Shown here: positions 1-59,756 of the stretch, one piece after another | How the letters are laid out: each line of letters starts with the position of its first letter | How positions within the stretch are numbered: the first letter of the stretch is position 1 | Origin: an uncultured Gammaproteobacteria bacterium | Lineage (GTDB): Bacteria; Patescibacteriota; Patescibacteriia; UBA9934 | NCBI GenBank assembly: GCA_964552565.1 | Contig: CAZKGL010000001.1 | Location: 567,060 to 626,815, forward strand | Direction: 5' to 3' | DNA: 59,756 bases | The notes under the pieces: model-generated | Database searches by the model: none | Seen by the model: only the letters and a program-made list of their open reading frames with translations | What the model was told of the DNA's origin: nothing | Made by a program: the position numbers and the translations under genes

Positions 1-552
1 CTTGGAGAGATAGATGGTAATTTTGTCGGTATCATAGCCCACCTGCATCGGTCCCTCGAATGCGGTGCCATCGGTGATGGACATAAAAGAGGAGATGGGC
101 GGCCGCAACGGGTCGAAACTCTTTTCTGCAATGAATGAACACGCGCCACCGGCTGCCAGTACGTCCCCCTGCTCGATGTCGAAAGTTGCGCCATCGTAAT
201 CCGGGTGGCATCCGCTCGGCTTGTATCCTGGAATGTTTTTCTCTGCGCAGATAAAGAATTCGACAGTAACTTGTTCTCGGAGCAGTTTGGCCGGAACCGA
301 GAAATGCTCGATGATTTTCCTTGTCGAATAGCTTCGTCGGAAGAATGTGTTCCGGCACTGCACTTCGAGCATGAATGCCGCGGAGCCGTTCCTAATCTGT
401 TCTTCAATAGCCTCGTTTTTGAGACTGAAATGCGGGGTTAGGATAACCTCTTCTTTTGCCAGTTCGTAACGGAAGTCTACATCGAATGTCCCCGCGAGGT
501 CGTCCTCGTTTCCGAGCACTGGATGCGGGTAAGATTTTGCATTAACCTTCAT
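1..552 (-). CDS. Hypothetical protein with N-terminal YPHPVLG motif (3'-truncated by window edge)
   Basis: Manual translation from ATG at 552: MKVNAKSYPHPVLGNEDDLAGTFDVDF...; open for 184 codons to base 1; overlaps the stop of the upstream GHKL gene by 11 nt; absent from the ORF track because no stop is in the window. Confidence 0.8.
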   Translation of the reverse strand, partial: MKVNAKSYPHPVLGNEDDLAGTFDVDFRYELAKEEVILTPHFSLKNEAIEEQIRNGSAAFMLEVQCRNTFFRRSYSTRKIIEHFSVPAKLLREQVTVEFFICAEKNIPGYKPSGCHPDYDGATFDIEQGDVLAAGGACSFIAEKSFDPLRPPISSFMSITDGTAFEGPMQVGYDTDKITIYLSK

Positions 553-2419
553 AGCTTTCGATTCCAACTGCGTATTTCTTCGGAGTGTTCAGACGGACGG
601 CGAGTTTCAGCGATTGCCCAGGCCTAACATGCAGGTTTTTGATGAGCGAACCCGCAATTTCGTATTGTTGCTTACTGTCGGTATCGGTGGCGCTTTTAAC
701 GTCTACGGGATAGCTGCCATCGTCGCCAACAGCCACGATACGCACTGCTCCGTCGGTCTCTTCTTTTCCTGAAATCACGAAGCGGTATTCGATGCCTTCC
801 GATGTTTTTTGAACGAAGCTCCTGAAGCTGATGTCGCCCGTGTTAATGCGCTTGTTCGCATCTTTGCCTTCTTCATCGCTGGCACCGGATGGGATGCGGC
901 TCTTGTCTCCTTTTGCATTGCCACCTGTATTGCTCTTCTTTCCAGGCGCTTCGCCTGAGGCGGTATTCTTCACGACCGTTGCCCTCCTGACTGTTCTTTC
1001 TACTTCTCGGGCGGCTGGCTCCTTTGACGCGCCGACTTCTCGTCCGCTTTCTTGCTCCTCCTGTTTAGAGGTCGGTTCTGCGAATTCCGGTTTTTCAGCA
1101 AGTTCCTCGTCTCTATTTTCGCTGTCAGGAAGATATCTATCGAGTCCGGGAATATCCTGCGGTTCATGCAGATTGTCTCCGGCCATGCTCTTCAACTTGT
1201 TTTTAATGAATTCATCCAGTTCTACGAGTGCCGCCCAGCCGTTTTTGGCGCCACGATACCTGTCCCACTTATCGTGTGCCGGAGGTTCAAGGTCGCGCAA
1301 TAGAGAGTTGCCTCGTTCATCCTCGCAAACAAATACCCCGGCATAAGGCTCTCGCAGAGAGCGATAGGCTTTTTCCTGGACGAGCATCTTGGGTTTTCTG
1401 GCCATCATGACCTTGCTGGGATAGCCGTCCTGCTTTTTTACATACAGGGTGACATGCCCGAGATGGCGCAATTCTTCGTCAAACCGCTGCGTTGGCTGAG
1501 TTACGGTCTCGAAGTAGCGCTTAGCGTCCTCTGCATCGAATTCCTCCAGCCTCTCCGCGAGAGTATCTTTCGAGATTATGATTTCCTCTCCATCCTTCAC
1601 GGAAACTTCAAGGTCTCCATTTAGAATTGCAAGCCAGAAATTTCCGAGGACGGAACGGATGAGGTCGGACTGCCAATTTTCATCCGATACATAGCCCATG
1701 ATGAAAATATCGGTACCGCGCTGCCTCCGTCGGAACAAGTCCGGAATCTGCTTTGAATCACGAACCGCGCGATACCCCTCGATTCCATAAAATCCCACCC
1801 CTTGTCGCATGTCGGACGTTTCATCTTTGTGGCTAACAAGACGGGCTTTGCCCTGGAAGACGGCCTCCCCTCTATCGTTCACGCTTGAGTAGAAGACGGT
1901 ACGCAATACGGACGCCGCAATTGGCGCACCTTTACCAATTCCGAACGAACCGCCGGTGGCGCCTTTAGGGGAACTGGTTCCAGTTGCTCGCACAAGACGA
2001 TACCAGTTTCCGGTATTATCATCGTCGGCCCCGGAAAGACCGACGGTGTTATAGTCGCTGATTTTAAGCACTGAGAGCTTTTCACCGCGCAAAACTTCCT
2101 GCGCATTTGTAAAAAACTGTATGGCCTTGTGCTGGCCTTTCATGTTTTCAAGGCAACGTTTGATGCGGCTTTGAAAGTCTTTACTTCCGGGAAACTCGGC
2201 GATGCCTACATCAAACCGCTCGAACGCTACACGGACGGGCTTGTCAGCTTCCAGGCGCGCATCTACTGCATTTTGAATAGTCTCGCGGGCGATATATTTC
2301 TCGTGGTCTCCCTGAAAATACTCGAGCAGAGAATCTGCGAAACCGTGTTCTTCGCCGTGGCTGGTGCTCGGGAAGTACCAGAAAATGTTTTTTGGCTTTC
2401 TGCTGAACAATTTAGGCAT
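542..2419 (-). CDS. GHKL (Bergerat-fold, MORC/HATPase-like) ATPase, 625 aa
   Basis: GHKL motifs in order: ETIQNAVDA, ISDYNTVG, GGSFGIGK, RGT; charged low-complexity linker and a C-terminal domain. Confidence 0.8.
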   Translation of the reverse strand: MPKLFSRKPKNIFWYFPSTSHGEEHGFADSLLEYFQGDHEKYIARETIQNAVDARLEADKPVRVAFERFDVGIAEFPGSKDFQSRIKRCLENMKGQHKAIQFFTNAQEVLRGEKLSVLKISDYNTVGLSGADDDNTGNWYRLVRATGTSSPKGATGGSFGIGKGAPIAASVLRTVFYSSVNDRGEAVFQGKARLVSHKDETSDMRQGVGFYGIEGYRAVRDSKQIPDLFRRRQRGTDIFIMGYVSDENWQSDLIRSVLGNFWLAILNGDLEVSVKDGEEIIISKDTLAERLEEFDAEDAKRYFETVTQPTQRFDEELRHLGHVTLYVKKQDGYPSKVMMARKPKMLVQEKAYRSLREPYAGVFVCEDERGNSLLRDLEPPAHDKWDRYRGAKNGWAALVELDEFIKNKLKSMAGDNLHEPQDIPGLDRYLPDSENRDEELAEKPEFAEPTSKQEEQESGREVGASKEPAAREVERTVRRATVVKNTASGEAPGKKSNTGGNAKGDKSRIPSGASDEEGKDANKRINTGDISFRSFVQKTSEGIEYRFVISGKEETDGAVRIVAVGDDGSYPVDVKSATDTDSKQQYEIAGSLIKNLHVRPGQSLKLAVRLNTPKKYAVGIESYEG

Positions 2420-2422
2420 ACA

Positions 2423-2641
2423 TTAAAGTTTGAATTCACCGTCTTTGTTTGGGAACGTGAACTTGGCTTTGACCTCGCGTACCCTTCGCTCAATTTCGGA
2501 GAAGATTTTTGCAACCTCTTCTTCTGAATAATCATAGTGGCTGCGGTTTGCGCAGTTTCCCAGGATTTTCAGACGGCGAAGCACCTCGTTTGTTCTTGCT
2601 GAGGCTAGCCGTTTAAAATTATCGCGTCTTTTATATTCCAT
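2423..2641 (-). CDS. Small basic helical protein (72 aa), possible controller-like regulator
   Basis: Intact ORF 3 nt upstream of the GHKL gene; preceded by a promoter-overlapping palindrome; function inferred from position only. Confidence 0.7.
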   Translation of the reverse strand: MEYKRRDNFKRLASARTNEVLRRLKILGNCANRSHYDYSEEEVAKIFSEIERRVREVKAKFTFPNKDGEFKL

Positions 2642-2661
2642 ACGTCAGGGAGTCAAAAACA

Positions 2662-2695
2662 ATGTAAATATGAAACATATTTACATATAGGTCAA
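2662..2695 (-). promoter_or_regulatory. Internal promoter with a perfect 11-bp inverted repeat (candidate operator)
   Basis: ATGTAAATATG-aaa-CATATTTACAT at 2662-2686; minus strand reads TTGACC-17 nt-CATATT across it. Confidence 0.5.
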
Positions 2696-2719
2696 CTTTT
2701 TAATAACAGACGCTATATT

Positions 2720-3133
2720 TTACCTGTCTTTAGCGATAAAATCGGCAATTTTTTCAAGGGTAGCGTCCGGCCTCACCTTTAGTTCATGTCCCCAGACTCG
2801 GAGAACACGCCATCCGTTTCTTCGGAGGTATCGGTGGTTCCGTTTATCTCGCTGTATATTTGATTCGATTTTTTCCTGCCAGTATTGGCCAGGAATTCTG
2901 CTCTTCCATTGTGTAAAGCGATAGCCATGCCAAAAATCACCGTCAATAAAAACGGCAATCTTCTTTGAGGGGACTGCGATGTCGGGTTTTCCTCGTACTC
3001 GACTGTAGTGCCGCTGGAAATGGATGCCGTTGCGGCGGAGATATGAAAACGCTGCTTTCTCTATGCCGGTATTCTTACTTCGAATCCTGGCCATTATCTG
3101 GCTCCTTTTTTCCCTTGAGAAGACATCCGCCAT
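2720..3133 (-). CDS. vsr: Very short patch repair endonuclease
   Basis: MADVFSREKRSQIMARIRSKNT, GKPDI, FIDGDFWHG, LRVW: Vsr signatures; start reassigned to 3133. Confidence 0.93.
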   Translation of the reverse strand: MADVFSREKRSQIMARIRSKNTGIEKAAFSYLRRNGIHFQRHYSRVRGKPDIAVPSKKIAVFIDGDFWHGYRFTQWKSRIPGQYWQEKIESNIQRDKRNHRYLRRNGWRVLRVWGHELKVRPDATLEKIADFIAKDR

Positions 3134-3137
3134 AAAC

Positions 3138-4100
3138 CTAAGACTCCAGTGCGATGCGGATGCTCTCGGCAATGCGGGCGATAACCGGGATTGTGACTGA
3201 GTTTCCCACCTGCTTATAGTGATAGCACGCCGCTTGGTTATCGGGAAAGACAAATGAATCTGGAAATCCCTGCAGGCGAGCGCACTCCCTTGGCGTCAGC
3301 TTTCTAATGCCGTTGGCATCCCGAACAATCGGTACGTTATGTCCTCCGACTCCCATGCTTGCCGTCAGCGTTGGGCATACGCCGCTCTTGTTTTCGCGTA
3401 CATAAACGCGGCGGTACTGATAGACTTTGTCCTTGCGTTTAGCGATGGCCTTTAATTTGGGGAAGATGTACTTATCTTCGGGGCCATAGTAATACTTTTC
3501 ATCGACTTTTTTCTCGAGAACGCCGTTCATTGTTTTGGTGAGCGGAATCGGCTCTGGCCACCGGAATTTAAGCATGGTCTTCGGATTGCTGAACCCGACG
3601 ATATAAACGCGTTCACGAGTCTGCGGAACATTGCCAAAGTGCATACTGTTCAGCACCTTGGCTTCAATTGTGTAGCCCGCATTATGCAGCTCTTCGCTAA
3701 CCCTTTTGAACGTTTCTCCGTGGTCGTGATTAATGAGGTGCTTTACGTTCTCCAGGAAAATCGCCCTCGGTTTTCTCGCTTTCAAGATTTCAATTACAGC
3801 AAACAGCAAATCGCCGCGCCCCTTATCGGCGAAGCCTCGTTTATGGCCGGCGATGGAAAATGGCTGACATGGGAAGCCGCCGAGCAGGATGTCAAAACGC
3901 TTGGGAACTCGTTTCATCCCTGGTTCTTTGATAACGTCAAAAAGATTAGCGACGTCGATTTCGCCGAAATTGAGCCTATAGGTTTCCGCCGCCTTTTGGT
4001 CGATGTCATTCGAATATGCAATATCAAAACCAGCGGCTTCAAAACCGATACGAACGCCCCCGACACCGGCGAATAGGTCAATAGCTCTTAAACTGTCCAT
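3138..4100 (-). CDS. C5-cytosine DNA methyltransferase
   Basis: DLFAGVGG, GFPCQPFS, FLENV, QTRERVYIVG, YKQVGNSV motifs; start reassigned to 4100. Confidence 0.97.
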   Translation of the reverse strand: MDSLRAIDLFAGVGGVRIGFEAAGFDIAYSNDIDQKAAETYRLNFGEIDVANLFDVIKEPGMKRVPKRFDILLGGFPCQPFSIAGHKRGFADKGRGDLLFAVIEILKARKPRAIFLENVKHLINHDHGETFKRVSEELHNAGYTIEAKVLNSMHFGNVPQTRERVYIVGFSNPKTMLKFRWPEPIPLTKTMNGVLEKKVDEKYYYGPEDKYIFPKLKAIAKRKDKVYQYRRVYVRENKSGVCPTLTASMGVGGHNVPIVRDANGIRKLTPRECARLQGFPDSFVFPDNQAACYHYKQVGNSVTIPVIARIAESIRIALES

Positions 4101-4502
4101 GTTTCTTTGAAAAAGTCGGGATATTACGTGGTGCAATCATACCAGTTTGAGGCCGTTTAATAAAATAAGTTGTCCGCAGTGTTTGAGCGGGTACAGAGAC
4201 TCGAGGAATGTTCGGTTTTTTTTAATGCCGGAGGGACTTAAAATGCGTTATAAATAACGCATGAGTTTGTACGGCTTGCGACTATAAGCGCAGGATATTA
4301 TACTGTCACTACAATTGAGCCTAAACCAAGCGTTTCCACGTTCGGCATGGCACTTAAACCCAACCAGGATACTGAACCCGTCGTTCAGCAATCCTGGTTG
4401 GTCGTACCCCGAAAGGGGTGCGTTGTCCCGAAAGGGGCAAAAGCTGGCGGCGGGCTTTGTGTTTGCCGACAGTCGAATAAACACCCAACCAACCAGGGTA
4501 AT

Positions 4503-4892
4503 ATGAAAAAATGTCCATTTTGCGCCGAAGAGGTGCAAGACGCGGCGGTGAAGTGTAAGCACTGCCAGAAGTCTTTGAGTTCAGTAACGCCAAGTCAAGC
4601 AATCCAGACAGAGGTCATCAAGCCCCAGACTGAATACGCCAGGACGCTTGGAGCCAAAGTTGGGAACGTGTTCGGCGTTTTCATTATCATTGGCGGTATT
4701 GTCAATCTCGTTCAGCCGACCAAGGAGATGCCGCCGCTGGCCAGCCTATTTGTAATACTCTTTGGCCTCGCGCTCATGGATTTCCATATGCCGTGGCTGA
4801 AGCGTAAGTGCAGCCTGAAAACGATTGATAGGCTGCGTGTCGGCATTCCTGTCGGCATTCTTTTCGTGCTTGTCATTCTTTCCGCTCTTTAA
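4503..4892 (+). CDS. Zinc-ribbon membrane protein
   Basis: MKKCPFCAEEVQDAAVKCKHC followed by three hydrophobic segments. Confidence 0.8.
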   Translation: MKKCPFCAEEVQDAAVKCKHCQKSLSSVTPSQAIQTEVIKPQTEYARTLGAKVGNVFGVFIIIGGIVNLVQPTKEMPPLASLFVILFGLALMDFHMPWLKRKCSLKTIDRLRVGIPVGILFVLVILSAL

Positions 4893-4893
4893 T

Positions 4894-5403
4894 ATGCAGA
4901 CCAAGAAATGCCCATTCTGCGCGGAGGACATCGTTAATGAGGCAGTGTATTGCAAACACTGCAAAAGCGACCTATCGGCCAAGGCCCAGCCAGCGAAGAA
5001 AAAGACGGGGCTTAATTGCGTAGGCGCAGCAGTCTTCTTCGGTGCTTTATTCTTCATCCTCATGCTTGGCGCAGCGGCTACGATGGATACAACGAGCCTT
5101 TCTACTGAAACTGATACAGCGTTCCATGAGCCAAACATTTGCGATATCAACTCCTACGTTGCTGGCGCGGTGATTCAGGGCTATGCTAAGTATCCTGACG
5201 AGGCAAAGCAGTCATGCACTTACGCTAGCATGAAGGACTTGGGTAATCACGAGTACGAAATTAACGGCTACGTCAAGGCAAAGAACGCATTTGGAGTAGA
5301 AGGGCGTATCTATTACACGGTTGTCATGCGCTATAAGGGTGGAACAACAAATGATTTCGACAATTGGGAATTGGTCAGTGGTCCGGAAATCACGACCGAA
5401 TAA
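4894..5403 (+). CDS. Zinc-ribbon membrane-anchored protein
   Basis: MQTKKCPFCAEDIVNEAVYCKHC, one TM segment, soluble C-terminal domain. Confidence 0.8.
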   Translation: MQTKKCPFCAEDIVNEAVYCKHCKSDLSAKAQPAKKKTGLNCVGAAVFFGALFFILMLGAAATMDTTSLSTETDTAFHEPNICDINSYVAGAVIQGYAKYPDEAKQSCTYASMKDLGNHEYEINGYVKAKNAFGVEGRIYYTVVMRYKGGTTNDFDNWELVSGPEITTE

Positions 5404-5638
5404 AGATTATCCACAGTATCAGCTTGAAGGAATCCGTTTTATGTGCTAAATGTAGCTCATCATCAAAGCGTGATACGCGACCGAGACCCATTCTCGGCGA
5501 CTGGCATTTCGGCCAGTGTGCTACCCGCATAGTCGGCTTCAGCACGTCGCTCGCGCCCTAGACCATACGATTGTCATAGTGCATCCCCCTGACCCACGGG
5601 CGCTCTATGACTTTTCGTTTTTATAGGGTCAGGGGCCT

Positions 5639-6589
5639 ATGCCTGAGAAAAAGTTAGAGGAACTGTTCGAGGAGTTTCTTTACGAATGCGATAACGTTGC
5701 CCGTTTGCGTCCAGAAACGCTAAAGGGCTACCGAGCAGCATTCGACTTGCTCATGAAGGTTGGAGAGAATTCCACTCTGACAACCATTCAGGAGCCAAAG
5801 TTCATGACGAACTTCTTTGCCAATTTACGCACACGTCCGCGTAAGGTTGGGAAAGATACGTTCACTAGCGGAATCAAGGAGAGTACAAGCGCAACGTATC
5901 ACGCGAAGCTTAAGAAGTTCTTCCGGTGGCTAAAGGCAAGGGACTACATCAAGGAGAATCCCTTCGACAAGATGGTTGCGCCGAATGTCGAGTATCTCGA
6001 TAGGAAGTTTCTTAAAAAAGAGGACGTTCACAAGTTGTTCCATGCTTGCAACTTGGTGATTCGTTGGGAAAACGATTTCGTTCGTCGCCGCAATCTCGCC
6101 ATGCTCGCCGCGTTGCTGTATTGCGGCTTGCGTCGCGGTGAGCTGCTTGGCCTGGAATTGCGTGATGTAGACCTGGAGCGCCGCGTGCTGACGGTACGTG
6201 GCGAGACGTCGAAGTCAAAACACATGCGGCGTATTCCGCTCAATGTCGAAGTAATGCGAACTTTTGAAGACTATCTTCGCGCCCGCGGAGCGCAAGGTGT
6301 CAACACATCAGCATTGTGGGCATCTAGCACTGAACACAGCGGACTTACGAGAGACGGTTTGAAGCACTTGGTCACTAAGCTGAATCGGGAGTCGGGAGTG
6401 AAGTTCCACATCCATCAGCTACGGCACACCTTTGCCGTCAACCTCTTAGCTCAAAGCGTCGATGTCGCAAAGATTCAGCAGCTCATGGGCCACAAAGATA
6501 TCAGGATGACCGCCAAGTATGTCCGATGTTTCCCGGCTGATGAAATGCGCAACGATGTAGCGTCACTCAATTTTGACCAACTAATTTAG
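5639..6589 (+). CDS. Tyrosine recombinase/integrase (XerC/D-like fold)
   Basis: GLRRGE, HQLRHTFA, LMGH and KYV catalytic motifs. Confidence 0.95.
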   Translation: MPEKKLEELFEEFLYECDNVARLRPETLKGYRAAFDLLMKVGENSTLTTIQEPKFMTNFFANLRTRPRKVGKDTFTSGIKESTSATYHAKLKKFFRWLKARDYIKENPFDKMVAPNVEYLDRKFLKKEDVHKLFHACNLVIRWENDFVRRRNLAMLAALLYCGLRRGELLGLELRDVDLERRVLTVRGETSKSKHMRRIPLNVEVMRTFEDYLRARGAQGVNTSALWASSTEHSGLTRDGLKHLVTKLNRESGVKFHIHQLRHTFAVNLLAQSVDVAKIQQLMGHKDIRMTAKYVRCFPADEMRNDVASLNFDQLI

Positions 6590-6598
6590 CCCTATAGT

Positions 6599-6859
6599 AT
6601 GAATAATCAGCAAGAACAAGAGGGAGAAGTTTTAAAGAATATCCTTATTCTTTGCAATCACTGTCGGCACGCCTGGTCACCCGTTCTAGTTGATGAAGAC
6701 CACGTATCTGACGCTACCAGCCGATGCTCGAAATGTCATAGCGCCGACTGGTCCGGCTATCTTCATGTGATAGATTCAAAGCACGACTTAAATTGGCGCA
6801 CTTTCGAGACCCTTATCGAGAGTGAGGAGATTATGGAATTAGGTATGAAGATGTCATAA
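6599..6859 (+). CDS. Small CxxC..CxxC protein directly after the integrase
   Basis: CNHC and CSKC; 9 nt after the integrase stop. Confidence 0.6.
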   Translation: MNNQQEQEGEVLKNILILCNHCRHAWSPVLVDEDHVSDATSRCSKCHSADWSGYLHVIDSKHDLNWRTFETLIESEEIMELGMKMS

Positions 6860-6953
6860 AAGTTGTAGGCGGAGGGACTAGTTGCGGAAAATCTGAAACC
6901 GAAGGCCGCCAAGCTGATTGGCGGCCTTGTACGTCTATTAAATTCGCAGCGGA

Positions 6954-8033
6954 TTATCCTGTGCCGACGATGTACTCAGCTCGCTTTAAAAGCTCGTCAA
7001 AAGTGAGTATTTCGATACCCGTGACACTTTGTCTAAATCTCTGGAAAGTGTCTCTCGCATCCCGCCTTTCTGCGATGCTCGCCAATCTGCCGATTATGAG
7101 AATGCCACTTGGCGACGTCGTATATGCCTTTTTACTTTCCAGCTTGTCACTGTTGGTGGCTAGCCGCGAGCCGTTGTTATCCCATTGGCAACAATTGGCT
7201 TGTAGTTGAGTAATACCATCGGTTAGCTCGTTCGCTAGACTCCATGCGCCATTTCTCTGAGCATCGGCACCCTTCAATAGTCGAGTAGCTGGCGTTTTAA
7301 TTTCCACCAGTACAGTAAAACCAATGTCGCCCTCGGTCACGCAGAGGATATCGCCTTTTTCTCCGCCGGAACCGTCCATGGCGACTCCGCCGTAATGCGG
7401 TTGGGATTGTTCGAGCCTCAGAATCTGATAGTTTAGACCGTAACCGAAAATCCACTTGTTAGCTTCGAAGAACTTCTGCCAGTAGGACTCCTGTCCATCG
7501 CCCTTTGTCTCGAGGCTGATTCTATATTCTTCCAGCACTTTCTTCCTTGCCGCTTGCAAGTGGCCAAGAGATAATTTTGTAGCTAATCCGGGGTCATTTT
7601 TCTCCAGCTCTCCCCAGAAGTCACTAGGGTAATCTCCGCTCAGCAGCTGTTTAATAACTTGGTATTTGTTTTCTTCCGTAACCGTAAGTACGTTGGATTT
7701 TTCCACGACGGCATACTGCCGAGTGCCGTTAGGAATCCCTTGATTAACGATTTCTTGTCTCGTGGCGACTCCAGCTACGAGCTTAGCGAGTTCAGCGGTT
7801 CCAATTTCAATTTTTACCCCTTCATTAAGTTTAAGTTTTCGGAAGTCCTCCTCAGGTATCTGCTCCCAGTCCTGTCCGCGCTCCTTCTTAAATCTTACAA
7901 GACGACCACGAACACCTCCGTTGTGCACTTCCGGCTGAAACACCAAACAAGTTGTAGGTGTTTGCTCGAGCAGTATCCAGTCAGTTTTAGCGAATCCACG
8001 GCCTACGGTTTGCGTGGTTATAACTTCTCCCAT
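6954..8033 (-). CDS. sduA: Shedu anti-phage nuclease (DUF4263 family)
   Basis: ESYWQKFFEANKWIFG, KGDIL, VLVEIKTP, GITQL, GILIIGR, EILTFDEL pattern typical of DUF4263. Confidence 0.85.
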   Translation of the reverse strand: MGEVITTQTVGRGFAKTDWILLEQTPTTCLVFQPEVHNGGVRGRLVRFKKERGQDWEQIPEEDFRKLKLNEGVKIEIGTAELAKLVAGVATRQEIVNQGIPNGTRQYAVVEKSNVLTVTEENKYQVIKQLLSGDYPSDFWGELEKNDPGLATKLSLGHLQAARKKVLEEYRISLETKGDGQESYWQKFFEANKWIFGYGLNYQILRLEQSQPHYGGVAMDGSGGEKGDILCVTEGDIGFTVLVEIKTPATRLLKGADAQRNGAWSLANELTDGITQLQANCCQWDNNGSRLATNSDKLESKKAYTTSPSGILIIGRLASIAERRDARDTFQRFRQSVTGIEILTFDELLKRAEYIVGTG

Positions 8034-8266
8034 ATTAGTAGGAATTCTAGAACATCAGCCTTTGCTGCCAGTAAGTTGAGGCATTCTATTGGCTCATATA
8101 TAATATAGAGACAATCTAGCATACATATTCATTCAAAAGAACATCAGAAACCTCACTGAGTTCGCGGCAAAAAACGGGTCTATCGTTAAGGGGGTAAGAA
8201 ACTTGCCAAAAGTAACTTTCTTCCTTATACTCTGCACCATTCCTACCAATTCCCCTATGGGAACTT

Positions 8267-8312
8267 CATGGTAAGGATGAGGTCTCGGGTTCAATCCCCG
8301 ACTGTGGCTCCA
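8267..8312 (+). pseudogene. 3' half of tRNA-Thr(GGT): attachment-site duplication
   Basis: CATGGTAAGGATGAGGTCTCGGGTTCAATCCCCGACTGTGGCTCCA has the GGT loop, T-arm and CCA; upstream bases give no D-arm and cannot pair with the acceptor or anticodon stems. Confidence 0.87.
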
Positions 8313-8344
8313 AAAAGTCCTCTGCAATTTGCAGGGGATTTTTT
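8312..8344 (+). terminator. Rho-independent terminator after the tRNA 3' end
   Basis: GTCCTCTGC-AATTT-GCAGGGGAT followed by a T-run. Confidence 0.7.
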
Positions 8345-8421
8345 GTTTGCGTTTGTATACTAGACAGCCTTTTTCGGGTGTGGTGAGGATGGATACGGGC
8401 TCAGCCCTAGGGGGAAAAATC

Positions 8422-9858
8422 ATGCATGTGTTGGGACTGTTCTGGGGGATCGGCGCGGGCTGCGGGACCGGCAGCGTGAAGCTCGACGACACCGGGGGCG
8501 GCGAAACGGATACGTCGCCCAAGGACTCTGGCGACACCAGTACGCCGAACGACACCGGCGAGGTGGAGCCTGGCGAGGAGCTCGAGGCGGCGTTCACCAT
8601 CAGCGGCGAGCTGCGGAGTCTCTTCGGCATGTCGCTCGGCGAGGGCGACGTGGACGGCGACGGCTCGGACGACTTGCTCGTCGGCGCGCCCGGCATCCAG
8701 CGCGACGAGGACTACGTCGGGACGGGCGCCATGGGCGAGGTGTGGCTGTTCCACGGCCCCATCCTCCCCGACTCGCACCCGCGCTCCACGCACTTCACCG
8801 GCATCGCCGAGGGCGACAGCATCGGCACGGCCGTCGCACACGGCGACTTCAACAAGGACGGCGTGCGTGACGTCGCGGTCGGCGGCGGCATGGCCACGCC
8901 CGACAACCCGGACGCCTCCGGCTTCGTCAGCGTCGTCTCCGGCCCGTTCACGGACGAGGTCGCGCTGTCGCGCGGGACGATGCTGTCGCTCGGCAGTCCG
9001 GCTGATGCGTTCGGCGCCGCGCTGCTCGCGGACGACATCACGGGGGACGGTGTCGACGACCTCGTTGTCGGCGCGCCGCGCGCGTCGAGCGGGGAAATCC
9101 TCGTCTATGCCGGTTCCGAGCTCTACGCGCTCGGGTGGTCGGTCATGTTCACCGCGATCGCGACCAGCGAGACCGACGCGTTCGGTTCCGCGCTCGCGAG
9201 CGGCGACGTCAACGGCGACGGCATCGCCGACCTCATCGTCGGCGCGCCGGGCGCGAACGGACTGGAAGACGCCACGGGAGCCGCGTACCTGTTCGAAGGC
9301 CCGCTGCTCACCAGGGAAGCGGACTTCCCCGGCACGGCACGCGGCGACCGCATGGGCGCCAGCGTCGATCTCGACGACCTCGACGGCGACGGCTACGCGG
9401 ACGCCATCATCGGCGCGCCGGGCAGCGACAACGGCGGCCTCGAGGCGGGCCTCGTCACCATCGTCGCTGGATCGAGCGCGTCGGTGGTCGCCGAAGAGGA
9501 GGTCACGCTCCGCGGTGAGCAGGCCGGTGCGCAGGCCGGCACGAGCGTCGCCTTCGCCCACGACATGAACGGCGACGGCAACTACGACCTCGTGGTGGGC
9601 GCCCCGGCGTACGACGCGGAAGACGCGATCGACGCCGGCCGTGCGTACCTCGTGCTCGGCCCGGTGGAGGGCAGCCACACGCTCGCGGCGAGCGACCATG
9701 TCACCGGCTACACGACGAACATGCGGCTCGGGCTGTCAGTGCTCGGCGACACCGAGCTCACCGGCGACAGCATGGCCGACATCGTCCTCGGGGGCCCGAA
9801 CACGAGCTACCCCGAGGCCGAGATGACGGGCATCGTCCTGTTCCTGGCCGGCTACTGA
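8422..9858 (+). CDS. FG-GAP (integrin-alpha-like beta-propeller) lipoprotein
   Basis: Repeated GD(V/F/I)xGDGxxDLxVGAP motifs; AGC lipobox; DTG-rich linker; very high GC3. Confidence 0.85.
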   Translation: MHVLGLFWGIGAGCGTGSVKLDDTGGGETDTSPKDSGDTSTPNDTGEVEPGEELEAAFTISGELRSLFGMSLGEGDVDGDGSDDLLVGAPGIQRDEDYVGTGAMGEVWLFHGPILPDSHPRSTHFTGIAEGDSIGTAVAHGDFNKDGVRDVAVGGGMATPDNPDASGFVSVVSGPFTDEVALSRGTMLSLGSPADAFGAALLADDITGDGVDDLVVGAPRASSGEILVYAGSELYALGWSVMFTAIATSETDAFGSALASGDVNGDGIADLIVGAPGANGLEDATGAAYLFEGPLLTREADFPGTARGDRMGASVDLDDLDGDGYADAIIGAPGSDNGGLEAGLVTIVAGSSASVVAEEEVTLRGEQAGAQAGTSVAFAHDMNGDGNYDLVVGAPAYDAEDAIDAGRAYLVLGPVEGSHTLAASDHVTGYTTNMRLGLSVLGDTELTGDSMADIVLGGPNTSYPEAEMTGIVLFLAGY

Positions 9859-9954
9859 AAACGTCGCGGAGCGTCCCCTCGGACGCTCCGCTTCTGCATG
9901 AAAAAGGTCAGCCGCCCGGGACGAGCCCGAGCGGCATGAGAGACCTCCTGTTGT

Positions 9955-10677
9955 TCAGCTCGCCTGGCCGTCCACGGTCACGTAGACGTAGGTGTCGTCG
10001 TGCGGCGAGTGGTCGTCACCGATCTTGGCGCCCGTCGTCACGTCGTCCCAGCCGATGGCGGCAAGGTGCAGTGAGAAGACAGAGCCCTTCGGCGCGTCTT
10101 CGGGCACCGTCCAGACGAACTGGACCTCCACCGGCTCGTACGCCTTCACGCTGACCGGCGCGATCTGCGTCTGACGGCCGCCGACCGTGGACTGGTCGCT
10201 GAGCGTGTAGAAGACCTGCACGCCGGTGACGGACACCGGCCGCACGGCGTAGGTCTTGCCGCCGTCCTTCGCGCCGATGATGACGGTCGCGGGATCGTCG
10301 CCCTTCGCCATCTTGTCCACCCAGGGGCGCTTCTCCTCCCACGTCGGCTTGAACTGGAACTCGAAGCGGTTGATCCGCAGGTCCCCGCAGTCGTTGTACG
10401 AACGAAGCGTGAAGCGCAGCGTCACCTGCTGCCCCGGCTTGGCCCGAATCTTGTCCGTCCCCACCCTGTCCATCTGCGGCAGCGTCGCGACGCCGACGAG
10501 CTGGCGACGGCCGGTCTTCATGGATCCGTCCGGATGCCGCTCCGTGGCAACCATGGGACCGTAGGCGCCGAACCAGCAGTGCGGATCGGCCTTGTAGTCG
10601 TTCTCACTCTCCGTGGGCGCGACGCCCATCAGGGACACGAGAAGAACCACCGCAGAACAAAGGCGCAATAAACGCAT
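9955..10677 (-). CDS. Secreted hypothetical protein
   Basis: Signal-peptide-like MRLLRLCSAVVLLVSLMG; strong GC3 bias. Confidence 0.7.
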   Translation of the reverse strand: MRLLRLCSAVVLLVSLMGVAPTESENDYKADPHCWFGAYGPMVATERHPDGSMKTGRRQLVGVATLPQMDRVGTDKIRAKPGQQVTLRFTLRSYNDCGDLRINRFEFQFKPTWEEKRPWVDKMAKGDDPATVIIGAKDGGKTYAVRPVSVTGVQVFYTLSDQSTVGGRQTQIAPVSVKAYEPVEVQFVWTVPEDAPKGSVFSLHLAAIGWDDVTTGAKIGDDHSPHDDTYVYVTVDGQAS

Positions 10678-10761
10678 GACCCACCCTCCTGGACCGACAT
10701 CACATGACAAACGCTTTGCCGTCAATATCTACGAAAAACACGCCCGGAGGCGCGTCGTTCG

Positions 10762-11562
10762 TTAGGCCGCTCTTTTCTTCTTCTCCCGCACCTCGGCGAT
10801 GCGGTCTTCAAATTCCGGGATCTTTTGGTTTTCCTGGTTCGCGTCCCGCAGGCGCTCAAGGGCCGTCGTCGCCTCGTGGACGTCCTCGGCATTGATGGCC
10901 GCGTCGATATAAAAGTCGAGGTACTTTGGGTTGTTCGGGCTGATGTCGAGCGCGTCCTTGTAAAACGCCATTGCGTCATCCGCCTTGCCCTCCGCCTCCG
11001 CCACCTCGCCGAGCGCCGCAAGCACGCTCGCGTCCTTCGGCGAAAGCTTGAGGAGGAACTGGAACGTCTCGCGTGCGCCCTGGTAATCCTTTTTCATGAA
11101 GTACAGGCGGCCGAGGTGTTCGTATGCGGCGACATTCTTCGGGTCGTGGCTGACGACTTCGATGAGCTTTTTTTCCGCCGCGTCGAACCGCTCCTCGTCC
11201 ATGAGGACTTCGGCCTCGCGGACGAGTTCGCGCAACACCTCCGGGTTATGCGCCTGCTCGACGCCCTTCTGGCGTTCGGCATATCGGCGTTCGAGCGCAG
11301 TAAGCTTGCCCGCCGCACGGCGGACGGCGTTCTGGATGCTCGTGCCGACCGGCACAAGGACGTCGCGCTTCAGCGTCTGCGCCTTCTCGCTCCCCATGCG
11401 CTCCAGGCGCTGCTTCAAAATGGCGTACTTCACCTCCCGGCTCTTCGCCTCTTTGGACGAGGACGGGTCGACGACGCGGATCTGCGGCAATTTGCGGATG
11501 CCGAGCCAGATGAGCGCGCCAAGACAGGCGGCCAGGACGATGATCAAGAGAATTTCCATCAT
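10762..11562 (-). CDS. Membrane-anchored TPR protein
   Basis: N-terminal TM segment; TPR-like repeats (AYEHLGRLY, VLAALGEV). Confidence 0.85.
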   Translation of the reverse strand: MMEILLIIVLAACLGALIWLGIRKLPQIRVVDPSSSKEAKSREVKYAILKQRLERMGSEKAQTLKRDVLVPVGTSIQNAVRRAAGKLTALERRYAERQKGVEQAHNPEVLRELVREAEVLMDEERFDAAEKKLIEVVSHDPKNVAAYEHLGRLYFMKKDYQGARETFQFLLKLSPKDASVLAALGEVAEAEGKADDAMAFYKDALDISPNNPKYLDFYIDAAINAEDVHEATTALERLRDANQENQKIPEFEDRIAEVREKKKRAA

Positions 11563-12332
11563 AGGCTCTGGGCGGTGATGACCTCCGACGCAGCAGAAAT
11601 AATCGCGAGGAATTCGTGGATCTTCAGGCTCGCGCCGCCGACAAGCACACCGTCGATGTCGCGCTCACGCAGGAACGCATAGGCGTTGGCGCCGTCGACC
11701 GAGCCGCCGTACAGCACCTTCGCATCCGTCTCGGCGATATGCTGCGACTCGTGGAGCGCCTTGCGGACGACGCGATGCATCGCGACCGCGTCGGCCGGCG
11801 TCGCGGGCGTGCCGCTCCCAATAGCCCAGACCGGTTCGTACGCCACCATGCAGACGCTGCGCTTCGGCAGCCGCAGGCCGTCGAATGCGGCGCGCACCTG
11901 CCGGGCGACGGCCTCCTCGGCCTTGCCCGCCGCGCGCTCCTCCGCAGTCTCCCCGACGCACACGACCGGCGTCAGGCCCGCCGCAAACGCCTGCACCGCC
12001 TTGTCGTGCACCATCGCGTCCGTTTCGCCCAGCGACCGCCGCCGCTCGGAGTGACCGACAAGCACATGCGTACACCCGGCATCGGCAAGCTGCTGCGCCG
12101 AAATCTCCCCGGTCAACGGGCCCGAAGGCTGCGGTGCGACGTTTTGCGCGCCGAGCGCAACGTGGCTGCGCGCAATAAGCTTCCGCACGTCGGCGAGCGC
12201 CGTCGACGACGGACACACGACAATGTCCGGCAGCGCCTCGCTGCCGCGGATGCCGTGGAGCACGCCGCGCACCAAGGCGACGCTCTCGCGGCTGCCGAGG
12301 TGCATCTTGTAGTTGCCGATGACGGTCTTCAT
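11559..12332 (-). CDS. tpiA: Triosephosphate isomerase
   Basis: GNYKM, GHSERR, AYEPVWAIG, YGGSV, LVGGASL. Confidence 0.98.
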   Translation of the reverse strand: MKTVIGNYKMHLGSRESVALVRGVLHGIRGSEALPDIVVCPSSTALADVRKLIARSHVALGAQNVAPQPSGPLTGEISAQQLADAGCTHVLVGHSERRRSLGETDAMVHDKAVQAFAAGLTPVVCVGETAEERAAGKAEEAVARQVRAAFDGLRLPKRSVCMVAYEPVWAIGSGTPATPADAVAMHRVVRKALHESQHIAETDAKVLYGGSVDGANAYAFLRERDIDGVLVGGASLKIHEFLAIISAASEVITAQSL

Positions 12333-12335
12333 ACG

Positions 12336-13607
12336 CTAGACCTTGATGTGCTCGAGTACTGCCGCGTCGGACTTAAACGGCCCGACGGTCGCGACGGCCA
12401 TCTTCGGGAAGTCGAAAACCGCTTTCGCGACGCGGGCGATGTCGGCGCGCGTCACCTTCGCAAACTTTGCCAGCCGCGCGTCCAAACTCTCCACGTCGCC
12501 AAAGAACAGCTCTTGGCGTCCCACGAACTCCGCGCGGTCGGACGAGTCCTCAAGCCGGAGCTTGAGCGCGCCTTCCACGTGGTCCTTCGCTTTCTTGAGT
12601 TCATCATCGGTCACCCCCTTCGCCGCCATCTTCTTGATCTCCTTCAGGATGACGTCGCATGCAAGCCCGATGCGCTTCGCGTCAAGGCCGGCGCGCACCA
12701 TGAAGATGCCCGCATCGTCGTACGCATCCGCCGCAGCCTTCACCGTGTAGCAGAGGCCGCGCTTCTCGCGCACTTCGATGAACAGGCGCGACGACATGCT
12801 GCCGCCGAGGATGGTCGCCATGAGCTTGATGGCCTCTTGGTCCGGATGCGCGCGACCGACGGTCGGGAACCCAAAGGCGAGCTGTACCTGCTGCAGCGGC
12901 TTGTATTGGCGGCCGATGCGCGGCTTCTTGCTCGGAGTGACGCCGGCGAATGCCGCGCCCGGCTCCGGCACCTTCTTGCCCCTCGCCTTGCCGAACGCCT
13001 TCTCGAGGAGCGCGACGGCGTCTTTCGGCACCTTGCCCGAAAGCACGATGACCGTGTTCGACGGGACGTAGTACGCGTCGCGGTATGCCAGCACGTCCGC
13101 GCGTTTCATCGCCATCATGGAAACCGGCGTGCCGGCGATGTTCTTGCCAAGCGCATGACCGTCGAACATCGCGTCCTCGAGGAGATCCTCGACATGCATG
13201 ATGGGGTTCTCCTCGTACATTTTGATCTCCTCGATGATCACCTTGCGCTCCTTGTCCATCTCCTTCTTGTCGAAAAGCGAGTTCTGGAGCATGTCACCAA
13301 GCACGTCGATGGCGACCGCGGCCTTTTCGCCGTCGATCTTAATGTAGTACCCCGTGAGGTCCTTGCCGGTGTACGCGTTGTACTCGGCGCCGTACTGGTC
13401 GATAAGCTGCGTCAGCTCGAGCGTCGTCGGGCGCTTCTTAGTGCCCTTAAACATGAGGTGCTCGATGAAGTGCGAGCCGCCCCACACCTTGTGCGGTTCG
13501 TTGCGCGACCCGACCTTGTAGAGGACGAGCGCGGTCATCGCCTGCGTGCCCGGCATCGGGACGATGTGCACGCGGGTGCCGTTCTTGAGTGTGCGTACGT
13601 TTGCCAT
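12336..13607 (-). CDS. M16 (pitrilysin-family) zinc peptidase
   Basis: HFIEH inverted zinc motif, NAYT, SSRLFIEVREKRGLCY. Confidence 0.95.
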   Translation of the reverse strand: MANVRTLKNGTRVHIVPMPGTQAMTALVLYKVGSRNEPHKVWGGSHFIEHLMFKGTKKRPTTLELTQLIDQYGAEYNAYTGKDLTGYYIKIDGEKAAVAIDVLGDMLQNSLFDKKEMDKERKVIIEEIKMYEENPIMHVEDLLEDAMFDGHALGKNIAGTPVSMMAMKRADVLAYRDAYYVPSNTVIVLSGKVPKDAVALLEKAFGKARGKKVPEPGAAFAGVTPSKKPRIGRQYKPLQQVQLAFGFPTVGRAHPDQEAIKLMATILGGSMSSRLFIEVREKRGLCYTVKAAADAYDDAGIFMVRAGLDAKRIGLACDVILKEIKKMAAKGVTDDELKKAKDHVEGALKLRLEDSSDRAEFVGRQELFFGDVESLDARLAKFAKVTRADIARVAKAVFDFPKMAVATVGPFKSDAAVLEHIKV

Positions 13608-13611
13608 AAGC

Positions 13612-14922
13612 CTAGACGTCCAGTTTCTTCTTGAAATATTCGACAAGCTCCGCTACGGGCACGCGCTCTTGCGCCATCGTATCGCGGTCACGGACAGTGA
13701 CCGCCTTATCTTCGAGCGAGTCAAAGTCGACCGTCACGCAGTAGGGCGTACCGATCTCATCCTGGCGGCGGTAGCGTTTGCCGATCGACTGCGTTTCATC
13801 GTAATCGACGCGCCAATGCGTCGCGAGTGTCTCGGCGAGCGGCCGCGCGACATCGCTCAGTTCATCCTTCTTGCTGAGCGGCAATACGGCGATCTTCACC
13901 GGAGCAAGGTGCTTCGGGAATTTCAAGACGACGCGCGTCTCGCCCTCAACCTCTTCTTCGTGATAGGCCGAGAGCAGCACGATGAGGACTGTGCGGTCGA
14001 CGCCGAATGCCGGCTCCACGACATGCGGGACGTACTTTTCATTCGTTGCCGGATCGGTGTAGAGCAAGTCCTTCCCCGATGCATCCGCGTGCATCTTCAA
14101 ATCATAGTCGGTCCGGTACGCCAAGCCGTACAATTCCTTGCGGCCAAACGGATAGTCGAACTCAAGATCAACCGTGCGCTTCGAATAGTGCGCGCGCTCA
14201 TCTTCAGGAACTTCGAGTTCATGGACACGGGACGCATCGACGCCACATTCCGCGATCCATTCATGCATCTGCGCGAGCCAGTAGTCGAAGTGTTTCTCCC
14301 ACTCGCTCGGATGAACGAAGTATTCGAACTCCATCAAGTCGAATTCGCGCTGGCGGAAGATGAAGTTGCCCGGCGTGATTTCGTTGCGGAACGCCTTCCC
14401 GCACTGCGCAATGCCAAATGGCACACGCTTGCGGCTCGCATTGAGCACCAACGGAAAGTCCACAAACATCGCCTGCGCCGTTTCCGGACGGAAATACGCG
14501 ACGTTCGTGCCGTCGTCCTTGGGTCCGATGAACGTCTTCATCATCATGTTGAAGGCGGCCGGTTCGGTGAACGTCCCCTTATTGCCGCACTTGGCGCACG
14601 CAGCCGTGAGGTCGATCTGGTCCGCGCGATAGCGCTCATGACACGACTTGCACTCAACGAGCGGATCGCTGAACGTCGCGACGTGGCCGCTTGCCTCCCA
14701 TACCTTGGGGTTCATGATAAGGGCGGCGTCGATGCCGACCATGTCGAGACGCGACGTGACAAATTTCTTCCACCAGGCGGCTTTAATGTTGTTCTTGAGC
14801 TCAACGCCAAGCGGACCGTAGTCCCAGCTGTTCGCCATGCCGCCGTAAATCTCCGAACCCGGAAACACAAAACCTCGCGCCTTGCACAACTGCACGAGCT
14901 TCTCCATCGTGACGTCTGCCAT
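13612..14922 (-). CDS. glyQS: Glycine--tRNA ligase, alpha2 type
   Basis: YFRPETAQ, FRNEITPGNFIFRQREF, IGKRYRRQDEIGTP. Confidence 0.97.
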   Translation of the reverse strand: MADVTMEKLVQLCKARGFVFPGSEIYGGMANSWDYGPLGVELKNNIKAAWWKKFVTSRLDMVGIDAALIMNPKVWEASGHVATFSDPLVECKSCHERYRADQIDLTAACAKCGNKGTFTEPAAFNMMMKTFIGPKDDGTNVAYFRPETAQAMFVDFPLVLNASRKRVPFGIAQCGKAFRNEITPGNFIFRQREFDLMEFEYFVHPSEWEKHFDYWLAQMHEWIAECGVDASRVHELEVPEDERAHYSKRTVDLEFDYPFGRKELYGLAYRTDYDLKMHADASGKDLLYTDPATNEKYVPHVVEPAFGVDRTVLIVLLSAYHEEEVEGETRVVLKFPKHLAPVKIAVLPLSKKDELSDVARPLAETLATHWRVDYDETQSIGKRYRRQDEIGTPYCVTVDFDSLEDKAVTVRDRDTMAQERVPVAELVEYFKKKLDV

Positions 14923-14959
14923 ATGGCCTCATTGGGCGTCGCTGGCTGCGACGCGCCGG

Positions 14960-15502
14960 TTAAATCGTCGTAATCTCTTTCTCCTTCTTTTCGCCCATCG
15001 CGTCGATCTGCGCCATGTATTCCTTGACGACCTTCTCGAGCGACTCGACGTTGCGGCGGATGTCGTCTTTGCCGACGCCCTCCTCCTTCTCGACTTTCTT
15101 TTTCACTTCTTCACGGACGCGGCGGACGGCGACGCGTGCCTCTTCGAGCTTCTCCTTGAGCATCTTCACCATGCGCTGGCGCGTCTCGTCGGTCATCATC
15201 GGCATCACCATGCGGATGGTCTTCCCGTCGACCGTAGGGTTCATGCCGAGGTCGGCCTTCTGGAGGCTAGTTTCGATCGCTTTCGTCACGCCCGCATCCC
15301 ACGGGTCGATGCTGATAGTGCGCGCGTCCGGCGTCGAAATCGCTGCGAGCGCCTTCAGGGGCTGCATGGTCCCGTAGGCCTCGACCTCGACGTTTTCCAC
15401 CATGCCGGGGTTTGCGCGCCCGGTGCGGATGGCCATGAGGTTCTCGGCGAGGTGGTCAATCGCCTTGGCAAAATTCGGCTTGGCTTCGTCAATGATGTGC
15501 AT
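14960..15502 (-). CDS. frr: Ribosome recycling factor
   Basis: IRTGRANP, IDPWD, RVAVRRVR. Confidence 0.97.
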   Translation of the reverse strand: MHIIDEAKPNFAKAIDHLAENLMAIRTGRANPGMVENVEVEAYGTMQPLKALAAISTPDARTISIDPWDAGVTKAIETSLQKADLGMNPTVDGKTIRMVMPMMTDETRQRMVKMLKEKLEEARVAVRRVREEVKKKVEKEEGVGKDDIRRNVESLEKVVKEYMAQIDAMGEKKEKEITTI

Positions 15503-15568
15503 AGATAGGAAAATGGGGAAAGCTCAGCTAGTGTAAGGAGCAGAGCCTTCCCCGTCAAACTGTCCGTT

Positions 15569-16636
15569 TTAGTCCTCTTCCTGGTACAAACCGAGCAAGA
15601 TGAGGTCGCTGTTCGCCGGATGCACCCGGAGCGCGGCGGCCTGCCGGCTCGATGGGAGCTCCTCCGTCGTCCAGGCGCTGCCGCCTGAGGTCGAGCGGTA
15701 GAAGGTCGAGTCCGTGCCGTACATGACCGTGTTGCCGTCCGCGGGGTCGACCGCAAGCGCAAGGATGTCGACCTCGCCGCGCGCCGTGATAAGCGGGACG
15801 TCGCTCCATGTCCCGCCCTGGTCCTTGGAGACGAGGAGCCCGTATTCCGAACTCATGTAGAGCGTCTTCCCGTCCGCGGTCTGGGCGAAGTCGTAGAAGT
15901 TGTCCGACTGCCGGTACGTCTCCTTGAGCGTGTCTTCGAGCTCGGTCCAGTTTGCACCCGCGTCCGTGGAGCGGTAGATGCCGTGGCGTCGCGAACCGGC
16001 GAGGAGGATGCGGCTGTCCGTATTGCTGACCATGATCCCCGACAGTTCGTCGTTCACGCGGTAGATCGTCGCCCAGCTCTCGCCGCCGTCCGTGGAACGG
16101 ATGACGTCACCCGCGGTGGTCGTCATGTACAGCGTATTCGGGTTGTACCAGTCAATGACGAAGTCGGTGAGATCCTCGTCGGCCCGCGACTCGACGTACA
16201 TCTCCGTCATGAACGTGCGGCCGCATGTCGTCGTTTTCATGACGCGGTCTGTTTTGAGGACGTAGTACGTGCACACATCGCGCGGGTCGACTTCGATGTC
16301 GAGTATCGCGCCGCTACGCGCCAGCGCCTCTTCCGGACGCTGCCACGTGGCGCCGGCGTCATATGAGTACAGGAGGCCGTCGCCCGAGGTGCCGACGTAA
16401 TACGCCGAGTCGTCCTGCGGGTCGACTTCGATGGCGAGAATGTCGACCGCGCTGATGGAGCCGACGGAGAACTGGCCCGGGAGCGCGGCGAACTGCGTCC
16501 AGCCCGACCCGCCGTCGTCCGAGACCCACAAGCCGCCGTCGCTGACGTCGGCGCTACTGCCGCCCAAGGAAAGGCACCCGCCGCCGGCGAGCGCAAGAAG
16601 CGACAGGCTGGCAGCAAACCGTGAAGCCGATGACAT
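15569..16636 (-). CDS. BNR/Asp-box repeat lipoprotein
   Basis: GGGC lipobox; repeated SxDxGxxW motifs. Confidence 0.85.
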   Translation of the reverse strand: MSSASRFAASLSLLALAGGGCLSLGGSSADVSDGGLWVSDDGGSGWTQFAALPGQFSVGSISAVDILAIEVDPQDDSAYYVGTSGDGLLYSYDAGATWQRPEEALARSGAILDIEVDPRDVCTYYVLKTDRVMKTTTCGRTFMTEMYVESRADEDLTDFVIDWYNPNTLYMTTTAGDVIRSTDGGESWATIYRVNDELSGIMVSNTDSRILLAGSRRHGIYRSTDAGANWTELEDTLKETYRQSDNFYDFAQTADGKTLYMSSEYGLLVSKDQGGTWSDVPLITARGEVDILALAVDPADGNTVMYGTDSTFYRSTSGGSAWTTEELPSSRQAAALRVHPANSDLILLGLYQEED

Positions 16637-16653
16637 AACGAAAAGAAAAATGG

Positions 16654-17418
16654 TTATGGCAACGCAAGCGCAACTTCCTCAAGAACCAGCGTGGGATTCG
16701 CATGGTCTCGAAGAGCACGCGGCGCTTCGGCAAGAAGCGCCAATGCGTTGGCGTGCGCACGCACGCGTTCGGGAGTCATTGTACCGCATTCCTGCAAAAC
16801 CGTCGTGTGGAGCGCCGCGGCGAGGTGGGCAACAAACTCCTGCACGCGCTCCATGCCCGCAGCCTCGTCGCCTTTCGTGAGCGCCAAAGCCTGGAGCAGC
16901 CGGTCGGTCTTCCCCGCGCGCACGAACGCGTCCACCGCCTGGGCGACGTCCGCGTCGCGCGACGCACGCCGCGGCACGGCGACCTCGACGACGCGCGAAC
17001 GGATCGTCGCGAGCATACGGTCGGGATACTCGGTACACAAGAAGAGCGCGGTGTCGCCTTTCGGTTCTTCGAGCGTCTTCAGGAGCGCGTTTTGGCCATG
17101 GGCGTTCAGCGCGTCCGCGTCCTCAACGATGCCGACCTTCTTGCCAGGTCCGAACGCAGAACGCGCGAGACGGGCGCCAAACTCCACCGCATCCTCGACC
17201 GGGATCTGCGCTTTCTTTTCCCCGGTCTTTTTCTCGGCAGGGCGCGCGAGGATCGCAATATTGTGGTGCCGGGCGATGTCTGCCGCGGGTACGGCAAGAA
17301 GCGCGCCCACGATGTCGGCGACCACGTCGCGCGCGTCGTCCGGCCTCCCCGCAAGCAAAAACGCATGGGCGCGGCCCTGGGAAAGCAGGCGGAGCACGGT
17401 GTCGCGAGGCGTCGGCAT
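16654..17418 (-). CDS. holB: DNA polymerase III delta-prime-like subunit
   Basis: HAFLLAG, NALLKTLEEP, TIRSR; start reassigned to 17418. Confidence 0.85.
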   Translation of the reverse strand: MPTPRDTVLRLLSQGRAHAFLLAGRPDDARDVVADIVGALLAVPAADIARHHNIAILARPAEKKTGEKKAQIPVEDAVEFGARLARSAFGPGKKVGIVEDADALNAHGQNALLKTLEEPKGDTALFLCTEYPDRMLATIRSRVVEVAVPRRASRDADVAQAVDAFVRAGKTDRLLQALALTKGDEAAGMERVQEFVAHLAAALHTTVLQECGTMTPERVRAHANALALLAEAPRALRDHANPTLVLEEVALALP

Positions 17419-17488
17419 AGTGCGGAAAAGTATAGCACACCGACGGGCGAAAAATGCCGGAAAAACATGCAAAATATCGCGTTTTCCA

Positions 17489-17517
17489 TTGACAAAACTC
17501 ATTTTTTCTGCTATCCT
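17489..17517 (+). promoter_or_regulatory. Sigma70 promoter with extended -10
   Basis: TTGACA-17 nt-TATCCT, TG upstream of the -10. Confidence 0.75.
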
Positions 17518-17674
17518 ACCCCGTTCGTGGAAACCCTTGGAGGAGGGTCTTCTCATGGAGTTCGGGCATCCTGCACGAACTGCACCGGGAGATCCCTCCC
17601 AACGGAAGCATGCCGGTCCCGCAAGGGCACGGCAGGCACGGTACTCGTGCGCATTCGCGCCAAGGAGACACACC

Positions 17675-18748
17675 ATGACCACCGAAACCGCCGGCACCGC
17701 CGGCACCGACGAGACCATCGACCCCGGCGCCCTCGCGGAGCCGACCGTCGCGTGGATCAAGCTCGAGATGCCGGAGGGCTTCGCCCGCGGCGTCGTCGCG
17801 AAGCGCATCGGGGACCTCAAGGGCAAGGCGCTCACCTGCCGCATGGCGGTGACGGAGCTCCTGGCCCACGCCGACAACCGCACGCTCCTCACGATCCTCC
17901 ACGAGATGACCCTCGGAAAGCGGGGCGCCAAGGACAAGGGCCTCGCGACCTTCGCGCGCTGCGTCGAGAACGAGGTCGCGTGGCGGGCGGAGGACGTCGA
18001 CGCCTGGGACGCGCTCAAGGGGCTCGCGGACATCATCAAGGTCCCGATCCTCGCGGTGAAGGACTCCGGTGAGCTCGAGAAGCCGGTCGAGGCGTTCAAG
18101 CGCATCGCGGACGCGCTCGCCAAGGATCCGACTTTCGGATCCCAGGCCGAGTCCGTCGTCGCGAAGGCGAAGGCCCGCAAGGCCCACGCCATCGTCTGGA
18201 TGCCCGAAGTCAGCATCACCGACGAGGTCGACTACCACCAGCGCCGTACCCGAGCGCGCCTCATCCTCGGCGCCCCCTTCGGCAAGCTGACGCCGTGCCA
18301 GAAGTCGGCGCGGCAGATCCTCGAGGCGATCGTGGAGGCGTCGGGCCGCAAGCCCCGCCGCATCCTCCTCGCCGCCCGCCGGCTCAGCCGCAAGGCGAAC
18401 ACCGGCGACCAGGAGGGGCTGCTCCGCGTCCTCGACGTGGTCTTCGAGCAGGAGGCGGCGCACAGCAAGAGCGCCGACATCCGCACGAAGCACGGCGTGC
18501 TGCTCGACGTCGCCCGGAAGCTCTCCACCAAGGAGAAGCCGGTCCACCCGCAGCAGTTCGTCGGCGACGAGTACGAGCCCCTCGAGTCCGCAGCCAAGCG
18601 TCTCGTGATCCTCGCCGGTCTCCACCGCAACGAGATCATCAAGAACGCGAAGTCCGCGATCGAGGCCCAGCTCCTCGCGGCGAAGCTCAGCGAGGCGCCG
18701 AAGGAGGAGGACGAGGAGGAGTCCGACAGCGCGAGCACCGGTTCCTGA
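17675..18748 (+). CDS. Orphan helical K/R/A-rich protein (357 aa) with acidic tail
   Basis: AGGAG RBS, very high GC3, no recognisable motif. Confidence 0.8.
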   Translation: MTTETAGTAGTDETIDPGALAEPTVAWIKLEMPEGFARGVVAKRIGDLKGKALTCRMAVTELLAHADNRTLLTILHEMTLGKRGAKDKGLATFARCVENEVAWRAEDVDAWDALKGLADIIKVPILAVKDSGELEKPVEAFKRIADALAKDPTFGSQAESVVAKAKARKAHAIVWMPEVSITDEVDYHQRRTRARLILGAPFGKLTPCQKSARQILEAIVEASGRKPRRILLAARRLSRKANTGDQEGLLRVLDVVFEQEAAHSKSADIRTKHGVLLDVARKLSTKEKPVHPQQFVGDEYEPLESAAKRLVILAGLHRNEIIKNAKSAIEAQLLAAKLSEAPKEEDEEESDSASTGS

Positions 18749-18789
18749 CACCGGTTCGGAAAAGTCAGCGTGCGGGGTAGAGCGAACGG

Positions 18790-19160
18790 CTCCCCCAAGC
18801 GTGCTGCACGATCGTGTGATCGTGCAGCGTCGCCCAAAACCCATGAAGCGATTCGTGGAGTTCGGGCGACAACGGTCGCACCCACCAATGTGGAGGAGAG
18901 AGATGATGCGGCGGACCTATGAGAGTAGGTCCATCGCATCGGTCCCAGAGTGCACGACTAGGCTCCGGCTTACTCGTCGCACATCTTCGGGGCCACGGCG
19001 CACATCGTCCTCGGACCGATCACTGCACCCCTCGCTTCCACATTTGTGGGTATTCCGCTTGTTCTCGGGCAAAAAACGTGCTAGACCATTGTCGGGAGAA
19101 GCGTTCGTTTCCCCCAACACGGTGCGCGCGAGATTTACTCGCGCGTCACTGGCCCGCCAA
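18790..19160 (+). ncRNA. Candidate multi-domain structured RNA
   Basis: 11-bp perfect stem, GCGA and GAGA tetraloops, 16/17 long-range helix (18880-18896 with 19035-19051); strand and ends uncertain. Confidence 0.5.
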
Positions 19161-19185
19161 CAATCCACGCAGGGGTTCCTCACCC

Positions 19186-19506
19186 ATGTTCCTTCACGAT
19201 GCCACCGTCCAGCATCTCATCACCCACCCCGAGGCCATCGAGGCGCGCTGCACCCGCGGCGACGACCCCGAGCACGAGCGCCACATGAAGGCGCTCGCCG
19301 CCCTCGACTTCCTCGCGCACGCGAAGGAAGCCGGCGAGACGGAGATCCTCGACATCGAGGACGCCGAGGAGGAACCCGAGGTCGAGTTCGCGCTCAGCAA
19401 CGCGCTCATCGCGATCATCGAGCAGCCCCTCACGGTCCCGATCTACGTCGCGTCCGACGAGGACCGCGCCCGCATCGCGCGGGAGCTGGCCGACCTGCTC
19501 GGGTGA
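19186..19506 (+). CDS. Orphan acidic protein (106 aa)
   Basis: High-GC3 ORF after the structured region. Confidence 0.7.
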   Translation: MFLHDATVQHLITHPEAIEARCTRGDDPEHERHMKALAALDFLAHAKEAGETEILDIEDAEEEPEVEFALSNALIAIIEQPLTVPIYVASDEDRARIARELADLLG

Positions 19507-19596
19507 TCCGTTGGGGAGGACGCGCCTCCCCGCTACGGCCGGAAGCTCTCCGTGCCGTCAGCCCAGTACCGATGACTCCGTCATCAGTAGCGGGCT

Positions 19597-19627
19597 CACA
19601 AAAACTCCCTCACCGGGAGTTTTTGTG
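19597..19627. terminator. Bidirectional terminator
   Basis: CACAAAAACTCCC-TCACC-GGGAGTTTTTGTG between convergent genes. Confidence 0.75.
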
Positions 19628-20131
19628 TTCGGTGATATCGCGCCCAACGATGATGCGAACGAATCGTTCCGCGCGGTGCAGTCGGATAAGTTTCGTGAGG
19701 ATGGCGCCGACGTCCCGATTCGTTCGCCAGACGCTTTTTTGGATTCGTTCACCATTCATCGCGTGAAGAAATCGTGAAAGCGCACGTCGTGCAACGCGCC
19801 GATCTTCTGGGATATCAAAGATGACGAACACCCAACGACCGACAGGAAGGATTTTCGTGCAACGAGCAGCTTCCCGCACGATCGCATGATGCCGGCCAAG
19901 AAGTGTAATCCCCACTCGGATCAAATCTCCTCGACCGGTGAAGCGGATGAAGCCCTGTTGTTGCAATGACCGTAATGCGCGTCGCCTTCGATGACGCTCT
20001 TTCTCTTCGACCCTTCTCTGCTTTCGACTGACACGACCCATGACGGCGCTAAAATCCGGTCGCTCGAATGCGCCATCGAGAAAGGCAAGAATTTCGTCAA
20101 AGACTTTTTCCGTCGTTGATTTTGCTCTCAT
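19610..20131 (-). CDS. PaaX-like regulator with Cas2-like (VapD-type) C-terminal domain
   Basis: wHTH-like N-terminus; VIFDIPE..IQKSVW motif; no array or cas genes nearby. Confidence 0.75.
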   Translation of the reverse strand: MRAKSTTEKVFDEILAFLDGAFERPDFSAVMGRVSRKQRRVEEKERHRRRRALRSLQQQGFIRFTGRGDLIRVGITLLGRHHAIVREAARCTKILPVGRWVFVIFDIPEDRRVARRALSRFLHAMNGERIQKSVWRTNRDVGAILTKLIRLHRAERFVRIIVGRDITEHKNSR

Positions 20132-20200
20132 ACCAAACGGACACTTATCGTCCGATCGGACAATAAGTGTCCAAAGTGATTATGACGTACGAGATGCTCG

Positions 20201-20974
20201 CTACAGGGCTTTCGGATCTGTCCCGTACTGCTCCGCCGCTTTCCAGGCGAGTTCGAGCGTGGCGCGGCATGCAGAGGCGATGGAGGGCGACGTGATTTCG
20301 ATGGCGATAAACCCGTTTGCGTACGAAAACAGGAGGACGCGGTCGCCGCAGACCGCCATCTCGCCGTGGACCGCGAAGAAGCTGGTCGGGACGACGCGCA
20401 CCGCGAGCCCTGGGATCTCCGGCGGCGTGATGTCCTTGTCGGTCACGAGGATAGAGCGCAGCGGCGTCGTGCGGTCCTTCAGCACACCGTGGTGGTCGCG
20501 CGTCAGCCGCCGGTCGCTGATCGCGCAAAACGTGTCGTAGCCGACGAGCTGGATGGTGTCCTCGTCCCACGCCTCGAACTCGCGCTGCATGTTCCGCAAC
20601 CCGTCGATGCCTTCAATATAGCGGATGCGCGGTTTCCCCGTTTTCGTCGTATGCGCCGCAGCGAGCTGCGGCAAAATGCGCTCGGCATGCAGTTCGCGCA
20701 GCTCGACTTCGCGGCGCTGAAGCCGGAGCACGTTTAAGAGGCGCTCCGGCGGCTCAGCGGTGAACCGCCGCTCCCCGTCCTCGATGTATGCGGTCACGAG
20801 CCCCATCTGCCCGAGTGCGTCGAGCGTGTCGTGCGTCGTCGGCCGCGACATTTGCGTTGTTTCGGCGATCGCGGGCGCGGTTGCGACGCCAAGCCGGAGC
20901 ATGGCGACGTACACGGCAGATTCGCGTTCGGTAAATCCGAGGTGCACCAAGTCCCGCGTCAGGTCGTCGTACAT
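20201..20974 (-). CDS. TrmB-family transcriptional regulator
   Basis: LGFTERESAVY HTH; YIEGIDG; C-terminal effector domain. Confidence 0.88.
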   Translation of the reverse strand: MYDDLTRDLVHLGFTERESAVYVAMLRLGVATAPAIAETTQMSRPTTHDTLDALGQMGLVTAYIEDGERRFTAEPPERLLNVLRLQRREVELRELHAERILPQLAAAHTTKTGKPRIRYIEGIDGLRNMQREFEAWDEDTIQLVGYDTFCAISDRRLTRDHHGVLKDRTTPLRSILVTDKDITPPEIPGLAVRVVPTSFFAVHGEMAVCGDRVLLFSYANGFIAIEITSPSIASACRATLELAWKAAEQYGTDPKAL

Positions 20975-20976
20975 AC

Positions 20977-22095
20977 TTACACGCTCCGCAGTGCCTGCCA
21001 CGTTTTGGCCGCGGTGTCGCCCCACGAAAATGCCCTCAGACGTTCGTCGCCCTTTGCCGCAAGCGATGCGCGGAGGTCGGCTTCAAAAAGACAGCGCTGC
21101 ATCGCGCGCACCCAACCCGGGACATCGGTCGGCTCCACGAACAGCGACGCGTCTTCCGCGACTTCGCGCGACGACGGGATGTCGCTCGCAATGACCGGCA
21201 CGTGCGCCGCAAACCCCTCGAGGATCGGCAAACCGAACCCTTCGTACAGCGATGGCAAACACAGGGCGAGCGCCCCGCGCGTCAACGCCGCCGCGTCCGC
21301 GTCCGGCACGTACCCGAGTGTCCGGACGTCATTCGCCGCGCCGACCGCGCGCATGATGCGCTCCTTGCCGAAGCCGAACGTGCCGGCGAGGATGAGCTCG
21401 ACCGGATGGCCGATGCCGAGCTGGCGCTTCAACTCCGCAAATGCGCGGACGAGCGAGACGATGTTTTTCTTCTCCTCCAGCCGTCCGACGTAAAAGAAAT
21501 ATCTCTGCGGCGCAAGGCGGTACTTCTGCAGCACGTCGCGCATCGCGCCCTCGGTCATTGCAAACGGCGCCGTATCGACCGCGAGCGGCGTCACCGCAAT
21601 GCGGTCTGCCGGGACGCCGTACAGTTCGACGAGGTCGTGCTTCGTGGTTTCGGAAATGGCGATGATGCGCCGTGCAACCTTCGCCGCACGCCGTACCGCC
21701 CACTCCTGCCTGCGGCGTGCACTCGGCGGGTACGCCGTGGGAACGCGGCGGAACGCGACGTCGTGCACGGTCGTCACGACCTTCGTTTTCTTGCCGACAT
21801 AGCGCGGCACCTCATGGCCGGGAACGAACAGGACATCCGGGGGATTACGCAGCAGCTCCCAACTGAGCCGGATGTGCGTCCATCCTTTCGGGAGCGCAAA
21901 TGGCAACACGCGCCACGCAAAGCCTGGCGGCAGCGGATGGGGGATGGTGGACGGGACTTCTGATGCGTATAACAACACCCGGTCGCCCGCCGCGAGCGGC
22001 ACCTTCATCATTTCCATGACGAGGGTGCGGACGTAGCGCTCGACGCCGGTCGCCCCGCCGCGCGTCAACGCGTTGCAATCGATGCCGATGATCAT
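20977..22095 (-). CDS. GT4 glycosyltransferase
   Basis: TVHDV, YVGRLEEKKN, SLYEGFGLPILE. Confidence 0.95.
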   Translation of the reverse strand: MIIGIDCNALTRGGATGVERYVRTLVMEMMKVPLAAGDRVLLYASEVPSTIPHPLPPGFAWRVLPFALPKGWTHIRLSWELLRNPPDVLFVPGHEVPRYVGKKTKVVTTVHDVAFRRVPTAYPPSARRRQEWAVRRAAKVARRIIAISETTKHDLVELYGVPADRIAVTPLAVDTAPFAMTEGAMRDVLQKYRLAPQRYFFYVGRLEEKKNIVSLVRAFAELKRQLGIGHPVELILAGTFGFGKERIMRAVGAANDVRTLGYVPDADAAALTRGALALCLPSLYEGFGLPILEGFAAHVPVIASDIPSSREVAEDASLFVEPTDVPGWVRAMQRCLFEADLRASLAAKGDERLRAFSWGDTAAKTWQALRSV

Positions 22096-22098
22096 ACG

Positions 22099-23103
22099 CT
22101 ATGAAGTAAACACGCTGCGCTTGTAGGCTTCAAGGTTTTCGAGCGCGAGCCCGGTGCCGCGGGCGACGCACAGCTGCGGGTCTTCGGCCGCGTACGTCGG
22201 CACGCCGGTCGACTCGGCAATGAGCCGGTCGAGGTTGCGCAATTGGCTCGAGCCGCCGGAAATGACAATGCCCTTGTCCATGACGTCCGCAGCAAGTTCC
22301 GGTGGTGTTTCGTACAGCACGTCCTTCAGCGTCGTCAGGATGCCCTCGAGGAGCGGCTGGATCGCTTCGGTCACGTCATCGCTCGACACTTCGACGATCT
22401 TCGGAAGGCCGGTAATCATGTCACGCCCCTTCACTTCCATACGGAGCTTTTCCGAAAGGTACATCGCCGAGCCGCAACGAATCTTGATCTCCTCGGCCGT
22501 GCGCTCGCCGATGGCAAGCCCGTACGTGCGGCGGATGTGCTCCATGATGGCGTGGTCGAATTTGACGCCGCCGATGCGCACCGATGTCGAGGCGACGATA
22601 CCGCCGAGCGAAATGACCGCCATCTCGCTCGTACCGCCGCCGATCTCGACGATCATGTGGCCGTTCGGGGAGCCGATCGGGATGTTCGCGCCAATCGCGG
22701 CGACGATCGGCTGTTTGATGATGTATGCCGCCTTCGCGCCGGCTGCGATGGTCGCGTCGATGACCGCGCGGCGCTCCGTCGACGTGATGCCGCCCGGCAC
22801 GGCGACCATGACCTCGGGGCGGAAGATGCGCATGCCGCCGAGCGCCTTGTTAATGAAGTAGCGCAGCATCGCCTCGGTGGTGCGGTAGTCGGCGATGACA
22901 CCGTCCTTGAGCGGGCGGCGGGCGACGATGGTGTCCGGCGTGCGGCCGAGCATGTCTTTCGCCTCTTTGCCGACCGCGAGGATCGACTTATCAATCTTCG
23001 ACACCGCAACGACCGACGGCTCGTTAATGACAATGCCGCGCTTTGGCACATACACCAGCACGGTCGTGGTCCCGAGGTCGATCCCGATCTTTTTCTGCAG
23101 CAT
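22099..23103 (-). CDS. mreB: MreB/Mbl rod-shape actin homolog
   Basis: IGIDLGT, NEPSVVA, EIGGGT, GERTAEEIK. Confidence 0.96.
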   Translation of the reverse strand: MLQKKIGIDLGTTTVLVYVPKRGIVINEPSVVAVSKIDKSILAVGKEAKDMLGRTPDTIVARRPLKDGVIADYRTTEAMLRYFINKALGGMRIFRPEVMVAVPGGITSTERRAVIDATIAAGAKAAYIIKQPIVAAIGANIPIGSPNGHMIVEIGGGTSEMAVISLGGIVASTSVRIGGVKFDHAIMEHIRRTYGLAIGERTAEEIKIRCGSAMYLSEKLRMEVKGRDMITGLPKIVEVSSDDVTEAIQPLLEGILTTLKDVLYETPPELAADVMDKGIVISGGSSQLRNLDRLIAESTGVPTYAAEDPQLCVARGTGLALENLEAYKRSVFTS

Positions 23104-23108
23104 AGTCC

Positions 23109-23125
23109 GGGTGACTTAGTCACCC
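23109..23125. repeat. GACTTAGTC-core palindrome 6 nt upstream of mreB
   Basis: GGGTGACT-T-AGTCACCC, 8-bp arms; core is the reverse complement of the RAYT-flanking motif. Confidence 0.6.
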
Positions 23126-23179
23126 TAGTCTAAACGACCCGGCCTGGGATGACAACGGACCGTTTTTCTTGTAGCGACA

Positions 23180-23247
23180 GCCCATCCTGAACGAAGTGAA
23201 GGATCCCTCGGGAGAGATCCTTCACTGTACCGCTCCTCGGGATGGTT
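23180..23247. repeat. Palindromic intergenic element, family CCATCCYGA...CCTCGGGATGGTT (copy 1)
   Basis: Outer stem plus inner 11-bp stem AGTGAAGGATC/GATCCTTCACT. Confidence 0.65.
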
Positions 23248-23249
23248 TC

Positions 23250-25235
23250 TTACTTCACCCGAAGCATGACGCTCTTGTCCGTATCGAGCACGGTTTCGTA
23301 GTGGTACGAGTTGTCGCCCCAGTCGCTTTCATCTTCGCCCGGTACGGCGTAGGTCACTTCGTTCGTCATGTCGCCAAAGGTAAGGTTGAGCACAAGGTCA
23401 TGGTCGGCTGCGCCGAGTTGTTTCAGAATATTGAGTTCGTAGACACCGGCGTCGATCGCGTCCTCTACCTGCTGCGGCAGCCGGTAGGTAACACTGAGCG
23501 TGCGCGTCTCGCCGGGTTCGATGGACGTGAACGCGCCGAACGACGTCATGCCAAGCTCGTCGACCGTCGTCACTTCCCCTTCTTTGCCAGACGGGTTCAA
23601 TAGCGTGTCGTTATCGAGCGTGCCCGAGGAAGACACGAGCTCGCTGCCAAGCGGAGCATACACTCGCGTGTAGGTCCGATAGCGCGTCGTCTTCCAGGTG
23701 AACGATGCGTTGTTCGTGTACGTAATAGCGACGGTCGCCTCGTAGCCTTCACCCGACGGAGTCACCGTGTAGGCGATTTCCCGGTCGACTTCCGGGTCGG
23801 TTTTCAGCGCGCCGAGGTTGGCATCGACGACCATCAGCACGTCATCCGACCCTCCCGCCGCAACCTCCCCGCTCCAGCCGGCGTCGTGGTAGATCGCCTG
23901 CGTCTCCTCGTCCGCGCTCCAGAGCGCAAGCTCCTTTTCGCTGAACCCTTCGGTGAGGATGCCGAAGAGCTCGGGCCATTCGCTTGCGGGGAGCGCGAGC
24001 AGACGGTCGACGACGATGTCGGTCATCCGCGCGACGACCTCCTTGCGCTGGTGCGGCGGCAACCCCTGCTCCGCATACCCGATCTCGACCTGGTATTCCA
24101 GCTTGTCCGCGATGTTGTCCGACGTGAACGTCTGGTCGTCGACGGTGACCGGTCCGGTCATGGCAAGGAGTCGCGCAATGAACGTCGGCGTAAACATGAG
24201 GGCTCCGTGCACCTCCGGGACCGGCTGCCCGGCGTACGCCACCTCTTGGCGCAGGAGCTGCACCGAGTCCTTTGCCGACGCCGGGAAGTCCGGCGACCAG
24301 TTGCTGTCGCGGAAGTACCACTTCGGCACGCCAAGGTAGCGCGCAAGGGGCGTCGGCGGGGTCACCTGGTAGCCGTCGTCTGCAACCAGCTGGTCGAGGC
24401 GGTACACGTCCTCTGCGGCAAGGTTCACGATTTCCCCGTCGCGAGTAATGGCAAGCGCAAACACGCCGAGAAACCCTCCGCCCGGCCGCAGTTCCGTGTC
24501 GTTCGCGAACAGGAGCAGGAACTGCCGGTCTTCACCGAGGCCGGCGAGCTCGGGGACGGCCGCGGCAAATGGCGTGAGGAGGTTGACGGCGTCCGCAAGC
24601 GGGTCGATGAGTTCGGCAAAGGGGGCGACCGCGTCGGTGAGCATCGGCGACACGTCAAGCGCCGCAAGGCGTGCGAGGTCGTCTTTGGCGAGGGAAAGCT
24701 TCAGCTGCATCGTGAGGAGGTCGGGGTACGCGTCGTGGAGCGATTCGAGCAGCGCGACCCGCGCCGAGGTCGCCAGGTCGGCATACGGGACGCTCTCTCG
24801 TTCAGTGATGTCGACGAGCGCCTGCGCCTCCTTGGTGACGGTCGAAATGTCCGCAACGATGCGCACGGCCTCGTGGAGCGCGGCGAGGGTTTCCGCCGCG
24901 GCGTCAAGCGTCAGCGCGAGGCCCTTCAGCTGCGTGCCGACCCACGGCACCGGACGCAAAAACACGACAAGGCGGACGCCGGATTGCGCGCGGGAGACGC
25001 CGGCCTCGGCATCGGTCAGTGCCGTATCTGCAGTAAGAAAGTCCCCTGCTCTGAGGGCGTCTTCGGCGTCGGCAGCGGCCGCCTTGGTCGTCGCGAGCCC
25101 GCCGGCGATGCGCCCTGCGCCGACGACGAGGAGCGCGCCGAGCACGACGACTCCCGCCAACACGACGCACGCAACAATCATGACGCCGCGTCGGCGCTTA
25201 CGCGGCGGGTGTCTCAGTGGTCCCTCCCCATTCAT
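23250..25235 (-). CDS. DUF4012-domain membrane protein
   Basis: LLLFANDTELRPGGGF, FRDSNWSPDFP. Confidence 0.88.
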   Translation of the reverse strand: MNGEGPLRHPPRKRRRGVMIVACVVLAGVVVLGALLVVGAGRIAGGLATTKAAAADAEDALRAGDFLTADTALTDAEAGVSRAQSGVRLVVFLRPVPWVGTQLKGLALTLDAAAETLAALHEAVRIVADISTVTKEAQALVDITERESVPYADLATSARVALLESLHDAYPDLLTMQLKLSLAKDDLARLAALDVSPMLTDAVAPFAELIDPLADAVNLLTPFAAAVPELAGLGEDRQFLLLFANDTELRPGGGFLGVFALAITRDGEIVNLAAEDVYRLDQLVADDGYQVTPPTPLARYLGVPKWYFRDSNWSPDFPASAKDSVQLLRQEVAYAGQPVPEVHGALMFTPTFIARLLAMTGPVTVDDQTFTSDNIADKLEYQVEIGYAEQGLPPHQRKEVVARMTDIVVDRLLALPASEWPELFGILTEGFSEKELALWSADEETQAIYHDAGWSGEVAAGGSDDVLMVVDANLGALKTDPEVDREIAYTVTPSGEGYEATVAITYTNNASFTWKTTRYRTYTRVYAPLGSELVSSSGTLDNDTLLNPSGKEGEVTTVDELGMTSFGAFTSIEPGETRTLSVTYRLPQQVEDAIDAGVYELNILKQLGAADHDLVLNLTFGDMTNEVTYAVPGEDESDWGDNSYHYETVLDTDKSVMLRVK

Positions 25236-26052
25236 GGGGAGGACGGGAGGGGGTACGGGGGTTGGGCTTTCCGTAGTATTTTCGGAAATAGTAGATGGCG
25301 CTCCGGATGTGGTGGCGCGTCATGCGCGAACACAGCTGCTGCACGAGCGACCCGTCACTCGATGCGCGTCGGTGATAGTGTACCATGGAGACGTTGGGGT
25401 TGTAGACGACGCGGAAGCCCGATTCCCAAAACCGGCGGCACAGGTCCGTGTCTTCGAAGTACATGAAGATGGCGTCGTCGAATACCCCGACCTTTTCAAG
25501 CGCGCTTTTGCGGGTGAACATCGCTGAACCCATGACCCAGTCGACATCGCGCGCGGCGGCGTGGTCGTAATCTTTCATCAGGAACCGGTCGATGGCGGCC
25601 GCGCCCGCAGCGAGCTTTCCGAGCGGCGTGCGGCGGTAGACGGGGATCATCGGCTCGTGGAAACGGTAGCAGGAGTACTGAAGGCTGCCGTCCGGATTAT
25701 TGAGACGCGGACCGACGATGCCGACCTCCGGGTTCGCCTCCATGTAGGCATACAGCTCTTCGAGACAGCCCGGCGCAACAACGATATCGGGGTTGAACAC
25801 CAAAATGTATCGACCTTTGGCGATGGCGATGCCGGCATTCATTGCCGCCCCAAACCCCCGATTCGCGCTCATGGCGATATACCGGGTCTCCGGGAACTCA
25901 CGCCGCAGAACGTCCACCATGCCGGCCTCTGGATTGTTGTCGATGACGATCACCTCAACATGGAGCCTCGGCGCAGCGCGTCGGAGGCTCCGGAGCGTTT
26001 GGCGGACCAAGCGCTTTTCAAAGGTGTGCACGATGAGAATACTGAGATCCAT
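25198..26052 (-). CDS. GT2 glycosyltransferase
   Basis: NRGFGAAMN, FNPD, FMYFEDTDLC. Confidence 0.92.
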   Translation of the reverse strand: MDLSILIVHTFEKRLVRQTLRSLRRAAPRLHVEVIVIDNNPEAGMVDVLRREFPETRYIAMSANRGFGAAMNAGIAIAKGRYILVFNPDIVVAPGCLEELYAYMEANPEVGIVGPRLNNPDGSLQYSCYRFHEPMIPVYRRTPLGKLAAGAAAIDRFLMKDYDHAAARDVDWVMGSAMFTRKSALEKVGVFDDAIFMYFEDTDLCRRFWESGFRVVYNPNVSMVHYHRRASSDGSLVQQLCSRMTRHHIRSAIYYFRKYYGKPNPRTPSRPPHEWGGTTETPAA

Positions 26053-26083
26053 ACGTCCCATGCGTCCGATTGGCCAACGGGTC

Positions 26084-27133
26084 CTACTTGCCGACGTACC
26101 CGCGCAGCACGTTGCCCGGTTCGATGCGCATCGCCTGGGTCGCGGCGCGTTTCCGCAGCATTGCGGGAACCATGAACGGGGCGCGGATGAGCACCTTGCG
26201 CGTTTCCGGCTCAAAAAGCAAGCCATAAAGCACTCGCCCGGTTTCGTGGAACGCCATCCACGGCGCGGCAAGGAGCGCATCGACGAATGTAAGGTTTTTG
26301 AGGAGCACGAACAACTGGTTGCGCGTCCCGAGTGCGGCAAAGAACGGCCGTTGCCGCGTGCGGTTCGTCAGGCGTTGCCAGAGCGTCTGGCGCTCCGCCC
26401 CATACATGCCCCGGTAGTGCCACAGCTTTGCCTGCGGCACGAACGCGGTGCGATACCCGGCCGCCCGTGCGCGCCAGGCAAGGTCGCAGTCCTCGCGATA
26501 GGCAAAAAAGTCGCCATCGAACAACTCGCCGTCGATAAGGAGGTCGCGGACGGCGCGAGCGCGGAACATCGCACAGGCCCCGCTCGGGCCGAAGACATCG
26601 CGCATGGCGTCGAACTGGCCGGTGTCGATGTCGCCCGCACCGCGCTCCACCATGCGCCAGCCGCGAGTGACGCGAAGGCCGGTGGAGTCGAGGATATCCG
26701 AGCGGACGGTTTCTTCCAGCGACTCATCGCCGACGTGCTCGCCAAACGCGCGGTAAATTTTCGGCTGGACGATGGAGACGCTCGGGTCGGTGTCGAGCGC
26801 GGCGACCAACGTCCCAACCATCTTCGGGTCAAGGATCATGTCCGCGTTCATGACAAGGATCGCCCAGTCGTCGAGCTCGGACTCCGGAAGATGCTCCAAG
26901 GTAAACCGCACGAGCTGGTTATGGCCAGGCGCAAATCCGAGGTTGCGGACGTTGCGGCCGACGAGCGCATGCGGGACATGCTGCTGCAGGTAGTTAACCG
27001 TTTCCCCATCCGTACTGCCGTTATCAAGGATGCGCACGACGGTGTCCTTGTACTCTTGCGCATCGAGCGACGCCAACAATTCCGGCAAATACCGGCGGTC
27101 GTTCCAGGCCAAGATGTGGATGGCGACGCGCAT
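26084..27133 (-). CDS. GT2 glycosyltransferase
   Basis: DNGSTD, NLGFAPGHN, FAYREDCDL. Confidence 0.93.
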   Translation of the reverse strand: MRVAIHILAWNDRRYLPELLASLDAQEYKDTVVRILDNGSTDGETVNYLQQHVPHALVGRNVRNLGFAPGHNQLVRFTLEHLPESELDDWAILVMNADMILDPKMVGTLVAALDTDPSVSIVQPKIYRAFGEHVGDESLEETVRSDILDSTGLRVTRGWRMVERGAGDIDTGQFDAMRDVFGPSGACAMFRARAVRDLLIDGELFDGDFFAYREDCDLAWRARAAGYRTAFVPQAKLWHYRGMYGAERQTLWQRLTNRTRQRPFFAALGTRNQLFVLLKNLTFVDALLAAPWMAFHETGRVLYGLLFEPETRKVLIRAPFMVPAMLRKRAATQAMRIEPGNVLRGYVGK

Positions 27134-27137
27134 GGAG

Positions 27138-28622
27138 CTAGTTTCGATGTTTCTTCGTGACGTTAAATCCGAGATACTTGCCGAACATGAACCGCGTCTG
27201 GGCGTCGAGCGCCGGGAATGCGCTGAAGACGATGGTCGTAAACGGCAACAAGACCCACTGCCCCACCATGACGAGCCAGTTCCACCGCGGCAAGTGCGCG
27301 GGCCGTGGCGGGAGGACGGAAAGGCTCATGAGGCCGGTCACCACCACGCCGAAGGTCGCGACGCGCATGATCCACTCGAGTGTAAACGGCGTATTGGCAA
27401 TCAGCGCGTTGTTCACGTTGCCGATGGCCCAAAACGGCAGGTAGCCGAGGATGAAGATGAGGATCGGCGCGGTCGCCCAGGTGTACATGCCCTCAAGATG
27501 GTTGAACAGGTACTTCAGCTTGATACGGCGCGGCAGGTTGGGATGTTCGCGGAACTTTTCCATCATGTACGGAAGGTGCTCGATACCCCATGCCCAGCGC
27601 CGCTGCTGCTTATAGAGCGCAGTGAGCGTTTCCAGGTACGTCCGGCCGGTCACGGTGTCCATGGAGACCGGCAAAAAGAGCGGCGTGACGCGATAGTCGC
27701 CGTCATAGCGGATAAGGCCCTGGAGGAAGATGCGCGAGTCCTCGGAAACCATGTCCGGCTCCCAAAATCCGACGTCGACCAGCATGCGCCACGGCATGGA
27801 GTGCGACGAGAACGTCCACAGGCGTTCCGGACGCACGAGTTCGGAGAGCAACCAAAAGGTCGTACCGAACATGGCGATGCGCACCGGCGCGGTTGCGGTC
27901 CAAATGTTGTTGGAGAAGAGCGTGACCGGCTGGTAGGACGAGCGCGTCGGGTTGGGTACGGTGCAATAGACGTACGCGAGGCGGGCGAAATATTGCTCGT
28001 GGGCGACGGTATCGATATCGAATGCCGATACGACAATGTCATCGTACGGAATGCCCTTCTCGTCGATGTACTTCCGCACCTCCTCCGCCATGTGGTGGAG
28101 GTTCGACCCCTTGCCGGGGATCTCGCCCGTGAGCCCCTTCGGGTGCACGGTGAACATGAGCGTTCCGAACGTTGAACCAAATTCGTGTTCAAGCTCGTTT
28201 TTGTAGTGCAAAAAGTTTTCTCCGTCCGCCTCTTCGCCACCGACAACGACAATGAACCGATCCTTGCGGTAGGGATTTTGGGCGACCGCCCGGAGCGCCT
28301 CGCGCAGAATGCCGAGGTCCTCCTTATAGGTTGGCAAAAGGACGAGGTGGTAGACCCGTTCCCAGTTCGGAATCGTCTGCAGCTGATCGTACCAGTCGAC
28401 CGTGAGCGTCTTGGCGTACGTGCGATATGCGACGACGAGGTGGATGATGAAATAGATGACCCGGAACATCCAGTACAGGTCGAAGATGATAATGAAGACG
28501 ACCGCGACGGTCGGCGCGAAAAACGACGCGACGATGGCGAGCAGCAGCGTCCCCCACGCGAGGGCGCCGGGGAGGATCTCGAGGAGCCGATGACGGCCGT
28601 ACTGTCCGAACGATGCTGCCAT
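27138..28622 (-). CDS. Integral-membrane GT2-type glycosyltransferase
   Basis: TM segments flanking LPTYKE, DID, SEDSRIF and QQRRW motifs. Confidence 0.85.
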   Translation of the reverse strand: MAASFGQYGRHRLLEILPGALAWGTLLLAIVASFFAPTVAVVFIIIFDLYWMFRVIYFIIHLVVAYRTYAKTLTVDWYDQLQTIPNWERVYHLVLLPTYKEDLGILREALRAVAQNPYRKDRFIVVVGGEEADGENFLHYKNELEHEFGSTFGTLMFTVHPKGLTGEIPGKGSNLHHMAEEVRKYIDEKGIPYDDIVVSAFDIDTVAHEQYFARLAYVYCTVPNPTRSSYQPVTLFSNNIWTATAPVRIAMFGTTFWLLSELVRPERLWTFSSHSMPWRMLVDVGFWEPDMVSEDSRIFLQGLIRYDGDYRVTPLFLPVSMDTVTGRTYLETLTALYKQQRRWAWGIEHLPYMMEKFREHPNLPRRIKLKYLFNHLEGMYTWATAPILIFILGYLPFWAIGNVNNALIANTPFTLEWIMRVATFGVVVTGLMSLSVLPPRPAHLPRWNWLVMVGQWVLLPFTTIVFSAFPALDAQTRFMFGKYLGFNVTKKHRN

Positions 28623-28625
28623 ATG

Positions 28626-29048
28626 CTATATGTCGCGTCGAAGCTGGTCCTTCTTCGACGGGGTAATGCGCGCCTCGGTTTCGTAGACAGGGGCAAGAAA
28701 AGCAACAGGGTCCGTCGGGCCTTCGGCGGTCGCGAAGATGGAGTCGAAATCGGTACTGCGCGGAACACCGTACAGCGGGATATTCCTTGCAAACGCAATG
28801 GTGTTTGCAATCGCTACGCTGGTCCGCAATGCCGTTGCCGAGCCCGGGCCGACGACGGCGACAATGCCATCGATTTCGTCCGCGCTCTGTACCATGTCCA
28901 TTATCGCTGCAAGGAACCCCTCGGGTGCGGCGTCGTATGTCTTCGCGCGCATGCCGCGCCACCCGTTGTCCGAGAGCGTGAGGTCCGTCCACTCGTAGGT
29001 AGCGAGCCCGAGGTGGTTGATGTCACTGCCGTCGATACACAGGATCAT
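28626..29048 (-). CDS. tsaB: Short TsaB-like protein
   Basis: VVGPGSATALR motif; only 140 aa. Confidence 0.7.
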   Translation of the reverse strand: MILCIDGSDINHLGLATYEWTDLTLSDNGWRGMRAKTYDAAPEGFLAAIMDMVQSADEIDGIVAVVGPGSATALRTSVAIANTIAFARNIPLYGVPRSTDFDSIFATAEGPTDPVAFLAPVYETEARITPSKKDQLRRDI

Positions 29049-29710
29049 ACGGCGCCAAGTTCGTTGGCGAGCACGATGTTCTTGCCCTCCAAGATGCTCG
29101 AAAGGAAGCGGTCGCCGACCTCGCGGCGGTAGAGGAACTCGTCCTTCGGCATGTACGTGTAGTTTACCTCCCGGCCGATGTCCTGCTCGAACGAGGCGAT
29201 AACCTGCTGGATGACGTTCACATCGATCTCGCCGACAATGAGGACGTCGGTAGCAACCTGCGGACGATCCGCGAACCGGCCCGTGAGGAGTAGGAGATCG
29301 ATGCGCCCCTTGTCCTTGAACTCATGAACAAGGCGGTTGTTCATGAGGACCGCCGCTTTCTTGAGGACCGCGCGCAGGTCTTCGAACAACGGAAAGTCGC
29401 TGTGCGCCCTGTAGTACTTCTTCTTCTCGAATTTCTGGCCTTCGGGAGCCTCCTCGGCATCCCGTTCGCTCGGGATAATCTTGCCTTCCACCTCGAGGAC
29501 CATGCCCAATTCCACGAGGTTTTTCAGCTCGCGGCGGACGGAGTTCAGCTGGGCGTCAATGCGCCGGGTCAGCTCGCGGACATAAAAGGCCCGCTCCGGA
29601 TTCTCAAGAAACAGGCTGAGAAGCCGGGCACGGGTCTTTGAACCAAAAAGCTGTTCGATGCGGAAATCGGTCACTTTTTGCGCCGCGGGCAGGTGAATCG
29701 TGCTCGGCAT
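29045..29710 (-). CDS. Winged-helix plus nucleotidyltransferase-like protein
   Basis: LFGSKTRARLL..YVRELTR..VRREL; TDVLIVG; start approximate. Confidence 0.8.
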   Translation of the reverse strand: MPSTIHLPAAQKVTDFRIEQLFGSKTRARLLSLFLENPERAFYVRELTRRIDAQLNSVRRELKNLVELGMVLEVEGKIIPSERDAEEAPEGQKFEKKKYYRAHSDFPLFEDLRAVLKKAAVLMNNRLVHEFKDKGRIDLLLLTGRFADRPQVATDVLIVGEIDVNVIQQVIASFEQDIGREVNYTYMPKDEFLYRREVGDRFLSSILEGKNIVLANELGAV

Positions 29711-29779
29711 AGTGGGTAAAATGCTTGTCGCTGGTGGAGCTTCGGCTATACTGTAACCAAAAATGTGTCCAGGAGCAAC

Positions 29780-31939
29780 ATGGTTGAACAACGGCTCACA
29801 ATCAAGGCTGCAGAGCACCAAACCCCGGGCATCGAGGGTGCGGGCGATCGTATTGCGACGGTCATGCTGCAGGTTCCTGGTGGAAAGGCGACAGTGTTCG
29901 GCCTGTTCCTGCTTCGGGATGGCCGTGAGCCCGTACGCGAGAGCGTGGCGCGCATCATCCGCAGCCACCTGGAACACGCGGCAAGCGCGATGGCGGGCGA
30001 CGCGAACATCCCGCGCCGCTTTGAGGCCGCGCTCGCCGAACTGAACGATGCGCTGCACGACGCGTCACAAGAACACGGGCTCGCGCTCGACGCGTTCGAA
30101 TCCGTGGTCGGCGTCCTCACCAACAACCAGCTGTTTGTCAGCGGCATCGGGAGCCTCCACGCCCTCTTCTTGCATAAGACGGCCGAACGCCGGTTTGCCA
30201 TCTACGAACTCAACGAACAGTTCCGCGCGGACACCGAAGCGACCTGGGAAAAGCCGTTCGTCACCGTGCTCGACGGCGAACTCCACCCGGGCGACATCTT
30301 TTACGTCGCGAACCGCGTGCCCACCTCGGCCATTGCGGTCACCGACCTCCAGGACGTCCTCATTACCCTGCCCCCGCAAGGCGCACTTGAACGGATCCAG
30401 CAATTCCTGCCCCACGACCTCGCCTACGGCGCGCTCTGTTTCCACGTCGCCGAGGACGACCGCGGCGGGCCGCCGAAAAAAACGAACCCCATCGCATCGC
30501 TCGCCCACCTCGGCCAGACGAAGAGCGATACGCAGGACCTGCTTGGCGAACAAGGGACGGACATTACCGGCATTATCCGGCGCGCCGCGGCGGCGCTTGC
30601 CGCGAAACTCTCCGCCCCGGGATCGCGCGGCTACAAGAGCCTGCTCAAGCGGACCGCGCGCGCGCTCGTGCAGCTCCTTGCCGCCATCCTTATTGCCCTC
30701 GTCGCGCTCGTGAAGCTGGTCGGACGGCTGGTGCGTACCCTTCTTGTTCGCATCCTCGACACGCAGAGCCGCAACCGCGGCACATGGACCACGGCGCTCC
30801 GCCGCCAGGTCGACCGCGTCCGCACCCTGCCGCCGGGGGCGCGCTATGTCGGGATCGGCATCGTCGCCATCGTCCTTGTCCTCATCCTGTCCGTGGGCAT
30901 CATGGGCCGGCGCAGCGCCGCCCGCGAAGAGGAAGAGACGTTCGCGACCACGGTCAGTCGTATTGAAGAAAAAACCACCGCCGCCGAAGCAAGCCTCATT
31001 TACGATGATACGAACCAGGCCCGCACGCTGCTCACCGAGGCCGCGGTCCTTTTGGAGACCCTCCCGAGCGATAGCCGGAACCACGAGTCGGAGGTCGCCC
31101 GGCTGCGCGAGGGGATCGAGGGTATCTTGGACAAGGTCCGCCGCATCGAAACCGTGACACCGAGCCTCGTCGCCGAACTCACGGACGGCAGCGGCCTGAC
31201 GGCGTTCGCGGCCGCGGACGGCGCACTGTACGGCATCACGACGCAAAACCAGCTTTACCGCATCAATGAACTCGAGCACACGGTTGAGAACCGCAACGCG
31301 ACGAGCGGAACCATCGGTACCATCGGCCTCCTCGCCAGCGAAGGGAGCAACCTTCTGTTCATCGACAGCAACCAGCGTCTCGGCCGCGCGGACGTGGCGG
31401 CGAATACCCTGAACCCGGTCACGAGCGGCGTCGACGGCCTCGCGGGCGTCGACGACATCACGGTGTACAACGATGCGCTCTACGTCCTGTCGGCCGACAG
31501 CCAACAAATTGCCAAAATGCGCCCGCAAGGCGGGAACTACGAGGCGGGGACGGACTGGATCTCGGAACGCGCGTCCGACCTGACGCTTGCGCGCGACATC
31601 GCGATCGACGGCGACCTGTACGTCCTTACGGGCACGGACGTCGTCCGCTTCAAGAGCGGGCGCGAAGTGACGTGGGACCACGAGGCGCTCGACCCGGCGC
31701 TCGGCGACCCGGTCGACCTGTGGACCGACATCGACTCGCCCTACCTCTACATGCTTGCGCGCAACGAAGGCGGCCGCATCATCGTGTACGACAAGGCGAC
31801 TGGGAAGATCGTGACACAGTACACAACGCCGGAACTCGCGAGCGCCATCGGCTTCGTGGTCCGCGAGGCGGACAACCAGATCGTCTTCGCCACGGGATCC
31901 CAAATCTGGAGCTTCTCCGCCACGCATCTCCTCAAATAG
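29780..31939 (+). CDS. Membrane protein: PP2C-like N-terminal region, TM segments, C-terminal beta-propeller
   Basis: AGGAG RBS; long ORF with normal codon bias; domain calls by resemblance only. Confidence 0.7.
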   Translation: MVEQRLTIKAAEHQTPGIEGAGDRIATVMLQVPGGKATVFGLFLLRDGREPVRESVARIIRSHLEHAASAMAGDANIPRRFEAALAELNDALHDASQEHGLALDAFESVVGVLTNNQLFVSGIGSLHALFLHKTAERRFAIYELNEQFRADTEATWEKPFVTVLDGELHPGDIFYVANRVPTSAIAVTDLQDVLITLPPQGALERIQQFLPHDLAYGALCFHVAEDDRGGPPKKTNPIASLAHLGQTKSDTQDLLGEQGTDITGIIRRAAAALAAKLSAPGSRGYKSLLKRTARALVQLLAAILIALVALVKLVGRLVRTLLVRILDTQSRNRGTWTTALRRQVDRVRTLPPGARYVGIGIVAIVLVLILSVGIMGRRSAAREEEETFATTVSRIEEKTTAAEASLIYDDTNQARTLLTEAAVLLETLPSDSRNHESEVARLREGIEGILDKVRRIETVTPSLVAELTDGSGLTAFAAADGALYGITTQNQLYRINELEHTVENRNATSGTIGTIGLLASEGSNLLFIDSNQRLGRADVAANTLNPVTSGVDGLAGVDDITVYNDALYVLSADSQQIAKMRPQGGNYEAGTDWISERASDLTLARDIAIDGDLYVLTGTDVVRFKSGREVTWDHEALDPALGDPVDLWTDIDSPYLYMLARNEGGRIIVYDKATGKIVTQYTTPELASAIGFVVREADNQIVFATGSQIWSFSATHLLK

Positions 31940-31965
31940 AAAAGGACGCCGCACGGCGTCCTTTT
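31940..31965. terminator. Bidirectional terminator
   Basis: AAAAGGACGCC-GCAC-GGCGTCCTTTT. Confidence 0.85.
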
Positions 31966-31968
31966 CCC

Positions 31969-32118
31969 TTACTTGCCGCAGGTGCAGACGCTCATCGCGT
32001 TGCTGCACCCCTCACACTTCTCTTCCACCATTGCGCCGCAGTGGCAGCTCTGCCCGGGCATCGCGCCGGACTCCATGCACTGTGAACAATCTTTGCCGCA
32101 CGTTGCACATGCACCCAT
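31969..32118 (-). CDS. 49-aa, 10-Cys metallothionein-like peptide
   Basis: MGACATCGKDCSQCMESGAMPGQSCHCGAMVEEKCEGCSNAMSVCTCGK; stop abuts the terminator; below the ORF-track cutoff. Confidence 0.7.
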   Translation of the reverse strand: MGACATCGKDCSQCMESGAMPGQSCHCGAMVEEKCEGCSNAMSVCTCGK

Positions 32119-32195
32119 AGGATTGTGGTGAAGAATGACGGGGAAAGTATACCCTAACGGCCGGGTGACGCGGAGGGGACATCACGGAGGGACGA

Positions 32196-32297
32196 GGGTG
32201 CGTCCTGAAGCGGAGACGTTTGCGCCCAGTCGTAGGCGAGCAACGCGAGCCGTCAACGACGTTGCGCAATTGCGGAGCGGAAGGATGCACCCGAGTC
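32196..32297. repeat. Rod-shaped hairpin element GGGTGCRTC...GATGCACCCGAGTC (copy 1)
   Basis: Terminal stem and a 14-nt identity shared with 52926-53044. Confidence 0.5.
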
Positions 32298-32346
32298 CTA
32301 TGCAGAAGTTTTTCTCGACCCCTCCTGGCGTCGGAGTGGTGACCAT

Positions 32347-32382
32347 GAAACAAAAACGAGCCGTGAGGCCCGTTTTTGTTTC
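32347..32382 (-). terminator. rplJL terminator
   Basis: GAAACAAAAACGAGCC-GTGA-GGCCCGTTTTTGTTTC. Confidence 0.75.
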
Positions 32383-32394
32383 GCGAATGGGAAG

Positions 32395-32799
32395 TTACTT
32401 GATCGTGACGGTCGCACCGACGGCCTCGAGCTTGGCCTTGATATCGTCGGCTTCTGCCTTCGCGGCCTTCTCCTTCACCACCTTCGGGGCGGCATCGACG
32501 AGCGCCTTGGCCTCCGTGAGACCAAGACCCGTCAACTCGCGGACGGCCTTGATGACGTTGATCTTGCTGTCGCCGGTGGCGGTCAGCTCAACATCGAACG
32601 CGGTCTTCTCTTCCGCGGCGGCGGCACCGGCAGCGGCCGGAGCGGCCATCATCATGGCCGGCGCGGCGGCCGAGACACCAAACTTCTCTTCGAGCACCTT
32701 CACGAGCTCCGAGAGGTCGAGGACCGACATCTTCTCGATCTCGCTGACGAGGGCCTGGAACTTCGCCGGGACCTCCACAGTCTTCATTTCGTCTGACAT
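32395..32799 (-). CDS. rplL: 50S ribosomal protein L7/L12
   Basis: [19 protein letters not shown]. Confidence 0.99.
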
Positions 32800-32808
32800 A
32801 ACGTAGGG

Positions 32809-33333
32809 TTAAGCTTTCTTTTCTTTAATGGCATTCATCACGGTCACAAGACCGCGGATGTTGCCTGCGAGTACGTTGACAAAGCCACTGACCGGAGCGT
32901 TGAGGGTGCCGACGAGCTGGCCGAGGAGCTGCTGCTTGCTCGGGAGCGCAGCAAGGCGCTTCACGCCCGCCGCATCGACGACGTTGCCCTCGAGGATACC
33001 GCCGAGGAGGCTCATGGCCTCGTTCTCTTTGGTGAGATCCTTGAGGAGCTTCGCGGCCGACACCTCGTCGCTGTACGCGACGGCGGTGAGGACCGAACCC
33101 TCGAGCATGTCTTCGGAAAGGTCCGGGAGACCGGCTTCCTTGGCGGCGAGCTTGAGGAGCGACTTCTTCGCAATGAAGACGTCGACGTCGGCTTCGCGCG
33201 CCTTGGCGCGCAGCGCGTCCGCCTGGGCCATGGTGTAGCCCGAGACCGACGAGAAGGCTGCGGCCTTCATGCTCTTAAAACGGTCGGCGACCTTTGCCAC
33301 GATCTCGGCCTTTTGCGCACGAGTCTTCGGCAT
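32809..33333 (-). CDS. rplJ: 50S ribosomal protein L10
   Basis: LRAKAREA..KKSLL..RLAALPSKQQLL; upstream of rplL. Confidence 0.97.
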   Translation of the reverse strand: MPKTRAQKAEIVAKVADRFKSMKAAAFSSVSGYTMAQADALRAKAREADVDVFIAKKSLLKLAAKEAGLPDLSEDMLEGSVLTAVAYSDEVSAAKLLKDLTKENEAMSLLGGILEGNVVDAAGVKRLAALPSKQQLLGQLVGTLNAPVSGFVNVLAGNIRGLVTVMNAIKEKKA

Positions 33334-33399
33334 AGGATTGCCTTGGTAACAAATTAACGGCCCAATGGGCCGCAAACATGAGAAACCCGCGCAAGGCGG

Positions 33400-33490
33400 A
33401 TCGTCTCCTCGCCGGGACTTACACCCCCTTTGGCGGAGGCGACCCGGTGTCTGCGGATTCGATTGGTGCCCCTACGGTAGCCGACATGGA
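33400..33490 (-). promoter_or_regulatory. Probable L10 leader (autoregulatory RNA)
   Basis: Minus strand ACCGUAGG..CCGCAGAC followed by a GC stem, upstream of rplJ; resembles the L10_leader consensus; ends approximate. Confidence 0.5.
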
Positions 33491-33532
33491 CAAAAGCGTC
33501 AAGAGTGGGCTAGTATTAGCGCCGGAGGTCCC

Positions 33533-33973
33533 ATGTCCCCCTACCCCGCGATCCTCGCCGCCATCCGCGACCTGAACGAAGACTTCATCGACCAACAGAC
33601 CTGCGCCGACCGCTGTGAGGCTGCCGTCGCCGAGCTCACGCCGCGCACGCAGGACGACCCGAAGGCGAAGGCCTTCGCGCTCGCCGTGCTGTGCGTCGTG
33701 GAGAACAAGCCCGGCGACGACTCCTGGCAGGAGCTCGGCCGCGTGATGGTCGGCTTCGGCCGCGGTGAGGACGGCAAGACCGTCGGCGGCGACCCGGAGC
33801 TCCACGAGCTCCACATGGCGCTGCTGCGGCGTCGCGTGTACAGCCGCGCCTTTCACGGCGGCCTCTCCGGCCTCGGCCGCATGCTGGCCGGGCGCACCGG
33901 CTACGAGCGCATCGGCCAGGAGGGACGTGAAGAACGACGGCGCGGCCTGCGCCGTGCCACCGACCTCTCGTAG
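33533..33973 (+). CDS. Orphan protein (146 aa)
   Basis: TGGACA-18 nt-TAGTAT promoter, GGAGG RBS, high GC3. Confidence 0.75.
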   Translation: MSPYPAILAAIRDLNEDFIDQQTCADRCEAAVAELTPRTQDDPKAKAFALAVLCVVENKPGDDSWQELGRVMVGFGRGEDGKTVGGDPELHELHMALLRRRVYSRAFHGGLSGLGRMLAGRTGYERIGQEGREERRRGLRRATDLS

Positions 33974-34105
33974 TATCCGTCCGACCGCGCCCGCCACGCT
34001 CACGTCTCGAGCGCGGCGGGCTCGTCATTTTTCGCCAAGAAGGGCGATTTTTTGTTGACAAAACACCAAAAAAATGGTTGTATGGATGCGCATCCCGGAG
34101 GTTTG

Positions 34106-34465
34106 ATGTCCGCACAGCCCCTTCACGTCCCCGGTGAAGTCGACACCACGCTCGACAACAGCGTCGCCTTCTACGTCGGCTACGTCGAGCTCAACAAGAT
34201 CCTCGTGATCCGCAAGAGCGCCGATCTCGTCGCGATCCCCGGGACCGACATGCACCTGCAGTTCCGTCCCGGTGAGTCGGGCCGCGTCGACAACGGCGTG
34301 ACCGTCTACTACGCCGACGGCATCGGCAAGCGGCAGACCGAGGCGCTCAGCCACGGCATCTGGCTCAAGCACCCGCTCGGCGCGGAGCACTTCCCGCTCA
34401 CCGGCCGCGTCACCCTGCGCGTGTTCACGAGCAAGGAGGACGCCCGCCACGCGCTCACCTCGTAG
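34106..34465 (+). CDS. Orphan protein (119 aa)
   Basis: TTGACA at 34055, GGAGG RBS, high GC3. Confidence 0.75.
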   Translation: MSAQPLHVPGEVDTTLDNSVAFYVGYVELNKILVIRKSADLVAIPGTDMHLQFRPGESGRVDNGVTVYYADGIGKRQTEALSHGIWLKHPLGAEHFPLTGRVTLRVFTSKEDARHALTS

Positions 34466-34560
34466 CCCGCGTCGAGGCCGTCGACGCACGCGAACGCCCC
34501 ACCACCGTCGGGGCGTTCTGCATTTCTGGTATACTCTCCGCATCATTCTTTTCTTTTTCT

Positions 34561-35016
34561 ATGCGGAAAGTTTCTGTGCTCGCCGCGTCCGTCCTCCTGC
34601 TTGGCGCAGGATGCGCAGGGGGTGCAACGGTCGATGCGAACGATATCGACACTGACGTTTTCACGCTTCGCGTGCCGGACGTGGTGACGACCGAGGGAGA
34701 GAGCGGCGGATGGCGTTTGCAGAACTTCGAGGGAAGCGATGATCCACGCGCCGAGTACCCCGAGGATGCGTTTTTCATCGAGATCCGCGAGGACGTCTCG
34801 TACGACGACTTTGTCGCAAGCTACGAAGAGGTCGAAAAGACCGAACTCGCGGGCGAGGAGGTTTGGATGGGCCTCAACGGCACGCTCGGCGGCGAGACAT
34901 GGCCGCACGACGCGTACTACCACGAGCCGTCCGGCACGCTCATCGTGACATACTACGAAGACGTCGGCGGTGTCATTGCCGCGGAGATCGTCGTCCAAGC
35001 GATCGAATGGAAATAA
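34561..35016 (+). CDS. Small lipoprotein
   Basis: LLGAGC lipobox. Confidence 0.8.
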   Translation: MRKVSVLAASVLLLGAGCAGGATVDANDIDTDVFTLRVPDVVTTEGESGGWRLQNFEGSDDPRAEYPEDAFFIEIREDVSYDDFVASYEEVEKTELAGEEVWMGLNGTLGGETWPHDAYYHEPSGTLIVTYYEDVGGVIAAEIVVQAIEWK

Positions 35017-35054
35017 CCCGGTAGCATAAAACGCCCGTCCGGGCGTTTTATGAT

Positions 35055-36272
35055 TTACTCGTACCGCAGTGCGTCGATGGGGTCGAGTTTCGCGGCGCGT
35101 CGAGCGGGATAGACGCCGAACACGATGCCGACCGCGCTCGACACGGCGACCGCGAGGAGCACCGCGGACAACGGGACGGCCGGCGACCAGCCCGCGAGGA
35201 ATTGCCCGACGACGACGCCCTGGAGCGCCGTGACGCCGACGCCGATAAGGATGCCGAGCACGCCGCCGGCCAGCGTGAGGAACACCGATTCAAGCAGGAA
35301 CTGCGCCATGATGTCGCGCTCGGTCGCGCCGATGGCCTTGCGCAGGCCGATCTCGCGCGTCCGCTCCGTCACCGCGACAAGCATGATGTTCATGATGCCG
35401 ATGCCGCCGACGAGGAGCGAGATCGCCGCAATGGACGCGAGAAGCACGGAGAGTACCGTCCCAATCGTCCCGATGATCGCAACGGCGTCTTCCTGGCTCG
35501 AGATGATGAAGTCGTCCGGATCGTCCGCATCGAGGCCGTGCGCGTCACGCAACAGCGCCGCGGCGTCGTCTTTCGCCACATCGACGTCGCCCCCCGCGCG
35601 GAGCGCGATGTAATGCACGAAGTCATACCCGAACATGCGCTGCATCGTCGTCACGGGGACGTACATGCTCATGTCGAGGTTTTGGAAAAACTGCGTCCCC
35701 TGCTCGTCCATGACGCCGATGACGCGCAGCCGCGCGCCGTGCACCATCACGTGTTCGCCCATCGGGTCCGCTTCGCCAAACAACTCCTCGGCGATCGCCG
35801 AACCAAGCACGATAACGCGCGCCGCGCCGTCGACATCCGTGTCATCAATGAACCTCCCGTCCGCGACCGTTGCGGAAAACATATCGAGCTCGTATTCCTC
35901 GACGCCCATGACGTGGCTGTACCGCGAGACGTCGTCGACGCTGACGAGGGTGGTCGTCATGAGCGACGACGACACGACGGCGAACATGCCGCTGTCGCGC
36001 AGCAGTTCGGCGTCCTCAAGCGTGATCGTCTGTTCGATGTACGGGCTCGGCGGGCCGCCCGCGGTGTCGCCGTGGCTCGGCTCGATGAAAATCTGGTCCG
36101 CGCCGAGGTCGGACACCTGGTGCAGGATGTAGCGCTCCGCACCCTGGCCGATGGACAGCATGATGATGACGGCCGCGATACCGATGACGATGCCAAGCAC
36201 GGTAAGAAGCGAGCGCGACGGCGCGCGGCGCAATGCCTCCCATGCGGTCGTGATGAGGTCGGTCGGACGCAT
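35055..36272 (-). CDS. MacB/FtsX-family ABC permease
   Basis: [42 protein letters not shown]. Confidence 0.95.
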
Positions 36273-36273
36273 A

Positions 36274-36942
36274 CTACAAAACAATGACGCCGTCACGCAG
36301 GCGGACGGTGCGGCGGGCATACGCGGCGGCCTCGGCCTCGTGCGTCACCATGACGACGGTGCGCCCCTTCGCGTTCAGCGTGCGCAACAATTCGAGCACC
36401 TGCGCGCTCGACGCGGAGTCGAGGTTGCCGGTCGGCTCGTCCGCAAAAATGACGGACGGGTTGTTGATGAGCGCGCGGGCGATGGCGACGCGCTGCTTCT
36501 GGCCGCCGGAAAGCTTGGTCGGCACGAAGTCGGCGCGGTCGGACAGCCCGACTTCGGCAAGCGCCGCGCGGGCGCGGGTTTCGCGCTCGGCGGCAGGAAG
36601 GTCGGCGTACAGCGCGGGCAGCATGACGTTTTCGAGCGCGGTGAGTTTCGGCAACAAGTGGAACGACTGGAAAACAAATCCCACGTCGCTCCTGCGCATC
36701 GCGGCACGTGCATCTTCCGTGAGCGCACCGACGTCTTTCCCGGCAAAGCGGTATGCGCCCGACGTCGGGCGGTCGAGGAACCCGAGGATGTGCATGAGGG
36801 TGGACTTCCCGCTCCCCGACGGGCCCATGAGCGCGACGAACTCGCCGGCGTCGATGGCGAGGTCGACGCCCCGAAGCACCGGCGTCACGACGTCGCCGTT
36901 CACGTAGTCTTTTTTGAGGTCACGCACTTCGAGCAATGCCAT
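36274..36942 (-). CDS. MacB/LolD-type ABC ATPase
   Basis: [26 protein letters not shown]. Confidence 0.97.
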
Positions 36943-36949
36943 ACGATGT

Positions 36950-37049
36950 GCCCATCCCGACGCCAGGTCCGCTGAGCGGACCGCCAGGAGGGACCCAGAA
37001 CGCTCATCGGCGTTTCTCGAGGTCCCTCGGCATGCGCCTCGGGATGGTT
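36950..37049. repeat. Palindromic intergenic element, family CCATCCYGA...CCTCGGGATGGTT (copy 2)
   Basis: Same ends as 23180-23247 with different inner hairpins. Confidence 0.65.
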
Positions 37050-37938
37050 ACTCGTTTTCAATCTTCGTTATCACCAGGTCACCCTTCTCGAGCCCTTCAC
37101 GGATGACGACCATGCCGTCATCGCCCCGCAGGCCGGTGACGACCTCGCGAGTCTCATAGCCATCGGCATTGTCCACAGGGACGCGGACCGTCGTCTTGCC
37201 GTCCTCGGTGATGACGGCGCGCGCAGGGATGAAGAGCGCATCGTAGTCTTGGGCGATGACGACCTCTGCCGTCACGCTCATGCCGCTCTTCACATCGTCC
37301 ATTGCGCCCTTGCCGTCCGCGTCCGCGACTTCGAAACTTGTCGTGACGGCATAAAGCACGACGCCTTCCACCGACATCGCGGTCGGTGCGATATCCATGA
37401 TGACGCCGGTAAAGAGCACGTCATCGATCGCGTCGACCTCCATCGTCACATCATCGCCCACGTCGAGCATGACGATGTCGTCTTCCGACACCGCGAACTC
37501 GGCGATGAATCCGTCGTACGACGGCCCTTCGACCATGGCGACGACCACGCCCGGCGCGACCAGCTCGCCCGGCGCAATGTCGATTGCGGTGACGACGCCG
37601 TCGATCGGCGAGGAAAGCGTCGCAACGTGCGTCGCCGACGTACCGTCCGGGAGCACATTCGTCACGCCCTCCAGCGTCGCGATGACTGTCCCCTTGTACA
37701 CGATGTCGCCGACCTCCACGCGGACTTCCGCCACACGACCACCGGTCGCGAAGCCGAGGCGACGGGACTGGGCGTAGGCAAGCGCGCCGGAAAGCTCCAC
37801 GGACTTGCCGACCGTGCCTTCTTCTACGGTCGCCGTGGTCATCTCCGGAGCCTTTTCCGGAGCCAGGATGATGCCGGCGATGCCAAGCGCCACAACCAGC
37901 CCAAGAATGCCCAAACCGACCTTTGATTTCTTTGTCAT
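37048..37938 (-). CDS. MacA-like periplasmic adaptor
   Basis: Lipoyl-like halves (GGRVAEVRVEVGD, SPIDGVV), GMSVTAEV, VVTGLRG. Confidence 0.9.
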   Translation of the reverse strand: MTKKSKVGLGILGLVVALGIAGIILAPEKAPEMTTATVEEGTVGKSVELSGALAYAQSRRLGFATGGRVAEVRVEVGDIVYKGTVIATLEGVTNVLPDGTSATHVATLSSPIDGVVTAIDIAPGELVAPGVVVAMVEGPSYDGFIAEFAVSEDDIVMLDVGDDVTMEVDAIDDVLFTGVIMDIAPTAMSVEGVVLYAVTTSFEVADADGKGAMDDVKSGMSVTAEVVIAQDYDALFIPARAVITEDGKTTVRVPVDNADGYETREVVTGLRGDDGMVVIREGLEKGDLVITKIENE

Positions 37939-38046
37939 AGTGCCGCTACCTTAACAGATGAGCTCCCAACCGCATAGGAGTGGGTCCCCTCCCCCGCCAT
38001 ACGAAAAAATACTTGCTAATTTTAGCCAAAAAAATCAGTCTCAGCC

Positions 38047-38075
38047 TTGACAAACCGTCAATTTTTTGCTATAGT
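38047..38075 (+). promoter_or_regulatory. Near-consensus sigma70 promoter driving the orphan array
   Basis: TTGACA-17 nt-TATAGT with TG extension. Confidence 0.85.
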
Positions 38076-38079
38076 AGAA

Positions 38080-38328
38080 AACGTACACTGCCCGTTGTTT
38101 CAGCGGGTTTCACAACCAGGAGAGAGCGCGGCACCGGCGTAGACGGGGTGCACCCCAAAGTACGGAATCACCGTACCCCACGGGGAAAGGCGGGATTGTC
38201 TCTCTTTGCAAAAAGGGCGGTAATCTCGCCTTTTGCGTTGCTCCCATGGCACTCGATTCCATCGAATGCCGCGGGAGCGGACGCATGTGCGACCGCTGAC
38301 ATCCACCCCTTCCCTCCTGGAGGATTCA
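38080..38328 (+). ncRNA. ~250-nt structured leader or ncRNA
   Basis: At least six consecutive helices between the promoter and the first GTG. Confidence 0.5.
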
Positions 38329-38649
38329 GTGAAGAATTTCACCCTGAACGACGACGGCATGCTGACCCCCCGGGCCCGCATGCTCCTCGACGAAGCAATG
38401 AACAAGATGGACGCCGTCCGGGACGGCGACGTGTGCGAGATCGCCACCGACGGCGTCGGATGGACGATCTTGCGGGACGGCTACCCCATCGAGGTGCAGG
38501 CCGCGCGCGACGCCCAGATCCTCGCGGCGACGAAGGGGGCGCTCTGCTGCTCCCTCATCCCCGATGAAGGCGTCGTCATCTTCGTCAAGGATCCCGAGCT
38601 CGATGCGGAGCTCGGGCGCTGGATCGCCAACCAGCGCATGCACGCCTAG
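38329..38649 (+). CDS. Orphan protein (106 aa, GTG start)
   Basis: GGAGG RBS, high GC3. Confidence 0.7.
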   Translation: MKNFTLNDDGMLTPRARMLLDEAMNKMDAVRDGDVCEIATDGVGWTILRDGYPIEVQAARDAQILAATKGALCCSLIPDEGVVIFVKDPELDAELGRWIANQRMHA

Positions 38650-38652
38650 CCC

Positions 38653-38737
38653 CTCGCGGAGGGAGCACGTCACACGACGCGTCTCCGCTCCCTCCGCAGG
38701 TCCCCAGAGCGCTCACGATGTGAACGCTGCGGGGACC
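38653..38737 (+). repeat. REP-like double-hairpin element (array spacer 1)
   Basis: CTCGCGGAGG..TCCCTCCGC-AG-GTCCCC-AG-..-GC-GGGGAC. Confidence 0.7.
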
Positions 38738-38767
38738 GCGTAACACTTGTTCGCGGCAGAGGTCCAC

Positions 38768-39163
38768 ATGTACACGCACATCCTGGTGCTCTTCTTCGAC
38801 CCGAAGGATCCGTCCCTCCCGCAGTACGCGGTGAGGGCCGGCGTCCGTGGGCAGGTCTGCGACCGGCGCTACTCGGAGTTCACGGTCATCTGCACGGCGA
38901 AGACCCGTCAGGAGATCCTCCGCGCGGTCGCGAAGGCCGACGATGCCCTCGCGCTCCAGATGGAGGAGGACTCCGCGCTCCCGCCGATCTCCGCCTGGCG
39001 CGCGGTCGACGAAGCGATCCGGGGGGTCGACGGCATCACGATGATCACCCGCAACGTCGACATCGACGTGCGCCACTCGGCCTGGAAGAAGACGCGCGTC
39101 GGCCGCCAGTTCCGCGGCACGCACGAGACCGACCGCTACGCCTGGATCACCCGCGCCGCCTGA
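38768..39163 (+). CDS. Orphan protein (131 aa)
   Basis: GAGG RBS, high GC3. Confidence 0.75.
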   Translation: MYTHILVLFFDPKDPSLPQYAVRAGVRGQVCDRRYSEFTVICTAKTRQEILRAVAKADDALALQMEEDSALPPISAWRAVDEAIRGVDGITMITRNVDIDVRHSAWKKTRVGRQFRGTHETDRYAWITRAA

Positions 39164-39193
39164 CGGCGCACAACCCTGTACCTGGAGCATCCC

Positions 39194-39388
39194 ATGAACG
39201 CACGCACGGTCAGCATCGACTACCTCATCGGCCGCCGCATCGCCGCCCTGCCCGATCTGACGCACCTCGACCCCGAGGACGTCGGCGACACGCAGCGGGC
39301 TCGGATCGAGGAGATCGTCGAGGACGTGCAGTCCGAGCACGAGATCACGGTCGACGAGGACGACGAGTCCGCGTTCGACTGCTGGTAG
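39194..39388 (+). CDS. Orphan acidic protein (64 aa)
   Basis: GGAG RBS, high GC3. Confidence 0.65.
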   Translation: MNARTVSIDYLIGRRIAALPDLTHLDPEDVGDTQRARIEEIVEDVQSEHEITVDEDDESAFDCW

Positions 39389-39403
39389 CCGAACAACACC
39401 GCG

Positions 39404-39527
39404 CTCGCGGAGGTTGAGGCGCATGTCTCCCGCCTCCCTCCGCCAGCCCCCAGAGTTCTCGATTCATCCACATGTCGAAACTTAGTTTCGAAACTAAGTT
39501 TCGACATGAATCGAGGATTGCGGGGGC
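39404..39527 (+). repeat. REP-like double-hairpin element (array spacer 2) containing a perfect 38-bp palindrome
   Basis: Homologous to 38653-38737; palindrome at 39471-39508. Confidence 0.8.
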
Positions 39528-39570
39528 CATCGCAGCTGTCGCTGCGGTGTTGAAACCTACGGAGGTGCCT

Positions 39571-39792
39571 ATGTACCCCATCGTTGCCGCCGGCGTCTTC
39601 ACGCAGTTCGCGGAAGCCCGAGCGCTGCTCGCGATGCCTGAAGCAGACCAACGCGCATGGCTCGCCACCCGCATGCCCGAGCTCGAGGTGAATCTCGCAT
39701 TCGAGCTGATCATCGAGGCGACGCGCGAGCTGGTCGCGCGTGAAGACAGCCGCGCGCCGAGCAAGCCCGGGTTCGACGACTGGCCGACCTAG
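39571..39792 (+). CDS. Orphan protein (73 aa)
   Basis: GGAGG RBS, high GC3. Confidence 0.7.
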   Translation: MYPIVAAGVFTQFAEARALLAMPEADQRAWLATRMPELEVNLAFELIIEATRELVAREDSRAPSKPGFDDWPT

Positions 39793-39843
39793 GCCGCCTT
39801 CCGCGGGCACGCGCGGACGTGCCTGCTGGACACGTCAGTTCCA

Positions 39844-39900
39844 GCAGCCCCCAGAGTTTCCGAGACTAAGTCGAGACTAAGTCTCGGGGATTGCGGGGGC
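39844..39900 (+). repeat. REP-like hairpin (array spacer 3) with GACTAAGTC doublet
   Basis: GCAG-CCCCC-AG-AGTTTCCGAGACTAAGTCGAGACTAAGTCTCGGGGATT-GC-GGGGG. Confidence 0.8.
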
Positions 39901-39967
39901 GGAGGATGTTATTGAAGAAACCATCGCCCACCCCCCTACCAACCCCAGCCCTTCACTCGGAGGGAGC

Positions 39968-40372
39968 ATGCGCCTGCATGCGCTCATCGCCGTCGTCGAC
40001 GGCTGTCTGGGGCCCGAGGTGCACGCGATCTCCCTGTCGTGTCCCTCGATGGAGTTCAGCGCGCGCCTCGCGAAGGCGCACGCCGAGAGCATGACGCGGT
40101 CGCGTCGGCCGAACGAGTTCTGGCAGCCGGGCTACCCGTGCTACCTGGTCTCGGTCCCGATCGATGATGACATGCGTGAGGCCATCACCCACGCGGCCGG
40201 CACGGCCGGTGCGTGGACCGCGTGGTGGATCGCGACGAACCTCGTGCCGCTCCTCGAGTGCCGCGAGGCCGCCGTGGCCGCCACCGTGTGCGCCACCTGC
40301 CCCAGGATCCAGATCTGCTCCATCGAGAACCCGATTGAGAGGTTCATCGCGACCGCCCTCGCGGTCTGCTGA
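39968..40372 (+). CDS. Orphan Cys-containing protein (134 aa)
   Basis: GGAGGGAG RBS, high GC3. Confidence 0.7.
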   Translation: MRLHALIAVVDGCLGPEVHAISLSCPSMEFSARLAKAHAESMTRSRRPNEFWQPGYPCYLVSVPIDDDMREAITHAAGTAGAWTAWWIATNLVPLLECREAAVAATVCATCPRIQICSIENPIERFIATALAVC

Positions 40373-40480
40373 CACGTGCTGCAGGAGCGTCAACCGATTG
40401 ACGACGTTCCTGCATCCGTATGAACACCGGAGGAATCCTTCGATGTTCATAAGGAGAAATGCTTAAGCCAAAGCAGAGGT

Positions 40481-40546
40481 ATGAACACCCTACTTTACCT
40501 GACGACGAGTACACTGGCCGGCATCATGGTCATCGGCCTTGGCTAA
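40481..40546 (+). CDS. 21-aa hydrophobic peptide (type I toxin-like)
   Basis: MNTLLYLTTSTLAGIMVIGLG; GAGGT RBS; structured leader and strong terminator. Confidence 0.4.
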   Translation: MNTLLYLTTSTLAGIMVIGLG

Positions 40547-40584
40547 CACAACCCCGGCGTGAGCACCATGCTTGTTCGCGCCGG

Positions 40585-40626
40585 AAACTCAAGAGCCGTG
40601 CACTCTCTCGCACGGCTCTTGAGTTT
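40585..40626. terminator. Bidirectional terminator with a 17-bp perfect stem
   Basis: AAACTCAAGAGCCGTGC-ACTCTCTC-GCACGGCTCTTGAGTTT. Confidence 0.85.
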
Positions 40627-41332
40627 ATGAGAGTAACGTCCCCTTGAATTCCTTCCCTTCGACCACCTTTTCCAAATTCACGATATTCCTTCCGTCGACG
40701 ATGGCGACCTGGATGCCATGCCGCTGGCAATATTTCGACGCAACCGGGTCAAACGGCGCGGACAGTCCCGGGTCCCACGCATCACCCACCATCGTGCGGT
40801 ACTCATGCCACGTCATCTCCTTCACCGGCTTGGCGTTCCGGTCCTTCTTCGGGTCCGCGGTGAACACGTATTCAATGTTGCTCGCATTCACGATGTGCTT
40901 GATCCCAAGTACGCCCGCAATGCGGCTTGCGACGTAGTCCGTCGACCAGCCCGGTTTCCACCCTGCGGCCACGAGCACCTTCTCTTTCCAGTGCGTCGGC
41001 GTACGCATCGGGTTCTTGATGATTTGCGGGTGCGCAATACCACGGAAAATGGTGCGGAGCAAATGGCCGTTGAGACGCGTCGCGTGGATGCCGAGCCAGT
41101 CGAGGTCTTCGGGGTCGATCGGCGCCACCTCGCTCGCGGCACCGATGTAATTGCGGCTCGTCCGTCCGCCGCCGCAGATCATGACAACCTTATGGCCGTG
41201 GCGGACGAGGTCGACGATGAAATTGTGGAAGGCCTTCAGGAAGTACGCGTCGGGGCCGCCGGCCGGCGCGATGAGCGACCCGCCGAGCGAGAAGATGATC
41301 GGTTCGTGTTTCGCGAGGTGCAATTTGGGCAT
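40625..41332 (-). CDS. pyrH: UMP kinase (archaeal-like)
   Basis: SLGGS, CGGG, PGWSTD, DPKK, PFDPVA. Confidence 0.93.
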   Translation of the reverse strand: MPKLHLAKHEPIIFSLGGSLIAPAGGPDAYFLKAFHNFIVDLVRHGHKVVMICGGGRTSRNYIGAASEVAPIDPEDLDWLGIHATRLNGHLLRTIFRGIAHPQIIKNPMRTPTHWKEKVLVAAGWKPGWSTDYVASRIAGVLGIKHIVNASNIEYVFTADPKKDRNAKPVKEMTWHEYRTMVGDAWDPGLSAPFDPVASKYCQRHGIQVAIVDGRNIVNLEKVVEGKEFKGTLLS

Positions 41333-41360
41333 AATGAAAAGGGGGCGCGAGCCCCATTTT

Positions 41361-41711
41361 CTAGTCGTTACGATCGTTATGAAGCATCCAATTCGTCAGC
41401 GTACTCACGGCCCACAGGATGAGCGCGGCCATCAGTGCGGGCAGGAACCCGTCAACGGTGAAGCCTTTGACGATCGTGCCGGTGAACCAGATGATGAGCG
41501 CGTTGATGACGAACGTAAAGAGCCCGAGCGTCACGATGGTGATCGGCAACGTCAAGAGAATGAGGACGGGACGGATGATCGCGTTCAAGAGCCCGATGAC
41601 CAGCGCGGCGATGAGCGCACTGTAAAACGTGTCGACGTGGAACCCCGACACGATCTTCGTGACAAGGATGAGCGCGAGCGCGTTGATGAGCCATCGCAGG
41701 ATGAAGCGCAT
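41361..41711 (-). CDS. YvlD/holin-superfamily-IV membrane protein
   Basis: GLLNAIIRPVLILLTLPITIVTLGLFTFVINA. Confidence 0.9.
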   Translation of the reverse strand: MRFILRWLINALALILVTKIVSGFHVDTFYSALIAALVIGLLNAIIRPVLILLTLPITIVTLGLFTFVINALIIWFTGTIVKGFTVDGFLPALMAALILWAVSTLTNWMLHNDRND

Positions 41712-41712
41712 A

Positions 41713-41907
41713 CTATTCATGAAACTTTTTCTTGAGTTCGACGACCTTGTTCTCCACGTCGGCGAGCGCCCCCTTGCATGTCTTTGCAAGCGCAAGGCCA
41801 CGTTCGAACTTCTTGAGGCCTTCGTCAAGGTCGACGTCGCCCTGTTCGAACCATGCGGTGATCGCCTCAAGCTCGGCGAATGCTTCGGCAAATTTCAGCT
41901 TTTTCAT
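41713..41907 (-). CDS. xseB: Exodeoxyribonuclease VII small subunit
   Basis: LEAI..LDEGLKKFERG..L. Confidence 0.93.
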   Translation of the reverse strand: MKKLKFAEAFAELEAITAWFEQGDVDLDEGLKKFERGLALAKTCKGALADVENKVVELKKKFHE

Positions 41908-43028
41908 AGGAGGGTGTCTTTTTCGACGCGCACATTGGCCGACCCCCGCGCGAATTGTACCGACAGGCGGTCGCCGCCGGCAAGTCGACCCCCGTCCCGG
42001 ACGACCGTATCCCCCTTGCGGACAATGGCATACCCGCGTTCGAGCACGCGCTCCGGGTCGACGCTCGCAAGCAGCCGCTCGGCATACGCAAGCTTCGTCG
42101 CGATATCCGCGAAGAACCGGTCGATCACCCGCGTCGCGCGGTCCATGCGGTCGGCGTGGCGGTCGATGCGGTGGCCGAGCGCGGCAGCCATGTGGTCGAC
42201 GGCGTAGTCGATGCCCCGAAGGACGTCGCGGCGATCCGGTACGACGCGCTCCGCGGCGTTGCTCGGGGTCGACGCGCGGACGTCGGCCACGAAGTCGCAC
42301 AAGGACTCGTCCCGCTCGTGCCCCACGCCGACGACGACCGGCGCGAGCGAGCCGAACACCGCGCGCGCCACCTGCTCGTCATTAAACGCATGGAGCTCTT
42401 CAAGACTTCCGCCGCCGCGCGTCAACACGATGACGTCCGGACGTTCCGTGTCGGGCATGGCGTTGAACGTCGTGAACGCGGCGAGGATCTCCGGTACGGC
42501 GAACTGTCCTTGCACGTGGACGGGGGCGTGGAGCACGGTGACACCGCTCCAGCGATTGGAAAGGATGCGCATGAAGTCGCCGTACGCCGCCGCTTCTTTG
42601 GACGTAATGAGCCCGATCGTCTGCGGGAACTGCGGGATGGCGCGCTTGCGCGGCACGTCAAACAGCCCTTCGTCCGCCAGTTTCTTTTTGAGGAGCTCGT
42701 ACGCCTTGCCGAGCGCGCCCTCCCCGACCGGCGTCACGCTGTCCACGTTGAACGAAAGCTTCCCGAACCGCTCAAACACGCGCGGATACCCCTTCGCCTG
42801 GACGCGCATGCCGGCCGCAAGCGGCGTCGGAAGCTGGAACACGGTGCTAAAACAGGAGATCTTCGCTTCGCTCTTCTCATCTTTCAAGTCAAAATTCACC
42901 CACTTGCCTTGGCTCACTTTGTAGTCCGCGACCTCGCCTTCAAGAACCATCTCCTCGCATGGGATGGTGCGGAGCGCGTGGTTGATGAGCGCCAAAAACT
43001 CGGCGACGCTGACGACGTGGGGCTGCAT
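41904..43028 (-). CDS. xseA: Exodeoxyribonuclease VII large subunit
   Basis: RGGGSLEELHAFNDE, GVGHERD, STPSNAAE. Confidence 0.97.
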   Translation of the reverse strand: MQPHVVSVAEFLALINHALRTIPCEEMVLEGEVADYKVSQGKWVNFDLKDEKSEAKISCFSTVFQLPTPLAAGMRVQAKGYPRVFERFGKLSFNVDSVTPVGEGALGKAYELLKKKLADEGLFDVPRKRAIPQFPQTIGLITSKEAAAYGDFMRILSNRWSGVTVLHAPVHVQGQFAVPEILAAFTTFNAMPDTERPDVIVLTRGGGSLEELHAFNDEQVARAVFGSLAPVVVGVGHERDESLCDFVADVRASTPSNAAERVVPDRRDVLRGIDYAVDHMAAALGHRIDRHADRMDRATRVIDRFFADIATKLAYAERLLASVDPERVLERGYAIVRKGDTVVRDGGRLAGGDRLSVQFARGSANVRVEKDTLL

Positions 43029-43083
43029 GGCACGATGGTAGCAGAAAGGCAAGCGCCTGGGGAGCACCCCAGGCGCACAGGTC

Positions 43084-43536
43084 TCACGCGGCCTCCTCGA
43101 CCACGTCCTCGGCCTCCGGCTCCTCGAGCGCCATGCGGACCGTGCCGACCTTCTCGACGGTGAGGTCAAGCGTCGTGAAGTCCGCAGTGAACGTCCCGGT
43201 GACATCGAGCGGGACCTCGCTCGCCACGTAGACGCACGAAAGGTCGGTGCCATCGACCGTGACGCCCTCGATGGTATCCACCTCGGTCCCGCGGAGCACG
43301 ATGAGTCCCTTCACGATCTCGCCCCGGAACGTCGCCTTCGCCCACAACACCGCGTCCTCCTCGTACAGTGCGACCTCGAGCGAGCTGCCGTCTTCGGTGA
43401 TCGCGACGGCGGGCAGGAGGTCTGCCTCGTCGAGATACCCGAAGTACGTCCCCGTCACGATGTCGATCGTCTCCCCCGGCGGCGGGTCGCTACAGCCGAG
43501 GCACCAAAGCCATACCACGAAGCAAAGCCAACGCAT
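43084..43536 (-). CDS. Orphan lipoprotein
   Basis: WCLGC lipobox, high GC3. Confidence 0.75.
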   Translation of the reverse strand: MRWLCFVVWLWCLGCSDPPPGETIDIVTGTYFGYLDEADLLPAVAITEDGSSLEVALYEEDAVLWAKATFRGEIVKGLIVLRGTEVDTIEGVTVDGTDLSCVYVASEVPLDVTGTFTADFTTLDLTVEKVGTVRMALEEPEAEDVVEEAA

Positions 43537-43640
43537 GTCCCATACCTCCCCTCCTCCCGCTCGTGCGGCTCACCCCAACTATACCATTCACCACAGTTGT
43601 TCCTGGCCGTCCATACACACGCGGAGGTATACTTGCGCAT

Positions 43641-44855
43641 ATGCGTTTTTTTGCTTTCTTGTGTGCGGTGTGTGCGATCGTCGCGGTGAGTACGGTTCCG
43701 ATGGCGTCCGTGCGTGCCGCCGGCGCCGGCGACCTGGTGAAGTGCCCGGAGTTCAGCGCGGTGTATTACCTTGCCGAAGACGGAAACCGGTACGTCTTCC
43801 CGAATGAAAACGTGTTCTTCAGCTGGTATCCAGACTTCAACGAGGTCCGCACCATCTCGTGCGACGACCTCGCGTCGTTTCCGATCGGCGAGCTCATGAC
43901 GTACCAAGCCGGCACGTCGCTCGTGAAGTTCCCAAGCGTCCCGACGGTCTATGTCGTCGAACCGGACGGCGTGTTGCGCGCCATCCCGAGCGAGGAAGCG
44001 GCCGCGGCGCTGTTTGGCGACGACTGGGCCGAACGCGTGGATGATTTTTCCGAAAGCTTCTTCAGCTCCGTGACCATCGGCGAGGAGCTTGCTGAAGGCG
44101 AAGTCCCCGAAGGCACAATCCTCGCGGATGACGACGGCGACCTCTTCCGCGTCGAGGATGACGGGACCGCGACCGAGATCGACGCCGTGCTCGACACCGA
44201 CCAAGAGACCGTGCTCGAGTCGCATGCCGTGCACCTTGACGACATCGAACGCGAACTCGGCATTGCGCTCGCCCTGACCCGCGTCGATGCCGAGGCGGCG
44301 GTCGAGGTACTCGAACGGCTTCTCGCGCTCCTGAAAAAGGTCGATGTCGAGGACGACGACACGGTCGAGGTGGAGGAGGTGGACGAAATCGAGGACGGCG
44401 AGGATGACCGTGAAGACGCGGAAGACGCAATCATGGACGCGGCCGAGGAAATCCTGGAAGCCGAAGCCGAAGTCGCGCAGCGCGAGACGGACGGCGACGA
44501 TATCAGCGAGTCCACGTCGCTCCTCGCCTCGGCGCAGGACCACCTGGAGTCGGCGCGCGCGGCATTCACGGACGGCGACTTCTCATCCGCGGAAGACCAT
44601 GCAGACGAGGCCAAGCACGACGCCATGTGGGCGCGCGGCAAGGCGGTCGACCATATCGACGATGATGACGACGAAGAAGAGGAAGACGACGCGGCAGAGG
44701 ACGCCGACGAATCTGAGGATACCGAACAGGACGAGGACACGGATACGGACGAGGATGACTCCACGGATGAGGCTGACGATGCATCCGAGGACGAAGACGA
44801 CGAAGCCGATACCGATTCCGACGACGCATCCGATGATGACGAGGATGCGGCCTAA
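43641..44855 (+). CDS. Secreted protein with a very Asp/Glu-rich C-terminus
   Basis: Signal peptide; AVYYL..GNRYVFPNENVFFSWY domain resembling CPR surface proteins; acidic tail. Confidence 0.8.
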   Translation: MRFFAFLCAVCAIVAVSTVPMASVRAAGAGDLVKCPEFSAVYYLAEDGNRYVFPNENVFFSWYPDFNEVRTISCDDLASFPIGELMTYQAGTSLVKFPSVPTVYVVEPDGVLRAIPSEEAAAALFGDDWAERVDDFSESFFSSVTIGEELAEGEVPEGTILADDDGDLFRVEDDGTATEIDAVLDTDQETVLESHAVHLDDIERELGIALALTRVDAEAAVEVLERLLALLKKVDVEDDDTVEVEEVDEIEDGEDDREDAEDAIMDAAEEILEAEAEVAQRETDGDDISESTSLLASAQDHLESARAAFTDGDFSSAEDHADEAKHDAMWARGKAVDHIDDDDDEEEEDDAAEDADESEDTEQDEDTDTDEDDSTDEADDASEDEDDEADTDSDDASDDDEDAA

Positions 44856-44858
44856 CAC

Positions 44859-44887
44859 AAACTCCCACCCGAACCGGGTGGGAGTTT
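44859..44887. terminator. Bidirectional terminator
   Basis: AAACTCCCACCC-GAACC-GGGTGGGAGTTT. Confidence 0.85.
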
Positions 44888-44888
44888 G

Positions 44889-45797
44889 TTATTGCGCGGG
44901 CTGCATGACGACGATCCGTTTTGCGTCCTTGTCGATACCGTCGCCCGTCCAGTCGGCGAGCGCATCCATGATGACGTCGTGTGAATAGGTGTAGCCCTGG
45001 CCAAGGCGCGTGCCGGGATCATTCGTAATGAAATGCGTCTCGTCATACCCGCGGATGACGAGCATGTGGTACAGCGGCCCTTCGCCCGAAAAGTTCGGGT
45101 TGCCAAGTGCACGCCCGGCCGCCGGCATGATGACGGGATAGCCCGCAGCCACATAGGCCTTGATATCCTCGGCCGTCGGGTCCTCGACCACGAACGCGTC
45201 GAGGTCCTCGTAGTACGTCTCAATAAGCTCGACGGCCTGGGCCGCGCTGATGCTGAGACCGTGGCCGAGTTCCGTCTCGGCGTACTGCACCATCGCCGTA
45301 ATCGCTTCATCGGCGACCGCCGGGTCGATTTTGCCCTCGCCGCGGCCACCGAAGTACTCGGCGACCATATACATGGACGCCTCCTCGCACGCATCTTCGT
45401 GCAACGCATCCCACACGCCAAACGGCGCTTGCGAGGTAAACGGTACCGCCAGGTTGAACTCGGACGGGATCGCCGCGTCTTCCTCTTCGGGTGTTGGCGC
45501 CGGCTCCTCCGGCTCGACCACCCCCGTGCCCCCTCCATCAATGGAGGGGGTCTGCTCGTCAGTGGGGCTACCCCCATTCATGGGGGCGAGGGGGTCGGAG
45601 TCGTCCGCGCGCTCCTCAACGATGATGTTCTCCCACGTCACGGCAGGGATGTCGCTCGATGGCGCGCCGTCGTCCGCGACCCACTGCACGACGCCAAGCA
45701 CCACCGCGAGCACGAGCACTGCGGCGAACAACCAGCCGTGCCATGATTGGTACCGGCGGGGCGCGAGGGATGGGAACATGCGGGGGACGATCTTCAT
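44889..45797 (-). CDS. C39-like cysteine peptidase, membrane-anchored
   Basis: VPFTSQAP, ACEEAS, YHMLVIRGY, TNDPG. Confidence 0.88.
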   Translation of the reverse strand: MKIVPRMFPSLAPRRYQSWHGWLFAAVLVLAVVLGVVQWVADDGAPSSDIPAVTWENIIVEERADDSDPLAPMNGGSPTDEQTPSIDGGGTGVVEPEEPAPTPEEEDAAIPSEFNLAVPFTSQAPFGVWDALHEDACEEASMYMVAEYFGGRGEGKIDPAVADEAITAMVQYAETELGHGLSISAAQAVELIETYYEDLDAFVVEDPTAEDIKAYVAAGYPVIMPAAGRALGNPNFSGEGPLYHMLVIRGYDETHFITNDPGTRLGQGYTYSHDVIMDALADWTGDGIDKDAKRIVVMQPAQ

Positions 45798-47179
45798 AGC
45801 GGTTTCGTTGCCCATGTGGCGACATGCCACGTGGCGCGGACATCATCTTCGTTGTACTGCAGGATTCGTTCAAGCGCGGCGGTGTCGTCGCGGTTGAGCC
45901 AGTCCTCGTACCAGCCGATCGAGTCCATGCCGGACGCCTCACTGCTGCGCCAACGGAAGCCGAGGTACTTCGCCACGTCTTTCAAGGAATAAAATGACAA
46001 CGGGAAGATGATGCGTTCCCGCATCTTGCCGAGCACGTCGACCATGTGCGGCAGGACGATCCCGGGCACGTCCGGGGTCCCGTGCCGCTCGGCGAGCGCT
46101 TTGATGACATCGACCTCGAACCATCCGTAGTGCACGATAGGCATGCCCGGCTTTCCGGCGAGGTACGAAACGAACTCGCGCCACATCGTCCCTTCGTCTT
46201 CCGGTTTTTTGGCGAGGAATGCGCGGTACGCCGTCGCGCCGCCTTCGACCTCGAGCACGCCGATGAGGTAATGCGCGTCGCGCAAGGGGTCGCTCTCCAC
46301 GTCGATGACGAGCGCGCGCTCCATGGGCGGCAGGTCGACGGGGCCGAGCGCGATGACGCGGTCCTCCACGAGCGCCCTCGCCTGTTCCTGCAGGAACGCC
46401 AGCCGGTCGCCGGTGATGCCGTGGACGTGCGCGGCGAGGTATCCCTTGGTCGTGTGCGCAAAGTCGGTCACGGTACGGATGCCCGCGTCCGTCAGCGCCG
46501 TGACTTCGCTGCGCCAAATACGGTTGATGCGCGACAAATCGTCACATGCGCCCGTGTGCGTTTTGCAGACGTGGAACCATGGCGACTGTTTGCAGTCGCT
46601 CGTGAGGAAGTGCGGTTCCGCCTCGCCCTCCAAAATACGTTCAATCGCGTCGAGCGTCAGGTGAAACTTTGTCGTGTACTCCTCGAGCAGATAACTTTCG
46701 ACGATGCCGTCCGGGTGCATGACGTAGCCCTGCACCGGTTTGACGCCCTGCACGTGTGCGAGCAACTCCGCGTAAAAGCATCCCTGGAAACAGTACTCGT
46801 CCTTCAGTCGTTTGGATCGCTTGATGTCGCACGCCACATAGTAGTACTCGCCAAGACTCGAGGCGCCCTGCACGCGTTCGAGGATGTCCGGCCGTGCGAC
46901 CCAGTGTCCATGCATGAGGACGGGACGGTAGATGGTCTGCGTCCCCTGTTTCATGAGTTCCACCGTTTTCACGACCGCTTCGTCCAGGTCTTCCGTCACG
47001 ACTTCAACCATGGGACGCGTCGCCAAAAGCGCGAGTTCCTTCTCGCGCAAGAGGCCGTCGTCCTGCAATTTGACGCGCAGCGCGTCTTCAACCAGCTGCT
47101 CCTCCTTCGCTTCGTGCGCGATCCACGAGGGGCATTTCAGGTACTTATAGAAGCTGCGTTCGGTAATGACCTTCGGCAT
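45794..47179 (-). CDS. TM0106-family RecB-like nuclease with RNase-H-like C-terminal domain
   Basis: ARPDIL..CDIK..Q..Y; IDVESDP; YSLKDVA; YNEDDVRAT. Confidence 0.88.
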   Translation of the reverse strand: MPKVITERSFYKYLKCPSWIAHEAKEEQLVEDALRVKLQDDGLLREKELALLATRPMVEVVTEDLDEAVVKTVELMKQGTQTIYRPVLMHGHWVARPDILERVQGASSLGEYYYVACDIKRSKRLKDEYCFQGCFYAELLAHVQGVKPVQGYVMHPDGIVESYLLEEYTTKFHLTLDAIERILEGEAEPHFLTSDCKQSPWFHVCKTHTGACDDLSRINRIWRSEVTALTDAGIRTVTDFAHTTKGYLAAHVHGITGDRLAFLQEQARALVEDRVIALGPVDLPPMERALVIDVESDPLRDAHYLIGVLEVEGGATAYRAFLAKKPEDEGTMWREFVSYLAGKPGMPIVHYGWFEVDVIKALAERHGTPDVPGIVLPHMVDVLGKMRERIIFPLSFYSLKDVAKYLGFRWRSSEASGMDSIGWYEDWLNRDDTAALERILQYNEDDVRATWHVATWATKPL

Positions 47180-47233
47180 GGAAGGCAGTATATCGGCGCC
47201 CGGGCCGATGGTCTAGCAAACGCCAGTTATCCA

Positions 47234-47349
47234 CCGAGACTAAGTCTTGACGAAGCAAGCGAATTATCGAGAGAATATATGCATACTCCCCCTCGCTATT
47301 GCGGGCTCGGGAGCTTTTTGTTTCCGAGACTAAGTCATGACTAAGTCTC
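47234..47349. repeat. GACTAAGTC single site (47238-47246) and doublet (47328-47347) upstream of the RAYT
   Basis: CCGAGACTAAGTC twice; doublet period 11 bp. Confidence 0.85.
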
Positions 47350-47353
47350 AGTT

Positions 47354-47950
47354 ATGCGACAGTTCTCTTTTGTCAATGGAAACTACTACCACGTTATGAA
47401 TCGCGGTGTAGATGGCCGACCGATCTTTCTTGATAATACGGACCGAATCCGCTTTCTCCACGCGCTACATAGTTTTAACAATCAGAGGAGAATACATCCA
47501 ATAGTGGGCATCGCGGCATATTGCCTCATGGATAACCACTTCCACCTTTTGCTCAAGCAACTCTGCGAGGGAGGTATCAGCGCGTTTCTCCACAAGATCG
47601 GCATTGGGTATGTCATGTATTACAACAAGCGATATGAGCGCCGAGGCCGTCTATTTCAAAGTACATTCCACGCCGTGCCAGTTATAGCGAATGAGCATTT
47701 TCTCCATCTCACCCGCTACATCCATCTCAACCCGCTGGAAATACCCTTTCCTGGATGGGAAGTTCGCGGAGTCCCAAATATAGGAGCTGCCGAGGCGTTC
47801 CTCAAGCACTACCCATGGTCCAGCTATCAGCACTATATCGGCCAACGTACTGATCCCGTCGTCGATGCAACGGACTCGCTGGCGCTATTTCAAGATCAGG
47901 AGGATTATGAGTCATTTCTTCGCGAATGGATGGTACACGGCCGAGACTAA
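47354..47950 (+). CDS. REP-associated HUH tyrosine transposase (RAYT, Y1/IS200-like)
   Basis: YHVMNRG, AYCLMDNHFHLL (HUH), GRLFQ, YIHLNP, YPWSSY. Confidence 0.92.
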   Translation: MRQFSFVNGNYYHVMNRGVDGRPIFLDNTDRIRFLHALHSFNNQRRIHPIVGIAAYCLMDNHFHLLLKQLCEGGISAFLHKIGIGYVMYYNKRYERRGRLFQSTFHAVPVIANEHFLHLTRYIHLNPLEIPFPGWEVRGVPNIGAAEAFLKHYPWSSYQHYIGQRTDPVVDATDSLALFQDQEDYESFLREWMVHGRD

Positions 47951-47967
47951 GTCACGACTAAGTCTCG
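47941..47967. repeat. GACTAAGTC doublet overlapping the RAYT stop codon
   Basis: CCGAGACTAAGTCACGACTAAGTCTCG. Confidence 0.85.
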
Positions 47968-48013
47968 AGTGCTCAAAAACGAAAAACAGCCTTGTCGGCT
48001 GCTTTCGTGGGCT

Positions 48014-48661
48014 CTACTCGAGCTCATCCACCGTCACCTTTGTCATCACGACGTCCTCGAGCGGACGGTCCGCCGCGTCGGTCGGCGTCGTCGCGATGGC
48101 GTCGACCACCTCCATACCGGAGATGACGTAGCCGAAGATGCTGTAGTTGTGCGGCAAACCCGGCGTGTCCTTGTGCATGATGAAGAATTGGCTGCCGTTC
48201 GTGTCCGCGCCGCGGTTCGCCATTGCGACCGTCCCGCGGGTGTACGTGCGGTCGTCCGCGAGCTCGTCCGCAAAGTCATAGCCCGGGCCACCGCGGCCGG
48301 TGCCGGTTGGGTCGCCGCCCTGGATCATGAAGCCCTCGATGACGCGATGGAAGATGACGCCATCGTAGTAGCCTTCTTCAATGAGAGAGACGAAGTTCGA
48401 CACCGTGTTCGGCGCCGTATCCGGATAGAGCCCGATGACGATGTCGCCCTTGTTCGTGGAAATGCGGACTTGCTTGTTCTCGATGCGCTCAGCCGGAAGG
48501 ACGCCCGGGAACGCGTACGACGCGGTGTCGGTCATAGTCGTGTCGGATGAAGAATCGGTGGTCGTCGACGCGTCCGCGTCCGTGGACGCCGGCGTCGTCG
48601 GTGCGGCGCATCCTGCACCAAGGAGGGCGAGGAGCGCAAGCGGGATGAGATGCTTCGTCAT
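48014..48661 (-). CDS. Cyclophilin-type PPIase lipoprotein
   Basis: FHRVIEGFMIQGGDP, AMAN..GSQFFI; LGAGC lipobox. Confidence 0.96.
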   Translation of the reverse strand: MTKHLIPLALLALLGAGCAAPTTPASTDADASTTTDSSSDTTMTDTASYAFPGVLPAERIENKQVRISTNKGDIVIGLYPDTAPNTVSNFVSLIEEGYYDGVIFHRVIEGFMIQGGDPTGTGRGGPGYDFADELADDRTYTRGTVAMANRGADTNGSQFFIMHKDTPGLPHNYSIFGYVISGMEVVDAIATTPTDAADRPLEDVVMTKVTVDELE

Positions 48662-48710
48662 AGAAACTGAAGGAGGAGCCTTCCGAAGAAGACTCCTCCT
48701 TGGGTTATCG

Positions 48711-48989
48711 TTATTCAATACCTGCCTCGAGCGCAGCGACTTGCGCTTCGAGTTGCGCAACCTCGGCGCCCTTGGACTGCAGGGCATACACCGAGGTGAA
48801 CAACACCGCCGAAAGCGAAAACACGAGGACGAGCATAAGCGCCGTCAGCTCGATGCTGCCCGCCGGAAGCGAATTGCACGCGTGGCACACATTTTGACGC
48901 GCCACGCTGCCGTGCACGTCGTTCATCGGCATCGGTTGGACCGACTTCTTTGCGCGGCGGACCGGTGCGCGCTTCTTTGCTTCTGCCAT
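48711..48989 (-). CDS. Small membrane protein with CxxC
   Basis: CHAC followed by one TM segment and a short coiled coil. Confidence 0.7.
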   Translation of the reverse strand: MAEAKKRAPVRRAKKSVQPMPMNDVHGSVARQNVCHACNSLPAGSIELTALMLVLVFSLSAVLFTSVYALQSKGAEVAQLEAQVAALEAGIE

Positions 48990-49025
48990 AGAGCCTCCTC
49001 CTACTATGAATGACACAAGGACACG

Positions 49026-49796
49026 TTACGATGATGTCGGCAGTATACCATAGTCGTCCGCGGAGTGGAACGGCCTCCCCTCGGGACAACCGACCCCGTC
49101 GTGGATAAACCACCGCACGAGGAACGTCAAGGTGAGCGGCGTTGCCACGTCATCGACAAGCACGGACGCGCTCCGCGTGACGACCGAACGCTCTTCGTGG
49201 ACGCCGGGCATGACGGCGCCGCCGCAACCGCCTTGTGCAAGGACGCCCGACAGCCGCACGACCGGCTCGCCCTCCCGCGCATAGCCGCCGAGAATGACGT
49301 ACCCGACCGCGTCCGTCGGCGGGGCGTCGGCGAGGTCGTCGTACAAGGCGACGTACTCCGGCGTCGCGACCGCTTCGCGGATGCCGAGCGCAAACGTGCC
49401 GAGCTCGGAGGTTTCGATAGCAATAAGCTCGTCCGTATGGGCGACAATCGGCAGGACGACCTCCCACATGAGCGCGTCGGCGTCATAGCGGTACACGACG
49501 ACGTCGCCGGCATCGACCGGAATGCCATCGAGCGCAAAGGAGAGCACCACCGGTTCGTCGAGCGTTGCGCCCGATGGCATGACGGCATACGCACTGCCAA
49601 ACAACACGCTGCCCGTCATCGCATCGCCCGCCGCCACAACAAACGGCGCGGCGGCGCGCGCAACGCCCGTTACTGTCACGCGTCCGTCCGCGCTCGCGGT
49701 CGTCGCCCGCTCAGGGTCGTCTACAAATAGGAAAAGCAGGCTCGCGAACGCAATGAGCCCGAACGCAATGCTCCACATGACACCTCGACGGTCCAT
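49026..49796 (-). CDS. Membrane-anchored hypothetical protein
   Basis: N-terminal TM segment; core-like codon usage. Confidence 0.7.
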   Translation of the reverse strand: MDRRGVMWSIAFGLIAFASLLFLFVDDPERATTASADGRVTVTGVARAAAPFVVAAGDAMTGSVLFGSAYAVMPSGATLDEPVVLSFALDGIPVDAGDVVVYRYDADALMWEVVLPIVAHTDELIAIETSELGTFALGIREAVATPEYVALYDDLADAPPTDAVGYVILGGYAREGEPVVRLSGVLAQGGCGGAVMPGVHEERSVVTRSASVLVDDVATPLTLTFLVRWFIHDGVGCPEGRPFHSADDYGILPTSS

Positions 49797-50012
49797 GGGC
49801 GAAGTATACCAAGAAACGACGACGCGCAGCAGCCTGCGGGGCCGCTGCGCGACGGGAGGAGAGAGGAGAGTGACCGGGTGGCGGCAAAACATACACACGC
49901 AGATGCCTGTTTCGCCGCGCACGGAGTTTATCCGTCCTAGGAAACTCCACGACAACGCCGCACGGTCACCGAGCGACGACAGTACCATTCCCGGATTGAA
50001 CGGACAAGCGGT

Positions 50013-51053
50013 CTATGCGTCCAACCGGTCTTCCCACGGCAGCCCCTCGCGCCCGAACTGGCCGAAGACGGCGGTCGCTTCGTACCACGGCTGGCGCAAG
50101 CGCAGCCGCTCCACAACCGCCTCGGGACGGAAATCAAACCGCGCCTTGATGACATCCGTCAGGTCCTCGCCCGCCCCGCCACGCGCCGAAAGCAAGGTCG
50201 GTTCGTTGATGCCGGTCGTGTAGCCGATCGTGACGAGCACGTTGCCCGCCGCACCTTCGCGCACAAGCTGCTTCGCCACGGCGCGCGCCATGTAACTCCC
50301 TGCGCGAGCAGACTTGAGCGGATCTTTGCCCGCAAGCGATGCGCCGCCGTGCGGCAAGAGGCCGCCGTAACTGTCCGCAAGCACCTTGCGGCCGCTCACG
50401 CCGACGCCGGCGGCAAACCCGCCGTTCGTAAACTTGCCGCTCGGGTTCACATACAGCTTCATGCCGTCATGCGCACCGCACACCGGCGTGATGGCGTGCT
50501 CCAAAAGAAGGGCCTGCACCTGCGGTAGTTCGAGCGACTCGTTGTGCTCGACGATCAATGTCACTGACACGATGCGTTCGCCGTCCATCGCGACTTGCAC
50601 CTTGCCGTCCGGACGCAGCCACGAAAACAACGGGTCGGTGCGGCGCAGGTCGTCAACACGGCGGGCAAGCGCGTTGGCGTACACGACGGGGCGCGGCAAA
50701 AACTCGCGCGTCTCCCGCGTCGCATAGCCATGCACGACGGTCGTCCCTTGCGCGCCGCCTTGTACGATGGCGCGTGCCACGTCTTCGGTCGGCCGCTCCG
50801 CATTGACGAACGGTTCGACGCCGTCGTCGTACCCGATTGTCGCATAGACGCGACGCACCAAATCTGCGGCATCGAAGTCCGCGCGGGAATCCACGACCCC
50901 GCCGATCATCACCATGCCATGGCTCCCCAGCGCCTGGAGGTCGAGGCGGCTCAAGGGATCGCGGCGGAGGTACTCGTCGACGATGGCTTCGACGATCTGG
51001 TCGCACATCTTGTCCGGATGGCCCGCAAGCGGCGCTTCGACGACTTTCAGCAT
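50013..51053 (-). CDS. metK: Divergent S-adenosylmethionine synthetase homolog
   Basis: GHPDK, LRPDGKVQV, VNPSG, GRK..DSYGG, GKD present; several acidic motif residues missing. Confidence 0.8.
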   Translation of the reverse strand: MLKVVEAPLAGHPDKMCDQIVEAIVDEYLRRDPLSRLDLQALGSHGMVMIGGVVDSRADFDAADLVRRVYATIGYDDGVEPFVNAERPTEDVARAIVQGGAQGTTVVHGYATRETREFLPRPVVYANALARRVDDLRRTDPLFSWLRPDGKVQVAMDGERIVSVTLIVEHNESLELPQVQALLLEHAITPVCGAHDGMKLYVNPSGKFTNGGFAAGVGVSGRKVLADSYGGLLPHGGASLAGKDPLKSARAGSYMARAVAKQLVREGAAGNVLVTIGYTTGINEPTLLSARGGAGEDLTDVIKARFDFRPEAVVERLRLRQPWYEATAVFGQFGREGLPWEDRLDA

Positions 51054-51137
51054 ACGGCCGTAGTCTACCCATGAAAGGGAATCTTTGACAAAACACCTCC
51101 CAAGCGCCCAAAGTAGAGACGTTACCCTGGAGTTGCC

Positions 51138-51500
51138 TTGCTTGCCATCTTGTCCATCCTCCTCGTCCTGTCCCTCGCCGCAAACGCCGTCCTCGGCCGC
51201 GCGCTGCGGCGCGCACACGGTCTCATGGCACGCGCTGCAGACCGCGTGCACGAGTACGCCATGTTCAAGTGGAGCATGGGGACCGGGAACTACGACCCGT
51301 TCGGAGGCTTCATCGACGACGGGCGGCCGCACCGGCACAGCATGCCGCGCGAGCTCGAGGCCATCCTCGGAACGCCGCGTGACGGCCTGGCCGCCATGCT
51401 CCGTCGCGACGAACGCGTGGCGGCAATGTCGAGGAGCGCGATTCGCGAGACGATGCGGCGGCTCCTGCTCGAGCGGGAGCGCAGTACGCGCAGCCCCTGA
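51138..51500 (+). CDS. Orphan membrane-anchored protein
   Basis: TTGACA at 51085; N-terminal TM segment; TTG start uncertain. Confidence 0.65.
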   Translation: MLAILSILLVLSLAANAVLGRALRRAHGLMARAADRVHEYAMFKWSMGTGNYDPFGGFIDDGRPHRHSMPRELEAILGTPRDGLAAMLRRDERVAAMSRSAIRETMRRLLLERERSTRSP

Positions 51501-51605
51501 CCCTTCGACCACCCGCCGGCCGGTACGCGGCCACTCCCGGGTGGTCGCGTCGTTTTTCTTGCAGGGCCGGTGTATACTGAGGGCAACATTTTTTTCATCC
51601 ATCCT

Positions 51606-51998
51606 ATGAAGTCCGCATCGCTCGTGACATGGGTCCTTCGCGTCGGCGTCGCCGGCGAATTTATCGGCCACGGCGCGTTCGCGCTGCAGGGCAAAGCAAC
51701 GTGGATCGAGTGGATCGAGTCCATGCTCGGCGTATCGACCGCGACGGCGCAGAACCTCTTGACCGCGATCGGCGTCGCGGATGTCCTCGTCGGCGTCATC
51801 GTGCTCATCGCGCCAATCCCGATCGTGCTTCTGTGGGCGGCCATCTGGGGCTTCTGGACCGCGCTCGTGCGACCGCTCGTCGGCGAACCGTTTTGGGACT
51901 TTGTCGAACGCTTTGCAAACTGGGCTGCGCCGCTTGCGCTGCTCCTCGTCGGCGGCTGGCCAACGTCGCTCGCGCATTGGTTCCGCGCTCGTCGCTAA
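51606..51998 (+). CDS. DoxX-like membrane protein
   Basis: LRVGVAGEFIGHG; four hydrophobic segments. Confidence 0.75.
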   Translation: MKSASLVTWVLRVGVAGEFIGHGAFALQGKATWIEWIESMLGVSTATAQNLLTAIGVADVLVGVIVLIAPIPIVLLWAAIWGFWTALVRPLVGEPFWDFVERFANWAAPLALLLVGGWPTSLAHWFRARR

Positions 51999-52054
51999 CG
52001 CACGAAAGACAGGCCTCGCGCCTGTCTTTCGATTTATCCCCACCCGCAGCTTGC

Positions 52055-52095
52055 GTTCGGTTTTTGTTCGCGAGACAATACGAACAGGAACGAAC
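52055..52095 (+). promoter_or_regulatory. Candidate LexA operator array
   Basis: GTTCG-N6-GTTCG-N10-CGAAC-N5-CGAAC ending 5 nt before the lexA ATG. Confidence 0.5.
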
Positions 52096-52100
52096 AATCT

Positions 52101-52733
52101 ATGACGCCTCGATTGCCACCACTCACCAAAAAGCAACGCGACGTCCTCAATTGCGTCGAGCGGTTCGTCCGGGACCACGGGTACACCCCGTCGTACCGCG
52201 AGATCGCCGAGACATTGGGGCTCTCCTCGCCCGCCACCGTGCACCAGCACATCAAGGCGCTGTGCGAAAAAGGGGTCATCAACACCGGTGAGAACGGCGC
52301 GGCGCGCTCTATCGAGGTGGTGGAAACGGAACAGCTTTCGCCCCTTGCCATCATGCTTCCCCTCGCCGGCGTCATCACCGCGGGTGAGCCGATCGAAGCC
52401 ATCGAGGAGAATGAAGCGCTCGCGGTCCCGGCAAACTTCGTCGTCGATCCCATGAACTCCTACGTCCTGAAAGTCAAAGGGCGGTCGATGATCGAAGACG
52501 GCATCTTTGACGGCGACTTCGTCATCGTCGAACGCAGTCACACGCCGCGCAACGGCGACATCGTCGTCGCGCTCCTCGACAATGCGTACGCGACGCTCAA
52601 GCGTTTCTACCGCGAAGGCCGACACATACGCCTCCAGCCGGCCAACAGCACCATGAAGCCTATCATCGTCAAAGGCGACCTCAACATCCAAGGCATTGTC
52701 CGCGCGGTCATCCGCAAGTTCGCCACCATCTAA
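52101..52733 (+). CDS. lexA: SOS repressor LexA
   Basis: PSYREIA..SPATV HTH; AG cleavage site; GRSM and ATLKR catalytic motifs. Confidence 0.97.
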   Translation: MTPRLPPLTKKQRDVLNCVERFVRDHGYTPSYREIAETLGLSSPATVHQHIKALCEKGVINTGENGAARSIEVVETEQLSPLAIMLPLAGVITAGEPIEAIEENEALAVPANFVVDPMNSYVLKVKGRSMIEDGIFDGDFVIVERSHTPRNGDIVVALLDNAYATLKRFYREGRHIRLQPANSTMKPIIVKGDLNIQGIVRAVIRKFATI

Positions 52734-52758
52734 ATCCTAAGGGGAGGATTTAGACCAT

Positions 52759-52878
52759 ATGTCCTACATGACTCTTCGTCACTACCAGGTGACGCTCGCT
52801 TATCGCACCCGCACCTCCCTCTCCTCCCGCCGCACCTTCCGCAGACTCCTCCGCACCCTCTCGCCCTTCCTCCGATAG
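52759..52878 (+). CDS. 39-aa Arg-rich peptide downstream of lexA
   Basis: GGGGAGGA RBS; MSYMTLRHYQVTLAYRTRTSLSSRRTFRRLLRTLSPFLR. Confidence 0.35.
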   Translation: MSYMTLRHYQVTLAYRTRTSLSSRRTFRRLLRTLSPFLR

Positions 52879-52925
52879 TGCGGCGGGGTGCGGGGACCCC
52901 GCCTATTACTTTGATAAGAAACAAG

Positions 52926-53044
52926 CGGGTGCATCGGGCTCGTTGCCGAGGTCCGACCCGGAATTGCCGGAGCCGTAACGCCGGCGACCGCAGCGGCAAT
53001 TTCGGCACGGAGGGCCGCAGGCAAGAGTCCGATGCACCCGAGTC
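52926..53044. repeat. Rod-shaped hairpin element (copy 2)
   Basis: CGGGTGCATCGG/CCGATGCACCCG 12-bp stem followed by AGTC; inner GAATTGCCG/CGGCAATTT helix. Confidence 0.55.
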
Positions 53045-53057
53045 AAATCTCGTTTGT

Positions 53058-53303
53058 ATGCACCAATTCCTGAACGACCCCGTCGAGGTCACGGTGGATT
53101 TTTCCGGCCGTCGTGTCCGCCCAAAAGAGGTGCGGTGGAGCAACCGCTCCTACCCCACGCCACGCTGCACCTTGGTGCACGGCGCTCGCGAAGGACTGAA
53201 GCGCGTCTTCTACTTCTCCGTGTCCGATGACAGCAACTTCATGAAACTCCGGTTCGATACGGAAACGCTGGAATGGCGATTAGTGGAATTCTATGCAGGC
53301 TGA
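53058..53303 (+). CDS. Small beta-rich protein between lexA and dinB
   Basis: 81 aa; YFSVSD..KLRFDTETLEWRL. Confidence 0.75.
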   Translation: MHQFLNDPVEVTVDFSGRRVRPKEVRWSNRSYPTPRCTLVHGAREGLKRVFYFSVSDDSNFMKLRFDTETLEWRLVEFYAG

Positions 53304-53406
53304 ACTTGATTTTCTCGCGACATGATCCGGCTCATGGGCTCCGGATCGAGACCCGCGACAACGGTTGCGTGACCTCCTCCCCCACGCACACCTCGCGGTT
53401 CTCGGT

Positions 53407-54654
53407 ATGGAGCGCATCATCATGCACATCGACTTCAACAGCTACTTTGCGAGCGTTGAGCAGCAAGCGAACCCACACTTGCGCGGCAAGCCGGTCGCGG
53501 TTGCAGGCAAGGCGCCGCCGCGCAATGCCGACGCTGCCGCGCTTCACGAAGGGCTTCGGCGATCCGTGGTTGCGACCGCGTCACGCGAAGCAAAGGCGCG
53601 TGGCGTAAAAACCGGCATGGCGACGTGGGAAGCCAAGAAAATCTGCCCCGAGCTCATCATCGTCCCGGGCGACCCGCAAAAATACAGCGAACTCACCAAC
53701 CGCTTTCTTGCCGTGTGCAAAAAGCACGCAGATGTGGTGGAGCAATTCAGCACGGACGAAGTGTTCCTCGACGTGACGACCGCGGCGAAGAATTATTTTG
53801 GCGCGAGCATGACCGCGCTCATCATCCGACGAGAGCTCCGCGAGACGTGCGGTGCGGTCTGCACGGTGTCGATCGGCATCGCGCCGAACAAGCTCGTCGC
53901 AAAACTCGCTTCCGAAAGCATCAAACCCAACGGCCTTACGGTCGTTCGTCCCGAGGAAGTCGAGGAATTTGTAAAAAGCCGCCCGCTCAAGGACTTTTGT
54001 GGCCTTGGGCCGCGTATTGAGCGCCGTCTTGAAAAACTCGGCGTCACCTCGGTCGAAACACTGCGCACCCTGTCGCGTGCCCGTCTCGTCGAACTCTTCA
54101 AGCAATACGGCAACTGGCTTGCCGACGCGGCGCACGGCATGTCGTCGGACGTCGTCGCGGAAGACGACGCTCCGCCGAAATCCATCGGGCACTCGTATAC
54201 GTTCCCGAAAGATCTTCTTACCGCACACGACGTGCGGAAAAATCTCATTGCGCTCTCGGACCGTGTCGGCACGCGGCTGCGGCGCCAAGGGCTGGTCGCA
54301 ACACGCGTTTCGGCGTACGTCCGCTACGGCGACTTCACGAGCGACGGACACGCGAAGCTGCTCGGCGAGCCGATCGCCGACGGACTCGACATCGGCAAGA
54401 ACGCATGGGCGCTCCTTGCGCCGCGGCTGAACCTCACACGCGGCGTGCGGCTCCTTGGCGTGTCGGTCAGCGAACTGCGCCAGGTGCCCCTCCCCACGCC
54501 GATCTTCCGCAAAGAAGAAAAGATGCAGCGCGTCGTCCGCGCGCTCGACAAGGTGCAGACGCGCTTCGGCACTGATAGCTGGAAGCGCGGGGTCACCCTC
54601 CAAACTTCCTTCCGCGACCGAACGAGCGGGTGGCATTACGACCATGAGCTCTAG
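53407..54654 (+). CDS. dinB: Y-family DNA polymerase IV
   Basis: HIDFNSYFASVEQ, STDE, KLVAKLAS..KPNG. Confidence 0.96.
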   Translation: MERIIMHIDFNSYFASVEQQANPHLRGKPVAVAGKAPPRNADAAALHEGLRRSVVATASREAKARGVKTGMATWEAKKICPELIIVPGDPQKYSELTNRFLAVCKKHADVVEQFSTDEVFLDVTTAAKNYFGASMTALIIRRELRETCGAVCTVSIGIAPNKLVAKLASESIKPNGLTVVRPEEVEEFVKSRPLKDFCGLGPRIERRLEKLGVTSVETLRTLSRARLVELFKQYGNWLADAAHGMSSDVVAEDDAPPKSIGHSYTFPKDLLTAHDVRKNLIALSDRVGTRLRRQGLVATRVSAYVRYGDFTSDGHAKLLGEPIADGLDIGKNAWALLAPRLNLTRGVRLLGVSVSELRQVPLPTPIFRKEEKMQRVVRALDKVQTRFGTDSWKRGVTLQTSFRDRTSGWHYDHEL

Positions 54655-55391
54655 GGTTTACGGAGAATGGCAATGATATGCGGTTTGCCAAGCCCCCAAG
54701 GGAGACGGGTGCAGAGGCGCGACACCCAATACGTCGCGGGTCCACGCGACGTGTAGGATGGGTCGGCATTTTCGATGAGCACCTCGACCTTCAGCCCCGC
54801 ATCTCCGGCAAGCCGACGGATGGCGCGAGTGGTGTTGGCCCTATAAAACACGGGGAACGTATCTTTGTCTTCCCGGCCGTAGAGCGCGCGCACAATGCGT
54901 GTCGCGAGACGGTCGGGCAACCAGGAGCGCATGCGGACGATGAGTGACCGGGCGTTTGGCGTGACCAAGGCGAATGCGCCGCCCGGCTTCAAAATGCGCG
55001 CCACCTCACGCCAAAGCTGTTCCGGCTTGCTGACGTGCTCCATGACCCACAGCGATACCACCGCATCGAATGCTGCCGCATGAAACGGGAGACGCTCTTG
55101 GATATCCCCGTAGACGATACGCCCCACGCTGATATTCCCTTGCGTGGCGTGAGGATCGGCATCGATGCCGACTAAAGCTATGAAGTGCCCAGCGAGCTCG
55201 TCGAGGACAAAGTTCCCGCGTCCGCAGCCAATATCAAGCACCGCGCCGCCCCCGCGCACCGAGGATCTCACGAGCTTCGTCAACAACACCATCGAATCGT
55301 CCCATTCGGGACAATCGGCCTTGTACCGACGTTTCCAGGCGAGTTGACGGCGTTCTTTCGGATGAAGGTCAGAGTATTCGGCAATATACAT
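54651..55391 (-). CDS. Class I SAM-dependent methyltransferase
   Basis: VLDIGCGRG, FDAVVS..VMEHV, RILKPGG. Confidence 0.92.
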   Translation of the reverse strand: MYIAEYSDLHPKERRQLAWKRRYKADCPEWDDSMVLLTKLVRSSVRGGGAVLDIGCGRGNFVLDELAGHFIALVGIDADPHATQGNISVGRIVYGDIQERLPFHAAAFDAVVSLWVMEHVSKPEQLWREVARILKPGGAFALVTPNARSLIVRMRSWLPDRLATRIVRALYGREDKDTFPVFYRANTTRAIRRLAGDAGLKVEVLIENADPSYTSRGPATYWVSRLCTRLPWGLGKPHIIAILRKP

Positions 55392-55486
55392 GAGGTGAAC
55401 ATAGCATCCATGAACAAAATGGCAAGACTGCAAGGGTTTCCGAGTCCAAAACACAATCGCCACCCGGAGGTGGCGATTGTGTTTGG

Positions 55487-55657
55487 TTATGCGAGCCGCC
55501 AGCGGGCAAACATCTCCGCGACCGACTCTGTGATCGCGGCAATGACCCGCTTCTCTGATTCAATGATAAGCGGTGCGACAACCGCGGGAACTTCCTCGCG
55601 AATCGTCTCGCGCATGATGTCCCGCAATTGTCCCATCTGTTCCTGGTCAAAGGCCAT
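55487..55657 (-). CDS. Small helical protein (56 aa)
   Basis: MAFDQEQMGQLRDIMRETIREEVPAVVAPLIIESEKRVIAAITESVAEMFARWRLA; followed by a terminator at ~55447-55486. Confidence 0.55.
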   Translation of the reverse strand: MAFDQEQMGQLRDIMRETIREEVPAVVAPLIIESEKRVIAAITESVAEMFARWRLA

Positions 55658-55739
55658 AGGAGGCAAATGAAAAATTATGCGGGGAGATTTTTAGAGGAGT
55701 ACATCCATCGTATCGAAGTGCAGATGTCGACGCAAGGGC

Positions 55740-57008
55740 TTACAATCCGAGTAATTCTTCCTCAATCTCGAGCAATCGGTTGTACTTCGCGAGGCGCTCG
55801 CTGCGCGACGGCGCACCGGTCTTGATGTACTCGGCGTTCACTGCGACTGCGAGGTCGGCGATGGTCGTGTCGCCCGTCTCGCCGGAACGATGCGAGATGA
55901 CGATCTTGTACTTGTGCATCTGCCCGAGGAGGATGGTGTCGATCGTCTCGGACAGCGTACCGATCTGGTTCGGTTTGATGAGTACGGCGTTCGCGACCTT
56001 CTTTTCGAGCCCCATGCGGACGCGTTCGACATTCGTCACAAAAAGGTCGTCACCGACGAGGAGGATCTTCTTGCCGAGACGCTTCGTCAGCTCCACCCAA
56101 TCGTCCCAGGCGTCTTGGTCCAAGCCATCTTCGAGAGAGAGGAGCGGGTACTTCTTGATCCACTGTTCGTACAGCGTGATCATCTCCGGTCCCTTCAGCT
56201 TGCGGCGATCGGTGTTCAGCACGTACCGGTCCTTCTTCGCGTCATAGAACTCGCTCGCCGCCACGTCGATGCCGAAGCCGATCTCTTTCCCGAGTTTGTA
56301 CTTCGCTTTCTTCACCGCTTTCGCAAGATACTCGAGCGCCGCCTCGGTCTTTCCCACGTCCGGCGCATAGCCGCCCTCGTTCCCTACGTCCGTATCCATT
56401 CCGTCCGCGTGCAAGACGTCTCCGAGCGCATGGAAGATTTCACTCCCCGCCTGCAGCTTGCGTGAGTACCGCGCAAAACCGTGCGGGATGATAATGAAGT
56501 CCTGAATGTCGAGGTTCGTATCCGCGTGCCGCCCGCCGTTGAACACGTTCATGAACGGCGTTGGCAGACGATAGCCCGGATAGGACAGCGCATAGACGTC
56601 GCGAAGGTGTTCGTACAACGGGATGTCGGCACGCCGCGCGCCCGCATGCGCGCACGCGAGCGAGACGCCAAGGATGGCGTTCGCGCCGAGCTTGTGCTTG
56701 TTGACGCTGCCGTCGAGGATCTTCATCGCGTCGTCAATCCCCCGCTGGTCGAAAATGTTGCGTCCGCGGAGCGCCTTATGGATCGTCGTGTTTACGTTGC
56801 GCACCGCCTTGCGCACGCCAAGGCCGCGGTAGCGCCTCGGGTCGCCGTCGCGGAGCTCCAACGCCTCATGCACGCCGGTTGACGCGCCGCTCGGCACAGA
56901 GGCCGAACCGCGCATGCCGTTCGCAAGCTGTACCGTCACGTGCACCGTCGGGTTGCCGCGCGAATCGAGGATTTCGTGCGCGTGGATGACGTCGATCTTC
57001 TCCCGCAT
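55740..57008 (-). CDS. eno: Enolase
   Basis: EILDSRGNPT, PSGASTG, VGNEGG, SHRSGET, SERLAKYN. Confidence 0.99.
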   Translation of the reverse strand: MREKIDVIHAHEILDSRGNPTVHVTVQLANGMRGSASVPSGASTGVHEALELRDGDPRRYRGLGVRKAVRNVNTTIHKALRGRNIFDQRGIDDAMKILDGSVNKHKLGANAILGVSLACAHAGARRADIPLYEHLRDVYALSYPGYRLPTPFMNVFNGGRHADTNLDIQDFIIIPHGFARYSRKLQAGSEIFHALGDVLHADGMDTDVGNEGGYAPDVGKTEAALEYLAKAVKKAKYKLGKEIGFGIDVAASEFYDAKKDRYVLNTDRRKLKGPEMITLYEQWIKKYPLLSLEDGLDQDAWDDWVELTKRLGKKILLVGDDLFVTNVERVRMGLEKKVANAVLIKPNQIGTLSETIDTILLGQMHKYKIVISHRSGETGDTTIADLAVAVNAEYIKTGAPSRSERLAKYNRLLEIEEELLGL

Positions 57009-57009
57009 A

Positions 57010-57792
57010 CTATTCAATCGCGTAGTTGATCGTGACGCTCACCTCGTATTCGTTTTCCCCCTCGAGGATCTCGCCCGACCCCATCATGTCCTCGGCCATC
57101 ATCGACCGCGAGTAGTACGGATAGTAGTCCCCGCCCTGGTACTCGTAATAGCTCACGACGTCGCCGAGCGTCGCGCCCATGGCATCGGCAATGGCGACGG
57201 CCTGCGCGTAGGCATCGGCGATCGCTTCTTCGCGCGCGGCGGCGAGCACCTCGCTTTCATCCGCAACTTCCATGCGTACGTCGCCGATCTCGTCGACGCC
57301 GAGGTCGCCCGCAGCCGACAGCACGGATTCCGTCTTTGCCGTGTCGCGGATCGTGACGGTGAGCGTCTGCCGCGCTTCGTAGCCGACAATGGCCGCGGGA
57401 CTGACATCGTAGTCATACACCGGCGACACGCCGTAGCCGGTCGTCTTGAGGTCGGTCTCTTCGATACCAAGCGCACGCATCGCGTCCGCGAGATTTTCCA
57501 TTCCCTTGTCACTTAGATCCTGCGCAAACGATGACGTCTCGGCACGGACCACCATCGTAAGATCGACCTTCGCCAAGTCCGGCACCTCGGACGCGGTCCC
57601 GGTCCCGTTCACCGAAATCGTTGGCGCCAGCTGGTCGGCGACGCCGATGTGTTCCGCTTCGACCATCGTCTTCTGGATATTCACGAACACCCAGACGATG
57701 ACGTACACCAGCAAGATGGCGAGGAGGAGGGAAAACAACTTGTTCTCCTCCCACGCAGGCCAAAACCCTCCCGACCTTCCGTTTGTCGCCAT
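57010..57792 (-). CDS. SIMPL (DUF541) domain protein
   Basis: ISVNGTG..PD, AREEAIADA..A; N-terminal TM segment. Confidence 0.9.
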   Translation of the reverse strand: MATNGRSGGFWPAWEENKLFSLLLAILLVYVIVWVFVNIQKTMVEAEHIGVADQLAPTISVNGTGTASEVPDLAKVDLTMVVRAETSSFAQDLSDKGMENLADAMRALGIEETDLKTTGYGVSPVYDYDVSPAAIVGYEARQTLTVTIRDTAKTESVLSAAGDLGVDEIGDVRMEVADESEVLAAAREEAIADAYAQAVAIADAMGATLGDVVSYYEYQGGDYYPYYSRSMMAEDMMGSGEILEGENEYEVSVTINYAIE

Positions 57793-57887
57793 AGAAAAAT
57801 GGTTATGTGCGACTAGTATAGCAAAAATGAGAAGGCCGCGTCGCGAGACGGGCCTTCTGCCCGCCGCGGACGCGGCACGTTGTTCTC

Positions 57888-59330
57888 TTACGCGGCGTTC
57901 TGCTGGAGCGACAGCTCGATCGTCTCACGGTAGACGCGCACCGTCTGCTCGGGCAGCGTGCCGAGGATGTTGCGGACGCCGTCCTTCGTGAGCGGCTTCG
58001 GCACGTCGTCGAGCATCTCGCCCTTCAGCGCGACCGGCGCCTTGCGGACCTGCCAGACGCCGTTGCCGAGCGTTGCCACGAGGCCGGTGTCGCGCATGAG
58101 GCTCAGCCGGACGCTTGCGCCCGTCTTGCCCCGCCAGATCCACGGGTGGAGCATGTTTACCGGACTGATCGGCACGCGGTCGCGCGACGGAATGCCGTAG
58201 TCCTCGACGAGCACGTCGATGAGCGCACGCAGGGACAGGTAGGCCGAGTAGTTCGTCGGGGTCAGGGCGACCGGCGTGCCGATCTCCTCGATCTCGGGCT
58301 CCGCCTCCGGCTCGGGCTCCGGCGCCGGGGGCGCGGGATCGGGAGCGGCGGCTTCTTCCGCGACCGGTTCCGGCTCGGGCTCCGGCTGTTTCTCGGGGAT
58401 CGCGGCGAGCCGCGCTTCCGCATCGGCGATCGCGCGCTCGAGCTCTTCGAGCTGGCGCCGCTTCTCGTCGCACCCGGCGCGCAGCGTTGCGAGCTGCCGC
58501 GTCTGGTCCGCGATCCGCGCGTCGATCTCCTCGAGCTCCTGCTGCTTGCACGCCACCTCCGCCGCGTGAGCGGCTTCGAGCCCCTCGATCTCACGAACGA
58601 GCACCATGGCCTCGGCCGACTGGCGTGCGATGTCCCGCAGCTCGTCATCCGCACGCTGGCGCTCCTCCTCTTCCTGCGCTTCCGCCTTGCGGACGGCGAC
58701 CGCACGCGCCTGGCCGGCGCGAGCCAGCGCGTCGCGCTGGCGCTGCAGCTCCTCGACGAGCCACCCGGACAGGCTGTACGGGTAGTTCCCCTCGAGGTGC
58801 ACCGTCTGCCGGCCGCACCGGTCCGACAGGACGGCGCGCTCGACGCGCGTACCGCTGACGGCCACGCCAAGGAACATCTCGAGCTCCTTGCGATCCGACG
58901 GCACCGGGACGTGCTCCTCGAGATCGCGCGCGAAGTCGCGGGCGCTCTTGAGCTGCTTGTTGATGTAGAGGTGCTTCAGGTAGCGGATGTTGCGGAAGAT
59001 GATGTCCTTGCGCTCGATGGCACGGCGGTCGTCGGTACGGGAGTACCCGTCGGGCAGGCTGACCTTCGCCGCGGCGAACGCCTGGATGATGCCGTCGACG
59101 TCGATCGTGATCCCGGCCGCCGCCTGGGCGATGTGGGACGCCACGGCGTTCACCGAACCCGACAGCTCGTCAGGCATCCACCCCGCGTCGCTCAGCCGGC
59201 GCAGGAGACCATCAAACTTCGGGCAGTCGGTCGCGCGCAGGGCTTCCGCCAGGAACGCCCGCACGCCACGCTCGTCACGCTCCCGGAGGAGCTCGATACC
59301 CCGTTCGGTCAGCGCACCACGCATCGTCAT
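57888..59330 (-). CDS. Orphan 480-aa coiled-coil protein with Pro/Glu linker and possible C-terminal winged helix
   Basis: TTGACA (minus strand, 59389-59384), GGAGG RBS, high GC3. Confidence 0.8.
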   Translation of the reverse strand: MTMRGALTERGIELLRERDERGVRAFLAEALRATDCPKFDGLLRRLSDAGWMPDELSGSVNAVASHIAQAAAGITIDVDGIIQAFAAAKVSLPDGYSRTDDRRAIERKDIIFRNIRYLKHLYINKQLKSARDFARDLEEHVPVPSDRKELEMFLGVAVSGTRVERAVLSDRCGRQTVHLEGNYPYSLSGWLVEELQRQRDALARAGQARAVAVRKAEAQEEEERQRADDELRDIARQSAEAMVLVREIEGLEAAHAAEVACKQQELEEIDARIADQTRQLATLRAGCDEKRRQLEELERAIADAEARLAAIPEKQPEPEPEPVAEEAAAPDPAPPAPEPEPEAEPEIEEIGTPVALTPTNYSAYLSLRALIDVLVEDYGIPSRDRVPISPVNMLHPWIWRGKTGASVRLSLMRDTGLVATLGNGVWQVRKAPVALKGEMLDDVPKPLTKDGVRNILGTLPEQTVRVYRETIELSLQQNAA

Positions 59331-59414
59331 GAGGACCTCCTTGCCATAAAGGCACCCAAAAGACTGCCGCGTCCGCTTGCGGATGTCAACGGCAGTGTCC
59401 CCAATGAGGAAACG

Positions 59415-59756
59415 CTATTTTTTGACGAGCGGCGCGAGGCCGGGCATGTCTTCGCCCGCCAAAAACGCGAGCATCGCCCCGCCGCCGGTCGAGAGCAACG
59501 CGACCTTGTCCGCATAGGGCGACGCGGCCATAACGTCCACCGTTTCCCCGCCCCCGACGATGATGCGCGCGCCCTTCACCGCGCCGAGCGCCTTCATGAA
59601 CGCGCGCGTGCCGGACTCGCCTTCCGTGCGTTCGGTGATGCCGAGCGGCCCGTTCCACACGATCGTCTTCGCGCCGTGGAGGAGTTCCGCGAATGACTGC
59701 TCGGTCTCCCGTCCGACATCGATCACCGCGCCGTGCCGGTCACACCGCAAATCGCG
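59415..59756 (-). CDS. pgk: Phosphoglycerate kinase, C-terminal part (5'-truncated)
   Basis: IDVG, TIVWNGPLG, GGGET, STGGGA. Confidence 0.95.
   Translation of the reverse strand, partial: RDLRCDRHGAVIDVGRETEQSFAELLHGAKTIVWNGPLGITERTEGESGTRAFMKALGAVKGARIIVGGGETVDVMAASPYADKVALLSTGGGAMLAFLAGEDMPGLAPLVKK

Follow-up and report, generated by a model that had tools for sequence, protein, structure and literature searches.

What kind of genetic element diverges from holB in the 59,756-nucleotide stretch of DNA analyzed here (the window), and is it built around its proteins or around its RNA? The first-pass annotation had described a self-contained unit, and our analysis bore out this layout: a promoter, a folded leader, a 357-aa open reading frame (ORF-A), a noncoding RNA of ~440 nt, a 106-aa open reading frame (ORF-B), and a terminator (Table 1). 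The flagged unit is real. Its conserved heart is the folded noncoding RNA, and both flanking proteins are clade-specific additions.

Table 1. Features of the holB-divergent unit, in positions of the window
Feature	Position	Strand	Description or evidence
Sigma-70 promoter	17489..17517	+	TTGACA-17-(TG)cTATCCT with T-rich spacer; 10/12 consensus positions plus TG
ORF-A 5' leader, clade-specific	17518..17674	+	Fold z = -3.9; long hairpin, GNRA hairpin, SD
ORF-A, 357 aa	17675..18748	+	Orphan, fast-evolving; acidic low-complexity C-terminal tail
Hairpin/H-type pseudoknot around ORF-A stop codon	18737..18768	+	Covariation in alignment A8
Variable 5' domain of RNA	18775..18870	+	H2 18775-18796, H3 18804-18827, H4 18829-18870
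RNA core, four-way junction, 174 nt	18879..19052	+	Covariation, model R1, fold z-score
H5	18881-18900 with 19031-19050	+	Core helix
H6	18905-18940	+	GNRA loop
H7	18941-18994	+	UNCG loop; invariant G.U and C.C
H8	18997-19029	+	YNMG loop
Core-to-ORF-B spacer	19053..19185	+	Hairpin 19124-19146; weak SD ahead of ATG
ORF-B, 106 aa, pI 4.4	19186..19506	+	Occupant of variable slot after RNA
Bidirectional intrinsic-terminator hairpin	19597..19627		CACAAAAACUCCC-UCACC-GGGAGUUUUUGUG; 13-nt arms 100% complementary

The region between the two reading frames (18749-19185), which had been annotated as a large RNA, is noncoding and, as judged from compensatory pairs and comparison with shuffled sequences, structured. 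In an alignment of 14 core sequences (A11), 93.9% of cells were paired and compensatory changes were found in 45 of 67 pairs, compared with 11 to 20 in slid controls, a level reached in 0 of 500 shuffles. Because A11 was fitted to the model, its pair counts are somewhat inflated, and a plain MAFFT alignment of 10 sequences (A6) gave the same picture, with 94.3% of cells paired and compensatory changes in 40 of 93 pairs versus 9 to 14 in slid controls. Folded as a single sequence, the core was separated from its shuffles by a z-score of -11.6. The covariance model R1 scored the plus strand of the window at 184.5 bits (E = 3e-42) and the minus strand at 31.6 bits, and the strand asymmetry under R1 was 175 to 194 bits versus 22 to 32 bits. 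Members outside the set from which R1 was built still matched it (115.6 bits for locus L027, 93.2 for L030, and 62.8 and 42.4 for L031). A search of 18700-19200 against Rfam 15 with cmscan returned zero matches at E ≤ 10, a search of 16500-20500 returned nothing relevant at E ≤ 1, and our literature searches found no description of this RNA. We propose the holB-divergent four-way-junction RNA as a new, previously uncatalogued family. Its proposed marks, both present in the window, are the tract GGAGGAGAGAG, which is invariant and lies at 18891-18901, and the H7 tip GACU.GGCU.CGGCU.ACU.

A coding reading of the same region was considered and ruled out. It would draw on a 195-aa open frame that extends from 18919 into ORF-B, along with an SD-like GGAGG and an AUG at 18891-18905. 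However, intergenic substitutions lack 3-periodicity, intergenic indels are not multiples of 3 (those of 1 and 4 nt break the frames), and stops occur in every frame among the relatives, with most members carrying them in all three. We also rejected the idea that A-rich loop 3 pairs with a U-rich tail past H5 to close the structure from outside; such a helix at best equaled shuffles. A metagenome scan with an invariant 19-mer gave 14 matches, all of them unrelated SD-plus-ATG look-alikes; an initial scan of genomes and two of viruses came back empty; and none of the RNA sequencing runs searched contained the window's sequence.

The hairpin or pseudoknot around the ORF-A stop codon marks the 5' boundary of the RNA. 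Its first stem, S1, pairs ACCGGU (18737-42) with ACCGGU (18750-55) and was 81% paired in alignment A8, with one compensatory pair. The second, S2, pairs CUGAC (18745-49), which holds the stop UGA (18746-48), with GUCAG (18764-68). S2 was 94% paired in A8, with compensation in 3 of 5 pairs. Slid controls were 17 to 34% paired. In S2, a change from UGA to UAG is matched by one from GUCAG to GCUAG, and in L024 the stop codon has shifted into the 3' strand of S2. Loop 3 of the pseudoknot is A-rich. The 5' domain that follows is more variable. Compensatory changes were found in 5 of 7 pairs of H3 and 8 of 14 pairs of H4, and an alternative hairpin (GCGAC/GUCGC) can form at 18866-18879. L022 and L024 have a reshaped version of this domain, and L030 lacks it. 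Beyond the core, a weak terminator-like site occurs at 19046-19058. The spacer leading to ORF-B is conserved only in the window, L001, L003, and L021. L004 and L022-L026 have a much shorter one, and a terminator takes its place in L025, L027, and L030.

Is the RNA, then, a gene in its own right? The carriers are ultra-small groundwater bacteria (Patescibacteria), and every locus found has the RNA at one fixed site, where it diverges from holB behind a shared extended -10 promoter. All 11 loci inspected for this promoter keep the form TTGAC(A/T)..ATTTT(C/T)TGCTATnnT, RNA-only L025 included, and L027 and L030 also carry that extended -10 promoter. The unit had been described as inserted; it is rather a syntenic, vertically inherited locus, lying between holB and TrmB in all relatives. 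The PaaX/Cas2-like neighbor is missing in the five relatives whose locus reaches TrmB (L001, L003, L021, L027, and L030). In the window this neighbor (19610-20131, minus strand) is convergent with the unit and shares its terminator hairpin, a perfect 13-nt inverted repeat (19597-19609 and 19615-19627) that a simple terminator scanner left unlisted. The RNA is single-copy in 13 of 14 RNA-bearing loci, the exception being L031. Three lineages (L025, L027, and L030) have the promoter, the RNA, and an intrinsic terminator with no ORF-A, no ORF-B, and no other ORF on that strand, and in L030 the core begins ~16 nt past the predicted transcription start. Since the RNA stands alone between promoter and terminator in these lineages, it is an autonomous RNA gene that does not need either protein.

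When the window's copy was compared with L001, L022-L026, and L025, respectively, nucleotide identity of the RNA core was 87, 81, and 73%, protein identity of the ribosome recycling factor (RRF) was 88, 70, and 61%, and that of holB was 62, 51, and 34%. ORF-A was 54% identical to its L001 counterpart, undetectable by tblastn in L022-L026, and absent from L025. By these sequence identities, conservation of the core exceeds that of holB and ORF-A in every comparison and that of RRF only in the more distant ones.

The structure, strand, and conservation of the RNA, its independence from both ORFs, and its fixed site and promoter are direct observations. We think it probable that an autonomous gene diverging from holB encodes a stable, folded noncoding RNA here, one that likely acts in trans, with ORF-A and ORF-B as clade-specific neighbors. 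The strong, highly conserved extended -10 promoter would transcribe the RNA gene away from holB, and high expression of the product can be expected. The RNA most likely works in trans through its fold, perhaps as a scaffold that binds a protein or the ribosome or polymerase. In the window's clade, ORF-A lies between promoter and RNA, with the variable ORF-B after the RNA. Because of this placement of ORF-A, the RNA would form the 3' portion of the ORF-A mRNA, from which it may be released or matured.

ORF-A itself is a real protein, with codon-position differences from L001 of 0.31/0.23/0.38. The first-pass annotation had the length right but called the protein basic, which it is not (pI 7.7; 55 K+R versus 54 D+E). 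Its family comprises five representative clusters among 1.84 billion proteins (four proteins at 90% clustering), and every member sits at the holB-divergent RNA locus. The sequence gave zero matches in Pfam, PHROG, NCBIfam, PADLOC, PDB-sequence, and phage searches, and no Pfam or NCBIfam domain was found in any of 10 ORF-A homologues. AlphaFold2 (AF2) confidently predicted an all-alpha model (pLDDT 85.7, pTM 0.84), while prediction from four sequences alone gave a pLDDT of 39. Foldseek found no analogue of the model in PDB or BFVD, and the predicted fold appears to be novel. A 385-aa ORF in L031 was rejected as a homologue (hhalign probability 0.1).

The leader of ORF-A, described earlier as carrying hairpins, does fold better than its shuffles. 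It contains a long hairpin (~17542-17599), the GNRA hairpin CCC-GCAA-GGG (17618-17627), and the ribosome-binding site AAGGAG (17662-17667). Both hairpins are retained in the window's own clade with some compensatory changes, which an alifold analysis of six clade members placed in 13 of 28 pairs. In L022, L023, and L026 the leader is merely ~75 to 95 nt long and of different sequence.

A dedicated ribonucleoprotein, in which ORF-A is the specific putative partner of the RNA in the window's clade, is the alternative we take most seriously, and we hold it as possible while leaning against it. ORF-A would bind the core or the stop-codon pseudoknot and stabilize or mature an RNA co-expressed with it on one transcript. 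The searches turned up no ORF-A homologue without the RNA, which lies immediately downstream in 10 of 10 loci. This adjacency is nevertheless weak evidence, because synteny is conserved throughout the region. The covarying helix that incorporates the ORF-A stop codon, the invariant residues, which are mostly arginines (R56, R143, R190, R193, and R309), and a predicted well-folded helical protein that lacks an enzymatic signature also speak for a partnership. On the other hand, the RNA is equally conserved where ORF-A is missing (L025, L027, and L030), ORF-A has diverged far more rapidly than the RNA, and the protein is not basic overall. Binding of the RNA by ORF-A is a tentative proposal, somewhat doubtful on this evidence.

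The earlier version of a protein-RNA module, in which the protein binds a stem repeated in leader and RNA, did not survive. The 12-mer TGGAGTTCGGGC is indeed present at 17556-17567 and 18856-18867. It had been placed on the 3' arm of both stems, which is correct for the RNA copy (the 3' arm of H4) and incorrect for the leader copy, which forms the 5' arm of the long hairpin. Neither copy is conserved throughout: the leader copy is absent from L001, L003, L004, L019, and L021, and the RNA copy is missing in L022 and L024, in which another, shorter hairpin takes the place of H4. The opposite stem arms and the existence of the RNA without ORF-A and ORF-B count against the mechanism as well. In a chance test, 113 of 300 dinucleotide shuffles produced a perfect direct repeat of 12 nt or longer somewhere in the unit. 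With the comparison narrowed, post hoc, to leader against intergenic region, the two had a word of that length in common in 8 of 2,000 shuffles. ORF-A itself contains a 13-mer repeat. The shared 12-mer has no conserved role.

A more ambitious reading, which we consider unlikely as a whole, would make the core a new class of Patescibacteria RNA, either a ribozyme or a regulator docking on the ribosome or RNA polymerase, with ORF-A as its dedicated partner of novel fold and a coupling through the stop codon. Docking would use two invariant elements, the SD-like tract GGAGGAGAGAG and the G.U/C.C tip of the hairpin. The stop-codon pseudoknot could tie termination of ORF-A translation to folding of the RNA or protection of its 5' end, and a single transcript would supply mRNA and stable RNA alike.

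It is less probable still that the RNA serves as a cis-acting expression platform, a riboswitch-like leader or sensor controlling read-through into downstream cargo, here ORF-B. Same-strand genes follow the RNA in 9 of 13 fully read RNA-bearing loci, so a role in their expression is possible, and in most loci these genes are unrelated and differ. ORF-B, acidic as first annotated, is 31 to 34% identical to the ORFs of L001 and L003, and by eye L021 has a similar acidic ORF in the same slot. The L004 ORF is unrelated, L022-L026 encode membrane-anchored proteins there, and a database search with ORF-B had the window's own protein as its sole match. By eye, H5 could alternatively use its 3' strand to pair with a downstream ACCCAC or ACCCAG in L004 and L022-L026, and the weak terminator-like site after the core would also suit such a platform. 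However, a riboswitch always lies upstream of the gene that it regulates, and in L025, L027, and L030 a strong intrinsic terminator directly ends the RNA with no same-strand gene beyond it. The core sequence is also far better conserved than any downstream expression platform, and because the cargo genes are mutually unrelated, they offer no candidate ligand or link to a gene function.

A divergent housekeeping RNA (RNase P RNA, SRP RNA, or 6S RNA) that the Rfam models missed is very improbable. Like ssrS, rnpB, and ffs, the RNA gene combines a strong promoter and a terminator of its own with a fixed chromosomal site and sequence conservation about that of RRF or above. The conserved promoter, a single copy per locus except in L031, and a core that always outconserves holB and ORF-A, and RRF in distant comparisons, are what such a gene would show. 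Furthermore, CACGACUAGGCUCCGGCUUAC superficially resembles what we take to be the CR-V region of RNase P, going by the Escherichia coli M1 sequence. An RNase P reading, in which GGAGUUCGGGC and CUCCGGCUUAC resemble CR-I and CR-V and suggest P4, was rejected on covariation and the UNCG loop. The CR-V-like segment is a local covarying hairpin with loops UCCG, UACG, or UUCG, and the C-to-A substitution of L004 falls in that tetraloop and would break the proposed P4. No covariance model matched, RNaseP_bact_a/b and the 6S models included, even at E ≤ 10 in Rfam, and ARAGORN found no tmRNA, which would have a tRNA-like domain and a tag reading frame, in the window. The helices that define these RNAs (P4 of RNase P, the central bubble of 6S RNA, and domain IV of SRP RNA) are missing here, and the consensus four-way junction with three capped hairpins is unlike SRP helix 8 or the rod of 6S RNA, which is largely double-stranded around a central bubble.

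Our preferred reading, an autonomous trans-acting RNA gene, has consequences beyond this locus. Patescibacteria have tiny genomes with little noncoding DNA, yet this lineage has kept an RNA fold of ~175 nt at a fixed site. To our knowledge, complex-folded, widely conserved bacterial RNAs that lack an assigned function are few, past cases being OLE, raiA, ROOL, and GOLLD. Such orphan folded RNAs have repeatedly led to biochemical discoveries. The window contributes an orphan protein, found only beside the RNA, whose confidently predicted fold is unmatched, along with a covarying helix around that protein's stop codon, and the calibrated covariance model and 14 sequences allow a survey of the family.

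Among known systems that pair a protein gene with a noncoding RNA, RNA-guided nucleases (TnpB or IscB with omega RNA, IS110 with bridge RNA) were set aside: their proteins have RuvC/HNH or DEDD recombinase domains, whereas no ORF-A homologue gave a Pfam or NCBIfam domain, the predicted all-alpha fold has no PDB analogue, and the locus is syntenic, not mobile. The toxin/antitoxin-like reading first offered for the unit also fell away. Type III ToxIN systems likewise combine a protein gene, for an endoribonuclease toxin, and a noncoding RNA, a tandem array of short antitoxin repeats, in one short operon. However, the gene order is reversed here and the RNA persists without the protein, no tandem repeat occurs in 18749-19185, neither ORF-A nor ORF-B matched a ToxN/AbiE-type or other PADLOC model or Pfam (PHROG and NCBIfam gave no such match either), and ORF-B is not family-wide.

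The OLE RNA is another comparison. Described in work from the Breaker laboratory, it is a complex-folded, highly conserved, lineage-restricted bacterial noncoding RNA beside its partner gene oapA, and here too a folded, lineage-restricted noncoding RNA adjoins the gene for a lineage-specific protein. The two RNAs differ in that they have no similarity in sequence or structure and no Rfam OLE match, and the core described here is much smaller, at 174 nt. Moreover, ORF-A is predicted to be all-alpha and soluble rather than membrane-bound, and the RNA is kept where the protein is absent. Meanwhile, small RNAs derived from 3' UTRs, or dual-output mRNAs, include CpxQ and SroC. As in those cases, the RNA of the window's clade comes directly after a coding region within one transcript, and it would need to be released or to act within the mRNA. 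In contrast to CpxQ and SroC, the RNA predates the coding sequence in front of it and is better conserved, stands free in sister lineages, and is joined to that coding sequence by a covarying helix around the stop codon.

The intergenic gap between ORF-A, the gene for the 357-aa protein, and ORF-B, the small gene for an acidic 106-aa protein, is a structured RNA. Columns of the gap alignment average 79% identity, and unchanged stretches reach 20 nt, so that the gap is conserved far better than the proteins (39 to 60% identity for ORF-A). With only four sequences, RNAalifold already identified 22 compensatory pairs. In a MAFFT alignment of 10 sequences (A6), 94.3% of cells were paired, compared with 33 to 43% when partners were slid, and both-side changes occurred in 40 of 93 pairs, compared with 9 to 14 in the slid controls. 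None of 500 shuffles reached the observed values. The window RNA alone folds at −173 kcal/mol, compared with −120 for shuffles (z = −11.6). Substitutions in the gap lack codon periodicity, the core has stop codons in all three frames in most members, and the indels are of 1 and 4 nt; the gap is therefore noncoding. Scanning 501 nt against Rfam 15 returned no match even at E ≤ 10.

Features of the unit and of other sites in the window (positions in the window)
Feature	Position	Strand	Details
LOOT RNA (Rfam RF03000)	4318-4439	+	81.4 bits; gathering score, 46.4
Promoter	17489-17517	+	TTGACA-17-TATCCT with TG extension; consensus-like; sole such site within 2.5 kb
Leader	17518-17674	+	Better fold than in shuffles (z = −3.9); holds CCC-GCAA-GGG hairpin
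ORF-A	17675-18748	+	357 aa; AAGGAG ribosome-binding site ahead
S1	18737-18742 with 18750-18755		ACCGGU with ACCGGU; 81% paired; one compensatory pair; weaker support than S2
S2	18745-18749 with 18764-18768		CUGAC (holds UGA stop) with GUCAG; 94% paired; 3/5 pairs compensatory
Alternative hairpins	18829-18879		Segments GUCGCCC, GGGCGAC, GUCGC
Core	18879-19052	+	Four-way junction; three hairpins closed by H5
H6			GNRA cap: GAGA or GUAA
H7			UNCG cap: UCCG, UACG, or UUCG
H8			Cap CUCG or UUCG
ORF-B	19186-19506	+	106 aa; pI 4.4
Further hairpins	19507-19596		ORF-B stop codon to terminator; include GGGGAGG-N5-CCUCCCC at ~19514-19532
Terminator	19597-19627		13-nt perfect inverted repeat at unit's end
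PaaX-like gene	19610-20131	−	Cas2-like central domain (PF20803, PF09827)
tRNA-Ala(GGC) call	26425-26507	−	83 nt; ARAGORN

A covariance model of the conserved core (R1) found one copy in the window, at 184.5 bits on the plus strand versus 31.6 bits on the minus strand. In a 14-sequence core alignment, which was fitted to the model and so favors the structure somewhat, 93.9% of cells were paired and 45 of 67 pairs were compensatory, compared with 11 to 20 in slid controls. Thirty-three positions are invariant, among them GGAGGAGAGAG and much of the tip of H7, which bears a G·U wobble and a C·C mismatch. At the core's 5′ edge, complementary segments permit two mutually exclusive hairpins, the base of H4 or a short downstream hairpin whose extension differs in length from locus to locus; these could constitute a switch.

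The final codons of ORF-A show conservation of the nucleotide sequence itself, and helices S1 and S2, with an A-rich loop between them, have the layout of an H-type pseudoknot. A change of the stop codon from UGA to UAG is met in S2 by a change from GUCAG to GCUAG, and in L024 the stop codon has shifted into the 3′ strand of S2 with the helix retained. From this pattern, we infer that the element may mark or protect the RNA's 5′ end or may couple translation termination to RNA folding.

Sampling was extended by scanning a genome collection with an invariant word, which added L023 to L026, and by way of a neighboring gene (BNR protein), which yielded more distant genomes. R1 recognized members outside the model in L027 (115.6 bits) and L030 (93.2 bits), as well as two core copies in L031 (62.8 and 42.4 bits). 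The L031 copies, at 328-503 (−) and 3607-3796 (−), are diverged, with three orphan ORFs between them (141, 385, and 217 aa); the 385-aa ORF was considered as an ORF-A relative and rejected as not homologous. There was no R1 match at the corresponding site of L029, a GW2011-type Uhrbacteria contig. The promoter TTGAC(A/T)..ATTTT(C/T)TGCTATnnT is kept in all loci examined for it. L025, L027, and L030 contain neither ORF-A nor ORF-B; there, the predicted promoter leads straight into the RNA, and an intrinsic terminator lies 3′ of the core. Because the L030 core starts ~16 nt past the predicted transcription start, the variable 5′ domain (H2 to H4) is dispensable. Judging by these sequence arrangements, the RNA appears to be an autonomous gene. 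Past the RNA terminator in L027, a 121-aa ORF on the opposite strand (3435-3800 [+]) resembles, by eye, a "23S rRNA intervening sequence protein" of the four-helix-bundle kind.

Synteny is constant, with RRF, BNR, and holB on one side and TrmB, glycosyltransferase, and MreB on the other, indicating that the locus was inherited vertically. Identity to the window in L001, L022 to L026, and L025 was 88%, 70%, and 61% for RRF protein, 62%, 51%, and 34% for holB protein, and 87%, 81%, and 73% for core nucleotides, respectively; ORF-A was 54% identical in L001, undetectable by tblastn in L022 to L026, and absent in L025. Two contigs labeled as "uncultured Gammaproteobacteria" MAGs, L025 (CAYMYA010000009.1) and L026 (CAYHFQ010000011.1), carry Patescibacteria-type synteny (RRF, BNR, holB, and RNA, with TrmB next in L025), and L026 also has an ORF-A homologue; the labels seem to stem from mistakes in binning or naming.

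ORF-A has three relatives among 5.8 billion clustered proteins, and three more, distant ones were added when 1.84 billion representatives were searched with a profile. Their contigs share one order: holB, divergent ORF-A, a gap of ~340 to 460 nt, and a small ORF. As the first-pass annotation would predict, each homologue was found directly upstream of the RNA. ORF-A is a real gene, since its frame survives many indels, differences from L001 by codon position are 0.31/0.23/0.38, and it retains a few invariant residues, chiefly arginines. AlphaFold2 with 10 homologues gave a confident all-alpha model (pLDDT 85.7, pTM 0.84), for which Foldseek retrieved nothing in PDB (best E = 0.48, TM ≤ 0.2) or BFVD (best E = 0.46). 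Sequence searches of Pfam, PHROGs, NCBIfam, PADLOC, PDB, and phage genomes yielded no match. The ORF-B slot is variable: homologous acidic ORFs are confined to L001, L003, and L021, the ORF of L004 is unrelated, L022 to L026 have membrane-anchored proteins, and the slot is empty in L025, L027, and L030.

The self-contained unit described in the first-pass annotation, from promoter to terminator, has all of its parts in the sequence. Its neighbors are holB (PF13177), a PaaX/Cas2-like gene, and a TrmB regulator. ORF-A had been called basic, yet its pI is 7.7 and its net charge +1; the constant flanking synteny contradicts the proposed insertion. The PaaX-like gene is missing in the five relatives whose locus reaches TrmB (L001, L003, L021, L027, and L030) and is therefore probably a recent addition beside the unit. 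Elsewhere, LOOT RNA was the sole Rfam family detected across the 59.7-kb window. The Rfam gathering scan found no tRNA at the site of the ARAGORN call, which could reflect a false positive or a tRNA that is unusual or carries an intron.

It had also been proposed that the protein binds a stem repeated in the leader and the RNA. The 12-mer is present twice (17556-17567 and 18856-18867), as the 3′ arm of a stem in the RNA, as claimed, but as the 5′ arm of a hairpin in the leader. Such binding is not supported: the copies are paired differently, the leader copy is conserved in no relative, the RNA copy is missing in L022 and L024, and the 5′ domain that bears it is absent in L030. Despite these losses, the core is nearly unchanged in all three loci. 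Repeats of such length are ordinary, appearing in 113 of 300 shuffles of the unit; only under a post hoc restriction to leader-versus-RNA matches is the 12-mer uncommon (8 of 2,000 shuffles).

Among known systems, a riboswitch-type leader was rejected because some members are terminated with no gene downstream, a type III toxin-antitoxin because tandem repeats are absent, and an RNA-guided nuclease system for lack of any nuclease domain in the protein. The idea of an RNase P P4 element was contradicted by covariation, 6S and SRP RNAs were ruled out by shape and Rfam, and tmRNA was ruled out, ARAGORN calling none in the window. Strongly supported is an uncatalogued gene family of complex-folded noncoding RNAs of Uhrbacteria-like Patescibacteria, whose window member is embedded between two clade-specific genes, one with a novel predicted fold.

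Follow-up and report, generated by a model that had tools for sequence, protein, structure and literature searches.

The window analyzed here, a 59,756-nucleotide stretch of a bacterial contig, encodes a previously undescribed structured RNA of about 315 nucleotides (18737–19051, plus strand) that extends from the stop codon of an orphan open reading frame (ORF) located upstream. The RNA is non-coding, conserved, structured and plus-stranded, and is physically tied to this lineage-specific ORF. It consists of three parts, namely, a pseudoknot that encompasses the stop codon (18737–18768), a three-hairpin domain (18774–18870; domain 1) and a four-way-junction domain (18880–19051; domain 2). An initial annotation, made from the sequence alone, had proposed a fold of about 370–430 nt that would be either a novel large non-coding RNA or a very long cis-element. 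The folding analysis, covariation and Rfam searches described below support this general assignment, but the extent had to be revised: the conserved RNA is only about 315 nt long and starts earlier than proposed, in the last codons of the upstream ORF. The features of the locus are the following:

17489–17517, plus strand: orphan-gene promoter, with TTGACA and TATCCT on either side of a 17-nt spacer that ends in TGC; found in all seven loci at a fixed spacing
17675–18748, plus strand: orphan ORF, 357 amino acids, predicted all-alpha protein rich in charged residues; GC3 about 0.95
18737–18768, plus strand: H-type pseudoknot (pairing from alignment A8)
18774–18796, plus strand: hairpin P1a, in which GGGG and CCCC flank a UNGA internal loop and an inner stem of variable sequence
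18803–18828, plus strand: hairpin P1b, a perfect 11-bp stem (18803–18813/18818–18828)
18829–18870, plus strand: hairpin P1c, GCGA-capped, GUCGCCC-AA-AAC-CCAUGA...UCGUGG-A-GUU-C-GGGCGAC
18880–19051 (172 nt), plus strand: domain 2, a four-way junction of helices H1–H4
18880–18900/19031–19051, plus strand: H1, closing helix of about 20 bp
18905–18940, plus strand: H2, stem 18905–18919/18926–18940 with a GAGA loop
18941–18994, plus strand: H3, a long hairpin with bulges and a UNCG loop that reads UCCG or UACG
18997–19029, plus strand: H4, with a CUCG loop
19052–19065, plus strand: U-rich tract directly 3′ of H1, which may be the 3′ end of the RNA or a weak terminator
19059–19087, plus strand: promoter-like box, TTGTTC and TAGACC separated by 17 nt whose last bases are GTGC
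19091–19185 (about 95 nt), plus strand: putative 5′ UTR of the small acidic gene, with hairpins at 19091–19118 and 19119–19151 followed by a Shine-Dalgarno region
19186–19506, plus strand: small acidic ORF, 106 amino acids, pI 4.4; GC3 0.96

The 436-nt interval between the two ORFs folds with a minimum free energy of −221.3 kcal/mol on the plus strand, compared with −160.6 ± 5.7 for dinucleotide shuffles (z = −10.65), and none of the 100 shuffles folds as well. The reverse strand of the same interval folds less convincingly (z = −7.04), and the 315-nt unit taken alone folds with z = −9.9 (window) and z = −10.3 (L031, one of the homologous loci described below). Apart from the better z-score, the assignment to the plus strand is supported by four invariant G–U pairs of domain 2 that can form on this strand only. 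Both flanking ORFs have a very high GC3 (about 0.95), and codon periodicity is lacking throughout 18750–19185. Domain 2 has 56 variable columns, located mostly in stems and divided 19/17/20 among the codon phases. On either strand, each of the reading frames is interrupted by a stop codon in at least one homolog. An invariant GGAGG followed by AUG within H1 looks like the beginning of a mini-ORF with a Shine-Dalgarno sequence; this candidate was rejected because the frame ends early, at codon 3 (L001, L003) or codon 12 (L031), and a 1-nt deletion disrupts it in L004. Several generic hallmarks of a conserved structured non-coding RNA are present here: absence of coding, folding beyond that of shuffles, covarying helices, and strand asymmetry.

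Relatives of the locus were found through the orphan protein, three by word-indexed searches of 5.8 billion clusters and three more when 1.84 billion representatives were searched exhaustively with a profile; the four of the seven clusters that were looked up contain a single member each. In the Logan assemblies, these correspond to six further distinct versions of the locus (one truncated at the end of its contig), so that, together with the window, seven loci were compared, all from one narrow clade with conserved synteny. The source runs include SRR12113420/22, SRR22388xxx, SRR22216xxx, and SRR17380409. The gene order is the same in all: holB (minus), the orphan gene (plus), a non-coding gap of about 340–465 nt, a small ORF (plus), and the genes for TrmB, GT4, and MreB (all minus). 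The strain of the window is present in two additional sequencing runs, with an identical RNA, and its genes are reminiscent of those in uncultivated bacteria with small genomes. At the protein level, the identity to the window is 51–64% for holB and 27–58% for the orphan protein in the same genomes from which the RNAs were compared; a multiple alignment puts the orphan protein at 25–60%, with the lowest values at 25–30%. The RNA-bearing gap is much better conserved than the flanking genes (alignments A1, A4, and A6). Given that the RNA stayed nearly unchanged while the neighboring proteins drifted to 25–60% identity, the RNA itself must matter functionally. The position of the RNA is fixed between holB and TrmB in all seven loci, it is present in a single copy in the window, and its start coincides with the stop codon of the orphan ORF, or lies no more than 1 nt away (L030), in seven of the seven loci. 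The RNA co-occurs with the orphan gene in every locus and was found nowhere without it. The gene immediately downstream differs in L004 and L031, unlike the constant upstream orphan gene.

Beyond these seven loci, neither the RNA nor the orphan protein has detectable relatives. A protein scan of the GTDB representative genomes found no relative, and a DNA-motif scan of the same genomes produced one chance match, in a Halobacteriovoraceae MAG, and no true relative. A pattern scan of JGI metagenomes (GGAGGAGAGAGATN{8,20}GAGAGTAG) returned 19 loci, all of which were dismissed as chance purine-rich matches. There was no match among the IMG/VR viral contigs in four pattern scans, in the phage and plasmid collections searched with blastn, or with a chimeric six-frame protein query for mis-called ORFs across the RNA. 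Literature searches for the source samples and for comparable RNAs gave nothing pertinent and no description of this RNA.

The first element of the RNA is an H-type pseudoknot formed around the end of the orphan ORF. In its first helix (S1), ACCGGU at 18737–18742 pairs with ACCGGU at 18750–18755, enclosing the hairpin loop UCCUGAC that contains the UGA stop codon (18746–18748). The second helix is formed between CUGAC of this loop (18745–18749) and GUCAG at 18764–18768. In alignment A8, 97.4% of the pseudoknot cells are paired, compared with 14–39% when the partners are slid. In L031, the stop codon is UAG, with a matching partner GCUAG, and one S1 pair is changed from G–C to A–U; compensatory changes, here and in the helices below, rest on six or seven distinct sequences from one clade, and several, including all those in the pseudoknot, come from L031 alone. 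The stop codon of the L030 ORF is UAA and precedes the S1 hairpin by one nucleotide, which indicates that it is the structure rather than the stop codon that stays conserved. We also considered a programmed frameshift or readthrough and rejected it: there is no slippery heptamer before the pseudoknot, and the stop codon is located inside the pseudoknot, not upstream of it.

The three hairpins of domain 1 differ in how they vary. P1a adopts the same fold in all seven homologs despite differing inner-stem sequences, with the UNGA loop conserved. The sequence of P1b is wholly different between loci, but the pairing is kept, with the six outer pairs formed in 100% of the cells in seven sequences and compensatory changes in five of the six. 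P1c is nearly invariant in six loci, and L031 keeps only its inner hairpin; L004 carries a second, diverged copy of P1c in which the outer stem is preserved by two double changes. This copy is part of a diverged P1b and P1c module (2040–2177 of L004) that occupies the 3′ UTR of an inserted 75-amino-acid ORF with a signal-peptide-like start and directly precedes a TTGCTG-N17-TAGACC box, where the contig ends. The second copy suggests that the P1b/P1c module is able to work apart from domain 2. Near the end of domain 1, GUCGC occurs twice (18829–18835 and 18871–18879), such that GGGCGAC (18864–18870) can pair either upstream, in P1c, or downstream, in a small hairpin GCGAC-AACG-GUCGC. Five further loci have both options, and no covariation favors either P1c or the small hairpin.

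Domain 2 is nearly invariant: its length is the same in the six full-length homologs, apart from the 1-nt deletion in L004, and 118 of the 174 alignment columns are invariant, including those in loops, bulges, and junctions. The invariant bulged positions include A105, C100, and C143-A144-C145, numbered by the columns of alignment A6. Its 68 pairs are formed in 97.8% of the pair cells, compared with 32–44% in slid controls; 16 of the 68 show compensatory changes, and 0 of 500 shuffles reach the observed value in any of four of the five measures. The initial annotation had listed a set of stems across the region, and a repeat finder recovered all of these in the window sequence. The perfect 11-bp stem turned out to be the covarying hairpin P1b, the GCGA-capped stem corresponds to P1c (18829–18870), and the GAGA-capped hairpin is H2 of the consensus; the long-range helix, which the repeat finder traced over 18880–18905/19026–19051, corresponds to H1. 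Covariation among homologs, one of the checks proposed at the outset, was found in the pseudoknot, P1b, and domain 2. The ATCGGTCCCAG/CTCGGACCGAT pairing is likewise present (18938–18948/19010–19020). The ATCGGTCC/GGACCGAT helix fared differently: it exists in the window sequence and can form in 91.5% of the cells, with four broken cells, but shows no compensatory change and is displaced by H3a, with which it is mutually exclusive and whose pairs covary as C–G, U–G, and A–U. Judging from the alignment, ATCGGTCC/GGACCGAT may be an alternative conformer and is not the supported fold; H3a and ATCGGUCC/GGACCGAU are alternative pairings.

Downstream of H1, the character of the sequence changes. A U-rich run follows H1 in all six complete loci, and a consensus scan gave a weak match at 19052–19065. 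Overlapping its end is the promoter-like box, a candidate sigma-70-type promoter of the small acidic gene, in which TTGnnn and (G)TGCTAGACC are exactly 17 nt apart and the spacer is variable (window, L001, L003, L030, and the second copy in L004). The final base of the −10 element TAGACC is C rather than the usual T, and the consensus scan did not call this box; a TGC precedes the −10 element. This layout, with the fixed 17-nt spacing and TGC before the −10 element, mirrors that of the orphan-gene promoter. The box is followed by hairpins for which RNAalifold predicts, from four sequences, 33 pairs, four of these with compensatory changes. Taken alone, 19052–19185 folds with a z-score of only −3.1; it is confined to loci with the small acidic ORF, is absent from L031, and in L004 is separated from domain 2 by the 75-amino-acid ORF. 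By inference from these sequence patterns, 19052–19185 would be a separate unit that consists of a promoter-like box and the 5′ UTR of the small acidic gene, and most likely not a second domain of the RNA closed by CGGGC/GCCCG, as had been proposed. The CGGGC/GCCCG pairing does exist in the window but is absent from the consensus fold of the four homologs that possess the 3′ part; the 8-bp stem assigned to that domain (19125–19132/19138–19145) is real and sits within the second 5′ UTR hairpin (19119–19151).

The small acidic ORF matches neither Pfam nor PHROG and has homologs only in L001, L003, and L030. These proteins are 98–117 amino acids long (pI 4.1–4.4), share a conserved LDFL..A..GE motif, and belong to no known family, and their ORFs are always preceded by the promoter-like box and structured 5′ UTR. 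Further downstream, the window contains a low-GC island (19600–20200; GC 0.51–0.56, compared with about 0.65 around it) that includes an ORF on the minus strand (19610–20131; 173 amino acids) with PaaX_M/Cas2-like domains. The island is absent at this position in L001, L003, and L030 and, therefore, looks like a recent insertion in the window strain.

The orphan gene has a recognizable promoter with the consensus TTGACA-N17(..TGC)-TAnnnT across the loci. This promoter is followed by a 5′ UTR of about 150 nt (17489–17674 with the promoter, plus strand) that is partly conserved, with blocks such as GCACCGGGAGAU..UCUCCC common to most loci, and may be a second structured leader. In all loci, the 300 nt that precede the pseudoknot contain no promoter-like box. 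Given this lack and the conserved promoter upstream of the ORF, the transcript that bears the RNA likely starts at 17489–17517, and the RNA would most simply extend the orphan mRNA at its 3′ end. An ORF that has a Shine-Dalgarno sequence of its own and no promoter begins no more than about 45 nt after domain 2 in L004 and L031, so that, in these two loci, the RNA appears to be operon-internal, and H1 together with the U-tract would not be an efficient terminator, with termination remaining incomplete. In the same two loci, the last six bases of H1 (GUGGGU or CUGGGU) can pair with ACCCAC or ACCCAG downstream, and this alternative pairing shows a compensatory change between L004 and L031.

The orphan protein contains about 30% charged residues and has a near-neutral pI. 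An AlphaFold2 (AF2) model built from the 7-sequence alignment is all-alpha (pLDDT 80, pTM 0.80); the model obtained with a 4-sequence alignment was unusable (pLDDT 39.7). The protein has no match in Pfam or PHROG, no fold match in PDB or BFVD, and no match for its sequence profile in PDB.

The RNA could not be assigned to any known family. No model in Rfam 15, including OLE, raiA, ROOL, GOLLD, HEARO, riboswitches, small ribozymes, 6S, group I and II introns, and others, matches the RNA at the gathering threshold. At E ≤ 10, the region 18600–19350 yields only two chance matches to snoRNAs, both on the minus strand and outside the core, and the RNA regions of L003, L004, L030, and L031 have no Rfam match at E ≤ 5. 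The lack of RNase P, tmRNA, SRP, and intron signatures that was noted initially is consistent with these searches and with ARAGORN, which detected no tmRNA in the window. The only Rfam match in the entire window is a full-length LOOT RNA (RF03000) at 4318–4439 on the plus strand (81.4 bits, with a gathering score of 46.4), and the only tRNA is tRNA-Ala (GGC) at 26425–26507 on the minus strand.

Two further possibilities were considered and rejected. A group I intron splitting a single gene is incompatible with the upstream ORF being truly stopped in all loci and the absence of a match to Intron_gpI, and the downstream ORFs in L004 and L031 are unrelated. The omega RNA of TnpB/IscB, the IS110 bridge RNA, and retron non-coding RNA were discarded given that neither searches of Pfam, PHROG, and PDB nor fold comparison gave a match for the neighboring protein and that the RNA occupies one fixed syntenic site in seven loci, with a single copy in the window.

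The closest parallels are found among the large "ornate" bacterial non-coding RNAs, namely, OLE, raiA, ROOL, and GOLLD, of which OLE is partnered by the proteins OapA, OapB, and OapC. As in these cases, the RNA described here is large and multi-junctional, is confined to one lineage, shows unusually high conservation of the primary sequence, and adjoins a gene whose protein product has an unknown fold and occurs only together with the RNA, with a role that cannot be read from the sequence. However, it matches none of the OLE, raiA, ROOL, GOLLD, and HEARO models, is shorter, at about 315 nt, is joined to the 3′ end of the candidate partner ORF instead of forming a gene of its own, and, with seven loci, is far more restricted in distribution. 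Moreover, the candidate partner is a predicted soluble all-alpha protein, not a membrane protein. Another parallel involves stable RNAs derived from 3′ UTRs, such as bacterial 3′ UTR-derived sRNAs and the flavivirus sfRNA, in which the xrRNA pseudoknot protects the 5′ end. Here, too, a pseudoknot lies at the boundary between the coding and the structured 3′ part and, by analogy, could mark or protect the 5′ end of a released RNA; unlike xrRNA, it is bacterial and contains a stop codon, and the likeness seen here is one of position, not of sequence or fold. Because all Rfam models fail, we place the RNA outside both the OLE-type and the 3′ UTR-derived families. Like four-way-junction riboswitches, for example those for cobalamin, domain 2 has a junction with invariant nucleotides closed by a P1-like helix, and its 3′ side may pair in more than one way, but the RNA matches no riboswitch model, follows a gene rather than preceding one, and lacks constant downstream genes.

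The explanation that we favor, tentatively and with low confidence, is that the RNA is a stable product of the 3′ UTR of the orphan gene and partners the orphan protein. Transcription would start at the 17489–17517 promoter, with 18737–19051 as the 3′ continuation of the orphan mRNA, and the 3′ part would persist as a stable RNA once the coding part has been degraded or cleaved away, with the pseudoknot as its protected 5′ end and H1 plus the U-rich tract as its 3′ end. The RNA would then be a sequence-specific partner, most probably in a particle with the protein encoded upstream. We infer this combination of co-transcription, processing, protein partnership, and trans action, in preference to the alternatives, from four features: RNA and orphan gene strictly co-occur, the RNA begins at the stop codon, its closing helix is long, and its unpaired nucleotides are conserved far beyond the needs of pairing. 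The adjacency to the orphan gene, however, could be mere inherited order, because the loci come from one narrow syntenic clade; a fast-evolving protein next to a near-static RNA is unlike what would be expected of a tight sequence-specific interface; and the RNA appears operon-internal in L004 and L031. The latter observation fits better with the main rival, possible but on the whole unlikely, under which the RNA stays in the mRNA as a cis-acting 3′ UTR or intercistronic element that controls operon stability, termination, or translation of a neighbor, possibly through an alternative-pairing switch or ligand sensing. Such an element would lie within the transcription unit, and terminating ribosomes must unfold the pseudoknot that overlaps the stop codon. 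Also in keeping with this rival are the alternative pairings (GGGCGAC with the two GUCGC sequences, and the end of H1 with ACCCAC or ACCCAG in L004 and L031), the wide retention of the ATCGGTCC/GGACCGAT pairing, and the U-rich tract after H1. Yet, the downstream genes in L004 and L031 are unrelated, with the promoter-like box of their own placed elsewhere, so that a cis-element would have no constant downstream target; nearly invariant sequence over some 315 nt far exceeds what stabilizing or terminating the mRNA of a fast-evolving orphan gene would require; and no known riboswitch family matches.

An autonomous RNA acting in trans, either a ribozyme or a lineage-specific housekeeping RNA whose position after the orphan gene is historical, appears improbable. 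The conservation of loops, bulges, and junctions is at the level of catalytic or machine-binding RNAs, and the compact multi-helix junction with the stable GAGA and UNCG tetraloops and an H1 that resembles a processing stalk would suit such a role; nevertheless, no promoter of its own was found, the RNA is seen only alongside the orphan gene in the seven loci, and Rfam 15 has no match to it (RNase P, tmRNA, SRP, 6S, introns, and small ribozymes included). More doubtful still is a single RNA of about 430 nt that would span the whole interval between the stop codon and the following start codon and include 19052–19185 as a true second domain. The folding z-score of the whole interval and the conservation of the 3′ part, with covarying hairpins, in four loci are compatible with this possibility, as is the P1b/P1c copy that precedes the 3′ part in L004 and hints at a link between the parts, but the absence of the 3′ part from L031, the ORF intervening between it and domain 2 in L004, its modest folding on its own, and the lack of conservation of CGGGC/GCCCG all argue against it, and half of the supposed domain is promoter-like, with fixed spacing and a variable spacer. 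Finally, the notion that the region has no function as an RNA, being a set of chance palindromes, a DNA-level site, or an unrecognized coding sequence, is close to refuted: the SD-like GGAGG and AUG in H1 are invariant and, in the window, one frame crosses the region without a stop, but this frame is broken in L001, L003, L031, and L004, substitutions show no codon periodicity, compensatory changes and G–U pairs are strand-specific, and no shuffle folds as well.

Large bacterial multi-junction RNAs with nearly invariant loops are rare and, to our knowledge, those with solved roles are ribozymes, riboswitches, or the cores of RNA–protein machines. A bold and rather improbable extension of our favored reading is that domain 2 would be the core of a new RNA class, as a ribozyme or an RNP subunit, with the all-alpha orphan protein as its dedicated partner and the pseudoknot as a device that would both release the RNA from its mRNA and protect it. 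The RNA comes with a covariation-backed secondary structure and a candidate partner protein of unknown fold. It begins with an element that wraps around the stop codon of the gene before it, an unusual arrangement by which translation termination is linked to RNA folding in a directly testable manner. The lineage is uncultivated and is seen only in raw-read assemblies, which indicates that RNAs of this kind are still missed by family libraries.

Follow-up and report, generated by a model that had tools for sequence, protein, structure and literature searches.

A repeated two-hairpin element in arrays of orphan small genes of Patescibacteria: a candidate RNA punctuation module

A tiny-genome groundwater member of the Patescibacteria carries five small open reading frames (ORFs) downstream of one promoter, and a hairpin of a single conserved family (hairpin B) stands ahead of every translational unit of this array. 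A first-pass annotation of the 59.7-kb stretch of DNA analysed here (the window, to which all coordinates refer unless another contig is named) had read the region as a cassette-like array of orphan ORFs with hairpins serviced by a RAYT transposase. The array was confirmed and extends further than first noted; the element, judging from its sequence, most likely acts on the mRNA rather than in gene capture. More specifically, the hairpins may work between cistrons at the RNA level, punctuating and stabilising a regulated polycistronic mRNA that encodes fast-evolving small proteins; this proposal is given an even chance. The hairpin element looks undescribed.

Organization of the array

The divergent neighbour of the array is the MFP gene of a MacB-type ABC exporter. 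As the first-pass annotation had stated, the five ORFs are small and unrelated, since they show no similarity to each other and no matches in Pfam, PHROG, NCBIfam or PADLOC. All lie on the + strand. ORF1 (38329..38649, 106 aa, GTG start, GC3 0.925) is an orphan without family matches, and its 5'UTR (38283-38328) is homologous to that of the second ORF in the array of a relative, L033. ORF2 (38768..39163, 131 aa) is the only array ORF with a homologue, namely P0003 (129 aa), the fifth ORF of the L033 array, with 46-48% identity depending on the alignment; the search returned this one real homologue and two low-complexity matches. The AlphaFold2 model of ORF2 (pLDDT 70) predicts a beta-beta-beta-alpha-alpha-beta succession for residues 1-97 and has no fold match in the PDB. 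ORF3 (39194..39388, 64 aa, very acidic) is separated from ORF2 by 30 nt that contain no hairpin, ORF4 (39571..39792, 73 aa) is an orphan without family match, and ORF5 (39968..40372, 134 aa), which ends in a C-terminal C-X9-C-X2-C-X5-C motif, has no homologue among 5.8 billion proteins except itself. The GC3 of the array ORFs (0.84-0.96) is like or above that of core genes (0.79-0.87), which indicates that they are real coding sequence.

The gap between ORF5 and the terminator contains two + strand hairpins of a kind unlike the B family (40380..40458), the second of which surrounds a vestigial 5'UTR, AACAC-GGAGG-ATG, after which comes an ORF of 7 codons; a similar vestige closes the array of another relative, L040. 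The unit ends in a perfect 17-bp hairpin (40585..40626), common to the convergent pyrH, which is a probable bidirectional terminator. A sequence scan revealed no internal promoters within the array, and the whole region would form one regulated, presumably co-transcribed unit. Unit size and neighbouring genes fit neither a CRISPR-like array nor type III toxin-antitoxin repeats, a retron or a diversity-generating retroelement.

The two-hairpin module

Three related elements had been noted between the ORFs; these (E1, E2 and E3) are as described, but the family is larger and includes a fourth copy, E0, in the leader. E0 (38240..38278, + strand, GCTCCC AT GGCAC..ATGCC GC GGGAGC) is the first member, located 50 nt before ORF1; it scores 26.6 bits on the + and 12.9 bits on the - strand with the covariance model R1, and has homologues in L033 (3673-3711) and in a further relative, L034 (280-314, - strand). 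E1 (38699..38737, + strand, GGTCCCC AG AGCG..CGCT GC GGGGACC; 29.2 bits on +, 15.2 on -) lies 30 nt before ORF2, and in L033 the homologue of ORF2 likewise has this unusual GGTCCCC base ahead of it (5843-5882). E2 (39446..39527, + strand, 82 nt), 43 nt before ORF4, has a long top containing a duplicated GAAACTWAGTTTC palindrome and a folding energy of -50.6 on the + and -44.8 on the - strand. E3 (39847..39900, + strand, 54 nt), 67 nt before ORF5, equals the L033 hairpin H1 except for an 11-nt internal duplication, with 41 of 43 positions identical where the ABC ATPase is only 66% identical.

Hairpin B is fused 0-3 nt downstream of a hairpin A, which is variable and G+C-rich and of which the structure alone is conserved. 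In the window, A1 (38656..38697, + strand, GCGGAGGGAGC..GCTCCCTCCGC) is variable and paralogous to A2 (39407..39443, + strand, GCGGAGG..CCTCCGC), and two short hairpins lie upstream of E3 (39806..39845, + strand), the second of which is A3 (GCTGGA..TCCAGC) and abuts E3. The observation that two elements share an upstream hairpin holds for E1 and E2 (CTCGCGGAGG..GTCTCC..TCCCTCCGC). Hairpin A abuts B in all intercistronic copies read (three in the window, five in L033, three in L040 and one in L038), while for E0-type copies, which follow the leader, the leader terminator hairpin stands in its place.

Two details of the original description were revised. The GCAG/CCAG foot belongs to hairpin A, being its 3' arm, and it is not kept in relatives: in L033, L038 and L040 the flanks of hairpin B read CCTC, CCCC, GTCCC, CAGG, CACC and so on; the 2x2 loop with AG opposite GC is better described as a conserved A.C mismatch beside the basal stem plus a variable N.G. 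Hairpin B thus consists of a basal 5-7 bp G/C stem, the A.C mismatch, a second stem usually starting AG/YU and a free top; GAGACTWAGTCTC and CAACTGACA palindromes recur. Downstream come an unstructured, CA-rich spacer, then the Shine-Dalgarno sequence GGAGG and the start codon, and hairpin B is positioned 26-67 nt ahead of the start codon of every translational unit, the first included. None follows ORF5, nor the last array ORF of L040 or L038. All hairpin B copies lack a T-run, and because the terminators of this organism carry T-runs (its other small genes end in hairpin-plus-T-run terminators, followed by separate promoter-like sequences), the B hairpins do not look like terminators.

Covariation, strand and distribution

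In an alignment of trimmed stems joined by an artificial GAAA loop, 11 of the 12 pairs of the hairpin B stem have changed on both sides and 94.6% of cells are paired, a value reached by none of 500 shuffles and compared with 36-51% in slid controls. All 15 copies are on the coding strand, with R1 scores on + far above those on -. The basal 12 pairs include 16 G.U cells versus 5 C.A/A.C cells, and these wobble pairs favour folding of the mRNA-sense strand. In terms of energy, 10 of 15 B hairpins are more stable on the + strand (sum -419.6 vs -378.9 kcal/mol), although only to a moderate degree: for E0, E1, H0 and the L034 copy the - strand gives the better fold, and there are three ties. Whole-gap folding energies have no strand bias, which is confined to the B hairpins themselves.

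Scans with a motif and with R1, along the lines proposed in the first-pass annotation, found copies confined to orphan-ORF arrays. The four window copies lie within ~1.7 kb, all on the + strand, with none elsewhere in the window; likewise, CCCCAGAG occurs three times in the 59.7 kb, always within the array, and the two-part hairpin motif has 2 matches against 0.03 expected. R1 undercounts the family because the long-topped E2, E3 and L038 copies escape it, and the L038 and L040 copies came to light in a loose, very permissive hairpin scan. R1 found nothing in 836 kb of viral contigs (100 of 120 chance matches to a looser hairpin pattern), and the family is absent from L162/L163. Among 185,579 species genomes, the E2/E3-type pattern GCCCCCAGAG-N34-64-TTGCGGGGGC has 28 single matches in unrelated phyla, which is about the chance level, and none in a relative.

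Promoter and leader

The promoter had been called near-consensus, and indeed 11 of 12 positions match in a sigma-70-type TTGACA-17-TATAGT with a TG extended -10 (TGnTATAGT) at 38047..38075 on the + strand, which is the top-scoring site within 8.5 kb and has a palindromic -35 region (TTGAC-N5-GTCAA). L033 and L034 carry a near-identical promoter. Its core is also found upstream of other genes in the unrelated Patescibacteria contigs L035-L037, the three matches of a metagenome scan with the promoter pattern, all of them from other Patescibacteria; since the downstream genes differ, this is a generic strong promoter.

Transcription from this promoter would enter a conserved structured leader RNA of ~155 nt (38082..38236, + strand); the segment 38080-38335 folds at -117 kcal/mol with z = -5.3. 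In a manual alignment of only three sequences (window, L033 and L034), checked against the sequences, RNAalifold recovers the helices Pa (38131-38135/38147-38151), Pb (38153-38156/38182-38185), Pc (38160-38165/38171-38176) and Pd (38186-38233), and of 35 pairs 8 have changed on both sides and 4 on one side. Pd is a long, terminator-like hairpin followed by UUUU, kept with its U-run in all three lineages. The region has the layout of a riboswitch or attenuator, with a conserved structured domain and then an intrinsic-terminator-like hairpin upstream of genes. By eye, a conserved GGAGAGAG could pair with CUCUCUUU in upper Pd, in which case the lower 10-12 bp of Pd would persist. The leader has no match in Rfam, nothing in 37900-40700 rises above noise, and the gathering threshold is passed window-wide only by a LOOT RNA at 4318-4439.

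Arrays in related genomes

L033 and L034 have the same promoter, leader and hairpin family at the corresponding locus next to the MFP gene, and their ABC ATPases are 66% and 73% identical to that of the window (66-76% for relatives overall). These comparisons span distant genera, and the species itself is on record as one strain (100% or 99.7% identity). ORF content was compared, as the first-pass annotation had proposed: the window encodes 106, 131, 64, 73 and 134 aa and L033 encodes 174, 162, 88, 91 and 129 aa, with only ORF2 shared, and with L034 included the ORFs are almost all different. The shuffling that had been envisaged was not seen; the leader, the ORF1-type 5'UTR and the GGTCCCC-type hairpin with ORF2, which the window and L033 have in common, are collinear, which fits vertical descent with gain and loss of units.

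In L038, L039 and L040 the hairpin family is found at a second locus, between orphan ORFs in the rplJ-MacB interval; their MFP-adjacent locus contains a single unrelated ORF in L040 and nothing in L038 and L039. The L039 array has a plain promoter and a short 5'UTR, without such a leader. Modules can be mosaic, in that L033 H1 matches window E3 and its 3' flank matches the flank of window E0; the B copies of L040 are nearly identical within the array, and CAACTGACA..TGTCAGTTG forms hairpin A in L040 and is nested within hairpin B of L038. None of the six loci adjoins a recombinase or HUH gene. A further contig, L041, starts inside the operon, with no array in view.

Weighing the alternatives

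It is conceivable that hairpin B is a DNA recombination site, at which a recombinase encoded elsewhere in the genome would insert, excise and shuffle units of hairpin B, UTR and ORF in an integron-like but non-attC manner, and this is considered unlikely. Similarly little probability is assigned to an as yet undescribed Patescibacteria cassette system, in which hairpin-UTR-ORF units would enter the promoter-plus-leader platform, with two preferred loci flanking the MacB exporter operon. A DNA site would account for an ORF content that differs almost entirely at one locus, for loci that are empty or differently occupied, for the second locus in other lineages, for the mosaic modules and for the near-identical L040 copies, as with attC in chromosomal integrons; moreover, non-integron arrays with repeated intergenic sequences exist in the form of rAID-1 (10.1101/471110). 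On the other hand, the RAYT part of the earlier proposal was not borne out, as no RAYT/Y1 transposase (PF01797) is present in the ORFs scanned across the window, nor is there an integron integrase. The only tyrosine recombinase of the window (5639-6589) is Xer-like, lies 32 kb off in a low-GC, foreign-looking island, and scores 48.6 bits against the 265-bit cut-off of the integron-integrase model TIGR02249. No attC R''/R' cores (RYYYAAC/GTTRRRY) were found by reading the sequence, the arms being GCCCCCAGAG / YTGCGGGGGC, and a site before each ORF with none after the last is the reverse of ORF-attC cassettes. The codon bias of the ORFs is native, and they have hardly any homologues elsewhere, so that no circulating cassette pool is visible. 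Given the lack of a neighbouring recombinase and of attC cores, the site order, the collinearity and the moderately better folding of the sense strand, capture of genes through site-specific recombination is not the favoured explanation.

The hairpins might also be pause or termination signals without U-tracts, with a leader RNA that, in the manner of phage put or the Bacillus EAR element, renders RNA polymerase sufficiently processive to pass them, so that expression is graded along the array. A conserved structured leader directly behind a strong promoter and stable G+C-rich tandem hairpins ahead of every cistron would suit such a scheme, which is nevertheless improbable: the organism otherwise uses ordinary T-run terminators, the leader itself ends in a terminator-like hairpin, the hairpins occur in the L038, L039 and L040 arrays although L039 has no such leader, and the conserved sequence of the B base is left unexplained. 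Selfish palindromic repeats (MITE/REP-like) in permissive intergenic gaps, without host function, are quite improbable; palindromes do recur and even nest, as between L040 and L038, and motifs are duplicated in the E2 and E3 tops, but nothing of the family is found in the rest of the window, the viral contigs or L162/L163, the large genome scan is at chance level, there is no transposase, orientation and distance to start codons are fixed, and compensatory changes have maintained the basal motif across genera. Finally, double-stranded DNA operators for a dimeric repressor of internal promoters are highly improbable, even though some tops are perfect palindromes (GAGACTTAGTCTC) and the -35 region is itself palindromic, because pairing and not sequence is kept, the A.C mismatch and the AG/GC asymmetry break dyad symmetry, stems range over 17-38 bp and internal promoters were not seen.

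A proposed model of RNA punctuation and its significance

The reading of the module as an intercistronic RNA element is consistent with its location on the sense strand, the compensatory substitutions and the lack of U-tracts and internal promoters. It has been reported that intergenic RNase Y cleavage in sae is guided by a downstream double-stranded element, just upstream of which the enzyme cuts, and that the downstream RNA is stabilised (PMC5449607). Under the RNA punctuation model, the strong housekeeping-type promoter would fire into the leader, whose 3' hairpin and U-run may act as an attenuator or mark the end of a stand-alone small RNA, and read-through transcripts would encode a series of small proteins that evolve fast and are specific to their lineage. 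The module would be recognised in the mRNA by a conserved trans factor, which might be an RNA-binding protein or a ribonuclease (RNase Y, III or P type). The upstream cistron would then be capped at its 3' end by hairpin A and the downstream cistron at its 5' end by hairpin B, and each might gain its own stability and translation level. As direct repeats, the B copies may also favour duplication and deletion of units, which is proposed as the reason why ORF number and content differ between lineages. Sequence features are the basis for proposing co-transcription, a trans factor that recognises the RNA, its processing and a function of the leader. Points against the model are the moderate strand bias, an ORF turnover also expected of mobile cassettes, and a sequence conservation of the basal stem and of parts of some tops that exceeds the needs of simple end-capping; the covariation, moreover, comes from the trimmed-stem alignment and the three-sequence manual alignment.

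Patescibacteria have tiny genomes, have not yet been grown alone, and their non-coding biology is nearly uncharted. The present analysis adds two candidate RNA motifs absent from Rfam, the ~155-nt leader and the repeated two-hairpin intercistronic module, both conserved across lineages with core proteins only 66-76% identical and tied to putatively highly expressed arrays of fast-turnover orphan proteins, a kind of gene likely to mediate host or phage interactions. As an RNA punctuation signal, the module would point to a dedicated processing factor and a natural cistron insulator, and as a DNA site, to a new gene-capture system, a non-attC, non-IntI integron analogue in ultra-small symbiotic bacteria. 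In either case, the motif is a searchable marker of hypervariable small-protein loci in the phylum.

Relation to known systems

Integron arrays (Pc-attI followed by repeated ORF-attC units) and CALINs resemble the window in having one promoter and co-oriented, small, mostly orphan ORFs with a content varying between genomes, and attC sites, like hairpin B, are imperfect hairpins, conserved at the base, variable at the top and similar within an array. Unlike them, the window lacks intI and R''/R' cores, has its site before each ORF and none after the last, tends to fold better on the coding than on the bottom strand, and has a structured leader with a terminator where attI would be. The REP/RAYT (TnpA-REP) system shares short, G+C-rich, imperfect intergenic palindromes with an internal mismatch, whereas the window family is without a GTAG-like foot, is not dispersed, has one orientation and is accompanied by no Y1/HUH gene in 60 kb. 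Bacteroidales rAID-1 likewise consists of long arrays in which diverged orphan genes share one orientation and intergenic sequences are repeated in a manner that recalls integrons, but its heading XerD-family recombinase, skewed G+C and recognisable immunity genes (10.1101/471110) are absent here. The leader is comparable to riboswitch or attenuator leaders and to terminated small RNAs with read-through, with which it shares a strong promoter, a covarying multi-helix domain and a hairpin with U-run before an operon; in contrast to these, it belongs to no Rfam family and is known from three sequences.

Stabilisers of the malE-malF type in E. coli, formed by REP/BIME sequences, are intercistronic mRNA stem-loops. 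Compared with these, the window module is conserved in sequence, repeated along one array and absent from the rest of the 60 kb, is a fused hairpin pair marked by the conserved A.C mismatch, is associated only with orphan small ORFs and is known here from sequence. What it has in common with intercistronic mRNA stem-loops, both REP/BIME and the RNase Y element of saePQRS (PMC5449607), is a stable hairpin between cistrons, without a U-tract and on the sense strand.

Organization of the locus and its gene array

The window derives from a high-G+C Patescibacteria (CPR) genome; the nearest homologues of its ABC ATPase are labelled Candidatus Uhrbacteria or Patescibacteria group. Logan assemblies of SRR12113420 contain the same DNA, as does the NCBI MAG GCA_016177675.1. 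The first-pass annotation had flagged an array of orphan ORFs separated by related hairpins behind one strong promoter, an observation that was confirmed and extended here. The array is flanked by core genes on both sides, with the exporter genes MFP, ABC and MacB to the left (minus strand), and an archaeal-type pyrH, a gene of the holin_4_2 family and xseB/xseA to the right. It is preceded by a TG-extended TTGACA-17-TATAGT promoter (38047-38075) and closed by a perfect hairpin of 17 bp (40585-40626). Its five ORFs have a GC3 of 0.84-0.96 and the codon-position G+C of real genes, share no mutual similarity and matched no family in Pfam, PHROG, NCBIfam or PADLOC. ORF5 has zero homologues among 5.8 billion proteins, and ORF2 a single one, P0003, which is encoded by a distant relative (46-48% identity). 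Because no hairpin separates ORF2 from ORF3 and the gap between them is only 30 nt, these two are considered one unit.

Several further features of this region were recorded. The C-terminus of ORF5 (40256-40372) contains cysteines spaced C-X9-C-X2-C-X5-C, recalling a WhiB-like Fe-S motif, with a match to the PHROG 'WhiB-like regulator' of E = 0.2 only. Between the final array ORF and the terminator, both the window (40428-40458) and the relative's contig L040 (about 5735-5690, minus strand) hold a vestigial AACAC-GGAGG-ATG 5'UTR plus an ORF of 5-7 codons, which may be either the remnant of a unit or a terminal mini-ORF that has a function. The adjoining pyrH (40625-41332, minus strand) scores 178 bits with TIGR02076, above cut-off, versus 42 bits with the bacterial model, and is absent at the corresponding position in L038, L039 and L040. 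Relative to the window, GCA_016177675.1 has a single SNP at 39080 (G to T, Ala to Ser within ORF2) and a 31-nt tandem duplication at about 34943, predicted to shift the reading frame of the third small ORF in the rplJ-MacB cluster, and its contig lacks stretches of 126 nt and 77 nt near 29.1 and 27.7 kb of the window. Window positions 1-8300 form a low-G+C island (0.45-0.52 versus 0.60-0.70 elsewhere), suggestive of an integrated island of the mobile or defence type: it encodes a 625-aa ORF with no Pfam match (542-2419, minus strand), a C5 DNA methyltransferase (3138-4136, minus strand), a LOOT RNA (RF03000; 4318-4439, plus strand, 81 bits), a Xer-like tyrosine recombinase (5639-6589, plus strand) and the Shedu defence gene SduA (6954-8033, minus strand).

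Promoter and leader

The promoter core, TTGACAAAnnGTCAnTTTTTTGCTATA, occurs verbatim ahead of unrelated genes in three other Patescibacteria contigs of very different G+C content, some of them A+T-rich (L035, 5376-5402, minus strand; L036, 316-342, minus strand; L037, 23-49, plus strand), and its -35 box is covered by a TTGAC-N5-GTCAA palindrome. The array promoter is therefore generic, and the core may represent either a common strong-promoter design or an operator. The leader is strongly folded (z = -5.3) and matched no Rfam family. A manual alignment of three lineages, checked against the sequences, gave four consensus helices comprising 35 pairs, of which 8 show changes in both partners and 4 in a single partner. 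Each of the three lineages has, as its last helix, a long hairpin with UUUU behind it, as in an intrinsic terminator.

A two-hairpin module with conserved pairing

The earlier description of three intergenic elements with an interrupted C-run/G-run stem (E1, E2 and E3) proved accurate, and a fourth member, E0 (38240-38278), was found where the leader ends. Within the 59.7 kb there are three occurrences of CCCCAGAG, all of them inside the array, and the two-part hairpin pattern matched twice against 0.03 matches expected, so that the motif greatly exceeds chance. This conserved stem, hairpin B, is fused at a spacing of 0-3 nt to a variable G+C-rich hairpin A upstream, a place taken in E0 by the terminator-like hairpin of the leader; the GCAG/CCAG previously read as a REP-like foot is merely the 3' arm of hairpin A. 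Downstream of hairpin B follow a CA-rich spacer (often RAACAC), GGAGG and a start codon at 26-67 nt.

Fourteen distinct copies were aligned over the basal 14+14 nt, joined by an artificial GAAA loop. In this alignment 94.6% of cells are paired and 11 of 12 pairs have changed on both sides, whereas none of 500 shuffles matched the observed pairing and slid registers reduced it to 36-51%. A covariance model made from the alignment recovered the copies with short tops, which scored 19-32 bits on the coding strand versus 11-19 bits on the other; it detected no further member in the remaining window (next best 13.8 bits), and none in 836 kb of viral contigs or in two contigs without the family (L162 and L163). 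Scanning 185,579 species genomes for the hairpin pattern returned single matches at chance level only. Taken together, structure and distribution indicate that the hairpin family is genuine, with selection maintaining its pairing, and that it is apparently limited to one subclade, where it occurs only in orphan-ORF arrays.

Short palindromes recur across modules (L040, 7119-7148 and 6637-6669, minus strand; L038, about 7712-7745, minus strand; window, 39471-39508 and 39862-39886). CAACTGACA..TGTCAGTTG serves as hairpin A twice in L040, yet is nested within hairpin B in L038, and the tops of E2 and E3 carry GAGACTWAGTCTC or GAAACTWAGTTTC in duplicate, against a single occurrence in H1, a hairpin B copy of L033. 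Two Logan contigs of SRR12113420 break inside the perfect palindrome topping E2 with a 22-nt overlap (39479-39500), most likely an assembly-graph artefact rather than biology.

Variation among relatives

The same locus was found in a distant relative (L033; ABC ATPase 66% identical) with matching promoter and leader, and there an A-B module precedes each of the ORFs (174, 162, 88, 91 and 129 aa), with a sixth after the final ORF, where the contig stops. A third lineage (L034; MFP 57% and ABC 73% identical to the window) has the promoter and the leader, the latter with numerous compensatory changes, together with a hairpin of the E0 type; its first ORF is different. In L038, L039 and L040 (ABC 73-75% identical) the array is missing at the MFP-adjacent site: the holin gene abuts MFP in the first two, and one unrelated ORF with a T-run terminator replaces the array in L040. 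These three carry the hairpin family at a second locus, a small-ORF array between rplJ and MacB, with three near-identical copies in L040 (GCCCGC AG AGTTCATCTC nnn GAGGTGAATT GC GCGGGC), a single copy in L038, whose top encloses a palindrome, and two diverged copies in L039. The corresponding window locus (33533-35018, plus strand) contains three small ORFs without Pfam matches, each ending in a T-run terminator, after which comes a separate promoter-like stretch.

The first two ORFs of L033 have a TFRMEG motif in common (E = 0.007), and in the window, hairpin A1 is a paralogue of A2; both findings point to array growth through tandem duplication.

Mobile cassette or RNA module

An integron-like capture or shuffling platform serviced by a RAYT, as had been proposed, is not supported by these data, since the window contains no Y1/HUH gene, integron integrase or attC core sites, its sole tyrosine recombinase is the Xer-like one, 32 kb from the array, and the supposed foot belongs to hairpin A. 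The markers common to the window and L033 (leader, ORF1-type 5'UTR and GGTCCCC-type hairpin plus ORF2) are collinear, and the differences fit gain, loss and divergence of units, not shuffling. On the other hand, the view that the hairpin units are DNA cassettes keeps a low probability: ORF content is almost wholly different between distant relatives, some relatives have an empty site while others carry the family at a second locus, mosaic combinations of hairpins and flanks occur, and E3 and H1 are almost identical despite very divergent genomes.

An RNA function is favored by the location of all hairpin copies on the sense strand, by an excess of G.U over C.A cells among the basal pairs (16 versus 5) and by the greater stability of 10 of 15 hairpins on the sense strand, the reverse holding for 4. 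Likewise, an A-B module stands ahead of every translational unit including the first, none follows the last, and the hairpins lack T-runs although the organism uses these elsewhere. The best-supported model, to which we give about an even chance, is a polycistronic operon under regulation that encodes small proteins evolving fast, with a two-hairpin RNA module not described before as its punctuation; neither the module nor the leader was matched by an Rfam family or by a paper in the literature searched. Among known systems, hairpin-guided intergenic cleavage by RNase Y has been documented (PMC5449607), and the layout of stabilized 5'UTRs, in which a 5' hairpin is followed by an unstructured CA-rich spacer and a Shine-Dalgarno sequence, is matched here, which also favors an RNA role for the module.

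Follow-up and report, generated by a model that had tools for sequence, protein, structure and literature searches.

To our knowledge, work on RAYT/REP systems has dealt almost wholly with Proteobacteria and Cyanobacteria, where the repeats have a GTAG foot. IS200 (IS200/IS605, subclass 1.1) measures about 0.7-0.8 kb and has a single Y1 gene, subterminal hairpins at both ends and no TnpB; at its left end, a terminator-like hairpin precedes another one at the translation start. Class 2 TnpA-Y1 proteins are defined by the motif Y-x3-NP (PMC6006769, 'Class 2'). The REPtron combines an E. coli-type RAYT (TnpA-REP) with REP/BIME repeats and covers subclasses 2.2, 2.4, 2.5, 2.7 and 2.8 (PMC6006769, PMC8266576, PMC3479197). 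The TIRtron with its TIRYT protein (Di Nocera et al. 2013, PMC3733652) is the same as subclass 2.1 (Quentin et al. 2018, PMC6006769) and as the Group 1 RAYTs of Bertels (PMC5581495). The signature of subclass 2.1 is NH[YF]H, FQ in place of WQ, Y[IV]HLNP and an SS-containing tail (PMC6006769 Table 1), and its members are typically ~220-240 aa long, with a median of ~238 aa; Quentin et al. reported no REP-like sequences or secondary structures beside subclass 2.1 genes (PMC6006769).

The window, that is, the whole stretch of 59,756 nt analysed here, comes from an Uhrbacteria-like CPR bacterium with high G+C and a genome of ~0.8 Mb or more. It contains one Y1 homologue, and we consider it probable that this gene belongs to a REPtron- or TIRtron-like cassette with a non-GTAG palindrome class, in which a class-2 Y1/HUH gene is bracketed by its cognate palindrome. 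The parts of the cassette are the following:

47195..48015, no strand assigned: lineage-specific insertion of ~821 nt, low in G+C, holding the whole cassette (ends approximate to a few nt)
47234..47257, + strand: degenerate distal upstream doublet, CCGA-GACTAAGTC-TT-GACgAAGca (read from the sequence)
47247..47276, + strand: promoter-like TTGACG-18-GAGAAT, candidate promoter of the RAYT-like gene (inferred from a consensus scan, 9/12)
47286..47323, + strand: G+C-rich hairpin with CTTTTTGTTT behind it, resembling a terminator or attenuator (RNA and DNA folds)
47320..47351, + strand: proximal upstream doublet, GTTTCC-GAGACTAAGTC-AT-GACTAAGTCTC-AG (sequence, repeat family and fold)
47354..47950, + strand: RAYT-like Y1/HUH gene, 198 aa (Pfam, alignment, AlphaFold2 and PDB fold match)
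47941..47967, + strand: downstream doublet, CCGA-GACTAAGTC-AC-GACTAAGTC-TCG, with the TAA stop as the centre of its first 9-mer

The gene had been called a RAYT in the original prediction, and by sequence and model its product is an intact Y1/HUH enzyme with a complete catalytic core and a RAYT-like fold. Pfam PF01797 (Y1_Tnp) matches residues 9-124 with 29.8 bits against a gathering cut-off of 23 (E = 7.1e-7). The HUH motif is H62-F-H64, the catalytic tyrosine is Y122 in RYIHLNP, and all residues that are invariant in a 31-sequence alignment of the family are present (H13, N16-R17-G18, N61-H62-x-H64 and Y122-x-H124-x-N126). The AlphaFold2 model has a pLDDT of 94.8. Its best PDB match in Foldseek, and so the closest solved fold, is 4ER8, the REP-bound E. 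coli RAYT (E = 1.2e-7, 179 columns), followed by TnpA of IS608, ISDra2 and IS200 (E from 6e-5 to 1e-3; ~129 columns for IS608 and ISDra2). A sequence search of the PDB gave no significant match. The canonical RAYT equivalog of NCBIfam, NF047646 (REP_Tyr_transpos), scores 41 bits (E = 1.7e-10), below its 80-bit cut-off.

The class 2 signature Y-x3-NP is found as YIHLNP at residues 122-127, where N126 is invariant. As in TIRtrons, the NHFH, LFQ, YIHLNP and WSS of the window protein fit the subclass 2.1 signature, and so does the family consensus of NHFH, LF[QE], RYIHLNP and WSSY at lengths of 200-250 aa; judged by motif signatures alone, the protein would fit TnpA-Y1 subclass 2.1. At 198 aa it is a short member of its family. 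Its C-terminal tail is helical in the model, and Pfam finds no DNA-binding domain there. A look-up of the window's own protein gives only an 11-kb Logan contig, with 99.98% identity to the window.

A scan of the window gives seven + strand copies of GACTAAGTC (39864, 39875, 47238, 47328, 47339, 47945 and 47956) and, with GACTTAGTC at 23113, an eighth match to GACTWAGTC. Eight matches compare with 0.21 expected, a ~40-fold enrichment, and none of 100 dinucleotide-preserving shuffles reached that number. Three doublets with an 11-bp period, one before the ATG, one over the stop codon and one 7.5 kb off, make up a single 30-nt repeat family (D6) with 80-100% identity and the layout CCGA-GACTAAGTC-NN-GACTAAGTC-TC(G); 28 of 30 nt are identical between doublet sites 7.5 kb apart. 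Each doublet is one imperfect palindrome with 13-bp arms and a single A.A mismatch. As single-stranded DNA the doublets have predicted folds of -5.3 to -9.3 kcal/mol, with modest hairpin z-scores (-1.5 to -3.1), and no T-run follows them.

Much of this layout had been anticipated. The upstream doublet ends at 47347, leaving the predicted gap of 6 nt to the ATG at 47354; the TAA stop (47948-47950) is supplied by the centre of GACTAAGTC at 47945-47953; and the word said to be common to 39857 and 47321, TTTCCGAGACTAAGTC, is identical at both. Other claims needed adjustment. What had been taken for a single copy at 47238 abutting a TTGACG does contain both, but is actually a degenerate fourth doublet, with 6 of 9 bases matching in its second half and a weak predicted fold; its TTGACG doubles as the first hexamer of the promoter-like match. 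The element placed at 39844-39900 has the doublet core, with arms longer than described (26 nt, 39847-39900). The 11-bp period is real at this locus but specific to it, the spacing of palindrome pairs being variable across the family.

The repeats had also been described as unlike GTAG-footed REPs, and this agrees both with the sequence and with a survey of family flanks: the palindromes have no GTAG/GTGG foot. In the window, neither strand has the tetranucleotide GT[AG]G at 0-2 nt 5' of a hairpin foot, where the sequences read GTTTCC, ACGGCC, ATCCAC, AATCCC, ATAACT and AGCACT. Rfam has no match at the cassette or the orphan elements described below, and the exact doublet has 0 matches in viral contigs.

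Between the promoter-like site and the gene lies the terminator-like hairpin, and the predicted RNA fold of 47280-47400 has an energy of -35.1 kcal/mol (z = -2.99); in it, GUUUCC of the proximal doublet pairs with GGAAAC inside the ORF, so that the start codon is enclosed. A genuine terminator adjoins the downstream doublet. The words AGTTAT(C/G)C at 47224 and 47351 were considered as a target duplication and dropped, because a 7-mer match at such a distance is expected by chance.

Outside the cassette, three orphan elements lie in the 59.7 kb of the window, all in intergenic spacers; a further hairpin is listed with them:

39847..39900, + strand: orphan element B, long hairpin with 26-nt arms, intergenic (inverted repeat I3)
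39446..39527, + strand: orphan element A, 82-nt hairpin with outer arms as in B, intergenic (inner repeat I5)
23109..23125, no strand assigned: orphan single odd palindrome GGGTGACTTAGTCACCC, with its centre GACTTAGTC at 23113
38699..38736, + strand: hairpin C, outer arms GTCCCCAGAG...GCGGGGAC with an unrelated core (repeat families D1, D2 and D15)

Element B has the core CCGA-GACTAAGTC-GA-GACTAAGTC-TCGG and lies between two + strand genes, one ending at 39792 and the next starting at 39968. Its outer arms, GCCCCCAGAGTT...GGATTGCGGGGGC, recur on element A, whose core TCGAAACTTAGTTTCGAAACTAAGTTTCGA consists of two 17-nt odd palindromes that overlap and have flipped centres (TCGAAACTTAGTTTCGA and TCGAAACTAAGTTTCGA). 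The inner 19-nt arms of element A are 100% complementary, and the element lies between a stop at 39388 and a likely start at 39571. The single palindrome GGGTGACTTAGTCACCC is perfect over its 17 nt and is found between DUF4012 and mreB, 5 nt upstream of the mreB start. Element A and the palindrome at 23109-23125 were absent from the earlier reading and are newly found here. The outer arms of hairpin C are related to those of A and B; its membership in the system is uncertain. Across 364 kb of related loci there are 15 orphans, on average one in about 24 kb. One orphan copy occurs in a host relative (L211, position 6854), and the ~86 kb available from host relatives contain one element and no homologue of the RAYT-like gene. 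In the window and in the related loci alike, orphan density is far below that of classical REP families.

The family of the RAYT-like protein is large, with at least 2,063 clusters (50% identity) matching the family profile at E <= 1e-30. The original prediction expected RAYT homologues and the motif to occur together and close homologues to keep it. Cognate palindromes do flank homologues much more often than they flank control genes: a word of at least 14 nt is common to the upstream and downstream flanks in 41 of 61 testable metagenomic homologues, compared with 10 of 240 control ORFs, and the nearest homologue of the window protein (L130, 51% identity) has TCGCGACTWAGTCGCGA, with the same GACTWAGTC core as the window. 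The density of strict NNCTWAGNN palindromes is 1.15 per kb in the flanks and 0.048 per kb elsewhere. The bracketing words are specific to each lineage and are odd palindromes, in which two perfect arms enclose a single central base; their common tip is A-R-G-Y-T-N-A-R-C-Y-T. The median distance is 18 nt from the end of the upstream palindrome to the ATG and 6 nt from the stop to the start of the downstream palindrome, the stop codon lying within a palindrome in 11 of 76 loci. On the coding strand, the centre base of the upstream palindrome is biased to A (16 vs 5). Part of the family also has an in-frame copy of the palindrome inside the gene. Over 104 family palindromes, no flank position is conserved, whether as part of a cleavage or guide tetranucleotide or otherwise; with neither a GT[AG]G guide nor a conserved foot motif, the cleavage site is not predictable.

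Across the family, the palindromes track protein relatedness and differ between paralogues. A protein and its nearest neighbour have a common palindrome core in 16 of 30 cases, compared with 17% by chance, and three loci (L151, L155 and L196) each contain two paralogues within 10 kb, each with a different palindrome. None of the 83 family loci has near-identical copies of the cassette in different contexts; one member (P0046) has the same neighbours in nine contigs, and in a syntenic set (L133, L136 and L137) the gene is 97.5-100% identical while the flanks are 85-96% identical.

The cassette is a recent insertion in the host genome. Two relatives of the host (L217 and L218) have only 12 nt (GAGTGATATACTCACTTCATG) from the PPIase stop to the RNase_H_2 start. 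In the window, GAGT (48019-48016) and GATATACTGCCTTCCATG (47194-47177) are retained on either side of 821 intervening nt. Since these neighbours are 12 nt apart in the relatives, the ~0.82 kb with the cassette is an insertion, and one of foreign composition: its G+C is 44-55%, compared with ~63% around it, and the GC3 of the RAYT-like gene is 0.55, compared with 0.81-0.95 in host genes. The empty-site relatives are distant (75-82% identical by MetK), and the PPIase/RNase_H_2 junction varies among the relatives, a different gene (L27) lying beside PPIase in L211 and L214. The closest relative, L213 (88% by MetK), was rejected as an empty site, its contig stopping short of the junction. The host is a member of the CPR/Patescibacteria and relatives of the protein are mostly from CPR, which bears out the earlier description of the system as of CPR type. 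The GC skew signal, considered as a guide to replication-strand bias, is weak.

How does the locus compare with the described systems? As in REPtrons, a single Y1/HUH gene with Y-x3-NP has a short palindrome on both sides and intergenic orphans, each paralogue has its own palindrome, and the best structural match is 4ER8. The window stem is imperfect owing to its A.A mismatch, and E. coli REPs are likewise imperfect, with a bulge; the in-frame internal palindrome seen in part of the family has been described for subclass 2.4 as well. Unlike REPtrons, neither the window nor the family has a GT[AG]G foot or other conserved tetranucleotide flanking the palindromes, the family palindromes are odd with perfect arms and a common tip, the observed copy number is low, the score on the NCBI RAYT model is about half its cut-off, and the compositionally foreign gene sits in a small CPR genome. 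The resemblance to TIRtrons extends to flanking repeats other than GTAG REPs, which are self-complementary in part or in full and sometimes overlap the gene ends, to small repeat families and to signs of horizontal transfer. However, the majority TIR motif GGGGWSAS is absent from the window flanks, which read CCGAGACTAAGTC..., and tight bracketing by perfect odd palindromes, not reported for subclass 2.1, is the rule in the CPR clade (the 41 of 61 homologues above).

The same 9-mer is also found in tandem in an unrelated setting. A scan of genome contigs with the permissive pattern GACTWAGTC-N0-6-GACTWAGTC gave at least 120 loci. Among the matches listed, 79 of 120 loci, from many phyla (Acidobacteriota, Chloroflexota, Actinomycetota and others), have a Phd/YefM antitoxin gene beside the doublet, 88 of 122 doublets have spacers of 3-4 nt, and a Y1 homologue is present at 2 of 120 loci. 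These operators lie inside a TTGACT...TATAAT-like promoter, 12 nt upstream of the antitoxin gene, and have no palindromic outer arms. The window doublets were rejected as a Phd/YefM operator: their spacer is 2 nt, and tblastn of the 79 antitoxins from the matches listed found no match in the window, which has no antitoxin gene. The likeness of the 9-mers is one of sequence convergence, with no relationship.

An alternative is that the whole 0.8-kb cassette is an autonomous IS200-like insertion sequence, with the doublets as subterminal hairpins of the left and right ends, an enzyme that would mobilise the complete unit, and the orphans as relics or solo ends; we regard this as unlikely. The cassette is close to IS200 in size, with one Y1 gene and no TnpB, and TnpA of IS608 and ISDra2 are significant structural matches, but the motif of the protein is the Y-x3-NP of class 2 and RAYTs (YIHLNP), not the Y-x3-Q of IS200 (PMC6006769 Table 1), and with its helical tail the protein exceeds the core-only ~150 aa of IS200 TnpA. 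The terminator-like hairpin and the hairpin at the start codon mirror the left end of IS200. Foreign composition and presence as an insertion at the PPIase/RNase_H_2 junction, with ~40-48 nt beyond the outer hairpins as subterminal hairpins would have, also suit an insertion sequence; the relatives with the empty site are distant, however, and variable at this junction. An IS200-like element would further be expected in multiple near-identical copies, whereas there is a single copy in the window and none of the 83 family loci shows such copies in different contexts; where paralogues share a locus, they have diverged and differ in their palindromes. One and the same palindrome is found at both ends and in the orphans, and the orphans are a single palindromic unit, two of them with common but unrelated outer arms.

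It is considerably less probable that the doublets are double-strand-DNA operators, whose 9-bp quasi-palindromes would bind an unrelated regulator or the C-terminal tail of the Y1 protein and serve transcriptional control instead of DNA processing. Perfect odd palindromes with 11-bp spacing (about one helical turn) do also suit a dimeric double-strand-DNA binder. A promoter-like site adjoins the doublets, the ATG is 6 nt away and a further palindrome is found 5 nt from the mreB ATG, and the tails of subclass 2.1 proteins have been described as resembling helix-turn-helix domains (PMC6006769); Pfam, however, finds no DNA-binding domain in the tail of the window protein, the spacing of pairs is inconstant across the Y1 family, and no promoter is obvious for the copies that lie downstream of the gene or in frame within it. 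The operator-like tandem 9-mers 12 nt upstream of Phd/YefM genes (79 of 120 loci among the matches listed) offer a precedent, but they differ in spacer, promoter overlap and outer arms, rarely have a Y1 homologue nearby (2 of 120 among the matches listed), and belong with an antitoxin that the window does not encode. Pure repressors would have no need of catalytic residues, yet these are invariant throughout the family. Least probable of all, to a degree that makes it negligible, is that the repeats arose by chance or have a purely structural role, for example as terminators or as hairpins that stabilise mRNA, and are unconnected with the adjacent gene. Intergenic hairpins are common, the z-scores here are modest and the downstream doublet does adjoin a genuine terminator, but the doublets themselves have no trailing T-run and keep 28 of 30 nt across 7.5 kb. 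This explanation is already contradicted by the ~40-fold excess over shuffles, the family-wide association of gene and palindrome against the control, the different palindromes of paralogues and the cores common to nearest neighbours, that is, by palindromes that co-vary with the protein.

If the locus is a REPtron- or TIRtron-like cassette, its mechanism may be sketched from E. coli TnpA-REP and IS608 TnpA (PMC8266576, PMC3479197, PMC6006769). By analogy with these enzymes, a doublet in single-stranded form would fold into a hairpin, here with a 13-bp stem and one A.A mismatch; the enzyme would recognise the conserved tip together with the lineage-specific stem; and Tyr122 and an HUH-bound metal would cut and rejoin the strand nearby. 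Occasional copying or moving of short palindromes by this cut-and-rejoin activity could give rise to the orphans. The least supported step is that the palindrome sites probably also limit expression of the RAYT-like gene; self-regulation of this kind is suggested by position and the predicted 5'-UTR fold, the terminator-like hairpin coming first and the proximal hairpin following it, 6 nt from the ATG.

More tentatively, the CPR-centred Y1/HUH branch as a whole could be a previously undescribed REP-like system, with up to three concertedly evolving odd palindromes per gene (in the 5' flank, in an in-frame surface loop, and in the 3' flank or stop) that have a common tip, and with an enzyme that acts mainly on its own cassette. 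Such action might consist of single-strand excision, exchange, copy correction or a DNA-level switch; seeding hundreds of genomic repeats would not be the enzyme's main role, and the window element would be a stripped-down, recently transferred member.

Should the REP-like reading hold, the genome would be expected to have tens of copies, almost all intergenic, and a second paralogue bracketed by TCGAAACTWAGTTTCGA and cognate to element A. Subclass 2.1, the largest Y1 subclass, has so far been described without REP-like partners; cognate hairpins would then exist after all in a large branch, mostly from CPR, whose motifs are of the subclass 2.1 type, with a different recognition logic in which a conserved hairpin tip takes the place of a guide tetranucleotide. 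The compact 198-aa enzyme and its 30-nt substrate would be suited to studying how Y1 proteins choose hairpins and cleavage sites, and the cassettes could serve as markers by which to follow gene transfer and hotspots of rearrangement among uncultured members of the CPR. Such hairpins would persist in genomes of less than 1 Mb, where selfish repeats are least expected.

The window contains a single gene for an HUH/Y1 enzyme, with no second copy found within the window, and palindromic copies of the motif GACTWAGTC bracket it. The gene and the motif copies are located as follows:

47354-47950, plus strand: Y1 gene (198 aa; Pfam Y1_Tnp 29.8 bits, cut-off 23)
39864, 39875, 47238, 47328, 47339, 47945 and 47956, plus strand: GACTAAGTC
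23113, plus strand: GACTTAGTC

The motif positions and their arrangement in doublets (two 9-mers with a 2-nt spacer) are as originally predicted: eight matches are observed against 0.21 expected, a count reached by none of the shuffles, and a repeat search groups three doublets with this spacer in one 30-nt family (D6). A gap of 6 nt separates the upstream doublet from the ATG at 47354, and the TAA stop codon (47948-47950) is the centre of one GACTAAGTC. The copy at 47238 is present, although it is a decayed doublet, GACTAAGTC-TT-GACgAAGca, rather than the single copy proposed. The doublet is better read as a single imperfect palindrome, CCGA-GACTAAGTC-NN-GACTAAGTC-TCG(G), with 13-bp arms containing one A.A mismatch; the fold energies predicted for the single-stranded DNA lie between -5.3 and -9.3 kcal/mol, with z-scores from -1.5 to -3.1.

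The protein scores 41 bits with the NCBI model for canonical RAYTs, where 80 are required. Aligned with 30 homologues, it retains all invariant residues, including H62-F-H64 and Y122 in RYIHLNP. The top structural match of its AlphaFold2 model (pLDDT 94.8) is 4ER8, the E. coli RAYT with bound REP hairpin (E = 1.2e-7, 179 columns), followed by the TnpA proteins of IS608 and ISDra2 at about 129 columns. Judged by motifs only, its signature NHFH / LFQ / YIHLNP / WSS fits subclass 2.1 (Table 1 in Quentin et al. 2018, PMC6006769), the counterpart of Bertels Group 1 (PMC5581495) and of the majority of the TIRYTs described by Di Nocera et al. 2013 (PMC3733652).

Bracketing can be assessed across the family using 80 loci from a profile search of metagenome contigs and 3 obtained by look-up. 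Where 210 nt or more of sequence is available on each side of the gene, 41 of 61 genes share a word of at least 14 nt between their upstream and downstream flanks, compared with 10 of 240 control ORFs from the same loci; a flanking motif is the rule among these homologues. Each lineage has its own words, which are ‘odd’ palindromes (a single central base between perfect arms) and are often paired with flipped centres so that the pair makes a longer hairpin. The upstream palindrome ends a median of 18 nt ahead of the ATG and the downstream one starts a median of 6 nt past the stop codon, which itself lies within a palindrome in 11 of 76 loci. Centre alignment of 104 palindromes gives the consensus A-R-G-Y-T-N-A-R-C-Y-T, with no conserved flanking position; the window tip, AGACT-A-AGTCT, is a variant of it. 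A CTWAG centre occurs in roughly one locus in four, and L130, L158, L166 and L179 have GACTWAGTC itself.

Palindrome and protein tend to vary together. Comparison of each protein with its nearest neighbour, ignoring kinship among the proteins, finds the same palindrome core in 16 of 30 cases, where chance would give 17%. The nearest relative of the window protein (L130, 51% identity) has the same core, and paralogues at one locus have different palindromes. The link first drawn between RAYT and palindrome is largely right; REP-scale dispersal and self-regulation of the gene are the more tentative parts of that proposal. The coding-strand centre base of upstream palindromes is A in 16 cases and T in 5. 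In addition, 32 of 83 genes contain an in-frame odd palindrome whose arms measure 7 bp or more, located in about 25 of them at residues 55-75; in many genes it is the flank palindrome of the same locus. These residues correspond to a variable loop ahead of the HUH motif, and the window protein is without the internal-palindrome loop. The resulting 5'/internal/3' layout, in which the sequences shift together between lineages, is seen at L132, L141, L148, L152, L155, L161, L169, L177, L179, L186, L204-L207, L219 and others.

Copies of the palindrome away from any Y1 gene (orphans) and related hairpins also occur in the window:

38699-38736: hairpin C, arms related to those of A and B, core unrelated
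39446-39527: element A, 82-nt hairpin about 400 nt upstream of B
39847-39900: element B, 54-nt hairpin, the orphan of the original prediction
23109-23125: GGGTGACTTAGTCACCC, perfect odd palindrome with mreB 5 nt downstream

C, A and B occupy three successive intergenic spacers of a small plus-strand operon, within a run of short genes at 38233-40372. A and B share the outer arms GCCCCCAGAGTT...GGATTGCGGGGGC; their cores are different CTWAG-centred ones, that of A being the pair TCGAAACTTAGTTTCGA overlapping TCGAAACTAAGTTTCGA, as if two palindrome types sat on one hairpin scaffold. The 23109 orphan is flanked by DUF4012 and mreB (22099-25235), and in an Uhrbacteria locus (L122, 3001-6612) a Y1 homologue lies directly upstream of the same pair. 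A host relative with 82% identical MetK (L211) has GACTTAGTC-T-GACTAAGcC, a pair with flipped centres, at 6854-6872 between divergent L27 and NifU; no Y1 gene was found in the surrounding 12.5 kb. The family loci contain few orphans at distances above 300 nt from the gene, 15 over 364 kb of sequence.

The closest named relatives of the window's MetK are Candidatus Uhrbacteria and Patescibacteria, which bears out the proposed CPR setting. The Y1 gene has a GC3 of 0.55, compared with 0.81-0.95 in host genes, within a low-G+C tract covering about 47200-48000. The cassette (gene plus doublets) stands out in part because this lineage is unusually G+C-rich for its group: about 63% in the window versus 46-57% in syntenic contigs of the nearest available relatives (L211-L218). 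Two of these, L217 and L218 (MetK 75% identical), have their genes in the same order as the window (MetK, PPIase, RNase_H_2, ExoVII, PyrH), and their PPIase-RNase_H_2 gap is just 12 nt (GAGTGATATACTCACTTCATG). The window retains GAGT at 48019-48016 and GATATACTGCCTTCCATG at 47194-47177, about 821 nt apart, so the cassette, compared with these distant relatives, sits in a lineage-specific insertion. The junction at the PPIase 3' end (window 47177-48019) is variable across related genomes (L211, L214-L218), with an RDD gene and a 71-aa gene in L215/L216, L27 and NifU in L211/L214, RNase_H_2 directly in L217/L218 and the RAYT cassette in the window.

Elsewhere, positions 1-8100 form an island of low G+C (about 49%) that looks like an integrated defence island, and a further gene follows it:

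2720-3253, minus strand: Vsr mismatch endonuclease
3138-4136, minus strand: C5 DNA methyltransferase
4318-4439, plus strand: LOOT RNA (RF03000), full-length Rfam match scoring 81.4 bits (gathering score 46.4)
5639-6589, plus strand: tyrosine integrase, downstream of the LOOT RNA
6954-8033, minus strand: Shedu SduA defence protein
8329-9858, plus strand: 509-aa protein with six FG-GAP repeats, which account for the direct repeats D1/D2 (171-nt period) in the repeat search

An insertion of foreign composition would also be expected of an autonomous IS200-like element. We consider this unlikely, as the Y-x3-NP motif, the single copy in the window and the solo palindromes do not fit, and the homologues lie in stable contexts; among the family loci no near-identical cassettes turned up in differing contexts. 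Less probable still is that the doublets are double-strand operators: their 11-bp period and the site positions would suit that role, but it leaves the invariant catalytic residues and the 3' and internal copies unexplained.

Tandem GACTWAGTC found across many phyla is a separate system. Among the matches listed, the spacer is 3-4 nt in 88 of 122 doublets, and 79 of 120 loci have a Phd/YefM-family antitoxin gene just downstream (about 12 nt); no such gene was found in the window. These loci (L001-L120), from Acidobacteriota, Chloroflexota, Actinomycetota, Gemmatimonadota, Proteobacteria and Cyanobacteria, often embed the tandem in TTGACT...TAtaat promoter-like sequence, and it looks like an autoregulatory operator of wide conservation.

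Two further features lie ahead of the Y1 gene:

47247-47276: promoter-like site
47286-47323: terminator-like hairpin downstream of the promoter-like site

A proximal hairpin follows, whose predicted RNA fold (-35.1 kcal/mol, z = -3.0) extends to take in the start codon. This arrangement is compatible with putative self-limiting expression. The left end of IS200 has a similar layout.

The family profile matches at least 2,063 clusters at 50% identity (E <= 1e-30), and no description of REP-like partners of CPR Y1 genes was found in the literature searched, of which coverage is incomplete. Taken together, these results support reading the locus as a REPtron/TIRtron-like unit that pairs a class-2 Y1 enzyme with its cognate palindromes. 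By analogy with E. coli TnpA-REP and IS608 (PMC8266576, PMC3479197), the enzyme would recognise the folded single-stranded hairpin, Tyr122 and the HUH motif would cleave and join the strand, and the short palindromes may be copied now and then.
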